NCBI RefSeq assembly: GCF_964194025.1
Contig: NC_134481.1
Coordinates: forward strand, 23,064,001-23,128,000
Direction of reading: 5' to 3'
DNA: 64,000 nucleotides
From: Convolutriloba macropyga
Lineage: Eukaryota
This document shows, in pieces, positions 1 to 64,000 of this stretch. Both the position numbers and the translations under genes were made by a program. The stretch's first letter is position 1, and every line of letters starts with the position of its first letter. The notes under the pieces are model-generated. The model did not search any database. It saw only the letters and a list, made by a program, of their open reading frames with translations, and was not told the origin of the DNA.

Positions 1-299
1 AAATGAATTCTTTTTTGAGGCTTAAAACGGGCTTCGTTTCTTGAAGAGGCCAGATGAGACGCCCCTCTCAATAAGGCAATTTTTCACGTCATGCTGATAA
101 AGGTTGTTAATATAGCAAGCAGGCAATTTAGCGTAGAACGACTTCAAAACACATTTCAATAATTCCATTGAAATTGTTCAAAATGTTGAGATTGTATACA
201 ATTAGCATAGTAGATTCACGGCGAGATATACTTCTTCTCTCTTTTTTTTGAAAAATATCAAAATAAACAGTTTTCTCTGCACCATATAGATACGACGTA

Positions 300-2565
300 A
301 CTAAGAAAATAGTGTTTATCCATAGATTAGAAGACCATATTGAACTATCGTTTCTATAAAGGAACGGTAATAAAGAATGAGAACGTTTCTACTCACGAAC
401 CTCCTAATTCTCGCGATCGCAAACACATGATTCGACAAGCGTTTTACAACCTTATCAACATGAAAAATGAATGCCCAGGTAATTTACAGAATCTGAGTTT
501 TTGAACCTCTGATTCTGGAGCCAAAAAAATGTCAGCCGTTGACAGATCCACATGAGTTTATATTTCTTAACATTCAAATCTAAATGATTACAAGTGATCC
601 ACTTTTGCATCTGTCATCCAGAGTTTTGGCAGAGTACAAAAGTGTTGTATCAATGGCAAACATATCCATGTCAAAACATTTGCAGATATTTAAAAGAGTC
701 GTTCGTATATATAATGAAAAGGAGAGGGCCGATTATTGATGAGAAACCTGAGAATGCTCCATTGATGAACACAGTCTGTTGCCGGTTTAAGAAATCACTG
801 CAGAACCAACTCAAAATGATTCCTCTCACAACATAATTTTCCAGTTTCTCAATCGTCAAATCATGATTAAAGGTATGGAATTCTTCATTAAATTCAAGGA
901 AAACACAAAACTTTTTAATTGACATGTTAAATCGTTGTTACTCAACTATACCTGCGATTGGCAATACTCCACTGCATGTATTTCGAAAAACTAAATGTTT
1001 TTCATTGAATCGTTTGTTCATAAATCTATGCAAAGTGATATTCATATGTCGTTTCAAGATTATGCTAACAACAGGCAAGATTGATACTGGTCGATAATTA
1101 ATCGCCGCAAATTTTGAGCCTTGTTTGAAAAGCGGAGTTACACTTGCCTTTTTGAGACAATCTGAAAAATTTTTCGGGAAAATGAACTATTCATAAGTCC
1201 ACTTAAGTAGGGAAAAATAACCGGAAGCATAGGTTTCAGTATTTTCACAGATATACAATTGAGTCCAGTTGATTTATTGGCATTAAGTGTGGTAACTATT
1301 TTCTCTACCTCTTCATCACCCACAGGAAAAAAAACATTGACTTTACGGCTGGTGACAAAATAATTTTCGTCGAAGTCTGATCAAATTATTCTATTTTTTT
1401 GCCAGCAATGTTCGTGAAATACTCATTAAACAAATCAGCTACGGTCTCACCATCATTAATAGTAGCGTCACCTTCGATTCGAACTGAGCTTTGTTTGCTC
1501 TTTACCCGGTGACCGTTTATTCGTTTATGTCTCTGAAAATTTTGTCGTTTGTTGAAATTGTACACAGGACTTTGTTGTTATAATACTGGTGCTTCTTATT
1601 CCTGACTAGCCTGTTGACCGCTTTCATGACCAATTTGAATCCCGGAAGGAATCTGAATGTTTTCTTTACCTTTTGATATTACTATCTCTTCTACTATTGC
1701 GCGCTGAACTTCCTTATCAAACGGAGGTACTTTTCCTACATACAAGAAACTATTGTCTTTATTGTTGCATAACTCTGGACGACAGACACAAGAACTTATC
1801 GAAAAATTCCTTGTCAACATATGGCACATCATTATACTCAACACTATAAAGCTGTCTTTCGAGATCAAGCAACATTCTGCTATGATCAGCTTCATTGTGG
1901 AGAAAGCTAACATGTTGCTTTCGCAAGCTCGGTTGGTTGCTCAAAACTTCATTTGGAGTTGTGACAGATGTAGCGTAGTCATCGGTTACAGTAACTAGAA
2001 TAATTTCGCTACAGAAACATAATTCTTTTACACATTATATGATCAATCAGAGTAGACTATCTCCCGCCGATCCGGGTTGCCTCAGAAAGATTTGTGATTT
2101 ATGAGATTATTCGGGTACTTTTCAGTTAGCTGTCTTGCTTGAGTCGGTCGATGTTCATATCACCCACTAAGTACAAGCAATCAATTTTTTCAGAGAATTC
2201 TTCCAGAATTTTATCAAAATCCACAGTGAATTTCGCTTTGGAGTTGGATGGCAAACTATGATCACAGCCCACAAAAAACAAATTATTCAAAACAGTCTTA
2301 TATTTCAGCATTAAAGTTTTTCCAAACTCTGTAACAAATACTTCAACTTTAATAGAATCGTGCATATACAAATGTGCTCTGATGTTTCCTAACGTGACAA
2401 CGGTTGAAAAAATATCGATTTTGAATTGAGTTGCAATCGATTCTTCCTCCAACGAGGTCTCTGTGAGACAAACGATAGTATTTTTGAAGTTTTTGCTAAG
2501 ATGATATTGAAGTTCATTAAATTTTTTTAAAGACCGAAAAATGACATGATAAATAGTATGATTTG
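300..2565 (-). mobile_element. Degenerate non-LTR retrotransposon (LINE, CR1/L2/Jockey-group) ORF2: APE endonuclease plus RT, with many frameshifts; copy 1
   Basis: Minus-strand fragments: HVIFRSL..IVCLTET and LYLVGDMNID (APE); NKSTGLNCISVKILK, KLENY.VRG...SWF, IIGPLLFIIYTND (RT). The 3' boundary is uncertain. Confidence 0.85.
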
Positions 2566-4046
2566 TTAATGTAGAATTACTGTAGCTATCAGTACGATGA
2601 GTTTTTTGAGAACGAGAAGAATACCCTACTGAAAAGGATTTTTTGCCTGTTTTAAAGCTTTTTCGTTTACCATTTTAACAAATTTTAAGTTTGAAACCTG
2701 TAAAAGTTTTAGAACAACTCGAAAATGTATATAGATAATCAAGACACGTTGTTGTATATTTGCATATCTGTAAATATTTACTTAACAAGTTTTAAACTCC
2801 TGACGATGGAAGTTATTGCGAAAACGTTCGAGTAGTTTAGCAATTTTATATCAACTTTTAACACTTTTTAGCTATTCGACATTTTTGGGAAACGCTCTTT
2901 GAACATCATACAATGTGTTTAGCAATGTGCCATACAATGTGCATACAATGGTGTCAAATCATCGTTTAGATAAATTTTAGCTGATTAAGATTGCAGGTTT
3001 CTCTTGTTCCGCATCAATTCTATTTTCTCTCTTCGAACAAAACAAGCAATCAGTCTGCCTCGAAGTTTGCTTGTCCCTCCAGTTCTGGGGCACATGCTTG
3101 ACTGCTCCTCTCTGAGATCTTGTAGTGAGCACAAAACCAGCAAAGGAGTAGCCGGGCCAGGAAGTTCTTGGGGATGCGTTCTGGGAGCCAGATCCTCGAC
3201 CAGACAATGCAGCCATTCCCTTCACAGCCAACACCAGTGCACTCCACCATATGATAACTCCCATTCTCGTCAGCAGCTTGGGTTGACTTTTTGTATCCAG
3301 AACCATCGTTCAGCTTCCTCTGAAACTATTTAAAAGTTTATCACAACAATTAGGATGGCTACAATTGATGGAGGGCTACACTGTATGTGACCACTAAGCT
3401 GGGGGGGCTATAATGGGAAAGACCCCAAATGTCATCAAGCGAATGAAATATTAGCTGCAAAAGGAGACATTATGCAAGCAGATTACAGAACCGATAGATG
3501 GCAATGCGAGAGTGACATGATCGGTCGTGATATTTTTGGTTGTGATAGGTTTATATCAAGTTCCATAGGCCGCTGAGCCGTGGCCCGCGAGGCATGGCAA
3601 AATGTGATGGTTTTATGTGTTAAAAATTAGATAATTACGCGTACCAATCATTTTTGCTTACAGTAGTTATCTCAACAGTTAGTGCTTCTAATTTTTCTTC
3701 TTTTGACATGGTCTAATTTTACGTCAGCTTATGTTCCGGACACCCTTCAAATAACCGGACACAGTCGGGTAAACCATTGATAAGAATCCAAGTTTACAAC
3801 TGTTTTAGCAATGACATCTGTGGTTTTTAGAGCTGACCCTTGCTTGTGTTCGATCTGATCTTGTCAACTGAGACAAATTGTTTCTTGTTTCCTAGGTTAT
3901 CAAACAAAACTTGAGGGAAACAGCCAACGACCCCGAGGTCGGAGACTTTTCTCAGCCGTTCGAAGGGTACTTTGTGCAAAGCTTTTGCCGAATCTGTTGA
4001 AAGGGGTATTTTATATTCGCAGAATTTTTATGTACTGATTTAAATG

Positions 4047-4465
4047 TGTGGTACGGTTGTACCATAATTTAGTTCTCATTTAGTAAAATGTACTTAATTA
4101 TTCTATACTTGTCCTTGTAAAACTAAAAGTCAATGTTCGCATAATTATAAATTACCGCCGACTAAAAGGTCATTATTTCATACTGTTCACACCTCCCACT
4201 TTTACTCAACTATTCATTCTTTTGAATCTTCTTATTGAATTCAGTCGTTCGCAATCTAATCTCTTTTCCACTAGATAAAATCTTAGCGGATTTGAAGGAG
4301 AAATCCATCCTCATTTAATCTGTCTACATTCGCACCGCGATTGTAGTCAATTCTAAAAGTAACAATCCATTTGACGTTGGAAATTTGGATTCGCACCTCG
4401 AATCCATACATCTAAATCTACGTGGATTCACAGCACGATTGTACCCTATAGTCAGGGTTATCACA
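4047..4465 (+). repeat. 5' LTR of the gypsy element
   Basis: TGTGGTA...TATCACA. About 6 substitutions (all transitions, counted by eye) versus the 3' LTR. Starts with the hairpin TGGTAC-ggtt-GTACCA. Confidence 0.97.
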
Positions 4466-5985
4466 TGGCGCAGTCAGCTACAAAAGAACGCGCACTCTTG
4501 GGAATCGAGCCCTTTTGGGAAAAACCGACGTTGGAACCTCCATTGCAATGGGACAGATGGCAGGTCATGCTAAAGTTAGCCATCATGGCTAAAGAAGGAA
4601 TATCAATTGATACTCTTCTTGACGACCCCCCAGACAACGTTACCCTACCTCCAGAACCCATCTACGAGGAGGACGTTCAAAACAGCACTGCTCAAAGCGA
4701 AAGAGACAGACGTACTAGGAATGAACAGCTAAAAAACTCATGGCTTAACCGATGCCAGAAAGCAGAACTTGTTGGCATACTATGTGGGGAAAAGCCTTGG
4801 AAATACTGCGACAGTAAAGCGGTATCCCTAACGTATCTCAGCCTGGGAGTTGAAGGGAGACGAATTTTTGGTTCACAGGAACCAAGTATTCAAATTGACA
4901 GAGTGACCATGAAAGTTCTTTGGGAATGCCTTGATGAAGTGTTCACCAAACAAAGGAATATTACATTTGACAGATATACATTCTTATCTCGAAAACAAAT
5001 GAAAGGCGAACCAGTGGAAAAGTTCTACGGGTGCCTTCGAGAACTTTCCCTAAATTGTGATTTAGGAAGCCATGAGGAATCGATAATACGGGATGTGTTT
5101 ATCGCTAACATGCAAGATGGAGAAAACCAAAGAGAATTGCTAAAAGAAACACGAGAACCTAAAAAAGCTCTTGAAGTTGCGATCAGTATCGAAATGGGCA
5201 TACAAACACAACTAAAAATCTCTGGAACCCCAACAACCAATTCAACTAATGAAGTCCATTCGATAAACAATGTCCAAGTATCGTGGAATAGAAAGCGACC
5301 ATCTACAAATCAATTCGTAAAACCGACAATCTGTCCAAATTGTGGGTATGGTTGGACTCCCTCTCATAGACAAAATTGTCCCGCCCGTGGGAAAATATGT
5401 AAAAATTGTGGAATCTCTAACCATTTCGCTAAGGTTTGTCGAAAACCAAAACAAGCTAGCAAACCTAGATTTCGAGTAAATTACGTAGATGACTCAATTT
5501 CGGAAGCGGCTACAGTCGGCACCACGACATCAGTAACCGAACAAGTAAATAATATTAGCAAACTCCTACAACAAAAGAGCATATACGATGCCAATTACGA
5601 TTCAGACTACGACGATTACGATGATAATTGTGTAGCGGCAATTTCATACAAAACTGACACCCGTGAGGTAGAACCCGTAAATTTGGACATTCGAGTTGGA
5701 AATACAAGCACGAAAGCATTGGTGGATTCAGGAAGTGTTTGTACGATCGTTAACAAAAATCTAGCAGACAAAGTGGTATCGGAATGTAAAGATAGCTATT
5801 GGATACAGTCTCCTGAAATACACGATTTAAAAACTTTCTCCAATGACATAATCAAGATAATAGGTATAATCAAGACATCAATAAAGTGTATCGACGGGAT
5901 AGCCACAGATGTTGATGTAACTGTCGTTGAAGATGGTCACCGACCGATCATTGAACGAGATCTTTTCCCAAAACTAGGTTTCTAA
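4465..5985 (+). CDS. gag: Gag plus aspartic protease portion of the gypsy gag-pol polyprotein (ends at a premature TAA)
   Basis: Zinc knuckles CPNCGYGWTPSHRQNC and CKNCGISNHFAKVC; protease motif ALVDSGS; capsid-like RKQMKGEPVEKFYGCLRELSLNC. Confidence 0.9.
   Translation: MAQSATKERALLGIEPFWEKPTLEPPLQWDRWQVMLKLAIMAKEGISIDTLLDDPPDNVTLPPEPIYEEDVQNSTAQSERDRRTRNEQLKNSWLNRCQKAELVGILCGEKPWKYCDSKAVSLTYLSLGVEGRRIFGSQEPSIQIDRVTMKVLWECLDEVFTKQRNITFDRYTFLSRKQMKGEPVEKFYGCLRELSLNCDLGSHEESIIRDVFIANMQDGENQRELLKETREPKKALEVAISIEMGIQTQLKISGTPTTNSTNEVHSINNVQVSWNRKRPSTNQFVKPTICPNCGYGWTPSHRQNCPARGKICKNCGISNHFAKVCRKPKQASKPRFRVNYVDDSISEAATVGTTTSVTEQVNNISKLLQQKSIYDANYDSDYDDYDDNCVAAISYKTDTREVEPVNLDIRVGNTSTKALVDSGSVCTIVNKNLADKVVSECKDSYWIQSPEIHDLKTFSNDIIKIIGIIKTSIKCIDGIATDVDVTVVEDGHRPIIERDLFPKLGF
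4466..4475 (+). other. Primer-binding site, complementary to the 3' end of tRNA-Ser
   Basis: TGGCGCAGTC immediately after the LTR matches the reverse complement of the invertebrate tRNA-Ser 3' end (...GACTGCGCCA). Confidence 0.75.
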
Positions 5986-8900
5986 GTTATCCAATCAAAA
6001 CAAGTGGCAAACATTGATCAAAATCAATGCCCAATTAAGCGGCAGATTTCTTTTGACTTTCCTGAACTCATCACCTGTGTCGGTAAATCTTTAAAACATT
6101 CAGTAAAGTCTACATTTCATAGTGAATTTACAACTACTCATCAAAAAGGAAGACGAGTACCTATTAATTTACAACCATTAGTTAATATAGAACTTAAAAA
6201 ATTACTTGATGAAAAACACATCATAAAATTAAACAGTTGTTCTGACAAAAATTTCATCTCACCTATAGTTATTACAGTTAAAAGAGATAAAACAGTTAAA
6301 TTAGCTCTAGATTCAAAAATTTTAAATAAGTCTATGCACAAAAACAAATATCAAATACCAAATATTGATAATTTGATTGACACAATTCAGCAAAACTTAA
6401 ACACATCCGCATCACAAGAAACAGCATATTATTCCACACTGGATTTGAAGTACGCATACAGCCAATTTAAATTAGACCCGGAAACGGCCAGACATTGTAA
6501 CCTTAATATTATTAACGGTGAGAGAACGGGAACATATCGGTTCATTACAGGTTTCTACGGTTTAACTGATATGCCAGCAGCTTTCCAAAAAGTAATGGAC
6601 TATACTTTAGTCGGACTAAAAAAATACTTACTGTTTTCTAGATGACATTGTAGTGGTTAGCCGTGGGTCCAAAGAAGACCACTTAAAACTTGTCTATCAG
6701 TGCTTACAAAAATTAGATGAGGATAATCTACGAATCAACTTACCTAAATGTCATTTTGCAAAAACCGAAATAGAATGGTTGGGATATACATTCAGTCAAT
6801 CTGGAATAGCTCCACTTGAGTCAAAAACAGCGGCAATCGCATCACTAACAGCACCTAAAAATTTAAGACAACTTCGATCATTTTTAGGTTCTGTACACTA
6901 CCTTGGTAAATTCATTCCTAACTTATCCCAATTATGTCATCCTCTTCGTCCATTATTAAAAAAGAACACAAAATTCATTTGGAACACGGAACATGACACA
7001 CATTTCCAAGCAATTAAAAATAGAGTAGCAAACGCCATAGAAAACACACACTACAATCCTCACTTGGAAACGCGGATCAAATGCGATGCCTCTAGAGCAG
7101 GGTTAGGAGCAGCATTAGAACAACGTTCACCTACAGGTTGGCATACAGTTGCATTTGCATCTCGATTCCTTAACTCCAATGAGGAACGTTATAGCATTAA
7201 CGAACTTGAATTACTAGGTGTTGTGTGGTCCGTCGAATAATTCAAATATTATTTATTTGGCAAATCATTTACAATCATCACAGATCTTCGAGCATTACTC
7301 TCAATGATGAAAGAACATAGATCAAATAAATCTTATAATAGTAGATTACCGCGATGGATTGATCGTCTTTTACCTTTCGACTTTAACATTGAACATATCC
7401 CTGGTGCAAAAATGGGGCTGGTAGATTATATTTCTCGCCAACCAAATCAAAAAGCAAAAGTTACAAACAAATATGACGAGGAATTTGCGGTAGCAACAAT
7501 TACCCGCATTCGTGACGCAATTGCAGCAATTTATGTAAATACCACACCACAAACCTGCCAATCACGACACTTTAACAGCGTCATTAACACACATTCCACA
7601 CGTGCCTCACATCCTCGCTCAACAAACTATTCCAATTCGCTTTCTGCCATTAATCGAAACACAAATCAGTTGCTTCTTAAATACACTGCACACGCAGCAC
7701 AATTGCAAACTCATTCTAATACCAGTACAAATCCAACTCAAATCCAATCACAATTAAATACTAAATCCAACCAAACTCATATCCACGTAATTGAAAACCA
7801 CAAAATGAGTACTTCTGCTTCACACAGCCGAAACCCGCAAACTCCCCCTACTCACAGCCGAGTGACATTTCAATCCACTCCAAATTCAGGAACAACTCGA
7901 TCTTCAAATGATGGACACCCTTCCCCTAGTGTAGAATTGTCCAAAGAAGAGGTGTTTGAGAACAACTTGACACAGTTGTTCACAAAAGGCTTTCCGGCAG
8001 TACTGACCAGCAAGGACGCAGTTCTGAAGGAGGTACGGGATTGCATACTTCAAGATGACCCCAGAGATGCAAGGAAGTCAACCCGTACCTATTCTCGTAC
8101 TGGCGAGACTTGCACGTCCGCTCGGGATTTGTTTGTGTGGACGAACGGGTTGCGATTCCACACTCAATTCAAGACGCGGTCTTGGAAAGCCTCCACTTAA
8201 CGCATCCAGGAAGTTGGGGGATGATAACGCTGGGCCAATACGCGTTCTGGCCGTACATGCACCGCGAAATCCTAAATAAAGCGGCCAAGTGCAAGCCTTG
8301 CACTGATATTGGTAAGAACCTTAAACCTGTTATTCCGGCGTCTAATTGGAAACCTTTATTGCCATGTACAGAGCCCAATGAAGAAATACAGATTGACTTT
8401 GGAGGTCCTATCACGAATGAAAAAGATCAAGATACATATTTTCTTGCATGTATTGATCGTTTTTCCAAATATCCTTCTGTAGAAGTATTTGATAAAGCAA
8501 ATGGACCAAATGTACTAAAATTTTTAGACGATTACATTCAAATCCACGGTGTTCCCCGAAATATTAGACTTGATCAAGCACGATGTTTAATAGGTTATAA
8601 AGTTAAAAACTTTTGCAAACAACATAATATTAACATACTACCTGCCCCTGTAAACGATCATAGAGCCATAGGATTATTGGAGCGTTTGATAAAAACAATT
8701 AAAAGACGCTTAGGCTGCATGAAATTAGACAATAGAAATAAAACATTCACAATTAAAGAAGCAATAAAGTCAATTGTATATCAATTACGTATATGTAAAC
8801 AAAAGACTACAAATGTAACACCTTTCCAAGCGCATTTTGGACGAAAGCCAAACACACCACTAAGTAATATAAGTACAACACCTAAATCATCTAATCTGTC

Positions 8901-9951
8901 ATATGAAAACATTCTTCACCACTATTTAGACGCCGATACTGTCCCTGTTGAGGACTACCTGGATGACAATGGATGGGTGACGGGAGACAGAAGCGACATT
9001 CTAATTGAAGAAGCAATGCAAAGAGCACAAGTTGACGCCGGACGCCGCTACAACGGCGAACACAACAAATCTGTATCTCGCTTCTTATTACACCCAAAAC
9101 TAAATAACCCCATCCCCAGATCGGAAAAGTCACTGGATTTGAAGCTCGCTCGCAAGGTGACTAAACGATCCAAACGAGACCTTCGCGGTCTTTGGGAAAC
9201 ACTGGCATCAGGAAGTACGGTTGTTCGTACATCGGATACGACAACCGTCATCAAAGAACCAGGAGTACCCGAAGTAAGTGTTCGCAATAGCGATATTGCT
9301 AAATTCGGTACTCGCGCCAAAAGGAATACTGAATTATGGCAATATGCGCAACGTCGACCCCTCCCATACGACAAAACCACGGAAGAAAAAATCGCACAGC
9401 ACACGAAGGATCTAAAGAAAAAGTTTCGCGGGGAGATCAAAATTCGACACCGCCCAACACAGTCAGATGCAGCATCGGGCGTGTCATCTGCAAATAGTAA
9501 CATCTCAAAAGCAATGTTGGCACGAAAACCACGAAAGCCCCAAGCCGGAGGAAAACGGTCACGTCACACATCGGTGAGTCTGAACACATCAAATGCATCG
9601 TCTGTTGCTGCCCCTTCAGTAACGTCTTCAACCACATCTCCATCAAATACTAGTACTAAACGAAACCGACGAGCCCCAGAATATTACGGATTTGAAAGTT
9701 CGGTCAATTCGGTTAGTGACGACTCAACAGCTCCGGTTTCCAAGAAACCGAAACGAACAAATCCGGTGATTGAGACAATTCTTCAAGAAGAAGCTACACG
9801 GCCGCCAGTTTCTGATACAGATTATGAACTGACGATTGCAAGCCCCTCTGCACCACCACCAGTGGGAACTTGGTCTCCTGAAGAGTACAATTACGAAGAT
9901 TACGCTCGGGAAGTTAGCATGAGTGTATTCGATGCGGAAAACCAAATTTAA
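5986..9951 (+). pseudogene. pol: Disrupted pol: RT, RNase H and integrase
   Basis: RT: LDLKYAYSQ, FYGLTDMPAAFQ, and FLDDI reached after a +1 shift in the A7 run at 6618-6624. RNase H: CDASRAGLGA, NELELLGVVW, with an in-frame TAA at 7238-7240. A -1 shift in the C4 run at 8059-8062. Integrase: HLTH..CKPC and a DDE core (QIDFGGP, RLDQA, LLER). Confidence 0.93.
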
Positions 9952-10386
9952 ACTAAAACTATTTCAAACTTTCATTGTTAACTTAATGAATTATTTCCAA
10001 TCTGTAATTGTTCAAATCTTTTCGGAATTGCCCTGCTTTTCCATTAATTTCGTGTTTTTGTTCAATTTTAATTCTCTATGTGTGTTAGTTCTACATTCCT
10101 TTAATTTGATGTTGCATTTGTAAAGCTAATTCGCGTATTATAAGTTGGATGGATTCGCATCACGTTTGTGCATTAATTTATATCGCGTGCATAAAATTTA
10201 CTGCATATGTTGTCAGTTTCCGTTATGTTAGTTTTCTCTTACATTCGAGACTCAATTACATTAATCCTACGGCACTCATTTATCGCTACTCACTATGTAT
10301 ACTATCTACAATAACCAGTACATATTTTAAAACTATTCTAAATTTTATACTGATGCAGTTTAAAATTTTTCGCTCAGCGCAGGATA

Positions 10387-10805
10387 TGTGGTACGGTTGT
10401 ACCATAATTTAGTTCTCATTTAGTAAAATGTACTTAATTATTTTATACTTGTCCTTGTAAAACTAAAAGTCAATGTTCACATAATTATAAATTACCGCCG
10501 ACTAAAAAGTCATTATTTCATACTGTTCACACCTCCCACTTTTACTCAACTATTCATTCTTTTGAATCTTCTTATTGAATTCAGTCGTTCGCAATCTAAT
10601 CTCTTTTCCACTAGATAAAATCTTAGCGGATTTGAAGGAGAAATCCATCCTCATTTAATCTGTCTACATTCGCACCGCGATTGTAGTCAATTCTAAAAGT
10701 AACAATCCATTTGACGTTGGAAACTTGGATTCGCACCTCGAATCCATACATCTAAATCTACGTGGATTCACAACACGATTGTACCCTATAGCCAGGGTTA
10801 TCACA
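10387..10805 (+). repeat. 3' LTR of the gypsy element
   Basis: Direct repeat of 4047-4465, same length. Confidence 0.97.
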
Positions 10806-10947
10806 AAATGAAAGCTAATTCTACAGGGAATATGCAGCTATATTTTTTTTATCCTGGCAAAGAATTGATTTTGAGATTTCGAGATAATTTGAAGGAAAAA
10901 ATTGCTTGGCTATGGATCGAGATGTTTTCATTAAAGAGTTAATGTAT

Positions 10948-13220
10948 CTAAGAAAATAGTGTTTATCCATAGATTAAAAGACCATATTGAACTATCGGTT
11001 CGATAAAGGAACGGTAATAAAGAATGAGAACGTTTCTACTCACGAACCTCCTAATTCTCGCGATCGCAAACACATGATTCGACAAGCAAGCGTTTTACAA
11101 CCTTATCAACATGAAAAGTGAATGCCCAGGTAATTTAAAGAATCTGAGTTTTTGAACCTCTGATTCTGGAGCCAAAAATATGTCATTCGTTGACAGATCC
11201 ACATGAGTTCATATTTCTTAACATTCAAATCTAAATGATTACAAGTGATCCACTTTTGCATCTGTCATTCAGAGTTTTGGCAGAGTACAAAAGTGTTGCA
11301 TCATTGGCAAACATATCCATGTCAAAATATTTGCAAATATTTAAAAGAGTCGTTCGTATATATAATGAAAAGGAGAGGGCCGATTATTGATGAGAAACCT
11401 GAGAATGCTCCTTTGATGAACACAGTCTGTTGCCGGTTTAAGAAATCACTGCAGAACCAACTCACAATGATTCCTCTCACACCATAATTTTCCAGTTTCT
11501 CAATCGTCAAATCATGATTAAAGGTATGGAATTTTTCATTAAATTCAAGGAAAACACAAAACTTTTCAATTGACATGTTAAATCGTTGTTACTCAACTAT
11601 CCCTGCGATTGGCAATACTCCACTGCACGTATTTCGAAAAACTAAATGTTTTTAATTGAATCGTTTGTTCATAAATCTATGCAAAGTGATATACATAGGT
11701 CGTTTCAAGACTATGCTAACAACAGGCAAGATTGATACTGGTCGATAATTAATCGCCGCAAATTTTGAGCCTTGTTTGAAAAGCGGAGTTACACTTGCCT
11801 TTTTGAGACAATTTGAAAAATTTTTTCGGGAAAATGAACTATTCATAAGTCCACTTAAGTACGGAAAAATAACCGGAAGCATAGGTTTCAGTATTTTCAC
11901 AGATATACAATTGAGTCCAGTTGATTTATTGGCATTAAGTGTGGTAACTATTTTCTCTACCTCTTCATCACCCGCAGGAAAAAAAAACATTGACTTTACG
12001 GCTGGTGACAAAATAATTTTCGTCGAAGTCTGATCAAATTGTTCTCTTTCTTTTTGCCAGCAATGTTCGTGAAATACTCATTAAACAAATCAGCTACGGT
12101 CTCACCATCATCAATAGTAGCGTCACTTTCGATTCAAACTGAGCTTTGTTTGCTCTTTACCCGGTGACCGTTTATTCGTTTATGTCTCTGAAAATTTTGT
12201 CGTTTGTTGAAATTGTACACAGGACTTTGTTGTTATAATACTGGTGCTTCTTATTCGCGACTAGCCTGTTGACCGCTTTCATGACCAATTTGAATCCCGG
12301 AAGGAATCTGAATGTTTTCTTACTTTTTGATATTACTATTTCTTCTACTATTGCGCGATGAACTTCCTTATCAAGCCAAGATACTTTTCCTACATACAAG
12401 AAACTATTGTCTTTATTGTTGCATAACTCTGGACGACAGACACAAGAACATTTTCGAAAAATTCCATGTCAACATATGGCACATCATTACACTCTACACT
12501 ATAAAGCTGTCTTTCGAGATCAAGCAACATTCTGCTATGATCAACTTCATTGTGGAGAAAGCTAACATGTTGCTTTCGCAAGCTCGGTCGGTTGCTCAAA
12601 ACTTCATTTGGAGTTGTGACAGATGTAGCGTAGTCATCGGTTACAGTAACTAGAATAATTTTGCTACAGAAACATAATTCTTTTACACAATATATGATCA
12701 ATCAGCGTAGATTATCTCTCGCCGATCCAGGTTGCCTCAGAAAGATTTGTGATTTATGAGATTATTCGTGTACTTTTCAGTCAGCTGTCTTGCTTGAGTC
12801 GGTCGATGTTCATATCACCCACTAAGTACAAGCAATCAATTTTTTCAGAGAATTCTTCCAGAATTTTATCAAAGTCCACAGTGAATTTTGCTTTGGAGTT
12901 GGATGGCAAACTATGATCACAGCCCAGAAAAAACGAATTATTCAAAACAGTCTTATATTTCAGCATTAAAGTTTTTTCAAACTCTGTAACAAATACTTCA
13001 ACTTTAATAGAATCGTGCATATACAAATGTGCTCTGATGTTTCCTAACGTGACAACGGTTGAAAAAATATCGATTTTGAATTGAGTTGCAATCGATTCTT
13101 CCTCCAACGAGGTCTCTGTGAGACAAACGATAGTATTATTGAAGTTTTTGGTAACATGATATTGAAGTTCGTAAAATTTTTTTTAAAGACCGAAAAATGA
13201 CATGATAAATAGTATGGTTT
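10948..13220 (-). mobile_element. Degenerate LINE ORF2 (APE plus RT); copy 2, truncated at the duplication junction
   Basis: ORF 12781-13107 (GDMNID), ORF 11652-12011 (KASVTPLFKQG...NYRPVSILPVVS), ORF 11322-11576 (LENYGVRG, GPLLFIIYTND). Confidence 0.85.
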
Positions 13221-15011
13221 GTCAATGTAGAATTACTATAGCTATCAATACTATGAGTTTTGGAAAAGGAGAAAAATACCCTACTGAAAAGAACTGTTTG
13301 CCTGGTTTAAAGCTTTTTCGTTTAACATTTTAACAAATTTTAAGTTTGAAACCTGTAAAAGTTTTAGAACAATTCGAAAACGTAAATGGATAATCAAGAC
13401 ACGTTGCTGTATATTTGCATATCTGTTAATATTTACTTAACAAGTTTAAAACTCCTGACGATGGAAGTTATTGCGAAAACGTTCGAGTAATTTAGCAATT
13501 TTATATCAACTTTTAACACTTTTTAGCTATTCGACAATTTTGGGAAACGCTCTTTGAACATCATACAATGTGTTTAGCAATGTGCCATACAATGTGCATA
13601 CAATGGTGTCAAATCATCGTTTAGATAAATTTTAGCTGATTAAGATTGCAGGTTTCTCTTGTTCCGCATCAATTCTATTTTCTCTCTTCGAACAAAACAA
13701 GCAATCAGTCTGCCTCGAAATTTGCTTGTCCCTCCAGTACTGGGGCACATGCTTGACTGCTCCTCTCTGAGATCTTGTAGTGAGCACAAAACCAGCAAAG
13801 GAATAGCCGGGCCAGGAAGTTCTTGGGGAAGCGTTCTGGGAGCCAGATCCTCGACCAGACAATGTAGCCATTCCCTTCACAGCCAACACCAGTGCACTCC
13901 ACCATATGATAACTCCCATTCTCGTCAGCAGCTTGGGTTGACTTTTTGTATCCAGAACCATCGTTCAGCTTCCTCTGAAACTATTTAAAAGTTTATCACA
14001 ACAATTAGGATGGCTACAATTGATGGAGGGCTACACTGTATGTGACCACTAAGCTGGGGGGGGGCTATAATGGGAAAGACCCCAAATGTCATCAAGCGAA
14101 TGAAATATTAGCTGCAAAAGGAGACATTATGCAAGCAGATTACAGAACCGATAGATGGCAATGCGAGAGTGACATGATCGGTCGTGATATTTTTGGTTGT
14201 GATAGGTTTATATCAAGTTCCATAGGCCGCTGAGCCGTGGGTTAAAAATTAGATAATTACGCGTACCAATCATTTTTGCTTACAGTAGTTATCTCAACAG
14301 TTAGTGCTTCTAATTTTTCTTCTTTTGACATGGTCTAATTTTACGTCAGCTAATGTTCCGGACACCCTTCAAATAACCGGACACAGTCGGGTAAACCATT
14401 GATAAAAATCCAAGTTTACAACTGTTTTAGCAATGACATCTGTGGTTTTTAGAGCTGACCCTTGCTTGTGTTCGATCTGATCTTGTCAACTGAGACAAAT
14501 TGTTTCTTGTTTCCTAGGTAATCAAACAAAACTTGAGGGAAACAGCCAACGACCCCGAGGTCTGAGACTTTTCTCAGCCGTTCGATGGGGTACTTTGTGC
14601 AAAGCGTTTGCCAAATGTGTTGAAAGCGGTGTTTTATATTCGTAGAATTTTTATGAACTGATTTAAATGAAAGCTAATTCTACAGGGATTATGCAGCTAT
14701 GTTTTTTTTATCCTGGCGAAGAATTGATTTTGAGATTTCGAGATAATTTGAAGGAAAAAATTGCTTGGCTTTGGATCGAGATGTTTTTATTAAAGAGTAA
14801 TGATCATAGCACAGAACTATTTATTAGTTAAGGTGAACCTTGTTTTGTGAATATTAATGTTGTCACCTCTCGGTAACATTGACCGTGGCAATGAATAAAT
14901 GTGGTGTATAGGATCCAGCTACTCCGGAAGAGATTTCGCGCTATTCGATTGCGTTAGATAATTATCGTTTGGTATTATGGCCTCGTTGCTACTCTATATA
15001 ATTCTGGAGCC

Positions 15012-15445
15012 TTTTTTTATTGCTCTCAAACGAAGTTTGTAGCAATTATATTAGTCCTGTCGATCTTTTTTATGCGCTTTTTTGCTTGACCAATTTTTCG
15101 TCTGACGCATTTGACTTTTCGTCCTCAAAAACGGGATAAACAGGTAGCGCCCAACGGGCATTAAGTGTTCTTAGAGTCTTTCAGCTCACTAGTCTTCAAG
15201 TATGCGATTCACAGAATCTGTTTTGGAGACTTATTTTTATGGTGCGAAGGGCGGTTCTTAGAGATTGACCCCCCTCCCACTGTTGCGACACCACCCCATT
15301 TGACAAACCACCCCATCAGCCACCCGGTGCACCACCCCCCCCCCCCGCTGCGCTCACTTACGCCCCTTCAATTAAGCTAAAGCTAGCCTCACTAAACCGT
15401 GCCTAGCTACTGAGCAATTCACTCGACGTTAGTCGGTCATATTCT
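15012..15445 (+). mobile_element. Non-autonomous Helentron-like element (HINE/DINE-1-type), copy A
   Basis: T-run, then 5' subterminal repeat ATTGCTCTCAAACGA, a C-rich core, a partly deleted 3' subTIR, hairpin cgac-gtta-gtcg, and a T-rich end. Homologous to the copies at 18399 and 26120. Confidence 0.7.
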
Positions 15446-15662
15446 AAATAGTTGGCTATTTTAGTAACTTTGGATGTTGATATTGACTTTTAATTATATG
15501 CCATTGTCTTAATTACGGTGTGGGATATATGGGAATGGGAAAACCCCAAGAATTGTTGAGCTGAGTTTGTTGAAATTAAAGTTGTCTGGTTTATAATTTT
15601 TTTATTGGTCTCTTAGCTCTTGCCGATCGATCAGGTTTTGGAATGGTAGTTTTAGAAGCCTA

Positions 15663-18600
15663 ATGAATGAAAAAGGCATAGAAATTCTACGAGGGTTGAA
15701 GGAATGCGTAGATTTTGTAAGAGGATCGACAAAATCTCAGCTGAACGAAGAGAACCCTGGAGTAATATTATTTTTCATTAGAACAGAAGATTTGCTGCGT
15801 AGAGGGCTGAAACAGAAGCGAAATACAGATTATTACGACTTTTTTGCAACCTGCTTTCGAAAAGACATGGATTTTGCGGGGCATATTAAGCGGTTTGACG
15901 CTTTAAGTGAAATTAAGACCAGCACAGGAAAAGGACGAGCGCTTTTACGGCATATAGCGTCACAGAGTATTTTGTCATCCTTTTTCACTAGTAGCTTGAT
16001 ACCGAAACTTACCAGCACGTGGTATTCAGCGCAAGCCTACTTACGGGATGCAGGATTTGTAGAAAAATTTATTGCTATGGCCACTGACCTGGATTCGTTT
16101 AAGCTAAAATTTGAAATCAGATTGAGAGAAATAGATTTTTCATGGCCGTTTGAGGAAAATCTATTGCGCGTTAACGGCAAATATTGTTTGCCAACAGATA
16201 AACAGAGTCAGTATAACGGATTTGACGCTAGTTTTAATGGAGTAACCATAGAAAAACGAAAAGCCTCTGTTAGTAACAACGGCGATTTCTCTGAGCTAGA
16301 GAAGAAAATTTCAAAACTAGAAAATTGCTGCGATGAATTAGAAATTCAATTAACGAACAAAGACGATGAGCTGAGAAAAACGAAAGAAGAGATGGATTAT
16401 TTAAGACAATTGACCATTATACTCCGATCTTCACCTGATGGTGCTAACACAAGCTTGTCATCTCTTGAATGTTCGAACCCAATACAGGAGGCGCATCTTC
16501 GCGGAGCTAATGTTGCGGCCCTCAAAACGGAGACTAATAGCGCCTGGGTAGATGAAATAATGGAACAACAAAAGAAACTTACTGAAGAAATTCAGTCTCA
16601 TGCCTTATTGAAGCAAGCTATGCAAGACGCAAATTTAGAGCTAGAAGATAAAGTCCGTCAACTAACTGAAGAATTAAGTTCGCTGAAATCAGCTAAAAAC
16701 CCTGTGAAAGATTCTAAAAGTTGCCAAACCGATGTTGTTGAAAGAGCCGATCAAGGAACCGATGCTTGCGAGTTCGGCGATGTCGATTTTATCTCCCAAC
16801 AAGATAGTGACAGGATCTCAATTTTATCTTTTGGATCTGTAACCGATACCAAAAGTGAGAAGTCTTTAGTGGAAGAGCTGGAGAAATTGGGAAGAAAGTA
16901 TTCCGAGGCTAGATTTCAGATTGCTGAACTTCAGGAATTCAAAGAGGAAAGTGGGCCATCCGGAAAAGTAAAAATGACGCCGCAGCGGGAAAAGCTCAAA
17001 AATTTAAAAGTCGAAAATGAGGAGCTGAAAACGAGGATTTTGGCCGTTGAACAGGAAATTTTAGATAAGGAAGAAAGTTTTCGAAATGTTCTCGCCAGAA
17101 ACGAGGCAAACATTCAAGAACTTCATAAATTGCAAAATAGTTTGCAACTTCGAGACGACGATTTGAGTCTTCTGCAAAGTGAAAAATCGGATTTTGCTCG
17201 AGAGAACGAAATATTACAAAATAGTTTGGATTCTGTAACTAAAGAGGCCAAAGAGGGAACCTCAAAAGTAGCAGAATTAGAATCTCAGGTCAAAAAATTG
17301 ACTTCTGATAATCTTCAATTGACAACTGAAAACACGAACCTCAACGAATTAGTGCAGCAGTATGGAACGGATAACTCGAAGTTTAAGGTTCAAATTTTGA
17401 ATTTGACCGATGAACTAAATTGCGCGCTAGCCTCTGCCAAGAACCAGGTTGCTGCAATTACACAAGAACGAGATTCAATTCAGGTGTTGAATTTTGAGAT
17501 CAAACGACAATTGATGCTGACAGTGAGTAACTTTTACATTTTTGCAGTATTTAATGGGAAAATCTTATTTTGCTGAGGTGTTTTGTATGAAGAAGCTTAT
17601 TTTTAATTCCCTTAAAAGAGGTGCACATTTCCCGCGAGTAGAGCAAGTTATTTGCTGGATTGATTCTAAGTTTTGTACGCCTTAAATTGAAAACCAATAA
17701 TTTATGAAACCAATAAATTATGAATTGTCCTCACCCAAATATTGGTGTTTCTAGATACTCATATTAGCGATCCAAAAAAAAAACAGTTCTTATAGTAGAA
17801 AGAGACAAAATCAGATAGACACAAGAAAAGTTACGGACTTCGTTTTGCTACTTTTTAGGACGGCATTGTCTCATGCACGCCCTTCTGGCGTGTGTCCTGC
17901 AGAGTGGTATGCATTTAAAAATTGTGACTATTGCGACTAAGATTCCCGACATTTTTGGGTCTCAAAGTTTTTAAAACGCAAATTTTTTGTTGGTAGTCAA
18001 GTTGTCTCGGCCTTTGTTGCATATATGTCAAAACTGATTATTTTGAGTTATAAAGTTTACCAGGAATGAACCTAGATATTATCTTTATTTTATTTGTCAC
18101 GAAGCCATAGCTGAAACTATTATCAACACCATTGCAATTTTTTTGCAACCCAAGAAATGAATAGCTGACCGGACGATTATTAGGCTTGTCTTTGTTTTTT
18201 TTCCTTTTTATTACTGCTTTTTCTCATGCTCACCTCAAATCAGTTTTTATTTATTCTTTCCGTAATTTGTGGACAGTTGTGTACCACTTCTCATTTTTAT
18301 TGAGTGAATTTTGTGTTTATTTGCATGATACTTTTTGTTCTGACATAACTTGCCTCACTCTCGAAGTGGCGTCCTCAAACCTGTCTATCAGAATATAGTT
18401 TTTAATTGCTCTGAAGTTTGTAGCAGTTATATTAGTCATGTCGGTCTTTTTTAATGCTATTTTTCGCTCGACCGATTTTTCGTCTGACCGATTTGATTTT
18501 CGTCCCAAAACGGGATAACAGGTAGCGCCCTGCGGGTATTAATTGCTCTTAGAGCTTTTCAGCGCACTAGTCTCCGAGTACAAGGTTCACTGAAACTGTT

Positions 18601-21600
18601 TTGGGGACTTATTCTTATGGTGTGAATGGCGTTTCTTTGAAATTACCCCCCCCCCCCCCAAGAAAAATCAGCCCACCTCTCCCGCAATCCCCATCCCGTG
18701 CACATCGTTCAGGTTGTAAGGGACCCGTGCAGCCAAAGATCCCGCATCAATCGTTGCCCCCCCCCGCTATGCTCACCTCACGCCCCTGTAATTAAGCTAA
18801 AGCTAGCCTCACTATACCGTAGCCAGCTGTGCCGCTCGTTTGAGAGCAATTCGCTCCGACGTTAGTCGGTTATGTTTAAATTGATCGTTCATATGTCCCA
18901 AAAAATATGCTGTTTCAAACAAAGCCGAAATTTACTGCGACGTCTAATAAATGTTTAAAAGTAATTCATTGAATGAAAATGATTGGAACTGCAACTCGTT
19001 TTTTCTGAAGCGTCTGTGGCAATAGAATCCTAATTTTTCGAATTGGAGGATACCGCATCACAAAATTTAGTGAGCAAAAGTCTTGGAACTTAGCTTGTCA
19101 ACTTAGCTGTCGTTGACAATCTACAGTTAACAGTGTGCATTCTGCAGTACTGTCTCGGGCCAATCAAATGGTTCGTTCTTTTTCATCAAACTCCTTCTGA
19201 CTAAGTCACCAAATCTTTTTAGGATTTGAATACCGTTCAACGTACAACTTTCGAACGTATAATTGTTAGCTTTTAAACGGACAGCACATGTGATAAAAAT
19301 TGGGAATTAAGCGAGTAGTCGAAAGCAGTTGAACACTGCCTGTGTTGGGTGAACATATCAATCATCGGCTGAAGTTGATATCGGTGAGAAATGGAATAAA
19401 AGCAACAGAGGGCTTTGAGTTTTATGAAAAACGATTAAAGACCGATGGGACGCAGCACCATCACTGCTGACTCAACACATAATCTGTAGATAATTGATAA
19501 TGCAGTTATCACTAACTGCTTGAGAAATAAATTCATCGAGAAAGAAATTTGGTTGATATTGATAACTCAATGCTTGAGAAATAAATTCATCGAGAAAGAA
19601 ATTGATATTGATAACTCAATGAGTAGCATCATTTTCGGCAGCTACCTGATCTTGGTTAAATCTATCTTCGGAAGAGTTTGGAGCAGTCCTGAAGTACCGG
19701 TTTTGTGTTCCACTGTATGAAGTTGTGAGGAAGTTTGAAAATCTTTACTGGGGATAAATTGGGTGACCACACAGTGTCCAACAACGGACGTTGAAACATG
19801 AAGGCGTAGCGAACCATACGTGGAGAATTACTGTCACAATGTAGATGAAGATTTTGCTGCCCGAGAACAACCGGAGGCCAAATGTCATGTGCCAAGTTGG
19901 AAAGCAGGCCAATCAACGACATAGGACGTGATAATAGCAATCAATTATCAGATGTGGCAAAATTTCTCTAATAGCGTTGACTTCTGAAAGACTATAGCTC
20001 AACTCGACTCTCTGAAGCAGTTGACATCACAACAATTTGGATCCAATGAGATTCTCGCTTATCGTCTGCATCTTTTGCCCGTAATGCCATCCAATGAGTG
20101 GACAAAACAACCAACGAATTCGAGTCATAATGGAAGTCGAGATCACTAGAAAATGAAATGCAGTAAAGAGGAAGATGGAGACCAAGAGATGAAATTACGA
20201 GATACACCATGGCAGCAAAAATATACAGGCACCTGAAGATGGGTTAAAGAAACGAAAGAAGCATCAAGGAAAGCAACATCATGACTTCCAATCAGTTCTC
20301 TAGAAAAGTGTCATTTTTCTTTATGGACTTTATTCTGGCCATTTTGCTGCCTTCGAAACCTTCTCTTGCGGACCTTCTCAAAAAATTGCGGGCAGTCCCC
20401 GATATCTAAATTCAACATATTTGCTGAGAATCCGTCGGACTGTTTTTCTGGAAAATATTTTGTGGGAGAAATAGTTACTCGTCCAATGTTAAGCTTTCTA
20501 ATTCGGGTTTTGGATGTTTAAAAACATCATTTATTAACATTTTAAGATTTTTTGACTTTTTTGGGGCCTTCCTGGCACTTTAGCCGGGAAATTTTGTTTT
20601 TGGTGCATTTTGTTTGCACGCTGTGTCAGAATCTCTTCTAAATTTGTTTTTGTATTTTTATCAATATAAATCCGCCATTTCGTTGCGCATTTATTTGGCA
20701 CGCAGTAAAAATCTTTTCTGTGTAAGCGGAGAAAACTATGAAGGAATCTCTTTGAGAACCTCAGTTAATTTTTTTGTTTTTCCCGAATCAAGAACACGAG
20801 TCATGATGTACGTAGCTTTTTTGGTATCATAGTTTAGGTATTTTAATTATATGTATTTAATTTAAGTTTGATACAGGTGTTGTAAGAGTGTTTCTTTTTG
20901 AAAAATAATCTCTGGACCCGTTTTGCGCTTTTGTTCCAAAAAATTTTCCATTTCACTTGTCGATTGACTTTTTCACGCCCGGCTTGTTTATTTTTGTGTC
21001 CTCTAAATTGCTCTTATCAGCAAATTAAGTCTTTGATTGAAATGAAATCATTGCGAAATTACTGAGTGAGGGTAAAATTGTGCTTCTGATAGCACTTGAT
21101 TTGAGCTCAGCATTTGATACTGTCAACTTTACTATCTTACTTTCAATTTTAGAACGTTGTCATGGAATAAAAGGCACCGTACTGAAGTTTTTTACTGCAT
21201 ACCTGCACAACAGGAAAACACGTGTAGTAATTGAAGATAAATGGTCTGGAAGCATCACAACGCACTGGCGTACCACAAGGTTCGATGCCCGTACCCGTTT
21301 TATGTACCGTTTATTTAATCCCGTTGTTTCATTTTTTGGATGGTTTGAACATTTACTATCACTTTTATGCAGATGACAGCCAGTTAATGTTCGAGTATAA
21401 CAACAATCAATCTGAAATTAGCGAAACAGTTAGAAAAATCAGCTCAGTCATTGAGTCCTTGAAATTAAAAATCAACCAAGAAAAAACAGAGGTTATTTTC
21501 TTAAAAGCAAGAGATCAGCTTTTCGTGTTCCTTCTGAAATGGAAATTAATGACACTAAAGTGAAGGTCTGTTTGGAAATTCAACTACTAGGGATTAAACT

Positions 21601-24600
21601 TGATGGTCATTCCAATTATGCAACTCAAGTGAATGAAGTTTGTAAACAATGCTACATACAGCTTCGAAAACTTTACTCTATCAGAAAGCATGTTAACTAT
21701 GAACAGCGGAAAGAACTTGCTTAATGCTTTATCTTGTCAGCCATGGACGACTGCAATTAAATGTATATCAAACTTGATAAAGGCCTCCTACGAAAACTGC
21801 AAAGATTCCAGAATGCTGCAGCAAGGTTCGTATATGGATGCACGAGTTCCAAAAGCGCCACTGCGCTGAAAAAATTTCATTGGTTACCCGTAGACTTCCG
21901 AATATCATATAAGATCCTATGCATGATGCACAAGGTGAATAGCACAACAGCACCCTCGTACCTTTTGCAGTTCTTTTCTCGAAACGTCACATCATCACAT
22001 CACAAAAGGAAGTTGTTCAGACTACCCAAATGCAAGAATAAAATTACAAAAAGAAGCTTTAGCTACCAAGGAGCGAAACAATGGAACGAGCTACCTGAAT
22101 ATCTACGACAGACGAAAGACTATTCGACTTTCAAAAACTGTTCTGCCTGAAAACCCATTTCTGCCAAGCTTTCTGAAACTATGACATTGATCTCCAGCAA
22201 CAACCACTCTTGGGAACATAAAGAGTGGTCAAAAGCCCTTTCATCATCATCAATTCTGTTGCTGAAGATTGTAAGATAGGAGACTAGCCGGATCTGTTAG
22301 CCGAGTCATTAACGGGTGCGAACCCTTCCATAGTGGGATTTTTACAACCCCTCTGAATTAAATAGCTCTGCCTGTCGTTGGAGAGCAATTTGTTTTTGCG
22401 TTAGTTGGTTTGTTTTCTCATTAAAGTTTTCATCAGTACTGGAGATAACGGTGAAATGTAGTTGAATTCTTTTGCGCTAGAATTTTTGTTTTACTGCTTA
22501 ATATATTACAATTGAATCAGATCTAATTTGATTTAATTGGCAGTTTAATCAATTGTGTTATTATTGGATTAAAAAATGGAATGAATACATGTGTGAATCG
22601 GTTGGTGTTCAAGAGGGTTTCCGAGACTAATCGGTGTTTTCGTTTTAATGTTGTTCTTACTTGTTTACTTATAATCTTATTGATGCTTGATGATCAGGAT
22701 TTGGGTGTTATAGCTTCGCTTTTGTGATAACATTCTGTTCTACTGGATACTGGCAAAGTTTGTAGGTCATTTTTTTTGTTTTCAAACATCTTAGCGCAAG
22801 TTACGGTTGTGGATTTTAATTTTTCGCTCCCCATTATATTAATGAGATCTACCCTCTTTGTAAATGGGATGATATCATGCCATCATTTTATATTATTTGT
22901 TCGAGGAGGAACAACAAAACATTTTGTCCTCAAATGGTAGTAGCTACTAACTTTTGATGACCTGATTTTTATCCAATGACAATCTTGTATTAACCGTTGA
23001 CTATTTTTCTCCTTAGATTGAAGCCACAGAAGGAACTGCAAGACACTTTTTCTAAATAATAATAACATACAAAATAGGGTGCTAAGATCTCGCTGCAGAT
23101 ACTGTACGTACTCGTCGTACAATTCAAATTAGACTGGACTGATCTGTTCTGTCTTTTAGGAGAACTTTGTTGTGTTGGTAATTAGTTTTATTGTGCAATC
23201 TAATTTAGGAAAAGTCTCACAAAGACGTGCTCTCAGAAAAAACGAAACAGATTGACATGTTGTCTGAAAAGCTAATGTCTTTAACCAAAGAAAAAGATGT
23301 CATGTGGCAGCAACTAGACAGGGTCCAAGAAATCAGCCAGTCGACATTAATTGGAGGATGGGTCAATGAGAATGACGTGAAACATTGCGCACTGTGCAAA
23401 AATAATTTCACTTTTCGTGTGCGAAAGCATCACTGCAGAAGTTGTGGAAACGTGTTTTGTTTGAATTGCGCCAATAACTTCATATCAGTGGCGCATTCTA
23501 GCAAAAAGGAGCGTGTCTGTATAACTTGTTTCAATAACAGAAAGGATGCGAGGATTCTATTGAGCCATCAGAAGTTGAATTCTCCGAACTTGGACACGAT
23601 TGAACAACAGAAATTTAAAGACGATGTCAAGGTATGTGAAATCGTTACTATTAGGCCGAGTTGGTTGATGTTTATGCTGGGAAATCTATCCTGCAATAGT
23701 TAAGTAAGCGATCTTGTAAAAATCTTTGAACGCTGTTTTTTCAAGATGGATAAATGTAGAACATCTGTATTTTTTTGAAAGTTCAGAACAATTACTCGGA
23801 TCTTGAAATTCGAGAGTTCATTTTACCTGCAACTGCTCGTGACAGTATTTTAAGATGACAGAAGTGTGCAAATTCTGAAGATCATTTAGAATTTATCAGG
23901 TTTGTGAAGGTCTGTGAATGTGATAAAACAACGCAAACATCACCAAAGATATTGTCAAAATTTTGTTTGTTGAAATACCTGATATAGCGCAATTTGTGAT
24001 TTAGGAAGCATTTGAAAGATCAATGACGAGGAAAGGAATGACTCACAGTGCATCGTCTATCATTGAGAGCAGTTATCGCTGGTCTCCCAGGGGATCAGTG
24101 GACAGTGGTCTGGTTCCTCCGCAACTGCCCAGATCTGCAACTATGAACCCTCTGTTCTCTTCAGCCATGTCAGTTAGCAGCAGTGGGTTTAACCAAAGTG
24201 GAAACCAGAACGACTCGCCTTTGGTCGAGAGCTCAAGTCGACCCCAATCTCCAGGTCAACGCGGAACCCTATGCCATGATCGTTCCATATCAATCGCGTC
24301 CTTAGATAACCCGATTGTCGACATTATCAAAACTTTGACCAATTGTCCTCAAGAGGAAACTCTTTATGGACCTTGTGAGAAATCAGGACAAATTATTCTA
24401 TCACCTGGTGAAAATCGAGCCATTCCTCTACAAGCCGATTGTTGTGGATCAACTATTGCTTGGGAATTCTCTTCAGAACCGAAAAGTGTTCAGTTCGCGA
24501 TGGCGTTTCGAGAGAACTCGCAGGTTCTTTCGGACGAATCGTGGCAAGGACAGGATTCGGACGATAACCATAGTGGTGGATCCTCACACGGTGCTTCAAG

Positions 24601-24793
24601 CTCATATCAGAAAAGTGCTATTAACAAGTCACCGTTCCACGTTATGATTCCAGTTATAACTTGCAAGGCACACTTAGAACCGGTCAAAGGTACACTTTTG
24701 GTCCGGAAGCCGGGAACTTACACTATATACTTTGACAACTCTTTGAGCAAATACACTTCCAAAAAGATTGTATACTTTGTGAGTATTAGCTAA
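15663..24793 (+). CDS. FYCO1: FYVE and coiled-coil domain autophagy adaptor FYCO1-like; exons 15663-17522, 23209-23631, 24005-24793 (~1023 aa)
   Basis: RUN domain (KTSTGKGRALLR..TSTWY..IDFSWP), long coiled coil, FYVE (WVNE..CALC..RKHHCRSCG..C..C..RVC..C), C-terminal GOLD (WEFSSEPKSV..PGTYTIYFDNSLSKYTSKK). Both introns are GT-AG and phase 0 matches phase 0. Confidence 0.9.
18399..18877 (+). mobile_element. HINE-like element, copy B (most complete), in FYCO1 intron 1
   Basis: 5' TTTTTAATTGCTCT; 3' TCGTTTGAGAGCAATT (18836-18851), then hairpin CCGAC-GTTA-GTCGG (18856-18869) and TTATGTTT. Confidence 0.75.
19518..19621. repeat. ~53-bp tandem duplication
   Basis: gcttgagaaataaattcatcgagaaagaaatt...gatattgataactcaatg occurs twice in succession. 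Confidence 0.85.
21040..22252 (+). mobile_element. 5'-truncated, frameshifted L2/CR1-type LINE (RT C-terminal half), in FYCO1 intron 1
   Basis: LDLSSAFDTV, GVPQGS, FYADDSQL, LQRFQNAAAR, HWLPVDFRISYK, RSFSYQGAKQWNELP; a short (CAT)n tail near 22242-22251. Confidence 0.9.
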
Positions 24794-26119
24794 TTTGTCA
24801 AGACTTTTATCTAAGAAGCTATTTTCTGAATTGTCATCTATTCTATCTAAGCCTTCATAATGCAGGTGTTTTACAAATTTCACAATACCTACGATAACGA
24901 GATGCGTGAACTCATCAGGTTTTATACTAAAGGTTTGAACAGAATAGATAAAAATGTGATGTGAAAATTGATTTAATGAAAAATTTAAAGTTGTTAATTG
25001 TCCGATAAGCTACATGATGTATCGTGTTGTGTAATCTGATAAATGTAATTTGATTTTTTTTCCTCAAACAAATGGCTGCAGTAGTTCTATCTCAAAATCT
25101 GTCTCTTTTCATTTTTCGTCGTTGTTTTTAGCTTTAAATTGAGAAAAACAGTGGAAAAAATCTTGGAACTGTTTCTTGCACGCTCGACTGATTATCAAAA
25201 GTTATTTATGACATTTTAACCTCTATTATTGTATATATAAATCGGAAAAGCCAGTCCCTTCTCTTCTATGAACTCAACGAAATAAAAAAACACGGAGTAA
25301 CGAAACAGTTCCAGTTTATGATTATTGCTAGTAGATTTTAGGGGCATTATAAGTGTTCTACTTCCAATGCAGTTTACTAATTCGTGTTATCATTGACTTT
25401 CGAAAAACAGCCGAATAGATTTGTCGAAAAATAACGATTCAACTTAATTGGTGCAGGAGTTGATAGCTCAGCTAACTATTACGTATTTTTAATAAAAAAA
25501 GCAAATTGGTGGAATAGCTTTGAGGTCATTAATTGTCTGACTTGAGATCAAAGAGTTCGCTGAGCTCAGAAAATATAGAAGTTTTGAAAGTGGCAATGAG
25601 TAACTCAAATTATTTTCAATTCCATATAAAGCTATATTTTGTTTTTAATTGCCGTATTTGAATTATAATTTGTAGTAGTTAATTAAATGCTTAAGTGAAG
25701 ACAGAAGTTACCCACAAGGTTTCAGGAAAATTTTCCGATAACGAGTTACCATTAAAAAATATTTTGTTTGCTACATGACGTCCGGACTTTTGATTCTCAT
25801 ATTTTATGGTTTATGGTGAAAACTGCCACTCCCTGGGCCTTAGTCCTGTTGGGTTACGAAATTTTAATTGACCGTTTTATAAGAAATAGTTTAAAAATTC
25901 TCAGTTTTTGTTAGCTAATTGGAATCGTTAGCGCCCTTGAGTATTTCAGTTTTTCGTGCTTTAAATATCTCGCTCAGATTTCAGAAAGAATGTATAACTC
26001 CAATTCAATTTAATAGATCACAGTTCAACTAGTTATCTGTTTTTAGTTAGTTTTTTGCATCGGTTTTTAGAAAAATTTTGCAAATCTATGGCAGCTACTT
26101 TCTGGCATCATACCTACTA

Positions 26120-26520
26120 TTTTTAATTGCTCTGAAACAAAGTTTGTATCGATTTTATTACTCCTGTGGTCTTTTCTATGCGATTGTTCGCTTGACCGAT
26201 TTTTCTTCTGAGCTATTTAAGTTTTCGTCCTCAAAAACGGGATAAACAGATAACGCCCGGCGGGTATTAAGTTTGCTTAAAAATTTCTTTCCTTTCGGCT
26301 GGCTTAAGTATATGATTCACGGAATCCGTTTTGGAGGTTAAGTCATGGTGTGAAGGCTGGTTCTTTGAGTTTGACGCCCACCACGCTTGATCCCCGTTCC
26401 TCCCACATCTACCTCCTTCAATTAGGCTAACGCTGGCCTGACTTAACCGTAGCCAGTTACTGACAACCGCTCACTAGTCGTTTAAGAGCAATTCGTCCGA
26501 CATTATTCGTTTATGTTTTT
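26120..26520 (+). mobile_element. HINE-like element, copy C
   Basis: 5' ttttaattgctctgaaacaa; internal cgtcctcaaaaacgggataaacag; 3' tcgtttaagagcaattcgtccgacattattcgtttatgttttt. Confidence 0.7.
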
Positions 26521-28469
26521 CCTTTCCTTCCTACCCCTCCTGAGAATCGTTTTTAGCAAATTTTGCATTATTTTAGATGCGTCTAGGAAATTGTGGTGCT
26601 TAATCATTGGCGTTCCACTTAAATTGCAGTCGTTATTGCTCAAAATTACCGTATAAATCTTCTTAATTGATGTGAAATAATTCGAAGGGTTTATTGTGCT
26701 TCAGTTTTCTCAGATTTGGTGTATTGATTTTTTCTGATTTTTTTCTCAGCCATTTCGACTCCTAGATTCCCCAAGCCCATGCTGCTACTACAAGCCAAGA
26801 GCGCACTTTTCACTTTAGAGCGATTCGCGCGACGTCAGTCTGTTATGTTTATAGTTACCTTTTATCTTATAAATAACGCGGCAATTGAATGCAGCTGTAA
26901 AAAGAGTAGTTTTCCAGTTCTCCTTGCTCCTTTATATTAAGCAAGATTGAGTACAGGCTTATCTTTTCAGTCATGGTTTTTTTCTGAAAGCTCTGTGATC
27001 ATTTTATTAAGAGGAGCATATTGCTTTAATTTTTATTAGAAACGCTGATATAGCTAATCGAAGGAAACAATGATCATATTCGAAATGAATTATTTTGTTC
27101 GAACGGTCGCTGGAAGTTTCGACTTTTCTACAAGACCAAAGCACAAAGAAGACCAAATTGTTTGCTTTAGCATTCTTGAGGGCGTGCATATTTGTCCACA
27201 GAAACTGGTGGGAAATTAGTAAAGCTCAGCAATAGTATTTCCCTATTGAGAATTTAGTAAAGCTGATCTGTCAAATGTTGGTGAGCTCAGAGAATTGATC
27301 AAAAATGATAAAAAATATTTGATCTAAAATATTTTTTAATGCAAATCACTATTTGCACCAGAATTACCCCTTGCTGGGAGATTCTCTACAATGGAAGAAC
27401 AATCAGAAAACTATTTAATTGCGCTCAAAAAAAGTCTTTGACAATTATTACGGAGGGCCTAATTTTTTTTAAGTTTGGAACTCAGAAGGATAAAAACGAT
27501 TAAGTTAACATTACGTGGCAAAAATGCACCTTGCTGTTTTTGATATCATTTGGTGTTTCGAGGACAACAGTAACAACATCTGGTCACCAATTTTCACTTT
27601 GTGTCAATTCTATTCTTGATGAAAAATGGGTATCTTAATTGTGGACATCACTCGTATTCACGGGTAAACGTAGCATTTGTCCATAATTATCACGTAATTT
27701 CCCTGAATGTTTGCTCGAATTTTTTTTTACTTATTACTGCAGTCTCAATTCAATGACCTAAATGTTTTTGTGAACCGTGATATGGTTAGTTGCTTCACCA
27801 ATTAGGCTTTTTTTTCCATTTTGGTCTAGTTATCAATATCGTATTTATTAGAGACGGCAACCATGGAAAAAGTGACGAGTGGAAAAGTGTTACTAGGGTT
27901 GTTGACAAGAGGGAAAATGCTTTGTCCGTGCTTGCCGAAAATCCGACACCGTGTGGCATTGTGAAGATTATTTCTACTTGAAGCAAATTTGAACTAATTT
28001 AGCTTAGTGTCATTAATGTTTAAACGCTTGTAAACCTAATCGTAAAACGTGGGCGTGAAAAGAGCGAAAATCTCTGGTAAATTTATTCGAGCAAATGCAC
28101 TTCTGCCAAGAATTTTCCATAATAAGGCAATGTTTTATGCGTAAATTTGTTCGGTTTCGTTCGAAATACATAGTTATTTTAAGAATCCAGAGAAATGAAC
28201 TAACGATAGAGTATAATTATATAATAGTTTGTTTTCTGAATTGATATGGTTTCTATTATCCCTAATTCAATGAACCCATATTCGGTAAAGTATCTGGGAC
28301 AAAAGATAGATTAACGAGTCCTTTTTAAATTTTTCTCTTGGAATCTAATGTATTTCAATTATTGCGAATTTAGTCAATTTTGTGCAATTTTGGTTTCCTA
28401 TTAACCGGAAGGCATGATTTTACAGCGAACTTGAGCTTTCAGGAAAAAAGATTTATTGAAGGACCTGTA

Positions 28470-28930
28470 TAATGCCGTCAGCCTATCAACGGCTGTTATT
28501 TAGGCGCTCTCCTTTTTTATAATTCCCTTTGATCACGTCTTTTGTTTTACTTAAGTCACGAGTTTCACGTTGGACTGCTGAATTACTTCACTCACTTTTG
28601 CAATTTAATAGATTTGAAATTACTCATTGTAATGAATACGGTCTACGTCAAAAGAGCAAAATCAAGAAACGGGTTAAACCAATGAAGCCCGGTCAATACG
28701 TCATAGTGCATTAGAGCGATTGCTAGCCGAGATTTTTTTAATCTTGATAGCTTTCAGTTTAAGAATCTGAATTAAATATCGTTTTTGAATCTAACGGAAA
28801 CTGCACAAAAAATGGAACACTTTCGTAGATAAAAATTCTCAATTTCTATCTCTCTGTTGTTTCAATTCACATGTGCGTCAAGTGAGTCAATGGTAGCTAT
28901 TTCCGGGCAATTTGCTGGCTATGTTTTGGT
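28470..28930 (+). repeat. Diverged dispersed repeat related to 30720-30780 and to the 3' part of the 2.66-kb unit (33270-33690, 35930-36370)
   Basis: Shared motifs gccgtcagcct..cggct.ttatttaggcgctct, aagtcacga.tttcacgtt, aagcccc.gtcaa and gaaactgcac. Confidence 0.6.
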
Positions 28931-29362
28931 TTTTTAAATAAAAAGTTTGTTGAGACAAACCGCTAAATCACTAGGATACATAAATTTTGAACATAAATAT
29001 TAACCCATGTAAGTTTCTATTTTTCATTGTTTTTATTGTATCTATTTTTTTGCGTTCCCAATTTTTGCACTGCCACAATGAGCTACAGAGCGATGATTTT
29101 TTGTTTTTCTCAACGATGATTAAACAAAAAGTGAAACAAAATCAGCTGGCCGTGATCTTGCCTAAAAAAACAAAAGCAGTTTCATTTAGCTAAATGAGAT
29201 GTTCGGTTTGTGGATATATTACAGTACATCTCTTTCAAGTGTGAGACCTCAATTGAAGGAAAATGATGTTTTTAGTTCGTTCCATATTTCTTGTTTTCTC
29301 CCTTTTGCTGTAACATGCTCTGACAGTTAGTTACTCAGAATTTCTTTTTCAGGGAAATAAAA

Positions 29363-32300
29363 ATGGAATACGGGGATGTAAATCCCACAAATAGTAAGCC
29401 GGAGAAAAGAACCGGAAAACCGAAGAAAAATTCAGTCAAGAGTTCCAGACCAATTGACAAGCTACTATCTCCGTACGCATTCCAAGTGGCCAGATGTCCA
29501 ATGACTTTTTCAAATGACTTGTTTGACTCTATAGCGTCATATTTAAATATAGAAGGTCTTTTACAATACTCTGAGGCGTTCAAACTGGTCAGAAGTTGTA
29601 TGGCCGTCGGGTTAAAAGAATGCGTGCGAATGTTGGAGAAAAATAAAGCAGTGTCTATATTGTTGATTGATTCTGGTTCGACGTGTGCTACTCTTTTACA
29701 GGTATGGTGATGACGTTATTTACAATTTTAAACAGAAATTCAATTATACGGCAATGATAAAGGAAGCTTGACTTTGCCCGCACCTAAATTTTGGTAGAAA
29801 AATCCTCGAAGTAAAAGATGTCTTGAAAGATTTTCTCGGGCGGCTAGGGCTTCGGGGTTGAAGTTTAAATTTGAATTTGAAAAGTATTTGAATTTGAAGT
29901 TAGAATAGAATTTGAATATTATTTGAATTTGAAGTTAGAATAGAATTTTAATAGTATTTGAATTTCAGCATCTTATCGCAGCTTGTGCAGTGCGGTCATG
30001 TCCAGTTCTGTTGATGTCAAATTTAACTCAGTTCCTTGTGAAAATGAACGGAAATGGAAACTACATATGCGTCGCCTTTAAGAACGTCCATTCTTTACCA
30101 GGCAAGTACATAATCACAACATTGACCAATCGGATCTTTTCTGTTTCGGCCCCAGGTTTTTTTTACCCCCCCCCCCCCCACACACACACACACTTACAAA
30201 TTATGTGTTGCTGTATAGCTCGCTACTGTAAAAAATAGGGCGTGCAAAATAGCGCCTGGGGACGTGAAAGTTTTTTGCTCACTAACCTGGGGGGGGGGGG
30301 GGGGTATACGATAGATTATATTGTGGATTACCGAACCAAGTTAACTTTAATAGAGAAAAGGATAACTTTAATAGCTTATTAATAGAGAATAGGCTGTGAA
30401 ATCCACATCAAATATCAAATGTTGAAAATCAGTTTAAAAAACAACCTCAGACACGTGTCGTTTTCGATGTCAATTTTAGTTGCTCTCAAATTATTTCTCC
30501 TGTTGGTCAGCTTACATATAATCTTCCTAGCGTGAGTTATCTAAATAGCTCATGTTGAAATAGTCAGTCACGCGAGTGTATTTTGCTTCCTTTTCCGTCT
30601 CTCAGAAAATGAGCTTAGCAGAAACTTTCGTTAAGCAAAGAATGTTTTAATCTTAGAATTTCCGAATGCGCTTCTTCCGGTTGTAGTAACCATGTACAAT
30701 GTACAAGGTATGCATTAATAGCCGCCGTCAGCCTCTGATCGGCTATTATTTAGGCGCTCTGCTTTTTTTTTACAATACAATGAATTTGAATTGTTTTGGG
30801 GCGCTGTCTTTTTACAATTCAAAGAATTTGAATTGTATTGGTGCACTTCTTTTTTAAGATCTGTGCACGCTTTTTCCGGCTTTTTCACATCAGTGAGAAG
30901 TCAAATTAGAATGGTGATTTTGGTGTCACTGAAATAATAAAGGGGGCCGAAAAATCGAGTAGGTTTAATGCGTGACTTTTTCTAAATAGCTTTAAAGTGG
31001 AGTGAGAAATTGGTGTTTGAACATTTTGGCGGTTTTTGAGATAGTTTTTTTTCAAGTGCGTCAATTTGACTTCTGTTTTCAGAGTTTCCTCTCCTTCAGT
31101 GATTTTATGATGGTACATATGTGTTCTAATTGTGCTTTTTTGCCGTTGCTTGAATTCATTATGGGGCAGCTAATACTTTTTAATAGCCGCACAGCGATAG
31201 CTGAGGCTATTATTGGCCTTCTCTTGGTTTTTTTTATTTCGTCGTCATGATTTTTGTTACGACCATATGACGTCACAGCCATTTTTTGTTCATTCGTTCA
31301 TGCAATTTCAATTGAATTGCATGTGTGACGTCATTTTTCGCTCTTAGTGGAGCGAGTTTTTTTGTTCATGAGCGTAATTAAATTTTTGGTCACACTTGAC
31401 TTACCTCACTCTCAAAAGTGACTTCCTCACTTTGAAATTGACTTTTATTTACTTTAATTCAAAGAGATAAGGTCAAATGGGTGTGTATCACTCTAAATGA
31501 AGGTAATTTGAGATCAGCTAATAGAGGCAGCAATAACTTATACTGATTTTTAATCAAAATATAACAGATCAGCCTTCAATGAAAAGATAAATTTTTTTGG
31601 TCTGTCTTTTTTACTGTTTTTTTAGACTGCCGGTCTACGAATCTATTGCGGCTATTTTCTGGCAATCTGCCAGCTATGTTTATGAATTTGCCACTATTTG
31701 TTGTCATAAAATATTAGTGAATTTAAGATTTTGCCCCCTTTTTTAAAAATTATCTGTTGTCTTATCACTTTGTATCAGCAATGACATGACTGATTGGTTG
31801 CTAATGAGTCACAAAAGAACCTAATTAATGGCTTGAGTTAACAGCTAGTGGTTTTCATAACTTCGACACTACTTTTTCTCAAAAATTTTGAGTGAATTCT
31901 TTAGTTCTGTAAGTATTTATTGTACTTTTTGATGTCTTATCATTCAATCTCATTGGGAAAGTTCTCTGATGCTGCTCATAGTAGCTATGTTCATCGATTT
32001 ATTGTTTTTGTTCAAAGCTAGTGCTTGCTATGACTTTGACATTAATTGTTTTCAATAATAATTACAATTTTTTTTTAGTTTTGCGAGCTTTTCTTTTCAC
32101 CTTTGTCGTCTTAACTCTTGTTCTCGTTGTTGAGAGGTCTCATTAGTTGCTAAAAAGGCTTTAATTAAAGCCAATCACTTCAATTCATAGCAATGCTTTT
32201 TGTGACTCATACGCTTGTTCGTTTTTTTTAAAGTCTTAGTGATTTTTTTTAGTTTTCTTAGTTTTTGTTGTACTTATTGATGTGTTATCACTTAATCTTA

Positions 32301-35300
32301 TTGATGACAGGTCTAAACGGTGGCTTTTGAAGACTCAATTAGTTGATGTAATTGCAGCCCTCATTAGCTGTTGCGTTCTCTGACTGTTATACTACGTGTT
32401 TTCAAAAAGTTTCAGCGAGTTTTATTGCGATATTGTTTGTTTTTGTCTCATCATTTATTGTTATTATTGAGAAGACTCATAGGCATTTAATGACGAGTTG
32501 CCAATGAGAAATAGAGGAATATAGTTGGCAGTTTGGTTTTGTATTAGTTGTTTTTTGATGTTGATCCTGTCTTTGCAAAAAATAAGTTGCATTTTTATCT
32601 AGTCTTGCTTGTTTTTGTTGTCCTTGTGTTGTTTTATTGCTTCATCTCATTAATAACAGCTCTCATTTAGCTTTTAAAGCTGAAAAATGATTGGTAGGTC
32701 ATTATTTAAAACATTTCTTTGAATTTTACATTTCTTTTTGTCTGTTTTTTTTTAAGATCTGTTCACACGTTTTCATGACTTTCGAAGTCAAATTAGAGTA
32801 GTGCTTTTAGTCACGCCACGAAACAGGAAGTGAAGCAAAAATTTTCCCATGTAATTTTAACGTAGAGCGAGAAAACGATGTTTGAACGAAAATTCGCTTT
32901 CTCGCTAGTGGTTTTTTGTTCACATGCGGCAGTTTCATTTTGATTTTTACTGTGTTTTCGATTTTTTGGATCGTTTTTTTCTAAGTTGTTTTCCCAATCC
33001 ATCCATAGTTCATTCTAGGGCTAGTGTTTTTGTTTGAATCAAATTTCTATTTCTCGCTAGTGGCTTAATTGTTCAGATGCGGCATTTTTATATTGATATT
33101 CGGTTTTTTAAAATTTTCTTTGATCTGATTTATTTTTGGGAAATGGTTTTCCCAGTTCAATCACAATCCGTTTTAGGTCTAGTTTTTGTTTAGTCGATGA
33201 AATTTTTGTAATAGTAAATCTTGACTTGTCCTGCTATTTTTTTAAAATTCGCTTTACCTTTACGTTTTTCGGTTTTACATAAGTCACGATTTTCACGTTT
33301 TACTTCGTACTTATTTCATTCACTGTTTCAACTGAATGGATTTTAATTTCTTTCACGCATTCAATTACGTAATGTGGTGAATACTGTCGAAGTAAAAATA
33401 TCAAAATCAAAAGACGGGATAAACCGATAAAGCCCCGTCAAAAAGTCATAGAGAATTAGGTTATCAAAGATCATTATAGTGTTTGCTAGCTGACATTGGT
33501 ATTAAGCTTATTAGATTTCAGTTTAGAAGCTGAATTAAGTAAAGTTATAGAAGAATCCAACTGAAACTGCACGCCAAATTTGAAAATTTTTTGACACTGA
33601 AGAAAAAGAAAGAAATTCGGTCAATTTATCTCCTTTTTTTCTGTTCAAAGCCCGATGTGCATCAAGCGCGTCAACGGCGGCTGTTTTCCGGAGATAGTTT
33701 TTTTTTCAAGTGCGTCAATTTGACTTCTGTTTTCAGAGTTTCCTCTCCTTCAGTGATTTTAAGACGGTACATTTGTGTTCTAATTGTGCTTTTTTGCCGT
33801 TGCCTGAATTCATTATGGGGCAGCTAATACTTTTTAATAGCCGCACAGCGATAGCTGAGGCTATTATTGGCCTTCTCTTGGTTTTTTTTATTTCGTCGTC
33901 ATGATTTTTGTTACGACCATATGACGTCACAGCCATTTTTTGTTCATTCGTTCATGCAATTTCAATTGAATTGCATGTGTGACGTCATTTTTCGCTCTTA
34001 GTGGAGCGAGTTTTTTTGTTCATGAGCGTAATTAAATTTTTGGTCACAATTGACTTACCTCACTCTCAAAAGTGACTTCCTCACTTTGAAATTGACTTTT
34101 ATCTACTTTAATTCAAAGAGATAAGGTCAAATGGGTGTGTATCACTCTAAATGAAGGTAATTTGAGATCAGCTAATAGAGGCAGCAATAACTTATACAGA
34201 TTTTTAATCAAAATATAACAGATCAGCCTTCAATGAAAAGATAAATTTTTTTGGTCTGTCTTTTTTACTGTTTTTTTTAGACTGCCGATCTACGAATCTA
34301 TTGCGGCTATTTTCTGGCAATCTGCCAGCTATGTTTTTGAATTTGCCACTATTTGTTGTCATAAAATATTAGTGAATTTAAGATTTTGCCCCCTTTTTTA
34401 AAAATTATCTGTTGTCTTATCACTTTGTATCAGCAATGACATGACTGATTGGTTGCTAATGAGTCACAAAAGAACCTAATTAATGGCTTGAGTTAACAGC
34501 TAGTGGTTTTCATAATTTCGACACTACTTTTTCTCAAAAATTTTGAGTGAATTCTTTAGTTCTGCAAGTATTTATTGTACTTTTTGATGTCTTATCATTC
34601 AATCTCATTGGGAAAGTTCTCTGATGCTGCTCATAGTAGCTATGTTCATCGATTTATTGTTTTTGTTCAAAGCTAGTGCTTGCTATGACTTTGACATTAA
34701 TTGTTTTCAATAATAATTACAATTTTTTTTTAGTTTTGCGAGCTTTTCTTTTCACCTTTGTCGTCTTAACTCTTGTTCTCGTTGTTGAGAGGTCTCATTA
34801 GTTGCTAAAAAGGCTTTAATTAAAGCCAATCACTTCAATTCATAGCAATGCTTTTTGTGACTCATACGCTTGTTCGTTTTTTTTAAAGTCTTAGTGATTT
34901 TTTTTAGTTTTCTTAGTTTTTGTTGTAATTATTGATGTGTTATCACTTAATCTTATTGATGACAGGTCTAAACGGTGGCTTTTGAAGACTCAATTAGTTG
35001 ATGTAATTGCAGCCCTCATTAGCTGTTGCGTTCTCTGACTGTTATACTACGTGTTTTCAAAAAGTTTTGTTTCAGCGAGTTTTATTGCGATATTGTTTGT
35101 TTTTGTCTCATCATTTATTGTTATTATTGAGAAGACTCATAGGCATTTAATGACGAGTTGCCAATGAGAAATAGAGGAATATAGTTGGCAGTTTGGTTTT
35201 GTATTAGTTGTTTTTTGATGTTGATCCTGTCTTTGCAAAAAATAAGTTGCATTTTTATCTAGTCTTGCTTGTTTTTGTTGTCCTTGTGTTGTTTTATTGC

Positions 35301-38300
35301 TTCATCTCATTAATAACAGCTCTCATTTAGGTTTTAAAGCGGAAAAAATGGTTGGTAGGTCATCATTTAAAACATTTCTTTGAATTTTACATTTCTTTTT
35401 GTCTGTTTTTTTTTTAAGATCTGTTCACACGTTTTCATGACTTTCGAAGTCAAATTAGAGTAGTGCTTTTAGTCACGCCACGAAACAGGAAGTGAAGCAA
35501 AAATTTTCCCATGTAATTTTAACGTAGAGCGAGAAAACGATGTCTGAACGAAAATTCGCTTTCTCGCTAGTGGTTTTTTGTTCACATGCGGCAGTTTCAT
35601 TTTGATTTTTACTGTGTTTTCGATTTTTTGGATCGTATTTTTCTAAGTTGTTTTCCCAATCCATCCATAGTTCATTCTAGGGCTAGTGTTTTTGTTTGAA
35701 TCAAATTTCTATTTCTCGCTAGTGGCTTATTTGTTCAGATGCGGCATTTTTATATTGATATTCGGTTTTTTAAAATTTTCTTTGATCTGATTTATTTTTG
35801 GGAAATGGTTTTCCCAGTTCAATCACAATCCGTTTTAGGTCTAGTTTTTGTTTAGTCGATGAAATTTTTGTAATAGTAAATCTTGACTTGTCCTGCTATT
35901 TTTTAAAAATTCGCTTTACCTTTACGTTTTTCGGTTTTACATAAGTCACGATTTTCACGTTTTACTTCGTACTTATTTCATTCACTGTTTCAACTGAATG
36001 GATTTTAATTTCTTTCACGCATTCAATTACGCAATGTGGTGAATACTGTCGAAGTAAAAATATCAAAATCAAGAGACGGGATAAACCGATAAAGCCCCGT
36101 CAAAATGTCATAGAGAATTAGGTTATCAAAGATCATTAAAGTGTTTGCTAGCTGACATTGGTATTAAGCTTATTAGATTTCAGTTTAGAAGCTGAATTAA
36201 GCAAAGTTATAGAAGAATCCAACTGAAACTGCACGCCAAATTTGAAAATTTTTTGACACTGAAGAAAAAGAAAGAAATTCGGTCAATTTATCTCCTTTTT
36301 TTCTGTTCAAAGCCCGATGTGCATCAAGCGCGTCAACGGCGGCTGTTTTCCGGCACTCCGACGGCTATGTTTCATTTTGATAGGTGGTTTGCAACGAAGC
36401 AACTTCTTGCTTGTCAATTCATTATGGAGTGAATCAGACAAAGATAAAGCATTTAGTTTAAAGTTTTATGTCTATTTTTCTGTTTTCGTGAGACCATTGT
36501 TTGATTTAAAAAAATTTGAAAGCGCTACTTTTCTTGAAATTTTTACTGTTTTGTGTTTAATATCTTTGACGCTCCTGGTGTTTCTTCGCCTTTCCTCCTT
36601 TCTTCTGCTGGTCAAAGTATTATATAAATTAATTCAGGAATCACTCGACTTTTACCTTTTGATTTGCTCTCAGATATGTACGCTATTATTTGATTCTTCG
36701 AAGGTTTTAATTACGTTCTTGAAAACAATTTCTTATTTTTCCGACCCACCCGCGTGGGGGAGAAACTATATACTCAAATGGGTTTTTTGTTCAGTGAATT
36801 TTGTCCGATGAATATACCGTAGAGGGTTGTGAGCGGTACCATTTGAAAGCCCGTCCAACTGAAATTATATTAGATTTTTTGGAATTTCATTTTCGACGGA
36901 ATGATCAAGGTTTGTATTTTGTGATCATTTGACTGATTTCCGTTGTTTTTGTTCGCATCTTCCGCTTTTTTACCCAATTTTTTCAAGTTTTGCTGAAATA
37001 TTTGGAACATTTCAAAATTCAGCCTTTTTCTACAAAAATGGCAAGAAATTAGCTTCTTTAGTCCACTTTAAATTTGCGGGATTAACACACATAGAAGTGC
37101 TGACAGTTTTTTTGACTGCAAATGACAGTTCGTAATGGACGTACAGCAATGTCAAGGCTACTTTTGGTCCCATTATTCTTTCGTACTGTCCAAAAACATT
37201 TCGGATTGTTATCAGTTGATGTCTTTTTTAATATTTTCACATTTTTCTTTGCTATTTTTATGTTAATTACAGAACAGAACAATTCAAATCAAGGCTTGCA
37301 AATGGCAGTTCCAATTGTCTTCATAAGGAGTTTCACGCAAACATCTAGTTTTTTAGTCGAAAGCTTTCGACCTTAAAAAAGTACCCTTTGTCAAAATAAA
37401 CAAATAGATGATTGAGCTTGCCTATTTTTTTGTGGTCAAATGGTAGCTTTAGGTCAGCAAAAACAGGTAGAATCGTCTTGTTAATGGGCTAAAGTATAAT
37501 ATGAAGTGCGGTTTTTCGTTTTAAGTTATTTTTTTACGGCTTTGATGCTACTAGTTTTTCCAAAAAAATTTTTGATTGTTGAACAAATTCCTCTGTAAAG
37601 TTTTTTCTTGTTTTGTCTTATTATTGACAGGTCCGATATCATAATTTTGGTGTTCCAAAAAAGCAAATATCAATTCAGAATATTTTTTTCACTGAGTGGA
37701 TTATGATTTTAACGGTTTCGACACAGTCTTCTACAGAATTCATTGGAATTTTTCAGTTTTTTCTTGTCTTATGTTTTTCCTCCTTTTTCCTCCTTTTTGT
37801 AGTTCTAATCTGGATAATTGCAGTTTTTGGTGGTTGACTACTGATGAATGAAGGAACTGAGTTTCTGATTTCATTTCATAGCTTTAATTTTTCTTGACCT
37901 GAAGAACAAATGTTTTTTAAAATGACGTATATTTGAACTTTGCTGTTTTTTCTACTCTTTGCCTTGTCTGATTAATTACTAGTCGCATATCACTTTATTG
38001 GTGTTGAGGGAAAGCACAATATCCAATGTTTTTAGTGCATTGCTTATTGTTTTAACGGATTCAACACCGGTTGTTCACAAAAATTTAATTTAATTTTTGA
38101 TGTCGCTCTGTTTGTGGACGTATGACTTGTTCTGTATAATGACAGATGTCAATAGCTTTCTCTGGAGAGATAATTTAAACTATTTAATGATTTCAGTTGA
38201 TGGCTTATGTTTTTATGACTTGAAAATTCTTTTTTGTCTGCTTGTTACATACTCATTAGTCAGCGGTCGCATATCAAATTATTGAAATGAATGTTGAAAA

Positions 38301-39684
38301 GCGCAATTGCTTTTCTCTTATTTTTTAGGGAATAGATTATGGTTTTAACGGCTTGGACACCAGCCCTCCCCCCCCCCCGCGCTGCGCTCACCTCACGCCC
38401 CTTCAACTAAGCTAAAGCTAGCTTCACTAAACTGTGGCTAGCTACTGACGTGCCAACCGCTCGCCGGTCGTTTGAGAGCAGTTCGCCCGACGTTAGGCGG
38501 TTATGTTTAAGATTGTGGTTTTTCGTTTTAACAGTGAAGTGTTAAAATCTGCTGCATTTACCGTCTGATGCTGCATTTACTTTTTGCATCTTTATTGGTC
38601 GGTAATCTCAAAACAACAGTTTTATTCGGCTGTTCAATGATAGTTTCAAAAAGATTGTTTGACACATCTCAAAAACTGTTTTTGATAGTCTTTTTTGGAC
38701 TCATCAGTAGTCGTTTTTTGTTGCGTGATTAGTTTTTTGATCATAATCATTTATCTATCTCTAGTCTCAGCAGCTGAAATCAAGTGACATGTTATTAAAC
38801 GTAATTGAGAATCCGCCGAAATTGGCATCATTCTTAAATAGCCGCTTAAGTTAGTTTTATTTTGATATTCCAAGTCTCTCCACGGAAAGTTAATCAATTC
38901 ATTTTTGTATCGGTTGCCATCTGTATCCAATGGCCAATTATGTCATATACCGCAGGGTATTGTCGACTTTTTACAGGCTACGTTTGATTATTTTTGTCGT
39001 TTAGATTCAATAACTGAACAGTTGGAAATAGTGAAGTCGCACACGGTTCCAATTGAAAATCCTGACAACGACACGCAGTTTGAACAAAATCAAGAGAAAA
39101 AATCAGAACCGAAACGAACCGAGTTCGAAGACGATTGTTCAAATTCTGTTTCAGCTCAAACTTCACAGGAATTAGACGAAATTGGCACTATGAGTTTGAA
39201 TAAGTCAGTAGAAACTAACGACGGCCAAAATCAACGTGGGTTTGAGAATAATAAAAAATCTAAAATTAATAGTGAGAAACTGTATGTGAAAGGCTACCCA
39301 GTGGTCTCGAAAAAGTTCCAAGCGAATCATGAAGCGCATTTGGAGAGAAGTAATCTTTTGGGTGCCATGAAAACAGACCGGGTGATAGGCGAACAACAAC
39401 GATTGTTTCATTTGTATTCAACTGAAAAAGAGAAACAAGATTATTTGCGTAGCCAAGAGGCTCAAACAATTGTAAAAGAGGCTAGGGCGAAAAAGAAACA
39501 GCAAAGTGCAGAAGATAAAAAGTTACAATTGAAGAAAAAGGTTATGAAGAAAGAACAATTAGCCAACAAAAAGAAAATGTTAGAGCAAATTAAGAAAGGC
39601 TCTTCTGTGACTGTAGTTCACAATAAAGAAATTAAGCAACCAGGGTATATGAAAGCCAACTTTAGCCGAACCAAACCCGGGTGA
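29363..39684 (+). CDS. RPP38: RNase P/MRP subunit p38-like (L7Ae fold); exons 29363-29701, 29969-30101, 39005-39684 (~383 aa); intron 2 is GC-AG
   Basis: LLSPYAFQ and VRSCMAVGLKECVRMLEKNKAVSILLIDS...LLQHLIAACAVRSCPV...VAFKN parallel RPP38 (NPY..W; VRKQLAIGVNEVTRALE...HLIQLSLSRSVP...LAFKK). Phases are consistent (0, then 1). Joining of the last exon is inferred. Confidence 0.72.
29870..29965. repeat. ~35-bp minisatellite in RPP38 intron 1
   Basis: tatttgaatttgaagttagaatagaattt repeated about 2.5 times. Confidence 0.75.
31038..36352. repeat. Near-identical tandem duplication of a ~2.66-kb non-coding unit (31038-33690; 33691-36352)
   Basis: gagatagttttttttcaagtgcgtc starts both copies and both end with ggcggctgttttccg. 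Only scattered substitutions and small indels are visible. Confidence 0.95.
38364..38508 (+). mobile_element. HINE-like element, 3' fragment (copy D)
   Basis: C-run, cgccccttcaactaagctaaagctagc, tcgtttgagagcagttcgcccgacgttaggcggttatgttt. Confidence 0.7.
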
Positions 39685-41567
39685 ATTTAAGTTAGAGCTC
39701 ATCAGTGTCATTTTGTTTTGATTGATTATGTTATTGCTTTGATATAATTCTGTCAATTTTACGATATGCTTTCTTCTGAGTTGAAAAATCAAGTTGTATA
39801 GAAATGTTGTTTTGTTTACCCCTAACAGAAGGAATGGGAAGTATCTTCATTAAATGCGTGCAAAGTAATCTTGAATAATATTTGAAAGCTTTCATGTATT
39901 TAAAACTGATAAATTGTTGATATTAGTTAATACCGACGGCCATGCCTCAGCGACCCATGGGATTTGATTTCGAGCTCCACCAGATTACGAGATCAAATTA
40001 ATCGGGTAATTGTTCCACCCACTTTAGTGGGAGGAGGAACTTTAAACTCAACTGTTTTTTTTTTGTTCAGTCAATTTTCGCCAATCGATATTTTCATCGT
40101 ACAGGAGTGTGAGTGGTATCATTAGAGGCCTCTCAAGCGTATAATTTCAAATTTAATTTTTTTTGAAAATCGCTTTTTTCAAGGAGTTACGGAGGTTTAA
40201 AAATTTGTGAACGTTAGCCTAACTTCAGTTGTTTTGTTCACATTTTTTTGTAATTTTTGCTTCAATTTTGATCAATTTTTGCTAAAATATGATAAGATGG
40301 CCAACTATAGTTTGACCGGTGGTGCCAACCTGAAAACTGCTGAACTAATCTTCATATAATTGAATTTTGACTAATTGTGCCTCTGGTTGCCAAGAAATTT
40401 TTCTGGAAATAACATTTGCGGTCTTTCGCTGATTTAAATCGATGTTTATAAAAAACGCATAATTTATTTTTTGATATATTGAAATTTTCGTTTGCCCCAA
40501 AAACCCTACTATGCAATTTTTTAGAATTGCGCTTTTTTTAACAGCCGCGCAGAGAGAGCAAGGCCAATTCGGGTCTCATCTTTGAGTATTTGTATGAGCA
40601 AGGATTCGGACTGTGTTTTGGGTCTTTCTTTTTGAAATGTTTTTTGCATTTCTTTCGTCCCAATTACAGGAGTCTTTTTTCATTTAAGGGTTCATTTATC
40701 AAAGGTTCTCTTAATGTTCCAATTTGTTCCAATTAAACAGTATTCTGTTTTTTTTAGTAAAGCTCATGGTTTTTATAGCTCCGGCAAATTGTTTGTGAAT
40801 TTTTAATGAATTCTTGAGATTTGCCAGATTTTATTGTGCTTTTTATAGTCTTATGTCTAAGTCTAATTAACCCATTGACTAATTTTGTGTCTAGGGAGCT
40901 TTTAAAGATTTTTTAATGATTTCAGGTGATACATAATGCTTTTTTTGTTAATATATCTTGATATGTATCCAAAATTATCATTTATTTTTTAATATTGTTA
41001 AATTAAACTTTTGTTGAATTAGCTATTTCGTTGAAGTTTCTCGTTTTCAAGGACAAGAAGCAGAAAGAGCAAGGCCGGTTTTGGTCTAGTTTTGGAAAAT
41101 AATAGTTCAAAAATTGTTCGGATTGTAAGGGGGGCTGTATATATTTTTTGAAATAATTTTGCGTTTTTTTATTTTATATTAGTTACAGACCAGAATGATT
41201 TCAACTCATACCTCATTTATCGACGAGTCAAATTTACATCCACTGTAAGGCCGATAAGTATACATAACAATTTCAGCAAAAAAAGCATATGTTTTGGCTT
41301 CAACACCGTTTGCGTAAAATTGTTCGTGATCTTTTTATTTCTGTCCGTATTTATTGTTAATGTATAGTCTTTTGTCTTAGTCTCACTAATTACCTGTACA
41401 TTTGGCCTCCTGAGCAGTTAATTTTTTGCTATTTACTTTTTCAGTTGAAAATTTACGGTTGTAATGTCTTAAATTTTTCTTAAAAAATTTTAAAAAGAAA
41501 ATGTTTTGAGATTTGTCACTTTCAATTTCAATTTTGCAACCTTTTAGCATAGTCGTAATGAAGAGAA

Positions 41568-41587
41568 AGAGAGAGAGAGAGAGAGAG
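41568..41587. repeat. (GA)n microsatellite
   Basis: Read directly from the sequence. Confidence 0.9.
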
Positions 41588-41644
41588 CGCATTTTTAAGT
41601 GAATGATAATGTAGTTTTAATTGCTGTTTAATTATTTAAATAAT

Positions 41645-43765
41645 GGTTTTTTGGCGTTGATACTACCAGTTTTCATAAATTTTTTATTATTTTTTTGACC
41701 TTTCAACTTTTTGAGTTTCTTTTTTGCTGTCTTGTACGGTCATCACATTGGTGCCATTTATTGGAAAGTCGCAGATCACAATAATGACGTCGAATTAACT
41801 CTTCATTTTTCAATGTTTTTAGTGAATAGATTTTGATCTTATAGGCTTCAACACCGTATCCTCGCAAAATTGAAGACTTTGATATTTGTCTGCATTTGCT
41901 CTTTTTATAGTCATGTGAAATTCTGCATAAGAACAGTTCCCAATGGTTTTGTTTGAAGGTATAGATGAAGCCATTGAATGATTTCAAATGATAACTAATT
42001 GCTTTCCTGACTTTGAATTCTGTTGTTTTCAAAAAGTGTAAACAGTAATTTCTAATTGTGCCCTTTTTGTTTTCTGTCTACTTGTTAATTATTTTCAATA
42101 AAGACAGTTCCCATGAAATGCTAGTCAATTGTTTTAATTTTCTTTTTTGATGACACTTTTTTCGCTTTTGCGTTGTTTCAAAAAAAAGGATAGACATTGA
42201 GATTTGGTCGTAAATAATGCTTGTTCTCTTTATTTGATTTTGTTGTTTGTCTTCTCTTTTATGCTTCCTAATGGCAGTTATTATTGACCCTCTGCTGAAT
42301 TATTGTTTGACTTGTATTTTGGTTAGAGCTAAATTGATTTTTTTAAATGGATAAAACAATTATTTTCGAATAAGTGATTTTTTGAAAGCTCCTCCTTTGT
42401 ATACAATTAAGTCAAAAACGTGGTTGAGTGGGGTTGGAACATTATATGCGAACGCACAGTGCCGAGCCTCCTCGTTATAATAAAGCATACTTATTTGTAA
42501 TCCGCTAATCTGAAATGGGACAAAGGAAAAGATTTATTTTGGTTTGGATATTATGGCGTATTGGGTGTTTTGACATAGGGTAAAATTCAAAACATGTTTA
42601 CCCAGATGTCATTGCTTAACAGATTGATTTGACATATGTGCAAGATAAAAAGCTGTTGTCCAATATATAACTGGGTAAGTTTTTTAAAAATGAAATGATA
42701 TTCGTAATATTCCGCGGCTATTGCAAATCGAACTCAAAATGAGTAAAGGATCATAGGCTGAATTTTCCGTCAGGTGTATCCTTATTGATATACAAGCTAA
42801 TACAATTAAGACTTTGGTTAGCTTTAAGCAAAATGCTGTGAAAAATGGTGTGATACTACAAGTTTCAAAAAATTGTTTTCTGAGATTTGCCATATTCAAG
42901 TTTATTTCTGCCACCTTTTAGCGTATGCTCACCACAGAGAGGGACGAATGAATTCATTTCGGGCAAATTAAGATGAAGTTTTACTTTCTTTTTTGTCATT
43001 TTAATTTAAATTTTGGCGTTGATACCACGAGTTTTTGTTTATTTTTTTTCAAATTTGACAGCTTTTTTGAGGCTCTCCTTTGCTGTTTTGTCTGATCATC
43101 ACATCACAGGAATGGCACATTAATGACAAGTCGCATATCATATTAATTGCGCTGAAAGAAGGCAAAATTGAATTGACTTCATGATTTTTGCTTTTATTAG
43201 TTTTTTGTAGTCTCATGACATTCTGGATACTGACAAGGTTTTGTATGAAGGTAATTCTGTAATAATTGTATAAAAGCCATTGATTTCAGTTGATAGCTAA
43301 TGGCTTTCATTATTTTGGATTTTTGTTTCCAGAATATGTAAACTGCTTCTAATTTTGCCCGTTTTTGTTTTCTGTCTAATTGTTAATTAGTCTCGGGTTA
43401 ATAAAAACGGGTTCCAGTTAATTAGTCTCAATAAAAACAGGTTCCAATTCTTTTTTGGTGAAGTCATTTGGTTTAGTTTATTTTTATCTGATGCTATTTT
43501 GACTTTTTCATTAAATTTTTTTGAAAAAAAATCAATAATCAATTTTTCGTTGTTAATAATGCTTGTTGTCTTTGTTTGATTTTGTTGTTTGTCTTCTCTG
43601 TTACTCTCATTAATGGGTGGTATCATTGGCGCTTTAATATGTTTTTATTTAGTGATTTTTTGAGAGTTTTCTATCTCTTCCTCATTTGTTGTACCATTGA
43701 GTCAAAACGCGGTTGGGCGGGGTCAAAACATTGTGCTAACGCACATTTCAGAGCTTCCACGTTTA
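41645..43765. repeat. Diverged ~800-bp direct repeats (41645-42475 and 43010-43765)
   Basis: Both start ttttggcgttgatac and end gtcaaaa.cg.ggttg.g.gggt...aacgcaca...gagc.tcc. Confidence 0.7.
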
Positions 43766-44654
43766 AAGTTTCGTTGAAACAAGGTTTGAAACTTGTTTAA
43801 AGTTTCAGTTTCATTAAAAATTTGTTTTATATAAAATAATTGATAACCCAATTGGTTTTTCATCTGCTAAAATTACATCAACATCCGGTTTTTTAATTGT
43901 TCTTTTTGGTCAAAATGAAAAATTCGTACTCAAGATTGCTACGGAAAAATTTCAGTTTGAGTTTTGAAAAATTGATAGTAGAAATATTCGAAGAAGCTTT
44001 TTACAAACTTTAGACGCAAGTTAGAGCATTCTGTGCTACGCAGTCTCGCGCGAGCCGTATTGTTAAGTATTACAATAAAGATCTTCGAGTAGTGATCACA
44101 AAAGTTTTCATTTGGTTTCATTGAAGCACCAGTAGTTTTCAAAATTGTGAAAGAATGCTTTGATTAAACTTTTCTTTTAATTAAGCTCAAATTTTACCAG
44201 ACGGCTGTGAAAAAATGTGTGTTAGGCAGAGACCTACATTATACATCATCTTGAAGTCACTATTTTTCGATTGCTGTATTTATCGTTAATCTGTTCAATG
44301 TCAAGCATTTTTTGCGTAAATTATAGTTGATTTCAAGTTTCCATTATTTATCAGTGAATGTCTTCCTTTTTGGAGTATTCAGCTTTCACGCTTGAGATTG
44401 TGAAATGTAGCTTGAAATGGATTTAAACTTATGTGCAGAAGCACGTTACCGATTCTTTTTAGTTGTGTTTTGTTTCTATTTCTTACAATGTCTAGTACCA
44501 ATTTAGATTTTGCGCTTGCGCTGCGTGACCTTCTTGGTTATAGAAGAACTTTTTGTATCGTGTTGTCAATCTGTTGTCACTTGGCTAGATCGAGTTGTTG
44601 GTATGATTGCTTTATGAAGCACATCAATTGGATTCTATTTTCAGATATATTGAA

Positions 44655-47600
44655 ATGACTGATAGCGTTGAATCAAAGTCACGTGTTCTAAACGCACTTT
44701 GCACTGACTTAGTGAAAAACAAATTAAAAGTACCCGATATCAAATTGTATGACGAATTATGTGCTGCTATTTCGGCAAAAATGGAAAGCGCCATCAATAA
44801 GAATATTTCAACGGTTGATGTTAAAACTGTTTTGAATACGTATCGAAGGAAATTAGCAAACAGAGGATTTGTCGGTTATGCGCAGGGAAATTTTGGTAAC
44901 TTCAGACCTCAAGTGCTTCCGTTGTTGAACTTTCAAGTGAAAACAGAAAGTCTATGTTGTATTGAATCGTTATTTGACAAATCGACGAATAGTATGAACC
45001 TCATGTTGTATGTATGCATACCAGAGCAATTCTTCTACAAATCAGATATTATCAATTATAGATTGATACAAAAATTGAACTTTGCATTGCTTGTTGTCAT
45101 TGATGTTTTGAAGGGTTTAGACTTTATGTCACCCGTTGACAATTGGAATTTATTCAGCTTTGATCATTCGCCAATTCATGCGACATTATTTAGTCATTGT
45201 TATGTCAATGTCAATGTAAAATCAAAACACATCACTAATAATGAGACGCCAATAACCATGAAAGTAACATGTGTTCCGGAGAACGTTGACTTTTTCGAAA
45301 TTGATCGGTTGCGTTTTGACAATAATTGCGTCAGAATTCAATATTTGAGGAGCAAAGAGGAAGGTGAAAAAAGCGAAAAGGAAGCTGGTTTTGAAAGTAA
45401 AGAGGCACATTTGCCTAGTGTAGCTTACAATCAAATGATGATAAACTGTCTTTCTAGACATAATATTAACAAGCAACTGCTACAAAAGTTTCATAATTTG
45501 CCACTGATTTACAAAGAATGTTTAGCCCTAGTGTGTTATGCTGTGGGAGTTAAAAATTTGGGCCAGATTGATAATGAATACATTTTGAGTTGTTTTTTCA
45601 AGTTCACAGCTTCTGGGGCGCTTACAGAAAAGGGGCTGAATTATGAAGGTCATGTTTTCGAAGCGTTCACCGATTTCTGTAAGCTTTTCTACAAACTTTT
45701 AAATGAAAACGATTCAATATATAGAACAAGAGACATGTGTATTCAAAGTCATGTTTGCGAAAACTTGGATATTTTTCACAACCTTTCGCTTGTGAACTTC
45801 GACCTTGTGAAGCTCAAATTTGGGAATCTTGTGAAATCTTTCGGAAGTGTGCCCGAGCGCGCGTTGTATACAGAGTTGTTTGAGAACAAGTTGTCAATGT
45901 TTTCGGAATATGATCTGCTTTGTTCTTTTAACATAAATGCTTGGTACATCAATTCTGTCCAACCGGAAGATCTATTGGAATTTAATTGCAGGGCTGTCGA
46001 TTTGGTGGTTTCAAAGTTAATGCCAGAGTTATCTGCATCGCTCGGCAAAAGAGCTGTTCGCATTGATCTCCTAAACATAACAGCTGAAGAAGTTGACAAA
46101 GATGCTGATGAAAATGATGCGCGCGTTTATTTTGGAGTAAAATTGAACTTTTCAATGCAGGCCGAAGCTGTGATAAAGGGTCCACTACCGGAGAATGCAC
46201 AAGGTAACCAAAGTCTGACTCATACGTGAACAGTGTTAACTTATCCCTGCACGAAATTTCCATGTGAAAAAGTTGTACAGTTTTGATCTATTTGCTAATT
46301 GTTTTTCATCTTGTGAACAATGCATGTATTGGTTTTATGCACTACTAGATAGAGTTCACTGGGTACCTGTGTAATTGGTGGTAGAAACTATCTGATCCTC
46401 CACCTCCCACCTCCAAAACCGTGGGCGTACAATTTTCAACCACCCCCTCCCACTTAACGTACATGGCCATTTTTAGATGGTAATTTGGTCACGTATATTG
46501 AAACTGGGGGGGTCATGACCTGCACAGGGATCGAAGCATAATAGATCCGATAATCTTATTGGTTAACAAAGTCAACCACGGCAAAATAAATCACATTATC
46601 CCAATTGAATGACTCGTTATTGATTTAGAAGCCGAGAAATTTCGTCAATTATGGGGTGACGATTTGTGCAAGTTGAGACGATTCAAAGACGGCACCATCT
46701 GCTACGCTGTTGCCTTTCCCGACTTCATCCAGAGCAAACTTTCTCTACGCGATGTCTCCAAGACTATTCTTAAACACATTACTCTTCGGCATTTGGGCGA
46801 AGACTATGTGGACTCCTTTCAAGTTGTTTCTAATATTTTAGAGAGAGGGTTAACCTCTAAAGTTATTGGAGTGGGACATTTCACCGGAACGGGGGAAGAA
46901 GAAATTCAATCCACAAGAAACAAAGTTGAGAGGTTTGAATCTTTGATGTTTGATATTTCGAAACAGCTACCCCTACGAATCCAATCTGTAACTTGTCTCA
47001 ACGACGAAGTAAATCGAAACTCCTCAATTATTCCTGCAAGTTGTGAAACAAGAAGAGACAAATGTGTGTATGAAGTTGTTCATAAAAAGGTGCGAGTACC
47101 TTCTCAGTTTGAGCATCTGTTTGCATCTGGGAATAACAGCAGAAGGTTGATAGAGTTACAACTCGTTTTGCAAACTCATCAAAGTTGGCCCTCTAAAAAT
47201 CACGAAGCTGTCAAAAGACTGAAAGCAGCCTTCTACTCAAAGATGGGACAGTTGCTAACGAATAATGAGGTAACCTGTTTTGTTTCAAAAGAAATGCAGA
47301 TGTTTGGGATTGGATCTGTTTGAGGTCAGCAAAGATAGTCCTAGGACTTTTTTGAAATACCTTTGAAATAAAATTGTTTTTGCGCCCCAGCAGTTGGAGA
47401 TTTCCGTTTTTAAAATTTTTTGTGGTTTTTGAAAGTTTTTACAGAATTTTTGGAAATCAAAGTTGGCACTCATGAATTCGGAAAATTTCTGAAAAATCAT
47501 GTTTTGAAAGTTTCAAAAAAGAGTGGATCTAACGTATCCTTGGAAAGGTAAATTTGCAAAAATTTCGTTTTTTAGCAGAAGGGTGTGGTGACCTGGTAAT

Positions 47601-50600
47601 GTTTTTCCTCTACAAAACACGTTTCAAAGTATCTTGAGAAAAAATGGTCTTATTCAATTGGGTCTTGACATACTTTAAACAAGACGGCTCGCGCGAGTCT
47701 GTGCGTAGCACAAAATGTTCCCACATACGTCTCAAGGTTGCAAAAGCAACTTTTAAATTCTGCCAGGAAAACTGTTGGGAGTATCCGAAAGCAACTTATA
47801 TGCATTAGAGAAAATTACTTGTACTCTTTGAACCAAAAATTATGCCGTCTTTCAAAAGAACAAACTCTAGAATTATAAATGTAATACAATCTGAAAGACG
47901 CAGAAAAATCACACAGACACACACAAACAAAGGATACATTTCACAAATAGATACCAACACACAAGTGCAAAACCCAACAGCAAAAAGAAGCATTTTCAAT
48001 TTTGTTTTTGTCAATTAGTCACTACTCGAGTTTCGTCAATGTTGATTTAGGTATTCTTTGTTGTTCTTCTAAGAAACTAGGTGTGCACTTTTTGACGCAA
48101 TTTTATCGGCGACTAATTTTGACAATAAACGTTGAAACATAACATTTAAAAGTTTTTGGAATTTTTTTTACAAATTTTGATAATTCATGAGCACAACGGG
48201 ACAATGAATTTTTCAAAATCTCGCATAACTGTTCTCAGCGAGATTTAAAAACTGGGTTTTGTTGTTCCGCACTTCTGAAGCCGCAATTTGATGCAAATTT
48301 TAAGTAGTTTTTCTAATTTATCTTTGACAGTTTTTACACTCTTCCTCTATTTGTGTCTGTCCAACATTTGAATGCATTTTCTCTCTCACACTAACTATCC
48401 CTCTCTTATGCACACATAAAAGAACGCACAACCGTAAATACACCCACACAAGCGCGAGCACACAAATGCAAAACCCATCACCAAAAAAACCTGTCAAATT
48501 TTCTTTTTGGCAACTGATAATTACTCAAAACTCTTCACCGTTTAAATATGCCTGGACTGTTTTTTTCTCTGAAGCTAGGTTTTGACTTCTTAAAGAAGAG
48601 TACCGGTAATTATAATTTTGACAGTAAATCTGAAATTAACTTTTTGAAAGTTCTCATTTTTTTTGTCATTTTTGATGTTTCATGAGCATAAGGGAACAAT
48701 TAATTTTTCAAAACCTCGCAGATTTGATATTGGCAAAATTTAAACGCATCAGGCATAACCTTGTTTATAATTAAATCCGCAAATTTTTTTTTTCGGCATC
48801 TGATCATTACTCAAGTTTTCCCGCCTATCATTTAGGTATTGATTGTTCTTTCAGGAAAGTTTGATGTGCAAAATCTGATTTGCATTGTACAAAGTCTCTA
48901 TTTGTGTCTAACAATTGAAGGAAATAGTTTCTCACAATAACTCTTTCTCTCTCTCTAAATATATACGACAGACATTGAAAACACGCACACCCCATATATA
49001 CACCACCACCACCACAGGCGCGAACGCTCACACAAACAAATGCAGGCCTCGCCACCCGAAAAATTTCAAATCTTCTTGGCATCCGATATTTACGCAATAT
49101 TTGTCACTCCTTCATTTGTGTCTTGATTGTTGTTTTTTTTCTGATGTGGAATTCATGGCCTATTTGTTTTGATAATTATTAAATTGACAACAGAATCGGA
49201 ATTGAACTTTTTGAATTATTTTAAAATTTCTTGTCATTGTTGATGTTTCACGGGCATAATCCCCATTCGTATATATTAAAAACCTTACGCAGACGTGTTA
49301 AGAGTTAGATATAATAAGCAGTATTAGTTCTAAATATCTGTAAAAGCCCTTTGTTTAGCAAAGTTTTCCAACTTAATTAATTTTCTAACTTTTTATTACT
49401 TCTGACGGTTCTTGCACTCTGCCTCTAGTTGTTTTTTACATGAAAAGGAACGTTGAAAGCTCTTCGTAAAGCCTCCTGTTTTGTATTTTTTGAGAATTAT
49501 TCGTTATCAGTAGATGTTACTTTTTGGACCGTTTCTTGTTTTAGGATTATTTGTTTTTTATGGAAATAGGAAAATTTAATTGTTATGGGAACTGAAAAAG
49601 AGAAGACAATATCTTTTTATGCTTTCAAAAGAAATTTTTGTTTTTTATATGAGGAGTTTCGCAATCAATGAAGGATTTAGTTTTTCAATATAACGAAGCG
49701 CTCAAAGATCAGTTCGCAAAGCAATTTCAAATTGAGATGTGAAAAATCTCTTTCAAAAAAAGTTGTGATCATGTATTAAATTTTTCAGCCTGACTATCCA
49801 ATAACTCTCAAACTTTGAATTTCATCTGTATTTGATTATACCAGGGAAGGTTAGGTTGAACTATCTGTTCTGACATTATAAAGAACACAATTCGACAATG
49901 ATTTAGGTTTATTTCATGTTCGTCTCATGATAGTGGTTTTCTTTACGTTTCAAAGGTTTTGAAAACACTCAAATGGTTATGGTTAGTTCTGACTAAATGA
50001 GAACAATTTTTTGCAAAAACAACTCTAAAATTTTAAAAAGAATACATTTTTTTCTTGCTTTTAGTTTTATACTTTCAAAGGGGATTTTTTGCCATTTTGA
50101 GAGCTCTTAAATTGCCTGAAGTCTTCTCTTCAGTTTTCCAAAGATCTTTTTGATACAAAGAAAAAGGCTTCATGCAATAGTCTTTAACCGGCAGAAAACA
50201 GTTTTTGTTCATATAGTTTAATTTGTTAATTTTTAGCCTTGAAAGCGTAAAGCATTTTAAAACTTCTATTAAACCTTACTAAATTTACTACAATATTTTT
50301 TGTTTGTTTATCTTGAATTATGCGATCCGCAGAGACACGTTAGATGTATCGAGATTTCTCCACAATTCGCATGTTCACAATAAAGAGTTTCGATTGAACA
50401 CAAAAGGGCCAGGAAGGAATTGAAAGTAGGAGAGGGCGGTATAATAATTTTCTATTTACTGCGTTGAAAAGACCGTTTCGCTTTGAAATTGAAAATTGCA
50501 TTTTAAGCCAATATGGCACAGACAGCGCATCAACTGTCAGGGTGAAATTCTGTCCGCAATAAATCAGGACAGGCATGGGCGTTTTCACCAAGTCATAAAA

Positions 50601-50799
50601 GCTAATAGTTAACACAGAATGCAACACACCAAGAGTCAAATGAGTTGAACCTGACCATGTTTTTTTTTCAAATTAAAAACCCCCCTCCCCAATACTTGGT
50701 GAATGTTGACTGGTCCGGGGTTCTCCCAGATCTTCGTCTTCGTAAAGAGTTTGGTATATTTACAGATTTATCAATAAATATTAAAATGAAACAAACTAA

Positions 50800-50857
<58 letters not shown>

Positions 50858-53180
50858 GGAGAAATTCATGAAGATTTGTGATATGTTGTTTGTAAAAATT
50901 TTGAGTTCATCGGCAAATAAAATGTACGATTCTTGAGTTGTCGAGTTTAAGGGCTAAGGGTGCTTTTTAATTATAATAGCATCAATCTCGTAGCTGAACA
51001 AAGCTTTGCTATAGTTTTTACGATTTCTTTAGAAACTAAGGGAAAACAACATTATTGTTAAATACTGCTCATATTTCAGTCATCACTCGTTGCGTTCCCA
51101 ACATTCGACGGTCTGTATGTCCAATCGGAGGGCCAAGTTTACAGATTGACAATTTTCCACCCGCCTGAAGTGAAAATGCTAATGCGACAAATGCGTACAC
51201 CAACCGGAGCCATTCACTGGGCTCACACGGAGGATTCGAAGAAACTTGAAATGGATCAAATTTTGAAACCAAAATTGAGGGTCTTATTTGCAGGGTTCGA
51301 ACAGTTCTTCCCTCAGTTTGGACCCATCTGTAGATTAGTGAAAGCCTGGGTCAATGCTCACTTGTTGCTGTTCGAAATTGGTGATCTTGTAGTTGAATTA
51401 CTTGTGGCTGCTATGTTGGAAAACGGTCACTTGAATGGCAAGTATTTGTTGCCTATTTCAATCATTTCATCACGTTTAATAGGTGTATAGAGAATAACTC
51501 AGAAATTACTTTGGAGCCCTTAGTATAGAGTAACTTAGGCTCCTTGACAGAAATAAGTGCTTTTTAACATTTAAGCTGTTTCATGTGCGGTAAAATAAAT
51601 GATCAAATGAATAACGATAAATTTATTTAGAATGAATTGTACACACAATAATGTAGATTGAGTCATAAAATCGGAAACTAACGAATTCGAAATTGTCTAA
51701 TGATGCATTAAATAAACATAACACAAAATGAAGGCACGTTGTCTTGAGTCAAAGTTTGAGTTCATAAGTGTGATGTGTAAGTTCGAGATTTCTTGTTTCA
51801 GGTGCTGTTCCTGGAAGCATGCAAGCGGGTCTCTTTAAATTTTGGTGTTTCATTTCAACCTTCAATTTTGCAGTCAGTCTTATAAGATTGGGTCTGCAAG
51901 ATCCAAACACTTTAACCACTCGTGAAGCATCAGGTATGTTCATGTTCGTTTGTGCCAACAAAACGAAGAAATTTTTTCTCACCCCCCCCCCCTCCGGACG
52001 GGGTCTTCAAGTAATGAGATTCTGCATTTAGTGATTTACAGACCGCAAGTAGGTATATATTGCTGTAAGATAAAGATTTTTTTCAGAAGCTAACCCTTTA
52101 AATGAGCAGATTCTATCCCGAATGTATATCTTTGAAGCAAAGATTATCTCGAATCTCCTAATCTAATGTTTTTGCTGCTTGAATTTTTTCCTAAATTTAA
52201 ATCTGCAAACGCTTTGACCTAACTCATATTAACTTTATAGTCAAGTAGCGATAGTGAGGGATACTAGTGATAGTGTTGTTTTTTTATGACTCGAAGAGGA
52301 TATGCTTTTATGTAAACTATTTCGAAACAAAAATTGGATCTATACTGTTTTGCCCCCTCCCAGCTTAGTGGGCTTATATTTTTTACGCTTATATTTTTAC
52401 GCACGTGCTATTTTTTACATAGTTACGTGCTATATAACAACATATAATTTGTAACTGGGGGGATTTTTGGGATCTAACAGAATAGATGCCAAAAATTTTT
52501 TTTCAATTCTTTCAGAGCAAGAGAAGTGCGCAGAGTTGAAATTTGATTTGGACAGAGTCGAGTTTCCGCCTCTGACAATATTTACTCCAGTTACACCCAT
52601 GACATCAGATTTCACATCTCATGTTTCACAACCTGTTCTCAACAGACTGGCTAAACTGTCTGCCAAAGCTCTCAAAGTAGTTCACACTGACATGATGCTA
52701 TCATTGAATGGGCGAAAAGAATTTCCCAATGTGGCTACGATTTTCGAACCAAATTTTGCGAGTTTTGATTTAATCGTACAGGTTGTGGCACCGGAAAAAG
52801 ATGAGAAAAATGGCCCGAAGGCTAAAAAACAAAAGAAGAACGAAACTGATGTCAGTGAAAGCGATGAAAGTGAAAGTGATGATGACGATGCCAATGATCA
52901 AATGCACAAAAAATCAAGAAAAATGATTCCGGTTTTCAACGTAAATTTGGTCGAAATGGTAGCTAAGCGCCTGAAAGCATGCGTTGGCCATTTAGCTCAT
53001 GTATTTTGCGATATTCACTCTGAAAGTGCTGATAAAGTTGCTCTCAAGTTCAAAAAGAGTCAGTTTCCTGAAGTTAACGACTGGTTCAGTGCTAACTTGG
53101 CACTGATTGTTGGCGAAATCGAAACTGTAGTTGGAATCAATTTGATTGTTGATATGCAGTTGCTTTATAAAGATGTGTAA
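44655..53180 (+). CDS. NOL6: Nucleolar protein 6 (Nrap/UTP22); exons 44655-46203, 46629-47269, 51080-51437, 51802-51933, 52516-53180 (~1114 aa)
   Basis: KGP....EAEKFRQLWG..KLRRFKDGTICYAV, WP...EAVKRLKAAFY, FGPICRLVKAWVNAHLL, VVELLVAA, PGSMQAGLFKF and PPLTIFTP match Nrap motifs. All intron phases match (1, 0, 1, 1). Confidence 0.92.
47850..49450. repeat. Diverged tandem array of ~500-560-bp units in NOL6 intron 2
   Basis: The motif ttgaca..aa..tgaa...ttgat.tttca.g.gca.aa...aaa.ct.gca recurs near 48120, 48620 and 49185. Confidence 0.6.
50802..50854. repeat. (TA)n microsatellite
   Basis: About 26 uninterrupted TA units. Confidence 0.97.
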
Positions 53181-53299
53181 TAGAACTTTCCCGTGAGTGC
53201 AATTTTCCAGAAATTGTTATCAGTGTTTTCTCGAAATGTATTCCCCATGAGAGCGCTAGCCCCTCCCCTAATGTTGGCAGCAATAATGGCCCGCTTATT

Positions 53300-53366
53300 A
53301 GTACCGAAGCCAACCGTTCGCGGGTCGTTTGACAGCAATTCGCTAGATGTTGTTCGGTTATGTTTT
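53300..53366 (+). mobile_element. HINE-like 3' end just downstream of the NOL6 stop
   Basis: gtcgtttgacagcaattcgctagatgttgttcggttatgtttt. Confidence 0.55.
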
Positions 53367-53761
53367 AACTTATCGATGGACCTGTTTCCCCTAGCATTCC
53401 TGTCTTGAGTTTACTACTGAAGTCAATTGGAAAATGTGGCCGCAAATGGTATCTTATTTGATCATCTTTTTTCTATCAATCTGCAAATAACTTTTGATTA
53501 CTTTGATAGCAGGAGTTACGGTTAATTTAGGATATCTCAATCTAAAGGACGGTTATTGAGGAAGCTTTGAAGCAATTAATGATTCTCATCAGGTTCATCT
53601 CTTCAGTTCAAAGCAGCACAGAAATAATAGTGAAATCGTATTTTGAGAATACATGTCTACACAGAAATCACAGCTATTTTCTTGAAATATGCCAGCAATA
53701 TTACTCGCAGTTCATTTTGTTGAGCGAACATGGGTGACCTAGCATCCTGTTTGAAAATGGC

Positions 53762-54110
53762 TAATGCGGTGAAACAAACAAGGTTTCGGGAAATTATATT
53801 TGTCCTGTCGGTCTTTTGATGTGATTTTTTCGTACTATTGGCTTTGTCTGACCTTTTGACTTTTTGTGATTAACGGGTAAAGCACGGAGGGTATTAAGTC
53901 GCTGAGCATTTCTCTTAAAGCTTTGCTATTCTCTAAGGATACAAATTATCGAAGCTGCTAAGAAGACATAAAATCAGTGTGTGAGGGGCAGTTTAAACTC
54001 CCTTCACCTCAGTTGACCCCCGCTTCGACCGCCACCTCACTCGCTTTCATAAACCCCGAACGATCGACATCCACCCACGCCGCTTAAAGCCCATCGCACC
54101 CCTCAGTAAA
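53762..54110 (+). mobile_element. Diverged HINE-like copy (5' and core) upstream of WDR83OS
   Basis: aattatatttgtcctgtcggtcttttgatg, tctgaccttttgactttt and gggtattaag match copies A-C. Confidence 0.5.
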
Positions 54111-54648
54111 CAATCTCCTTAAAGAGCCCCTTTTTCTTCTCTTTTCCACCTCTGCAAAGTTTTTAATAAGGAAAATTACTTCATGAATCTAGGCTCTTGA
54201 TTTAGTTTGTGATAAATTGTGTTTTACTACTGGATTTATGCTTATTTGTGTCATGCTTAACTGTGTTATGCTTAATAATCCTCGAAAAATGCTTGCGAGT
54301 AAAGACGCTTTCAAAGTATTAGCTTTTGATGCTGGATCATGTTCACCGTTGGATCGCAGCTTCAAATTAATTTGTTGCTATATAGATATGTACATAAGAA
54401 CAGAATTTTCAAAGCTGTACAGGTAAGATACAAGCGAATAATAAACGAAATAGAATATTCACGCATTTTTTGGTTTTTTCAGGCATCTTTTTGTGATCTG
54501 GGACATAATCAATGTTAAATAGAAGCCATATATGGTCGCTTGGATGTAGTTACTATTTTTGTCTCGCTTAGTGGCGTAAATGTATCTGGCCTTGGATGTC
54601 GTTGCCGAGAAAAGAGTGATGCTCATTCCGACTAATTTCAGAAAGTAA

Positions 54649-55494
54649 ATGTCGTCATCTACAAGCAATGGCTTTGCAGCATCAGCCGGCGACCCTAGAC
54701 GTCCAAATAAAGTTGTGAGGTACAGACCCGCACCTGTTTCCGAGAACAGCTCTGCTCCTGCTGATGACCCGATCGCAGACTATATGAATCTGTTGGGCAT
54801 GGTATTCAGTATGTGTGGTCTTATGATGAAACTCAAGTGGTGTGCATGGGTGGCTGTTTACTGTGCTTTCATCTCCTTTGCTAACTCAAGGTAGCTCACG
54901 TTTTGCTATGTCTTCTGTGGTCAACAATGTTATTTCGAAGGGAAAAATAAGGAAAGAAATGCTGAAGGGAAGAAAAGAAATAAACGTATCTTTTCCCCCT
55001 AATTGGGTACCTGAATAAGAGTACTCTTAATGGGTACCATGGAATAATGCGGACCTTTTGAAAACCTTTTGGTTTGATTTTGACAAACAGCTTTTAAATT
55101 TTTTTAAAAAAAACCAAATCAATTTATCGTGAGGCACAAGGTGTCTTTGCATGTTTAGTGTGCTAGGAGTCCCTCAAGATCAAAACTGTGATTCGAATTC
55201 TTCTTACGCTTTTTCCAACATTTTGTATTGATTTGTGGATGGTTTTGCAGACAGAATTTGGGGCTTAAAACAGTTTTGCTCGCATGTCAAAATAAACGCA
55301 ATAACATACATCTGAATTAGTTCAAATTTGATGAGTTGTTCATCTAAGCGAGATGATATAAGCGAATAAGGCTTTGTTTCAGAGCAACCGAGGATTCAAA
55401 ACAGATGCTCTCCAGTTTTATGCTCTCAATATCAGCAGTTGTCATGTCATACTTACAAAACCCTCAGCCCATGACACCGCCCTGGCAGTATTGA
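54649..55494 (+). CDS. WDR83OS: Asterix / PAT10 ER membrane chaperone; exons 54649-54890 and 55383-55494 (117 aa)
   Basis: [48 protein letters not shown], then [32 protein letters not shown]; phase-2 GT-AG intron. Confidence 0.97.
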
Positions 55495-57529
55495 CAAATT
55501 TACAGACACTCGCCTCAATTCACAGAGATTGATGCAATTGAAGATCTGCGCTGCTGACGGCTGTGTTAATTTGTCCTTCAGACAAAGGAATTTTTTTCCT
55601 TAAAGATCTCCGTAGACACTGAAGTCAATCGCCATCTGAGAAATAATTGCAATTTGTTTAATCTATATAAGCTGATATCCTTTTTTATCTTGTTCCATAT
55701 TCCTATGATATATTTTCTAGATTTATTTGATGCTACATCTATTTACAATTGTTCCGCAAAAAAAAACTTATACATGAGAGAATTTTTTGAAGCCAGAAAA
55801 TCTTATTTGCTGTATAAACAATTGTTGGTCGAATTGACCTGAAATGTTGCGTTTCGCTTTTACGTGAATGTTTTATGGTATTTCAGATTTTGTGCAATAT
55901 CAGATTTGAATAATTTTAATCATTGATTGATTGATTGATTGATTACATCTGCTACACTATGACTGCAGTTGGTCTTACGAGTGATGCTGCTTCTCGGACC
56001 GCTTCGACAGCAGGTATGGGTGAGTTAGGAACCTAAGCGTTAGCTAGATTTTGCCAATATATCCCCTCTCAATTGCTAAGCCTTTTTTTGCAATTATTCA
56101 GATCTTGGTTTGTTTGTTCCAGTTGCAAAAGTTTTATACCAAAGCCAACAAACCCCTCGCGCGAGAGCAGTTTGTCAAACGGTAGTCGGTTTCATGTTCT
56201 GTTTTGGGCTACTTCGCGTTGTTTCGTGAATTGACCAGAGGGTTAACTAGTTCTGCCAGGATCCACTAAGCAGTTTGAATACCAAGATTGCTCAAGTTTG
56301 CTTCAAATATAAAAAGAAAACAGGGGTCACTTTTCTTGGGGGTATATTCTAAGTTTCCAAGTATCTCATGGATAACAATTGCTATTGGCTTCTGGAGAAT
56401 AATTAAGCTCCTCTAAAATAAATAACATTTGAAAAATGTTTGAAGTTTACCCATTGATGATTTCGGCTCTATGAAAATGAATATACGTCAAATCTTCTAG
56501 ACCGCTGGGTATCACAATTTTATTCATTCGCCAAATAATGAATTTAGTCATTTGTATTCAGTGGAGATTTTGAGAAGTCAGTAATGCTAAAACTATATGA
56601 GAATTGTGTGGTAAAAAGTGTGTGATAACTAATTTCTTGCTAGTTTAGAAAACGTGACTTGTGCGGAGCTTGAGATATAACTGGTGAAATTAGCGGCTCT
56701 TGTTAGTGAAATAACTGAATGGTTCGCATTATATTTAATAACAATTTTAAAACAAAGTTTCAAGTTTGTAGCTTATAATCAATGAAATTGGAAACATCAA
56801 TTTTTTATCCCAGATATTTTTTATCCAAGTTTATTGTTTCCCAGTTGTCTTTTGTTGCTTTTTAAAATTGTTGAAACGACTACAGGAGAGTTTGATTGAC
56901 CTATCATGATTCTATTCATTATAGTTTGTTGTAACAATTAAGACAGGTATATTGATAGCAGAATGCTTTTGGGTGGATCAAGCTAACTTTTTAAAACATG
57001 TGCTAGTCCCAGAGGAGAGCTGTTACTGACCATGTCTCATGAGTTCTCAGATGTAATCCGGAAATCTTGGGTCGGTTTACTATTTACTGTCTACTTAAAT
57101 CTAGTTTTAAGGCAAACGCCATTGAGTTGAGGCTACAATTTGCTATTGATATACACTGAATGGCGAATGTAAGCCCCCCCCCCCCCCCCCAATTTTATGA
57201 AAAAAAAAATGCAATTTGTGAGGCAATTTTACTCTTAAAATCAAATTTCGAACATAATTTTTACACCATTGATCCCCTACACTAGTCTTGTCGGCTACCT
57301 ATGAAATTCAGTTAAAACCCAACGTTCACTTACCAGAAATCCCAATGTAATGTTTACAAATCTATCCTTCATTGTTAAAAGAAAGTTGTCACAAGATGTG
57401 ATGTTGTCACAAGATGTGATATCTTTTCAGGTTTGTTCAAATGCGGCTAAGTTTGCACTTGTGTTGAACATTAGAGAAAAGATGATGCATAAATTGTGAA
57501 CTTGGATGAAGTTTATCAACTTTAGATTG

Positions 57530-58388
57530 TGTCACGCCCCTATTTCGTCCCTCATAGTTACGTGATTATTTTCCTTTAAATATCCATAAATAAGTGCTTT
57601 AATCTAGTTCAATTTCATTTAGTTTCAAGGTCATATATAGCCAGTATTTACCATCTAGGCCTGTAACCCCTAATTTGTTTATGTTTATGAAAAGCAACCG
57701 CAGAGTGACAGTTTTACTAGCAAACATATCAAGTGCCTAAATGCCTCAATATTTACTTTTTTGAGTTTCTTGAAGATAAATTCGCATAATTAGTAAATAA
57801 CTTCATGAGAGATTATGTACTTGGTGAAGTAATTATTCTGATAAAGTAGGTGCTAATACGGAACTTGTTTATGTACTTAACAAACATCAAGAGACGTACA
57901 AAAGCCGGAAATTGCCCAACTTGTAGATCAGTAAATATTTGCGAAGGACCAATACAACTCAAGGCACAGTCCTGCGGAACTTACGATCAGCAGAACACCG
58001 CAGAAACAGCCTGACTATCAGTTGCTAATAAAACTCAGCAAAAACTCGAACTTCTTATTCTATCATTGAAAACTTTGGCTTTATTTTTCTAATTAAATAA
58101 TTAATGATTGAACTGGGAATTCTTCCTAAAACTAATAAGTTAAAACAGGCTACATTAGAGTTATAGTATGGCTAAATAAAGCTCTAAAAGCCAAGGCAGC
58201 TAGTGGATATATCGCGCATCCGAACCGCTCAATAAAAGGCTATTACTAGCTAAGTTTATTCAAAATATATCCGCTAAAAATCGCACTGTGAAACATCAAA
58301 ATAAGTCCTTGAAAAATGACAATAATTATTCCAAGTTATCTCTCAAATTTACCTCGCAGATTCATACTCTAAAAATTAGTGCGTAACA
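57530..58388 (+). repeat. 5' LTR (859 bp)
   Basis: Direct repeat of 62258-63124, with roughly a dozen substitutions plus two indels by eye. Confidence 0.96.
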
Positions 58389-58400
58389 TGGTGACAGTAG
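58389..58400 (+). other. Primer-binding site (tRNA identity uncertain, possibly Leu)
   Basis: TGGTGACAGTAG directly after the LTR-terminal CA; resembles the tRNA-Leu complement TGGTGGCAGCGG with mismatches. Confidence 0.6.
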
Positions 58401-58778
58401 TTATTAACTGTTTTCCAGTTTAAACGAACCGAAACTCTGATTAATTCCTTGATAAATTCGACATTTTCTTTCTTTTCTTCCGCCATTTTCTTCTTTTGCT
58501 TTTTCTTCATTACCTTAAGAGCCTCCAATCATCCAGACCAGCATCCAGCACTTCCTTTCCGAGCAAGACGATAATGCAGAAAGCAGTAACAAAGGAAAGA
58601 ATGAGTGGAAACTGTGTTTGTGTCTCTGTGGACTAAATGCAATAACAATCCAAAAGTGTTTGAGTGGTCAATAACTGGAACAAACTCAACCACAACGGAC
58701 AAAAACAACACAGGGTATTTGCAAACGAGGATATTGTGAGTAAATAATTTTGTAAAATTTAATTTTGGTGCTTTATTT

Positions 58779-59111
58779 ATGTCATTTTATAAAGAACAAA
58801 TTCTCCCTGCTATTAATAATGGTCGCGCTTCCCCCAATTTTGTTGAATATATTGAAGGAAATAACATCAACTACACCTATGACAGCAATAAAACACAAGC
58901 TCAGATAGTAAGCGCTTTTTCCTCTTCAGCTTATAAATCCATCGTTATTTATGTGCTAGATAAAGATGATAAACGTGTAGCAATTCATTGGACAGCAAAA
59001 AGTTTAAATCAGAAATCTCGCAAATTTGGCCTTATCCGTTACAAACTTCAATCAGACAGAGATATTAACCTTGACAACATCATTACTGATTATCAGATAA
59101 CATCAGAATAA
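58779..59111 (+). CDS. Intact orphan 110-aa ORF in the LTR-element leader (ORF0), unknown function
   Basis: ATG to TAA, uninterrupted, with globular-looking composition; located between the PBS and gag. No family recognised. Confidence 0.5.
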   Translation: MSFYKEQILPAINNGRASPNFVEYIEGNNINYTYDSNKTQAQIVSAFSSSAYKSIVIYVLDKDDKRVAIHWTAKSLNQKSRKFGLIRYKLQSDRDINLDNIITDYQITSE

Positions 59112-59630
59112 GCTAAATTACTGAAACCATCACTTAAATATTAACTAAAAGAGGGCAAAACAAAAATTTAAACAAAATAATAAAACAAATTTATTTTATT
59201 TCCCCACCCAGCTCCGGAGGTTAATGAATCAAACAGTGACTTCGGTCAATTATGCTGTTGCCTATCTGAGTGCAGCTTCCACAAGGCCTGTGCGGTCGTG
59301 GTCCCCACGAATTTTCCTAGACTAAGGGGCACTCTTTAGAGGTGAGACTTCGGCGGCCCATACGGCTTCAACGATATAAGTCTGACGATTCGACCAGAGC
59401 TTTAGGAATGGGCTTATAAGCTTTATAAGCAGCCCTTCTTTAATATTTGCTGAACGAATGGTTTCAGTAGCTTCTTTTCTGATATTCTTGTGCTATTCAT
59501 TTAACTGTTTTCTTCTCTTAAAACCCCTTAATCTCTCCATTAAGTTAAGTTTAGTGTGCTACTTAATACTTTAGAACGAAAATAAGACTGATTGAACATT
59601 AAGTATATAATCTAATCGGGAAAAAGCAAA

Positions 59631-60466
59631 ATGGCACACTTACAGATCAATATCACGCCTTTTTCTGGATCAGAAACGGACAATTTCAACGAGTTTGAAC
59701 AACTAATAACAGGTGCAATCGGAGTTGCGGCAATCGCGGCCGCGCAACAAGCGAATTTTCTGCAATTACATTTAAAAGGAGATGCTTTACGATACTTTCT
59801 AACGCTACCAGAGGCTACCAGACTAATTTTTGAACATAGTATAACAGCTCTAAGAAATAGATTCACACAAGACGACTTGAGAGAGATCAGAGTAATAAAA
59901 TTGGAGAACCAAAAGTTTAATCCAAAAACAGACACAGTGAAAAATTTCTTAGTAAAGTTGAGAACAGAAGCAAATAAAGCATATCCAGCACCTGAAATAG
60001 TAGTAGCGCCAGCAGGAGCAGGTGATCCTGAAGCCCGTAGATTCGAAAGAGAGACAGCAGCAAGAGAATCTGCCCTTCAGATGTCAGAAAATCGAAAATG
60101 AGCAAATAAAGCGCTTCTTTATTAAGTCTATGCTGAATTGGCTTAAGCCTAAGCTGTTAGAAAGGCCAGATACTGATACAATTGATCAATTATGCACCTT
60201 AGCTAGCCAACAAATTGCAATTAGGGAGATGTGTAACAGAGAAGAGTACTTTGACGATGGATTTAATGAAATAACCGAATCGAACACAGATAAAATGCTA
60301 AAAGCAATAACTGTTATTTCAAATAATCAAAAAGAACTTGAGCAGCAACTTAACAGAAAGTAGCATCTAAAATTGAGCCATCAGAACAAAGCCCAGTACA
60401 CATTTTTACACCACATTGCCCACAACAAGTCTACAAACAAAGTTATAGACAAAATTTTCGCCCTCA
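59631..60466 (+). pseudogene. gag: Retrotransposon gag (capsid), frameshifted near 60095, stop at 60361, truncated by the deletion
   Basis: ITPFSGSETDNFNEF, LHLKGDALRYF, ALRNRF, TVKNFLVKLRTEANKAYP and QIKRFFIKSM are typical Ty3/gypsy capsid motifs. Confidence 0.85.
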
Positions 60467-61723
60467 GTTGAAGACGGACTTTTACTGACACTAGCCATTC
60501 CCCTAGCCTCTAGCCAGACAGTGTTTGAAGTTTATCGTGCCAATGTTATCCCTATGCCCCAGAAGGACTCTGTAGACGCCTTACAATGGGTGATAGAGGG
60601 AGAGTACTTAGCAATCTCCGAAGGACAGATGGAAACTACAGTACTGACAAAAGCCCAGTATGACAACTGTCTTGGATCGCCACGATACCGAATCTGTCAT
60701 GAGACAATGGAAACCCACCTTGGATTCTCCTCGTGCCTAGCAACCCTCAAGTTTCATCATGCCATTACAGCATTGAAAGTATGTGACACGGAGAAGGTTG
60801 TGTTACCCAACCCAGAACGAGCACAGAACCTTTGATACGGAATTTGGCTCTTAACATCAGCTTCAAGTGATTTTACCCTTAGTGAGATTGGTACGGATGA
60901 GAATGGCCAAGAGACCAACATTTCTCACAAAGGTTGTAACATCTGGTTAATCACATTAAAATGTGGACATACAATGTTCAGTGACCACATTAAAATTCGA
61001 GCTGATTTACAAAGTTGTCAGTATCTTCCCGCGAAGCGAATCAATGTAAAATTGCCAGATCCACTAGAACATTTTATTGACTCAGTTCCAAACATAAACG
61101 AACTTCCGAAGCACGAATCAAGCACTGAAGCAAATCTAGACTTATTGAAGAAAGTTAAAACAGAATTCATTTACTCCAATCGAAAGTTATCAACAGAATC
61201 AGTTGATGATATAGCGAAGCCTATTACCACTGAAATGAAGTCATTTAAACCAGCACTAATTGACAAACTTGAATCTTACGTTCCTATCAAACTTTCTCCT
61301 TCGCTAACAGTTATTGTCTTTATCGGAAATCTAGCTTTACATATTCTCTTCATGTACTTATACCATAAAGTAGCCTTTGTACGACGAATGGTACCAAATT
61401 TCATGAAGCTTAACGGAACCAATGTACCGCTAAACCCAGTAGTTTCCGTACCCAAACATCTGAAATCAGACGTAGTCACAACTCTAGCCAAACAACTAAA
61501 GCAACCGCCAACAGTCATCTCTCCAGAAGAACTTGGAACCCTCAAACGACAACGACGAAATTCTGCAACATGCCTGCAACTTCTACCATGTCACTCAACA
61601 CCATGGACCGATTTAACACAGACGATGAACTGGACAACCAAGCTCAATCCCGAGAGGAAAGTATACTTTGAGTTCTTGAAAATCTTATATAGTTTGACAA
61701 GTATTATTCTTTTAATCGTTTAA
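60467..61723 (+). pseudogene. env: C-terminal two-thirds of an envelope-like glycoprotein (errantivirus Env / baculovirus F-like), with an in-frame TGA at 60833
   Basis: One frame reads LLLTLAIPL..FEVYRANVIPMP..EYLAISE..YDNCLG..YRICHE..SSCLA..VCD, then Cys-rich, a helical stem, a transmembrane segment (LTVIVFIGNLALHILFMYLY) and a cytoplasmic tail. It lies immediately 5' of the 3' LTR. Confidence 0.75.
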
Positions 61724-62257
61724 GTTCCTTTCACTTATTAAGTTCTCCTCCTAAGTGCTTTATATAACCAAACTAGTGCTTCAATCCCAGAAATTAACCA
61801 GCGCTTTAAACCATTTATTTAGCCAGTTCAAATGTGTTACCCTATTCAAAGTTTAGAGCTATTATTCAGTGAAATAACCATGATTAATTTCAGTGCTAAT
61901 CTTAACGTGTCCTCTAAACCCTAACTCTATCTTATGTTCTCACTCTTTATTCAACTTTTGCGCATTCTCAACTCTCAAATGTTCCTTCAAAGCCTTTAAT
62001 CTTGTCTTAACCTTCTCCATTTCAATCTTATCTCAATTTGTCTTAACTTAAACTTTCTTCCTCTTAACTTCCTTAATTGTCTTTAACTTAAATGCTTTCG
62101 TTCAAAAACTCTTTTCTCAGAAAACATAAATTGGGTGGCTCCAATAAAAACATATGTTTACTCTTACATTCGTACAGATTATATGTTTTATAGAAAAATT
62201 GTAAAACCCCAGTTTCTTCTTAAAATTTTCATGGAAAATTTTCATAAAGTCCGGTAG

Positions 62258-63124
62258 TGTCACGCCCCTATTTCGTCCCTCATAGTTACGTGACTATTTT
62301 CCTTAAATATCCATAAATAAGTGCTTTAATCTAGTTCATATTCATTTAGTTTCTAGGCCATATATAGCCAGTATTTACCATCTAGGCCTGTAACCCCTAA
62401 TTTGTTTATGTTTATGAAAAGCAACCGCAGAGTGACAGTTTTACTAGCAAACATATCAAGTGCCTAAATGCCTCAATATTTACTTTTTTGAGTTTCTTGA
62501 AGATAAATTTGCATAATTAGTAAATAACTTCATGAGAGATTATGTACTTGGTGAAGTAATTATTCTGATAAAGTAGGTGCTAATACGGAACTTGTATATG
62601 TACTTAACAAACATCAAGAGACGTACAAAAGCCGGAAATTGCCCAACTTGTAGATCAGTAAATATTTTCGAAGGACCAATACAACTCAAGGCACAGTCCT
62701 GCGGAACTTACGATCAGCAGAACACCGGAGAAACAGCCTGACTATCAGTTGCTAATAAAACTCAGCAAAAACTCGAACTTCTTATTCTATCATTGAAAAC
62801 TTTGGCTTTATTTTTCTAATTAAATAATTAATGATTGAACTGGGAATTCTTCCTAAAACTAATAAGTTAAAACAGGCTACATTAGAGTTATAGTATGGCT
62901 AAATAAAGCTCTAAAACCCAAGGCAACTAGTGGATATATCGCGCATCCGAACCGCTCAATAAAAGGCTATTACTAGCTAAGTTTATTCAAAATATATCCG
63001 CTAAAAATCGCACTGTGAAACATCAAAATAAGTCCTTGAAAACTGACAATAATTATTCCAAGTTATCTCTCAAATTTACCTCAATAACATCTTTGATTCA
63101 TACTCTAAAAATTAGTGCGTAACA
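62258..63124 (+). repeat. 3' LTR (867 bp)
   Basis: Direct repeat of 57530-58388. Confidence 0.96.
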
Positions 63125-64000
63125 CATTGGAATTTCTTGAAATTGAACGTTTGGGATTTCTGGTGGTTTATATGAATTTCATTGGTAGACGAGAAGACGG
63201 TTTATGTCCCAGTTTGATTTTAAGTTGGGTTATAATTGCATTTTAACCCAACATAAAACTAGGGAGTGACAACTTAGTTTGGCCTTTTATTATATAAGGT
63301 CAAATGGAAAGGTCTTTATTAAAGAAATGATTAACAAAAGATAATTACATAGCTTGTATTTTTGCAAGCTTTATTCCGAATCTTTCAAATTTTGTTGCTC
63401 GGAGTAGTTTTTTCCACAGCTTTTTTTTCAGATTTTAGGAATTTTATGAATTCATTTTTTATTGTTTTTATCAATATTGTCAATTTCGATTCCCAGTAGA
63501 TAATTTGCCGCATGTTTATGATATTTTGGAACTCTGGGTGATGCTGTGCCAACTTGCACAAGCGACGTCAACTCTCCAAAAATTTATAAGATCAGAAATC
63601 ACCAACAAAAACCAATTAGATTTAATTAGGACGATGATTATTTAATGATAAACTGTTGTAATCGATTTCAGTTAAATCAATCAAATTATCTTTTCTAAAA
63701 GAGTTCCCGAGGCGGCAAATGTTAAAATAGCAAAATTTACCATTATTTTTAAAAATAAAATTTCATTTGATTTCAGCTACTGTACACAAACTTGTGAAAA
63801 CTTTTTCAAAAGCATTGTCAGCTGCACATGTTGAAGAAAACAGTTGCTATAGCGACTGTTGAAAAAGTCCACATTGACAGCCAAAACTAACATGAAAATT
63901 ATTAAAGTTCTGCGAAACTATTTTAAACCAGATTCGTACTGTTCAAAAATAGCACCTTACTTTGATAGAGTAATGGCCTAGACTTTGATGTCGTGCCAAT

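Follow-up and report, generated by a model that had tools for sequence, protein, structure and literature searches.

The window, that is the whole 64,000-nt stretch analysed here, contains an LTR element whose features all lie on the plus strand. The 5' LTR (57530-58388, 859 bp) carries AATAAA at 58027, 58175, and 58231, and the 3' LTR (62258-63124) is 867 bp long; both run from TG to CA, with six of seven positions matching in the terminal inverted heptamer. Aligned with each other, the LTRs agree in 845 columns and mismatch in 13, with two indels of 1 and 9 nt (K2P 0.0153). They are 97-98.5% identical and lie 4.7 kb apart, slightly below the 99% and 5 kb filters used for ancient errantiviruses (Chary and Hayashi, eLife 2026, PMC13524379). 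The original prediction of paired LTRs of about 860 bp, about 98% identical, and of a PBS was thus confirmed. The PBS (58389-58400) directly adjoins the 5' LTR and is tRNA-Leu-like, matching 10 of 12 positions in each of two Leu 12-mers from the list in PMC13524379 and 8 of 12 in a Trp 12-mer; none of the three 12-mers compared is from the host's own tRNAs. It falls within the two mismatches to a 12-nt tRNA end that PMC13524379 allows. No tRNA gene was found in the 64,000-nt window using ARAGORN. A weak polypurine-tract-like stretch (62246-62257) precedes the 3' LTR, and the element is bordered by 5-bp target-site duplications at 57525-57529 and 63125-63129, the left copy differing from the right at one base.

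The left arm of a 70% inverted repeat (57285-57347, no strand assigned) pairs with 63124-63198. The insertion target appears to be a small inverted-repeat element, itself repeated in sequencing run X1. A joint in run X1 between 57519 and 63168 could have been an empty-site allele, but this was rejected, because the 37 intervening letters are unlike the expected flanks; a different copy of the flanking repeat is the likelier source. The run X1 contig over the 3' junction reaches 29 letters into the LTR, the bridging threshold being 31. At the LTR edge at 57530, 37 contigs of the run exit into different flanks. Summed depth was 36-66 in the unique flanks versus 4,300-137,000 across the element, a contig sum that, like the cluster sizes given below, is not a copy number, and both haplotypes may be present in the assembly, given that NOL6 was found on two contigs. 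A search with a NOL6 exon gave no longer homologue among 4150 candidates. The neighbouring exons matched Convolutriloba macropyga XP_075261910.1 and XP_075262126.1 at 87-100%, four of the eight segments at 100%, and over 367 aa the env sequence in the window shared 92% identity with a segment of XP_075250769.1. A position outside the insects, suggested earlier as a possibility, is therefore supported by flanking host genes that match an acoel.

Between the LTRs, a leader ORF of 110 aa (58779-59111) lies upstream of gag. It belongs to a cluster of 54 members, and 11 of the 15 members listed are 110 aa long. It had no Pfam match above the cut-off and no PDB match below E 0.13. This ORF was missed in the earlier examination of the sequence. 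Gag (59631-60467) covers residues 1-280 of a 419-aa relative at 74-94% identity by segment, in three frames separated by frameshifts near 60094-60098 and 60354-60360. The gag of the original prediction is thus present from 59631, but it is truncated at about residue 280 of 419 and spread over three frames. At 60464-60467, gag residue ~280 (of 419) is joined to env residue ~363 (of 762). The env remnant that follows (60464-61668) corresponds to residues 363-762 of a 762-aa relative and contains part of the Cys-rich ectodomain, then a TM segment, then the tail; the single hydrophobic helix is at residues 282-306 of the predicted protein P0001, about 61292-61366. The predicted in-frame TGA is present at 60833-60835. 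Because of a further frameshift near 61564-61570, env-homologous sequence stops at 61668, and the final ~50 codons of the ORF at 60467-61723 matched no relative. The Cys-spaced ectodomain, TM helix, and tail described for this ORF were all seen, but the ORF represents only the C-terminal half of env.

The deletion removed the 3' third of gag and env residues 1-362, which include the signal peptide, furin site, and fusion peptide. Pol was presumably removed as well; no ORF or Pfam match indicating pol was found between gag and env in the window copy. Apart from the junction, one stop (the TGA) and three frameshifts remain when the copy is mapped against natural relatives, and with this damage it is not intact in the sense of PMC13524379. 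The deletion and the loss of the fusion peptide had not been noticed before. All 29 gag copies with the pre-junction motif run on into the 3' half of gag, and 42 of the 44 env proteins with the post-junction motif extend upstream into the N-terminal half of env, the two exceptions being the window's own protein and one protein that starts at the motif. These results indicate that the junction is not common to the copies examined. Because the deletion fuses mid-gag to mid-env, the window copy is unable to make its own particle; it makes neither Pol nor fusion-competent Env.

Env was then characterised at the family level. Longer family members are 90-91% identical to the window env. In the relatives, a furin site (RQKR) at residue 138 is followed by a hydrophobic stretch at 142-164 and a TM segment at 634-663; a heptad region and a signal peptide, the latter read from the hydrophobic N-terminus, are also seen. 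The arginines of the furin site, GIGLFG, and the cysteines were conserved in 16 envs at 39-94% identity. Against Baculo_F, 2 of 25 scanned relatives passed, with 27.0 and 29.6 against a cut-off of 24.1, and at E<=0.05, 8 of 55 relatives matched and 47 missed. The closest 762-aa relative scored 14.6 bits, under the cut-off. The two passing relatives are more distant from the window copy. In the ESM Atlas, the nearest clusters for env were Baculo_F and Fusion_gly (0.93-0.95), weak evidence because the recognition value was 1696, below 2300. The best rows of the family env profile against PDB (E 0.045-0.05) were not significant, with haemagglutinin HA2 equal in score; an F0 row, which we take to be pneumovirus-type, aligned to the furin site and the fusion peptide, while the part retained in the window was covered by a "fusion protein" row. 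The window protein itself had no Baculo_F match in Pfam and no PDB match at E<=10. The F-type Env of the original prediction is therefore supported for the family, by its layout and the two Baculo_F passes, but not for the window protein taken directly. The signal peptide, furin site, fusion peptide, and TM segment that define an F-type ENV in PMC13524379 are all found at this level. These results provide moderate evidence, drawn from sequence features, that the family encodes a putative class I F-type Env, a type of protein defined by its trimeric head-and-stalk fold and its membrane fusion activity.

Since no RT was recovered, we infer rather than observe that the family belongs to Ty3/gypsy, the class that PMC13524379 requires of POL by its RT and integrase. 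Placement in a different Ortervirales lineage whose env is F-like was weighed against it, either BEL/Pao, for example roo, or a group related to loki/Odin, the latter defined by a dual RNase H and an RT that is sister to retroviruses. F-like env also occurs in roo and in lokiretroviruses, two sister gags matched DUF1759 weakly (E 0.0014 and 0.0056), and a sister-family fragment had its best integrase match in foamy virus (E 0.0014; Ty3, E 0.23). BEL/Pao gag is, however, defined by three CCHC-type knuckles. The sister gags finish in a single CX2CX4HX4C knuckle, none is evident in the window's own gag family, and zf-CCHC was above the cut-off in 1 of 12 gags scanned (sister gag P0349), so that the three-knuckle arrangement is found in neither. 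The close family gags had no Pfam match above the cut-off, and the gag profile had no PDB match below E 1. In the ESM Atlas, gag matched DUF7041, Retrotrans_gag, and PNMA weakly (0.88-0.91), which also argues against this placement, as does a screen including two xenacoelomorph genomes in which lokiretroviruses were vertebrate-only. We regard such a placement as improbable.

The family is large and diverse. At least 80% identity to the window env was found in 83 proteins, the gag clusters have 122 and 76 members, and env homologues numbered 122 proteins in one search and 493 representatives in another. The 64 long env proteins fall into 36 groups at 75% identity; the env tree, made by a quick method with no named outgroup or host labels, is used to show diversity only. 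Among the members listed, 15 per cluster, longer copies differ by 5-12% in protein (env 94%, gag 88-95%), short of the >98% identity between copies that marks recent activity in PMC13524379. Uninterrupted env ORFs and gag ORFs exist among family members, and no whole gag-pol-env copy was seen among them. RT, RNase H, and integrase of the family were not recovered among the proteins searched. None of the seven sequencing runs listed was an RNA run, which argues neither way, and runs X6 and X7, with small word shares, were left out of any claim about host range. Three sets of 15, 29, and 2 pattern matches in viral contigs contained no confirmed relative of env or gag. In metagenome contigs, 1 of 67 stretches was confirmed, a 3.8-kb contig (L001) with env at 53%, no recognisable pol domain, and, by eye, a GGTAG/TGT junction after env similar to that of the window.

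A pol-less, non-autonomous gag and env element mobilised by the Pol of another family, comparable to rotifer TelKA2n, would agree with the lack of any Gag-Pol fusion among 23 gag relatives of up to 2000 aa and with other deletion derivatives, the leader-env protein P0014 and the macro-env protein P0089. TelKA2n keeps env without the gag C-terminus and most of pol, as described in PMC5408684. However, a frameshifted pol would be invisible as a fusion in ORF calls, and the window junction is not shared by the copies examined. Moreover, the gag-cluster proteins P0337 and P0363 continue beyond the end of gag, where the first ~80-100 residues were seen, into sequence resembling the sister-family read-through P0397, to which P0363 is similar and which reaches a protease-like motif. 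A pol-less family is quite improbable. It is barely credible that the 3' ORF was captured from the host or encodes a membrane protein with no relationship to viral fusogens: the window protein lacks a direct family or structure match and one RefSeq host gene model includes env sequence, but that RING-SH3 model repeats one SH3 stretch on either side of env and looks like a chimeric annotation, the env family is large, with a furin site, fusion peptide, TM segment, and some Baculo_F passes, and the reading is refuted by the 83 proteins at least 80% identical to the window env, host sequence absent from other members being the opposite of what was found.

We therefore conclude, with a probability of about 0.82, that the copy in the window inserted recently, has suffered an internal deletion, and is decaying, and that it belongs to a multi-copy acoel LTR family, likely Ty3/gypsy-type with a class I F-type env. 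Judged from sequence, the family likely qualifies as an "ancient errantivirus" as PMC13524379 uses the term operationally. In a complete member, the LTR would drive genomic RNA, and tRNA-Leu would prime reverse transcription from the PBS. Gag may be the sole product, or a -1 slip at its QQKN end may yield Gag-Pol, and integrase would generate the 5-bp target duplication. Env would enter the secretory path, be cut by furin at RQKR, and trimerise, exposing the fusion peptide. By analogy with Drosophila gypsy, particles may pass between cells, probably from soma to germline. The window copy would be mobile only with proteins from other copies. The potential infectivity first proposed does not extend to this copy, from which pol and the fusion half of env are missing, and would apply to the family by inference.

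In the family member P0089, residues 104-251, ahead of env, matched the human TARG1/OARD1 (C6orf130) macrodomain (E 5e-15). The likeness to TARG1/OARD1 and to the macro ORFs of fish epsilon-like ERVs (PMC4977317) lies in P0089 and not in the window, from which the domain is absent. Because it was seen in a single protein, the macrodomain is only a candidate family trait. Macrodomains of coronaviruses and alphaviruses blunt host PARP-based defence. By analogy, a macrodomain just upstream of env may erase ADP-ribose marks and weaken that defence. It is conceivable, though doubtful, that full-length members of the family form a "complex" retrovirus-like element of invertebrates, with gag, pol, and F-type env, and with two accessory proteins, the leader protein and a TARG1-type macrodomain, of which the macrodomain would blunt PARP-based defence. 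Macro, ADP-ribos, and accessory are not mentioned in the main text of PMC13524379.

The ancient errantiviruses share with this element the LTR, the tRNA PBS, 5' gag and 3' env, a non-insect host, and many copies, and at the family level the env signal peptide, furin site, fusion peptide, and TM segment. They differ in that the window copy is deleted and would fail the intactness filters, and in the host phylum, Xenacoelomorpha. Insect errantiviruses (gypsy, ZAM, and Idefix) and baculovirus F (PF12259) share the F-type env family, whereas sequence similarity is remote and the host is not an insect; a tRNA-Leu PBS is common in insect clades I4-I6 (PMC13524379), and infectivity has been demonstrated for Drosophila elements only. 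PMC5408684 describes bdelloid TelKA env as ~600 aa, paramyxovirus-like F, with RXXR, a fusion peptide, a coiled coil, cysteines, and a TM segment, a similar layout, and TelKA2n as a similar deletion derivative without the gag end and pol. By that description, TelKA2n retains env, whereas the window copy also lacks its N-terminal half.

F-type env Ty3/gypsy elements are known in cnidarians, ctenophores, tunicates, rotifers, annelids, and molluscs (PMC13524379), so the finding is less surprising than originally assumed. Xenacoelomorpha is missing from the groups surveyed there, and acoel or xenacoelomorph terms are absent from its seven supplements. The kind of element is known from many animals; what is new is its extension to a branch left out of the main survey, where the published distribution of envelope-carrying Ty3/gypsy elements has a gap. 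According to one claim, env was already present before the bilaterian split and was passed down with hosts; an acoel F-type family whose relatives include many diverged env groups is relevant to it. To our knowledge, acoels have no epithelial gonad walls, and they could therefore test whether env is retained only where a soma-germline barrier must be crossed. If the accessory-gene reading is true, a complex lineage would exist in a phylum that branches at the base of Bilateria. The window copy is a fossil, valuable as a pointer to its family and to two possible accessory genes.

The copy at 57530-63124 is best explained, with a probability of about 0.8, as a recent, deleted and decaying copy of an acoel LTR family, likely Ty3/gypsy with an F-type env. 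The paired LTRs of about 860 bp described in the original prediction were borne out. Alignment of the pair gave a 5′ LTR of 859 bp (57530-58388) and a 3′ LTR of 867 bp (62258-63124), both on the forward strand with TG...CA ends, with 845 identical columns, 13 mismatched columns (5 transitions and 8 transversions) and 2 indels. The K2P divergence was 0.0153, which is uncalibrated as an age. The left and right 5-bp flanks differ by a single base, consistent with a 5-bp target duplication that has aged slightly. The claimed PBS was also found: among three 12-mers compared, the end of tRNA-Leu (taken from the supplement of PMC13524379) was complementary at 10/12 positions to the 12 bases directly 3′ of the 5′ LTR, versus 8/12 for Trp. 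Self-comparison of the 64-kb window revealed no other stretch resembling this element. The flanks at 57171-57529 and 63125-63260 form a small inverted-repeat element that is deep in sequencing run X1. Because they make a short inverted repeat (70% over ~75 bp), the LTR element probably landed inside it.

We determined which parts of gag and env are retained. The 419-aa gag protein P0335 (cluster of 122) matched 59631-60467 over residues 1-280 only, in three frames. The 762-aa env protein P0297 matched 60464-61668 over residues 363-762 only, with 91% identity up to a frameshift near 61564. The 3′ ORF is therefore env-homologous as proposed, but it is the C-terminal part and not a whole env. Since the end of one alignment and the start of the other share a few bases, the gag-env joint is a deletion junction. 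It has cost gag its last third, along with everything that lay before env; from env itself it has taken the signal peptide, the furin site (RQKR at 138), the fusion peptide at 142-164 and the heptad region. The motif before the junction continued into normal gag in 29/29 gag proteins compared. Of 44 env proteins with the motif after it, 42 continued upstream into normal env; the remaining two were the env of the window and a protein starting at the motif. In sequencing run X5, a contig aligned from 60465, with its 415 preceding letters unaligned to the window. The deletion is not shared by the other copies compared. The predicted in-frame TGA at 60833 proved to be a stop in env. By our own estimate, a load of three frameshifts plus a stop over some 2 kb is roughly that of neutral post-insertion decay given the LTR divergence. 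The window copy, with its deletion, stop and frameshifts, is a dead derivative, and the suggestion of a potentially infectious lineage does not apply to it; at family level, the element appears to work like an errantivirus.

The window env protein, searched with X placed at its stop codon, matched neither Pfam Baculo_F nor any PDB entry. It had 122 homologues among 1337 candidates and 493 representatives at E<=0.001. Full-length relatives begin with a hydrophobic N-terminus and have in common an R-x-K/R-R site, the motif GIGLFG in the fusion peptide, conserved cysteines and a single TM, and a furin motif lay at residues 100-200 in 32 compared proteins of at least 700 aa. Baculo_F was above the cut-off in 2/25 relatives scanned, and was reached at E<=0.05 in 8/55 and missed in 47/55. 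A PDB search with the family profile gave nothing significant; its best rows (E 0.045-0.057, non-significant) were one F0, two HA2 chains and one 'fusion protein', of which the F0 row aligned at the furin site and fusion peptide and the 'fusion protein' row at the segment kept in the window. The top ESM Atlas clusters were Baculo_F and Fusion_gly (0.93-0.95), which is weak evidence given the low recognition value. Taken together, the layout of the relatives, the Baculo_F matches, the PDB rows and the Atlas clusters suggest that the claimed F-type Env is likely, though not proven, for the family; the window protein itself carries no such match.

The size of the family was also investigated. Among 542 proteins compared, 83 were at least 80% identical to the window env. 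In run X1, summed contig depth was 36-66 over unique flanks and 4,300-137,000 over the element (these are not copy numbers), and 37 contigs ran from the LTR boundary at 57530 out into flanks that did not resemble one another. These results show that the element belongs to a large family. Intact relatives had been anticipated, and two uninterrupted 762-aa envs were present among the members listed, but RT was not recovered among the relatives. Ty3/gypsy membership is therefore presumed from gag type, layout and PBS. Longer members diverge by 5-12%, which is no sign of present activity. In the window family and in each of three sister families, gag terminates in K-N-stop. Three proteins read through this end, and one of them, from a sister family, extends to a protease-like motif; this would fit a -1 gag-pol frameshift. 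The 64 long env proteins formed 36 groups at 75% identity. A sister env family (cluster of P0062, 43% to the window env) lies on short contigs, with full-length 724 aa in 9/15 members listed. The metagenome contig L001 (828-3400) carries a broken sister env (53%) followed by an LTR start resembling that of the window element. Two proteins derive from rearranged copies: in P0014, leader sequence (by eye from window ~58770) is joined to the fusion peptide of env, and in P0179 part of a sister env is fused to part of an integrase, with a match to foamy integrase at E 0.0014.

It is doubtful that, besides gag, pol and F-type env, the family encodes a 110-aa leader protein and a TARG1-type macrodomain. 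The leader ORF (58779-59111) kept the same start and stop in 11/15 listed members of a cluster of 54, at 88-95% pairwise identity, in clusters built from called ORFs and hence biased to open frames; it had no match in family or structure searches. A TARG1/OARD1-type macrodomain (E 5e-15) was in frame ahead of env in one protein only, P0089, which is from outside the window and carries env residues 185-475 at 92% identity. The macrodomain retains the catalytic motifs TK and GxD. It may have come from the pol end, from an accessory ORF or from unrelated sequence nearby. By eye, no macrodomain motif was evident in the 870 bases upstream of env in L001.

Elsewhere in the window, a second, unrelated gag-pol element (4375-9951; gag cluster of 55) has RVT_1, RNase H and rve matches, broken frames and no env seen. 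It lies between long direct repeats whose order is permuted (297-4046 pairs with 10944-14669 at 95.8%, and 4044-4465 with 10384-10805 at 98.3%) and which by eye contain LINE-like fragments. A 2.67-kb tandem duplication (31028-36353, 98.6% identity) is possibly an assembly artefact. The ORF at 29324-29710 had no Pfam match at E<=0.1; by eye it resembles an L7Ae/RPP38-type protein. The host genes are a FYCO1-like one with RUN, coiled coil, FYVE and GOLD (15663-24790) and nucleolar protein 6 (NOL6; 44655-53177), about 4.3 kb beyond whose end the element sits.

The NOL6 and RUN-FYVE-GOLD exons matched Convolutriloba macropyga RefSeq proteins at 87-100% (4/8 segments at 100%), which places the element outside the insects, as had been suggested, in Xenacoelomorpha, Acoela. 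Along 367 aa, the window env shared 92% identity with a section of the C. macropyga gene model XP_075250769.1 (P0463). In this SH3RF/POSH-like RING and multi-SH3 model, most of this env sits where one SH3 stretch is present in two copies, one on either side, so that the model is probably a chimera created by annotating across an insertion.

A previous survey described 1512 env-carrying Ty3/gypsy elements from most metazoan phyla, with F-type env in cnidarians, ctenophores, tunicates and rotifers (PMC13524379). Xenacoelomorpha lies outside that survey, and acoel terms were absent from its text and 7 supplements in a term search. Excerpts of other reports describe rotifer TelKA elements, which also carry F env (PMC5408684), loki and Odin elements (PMC9040795), macro ORFs in fish ERVs (PMC4977317), and another acoel genome with 28.2% Gypsy, where the excerpt leaves env unmentioned (PMC6451197); PMC4695847 and PMC11097642 were also consulted. 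In open-licence PMC papers and bioRxiv without its supplements, we found no report of env elements in acoels or of macrodomains in LTR elements in this setting, which does not prove absence. The element type is already known; what is new is an errantivirus-like family with a likely F-type env in a phylum omitted from the main survey.
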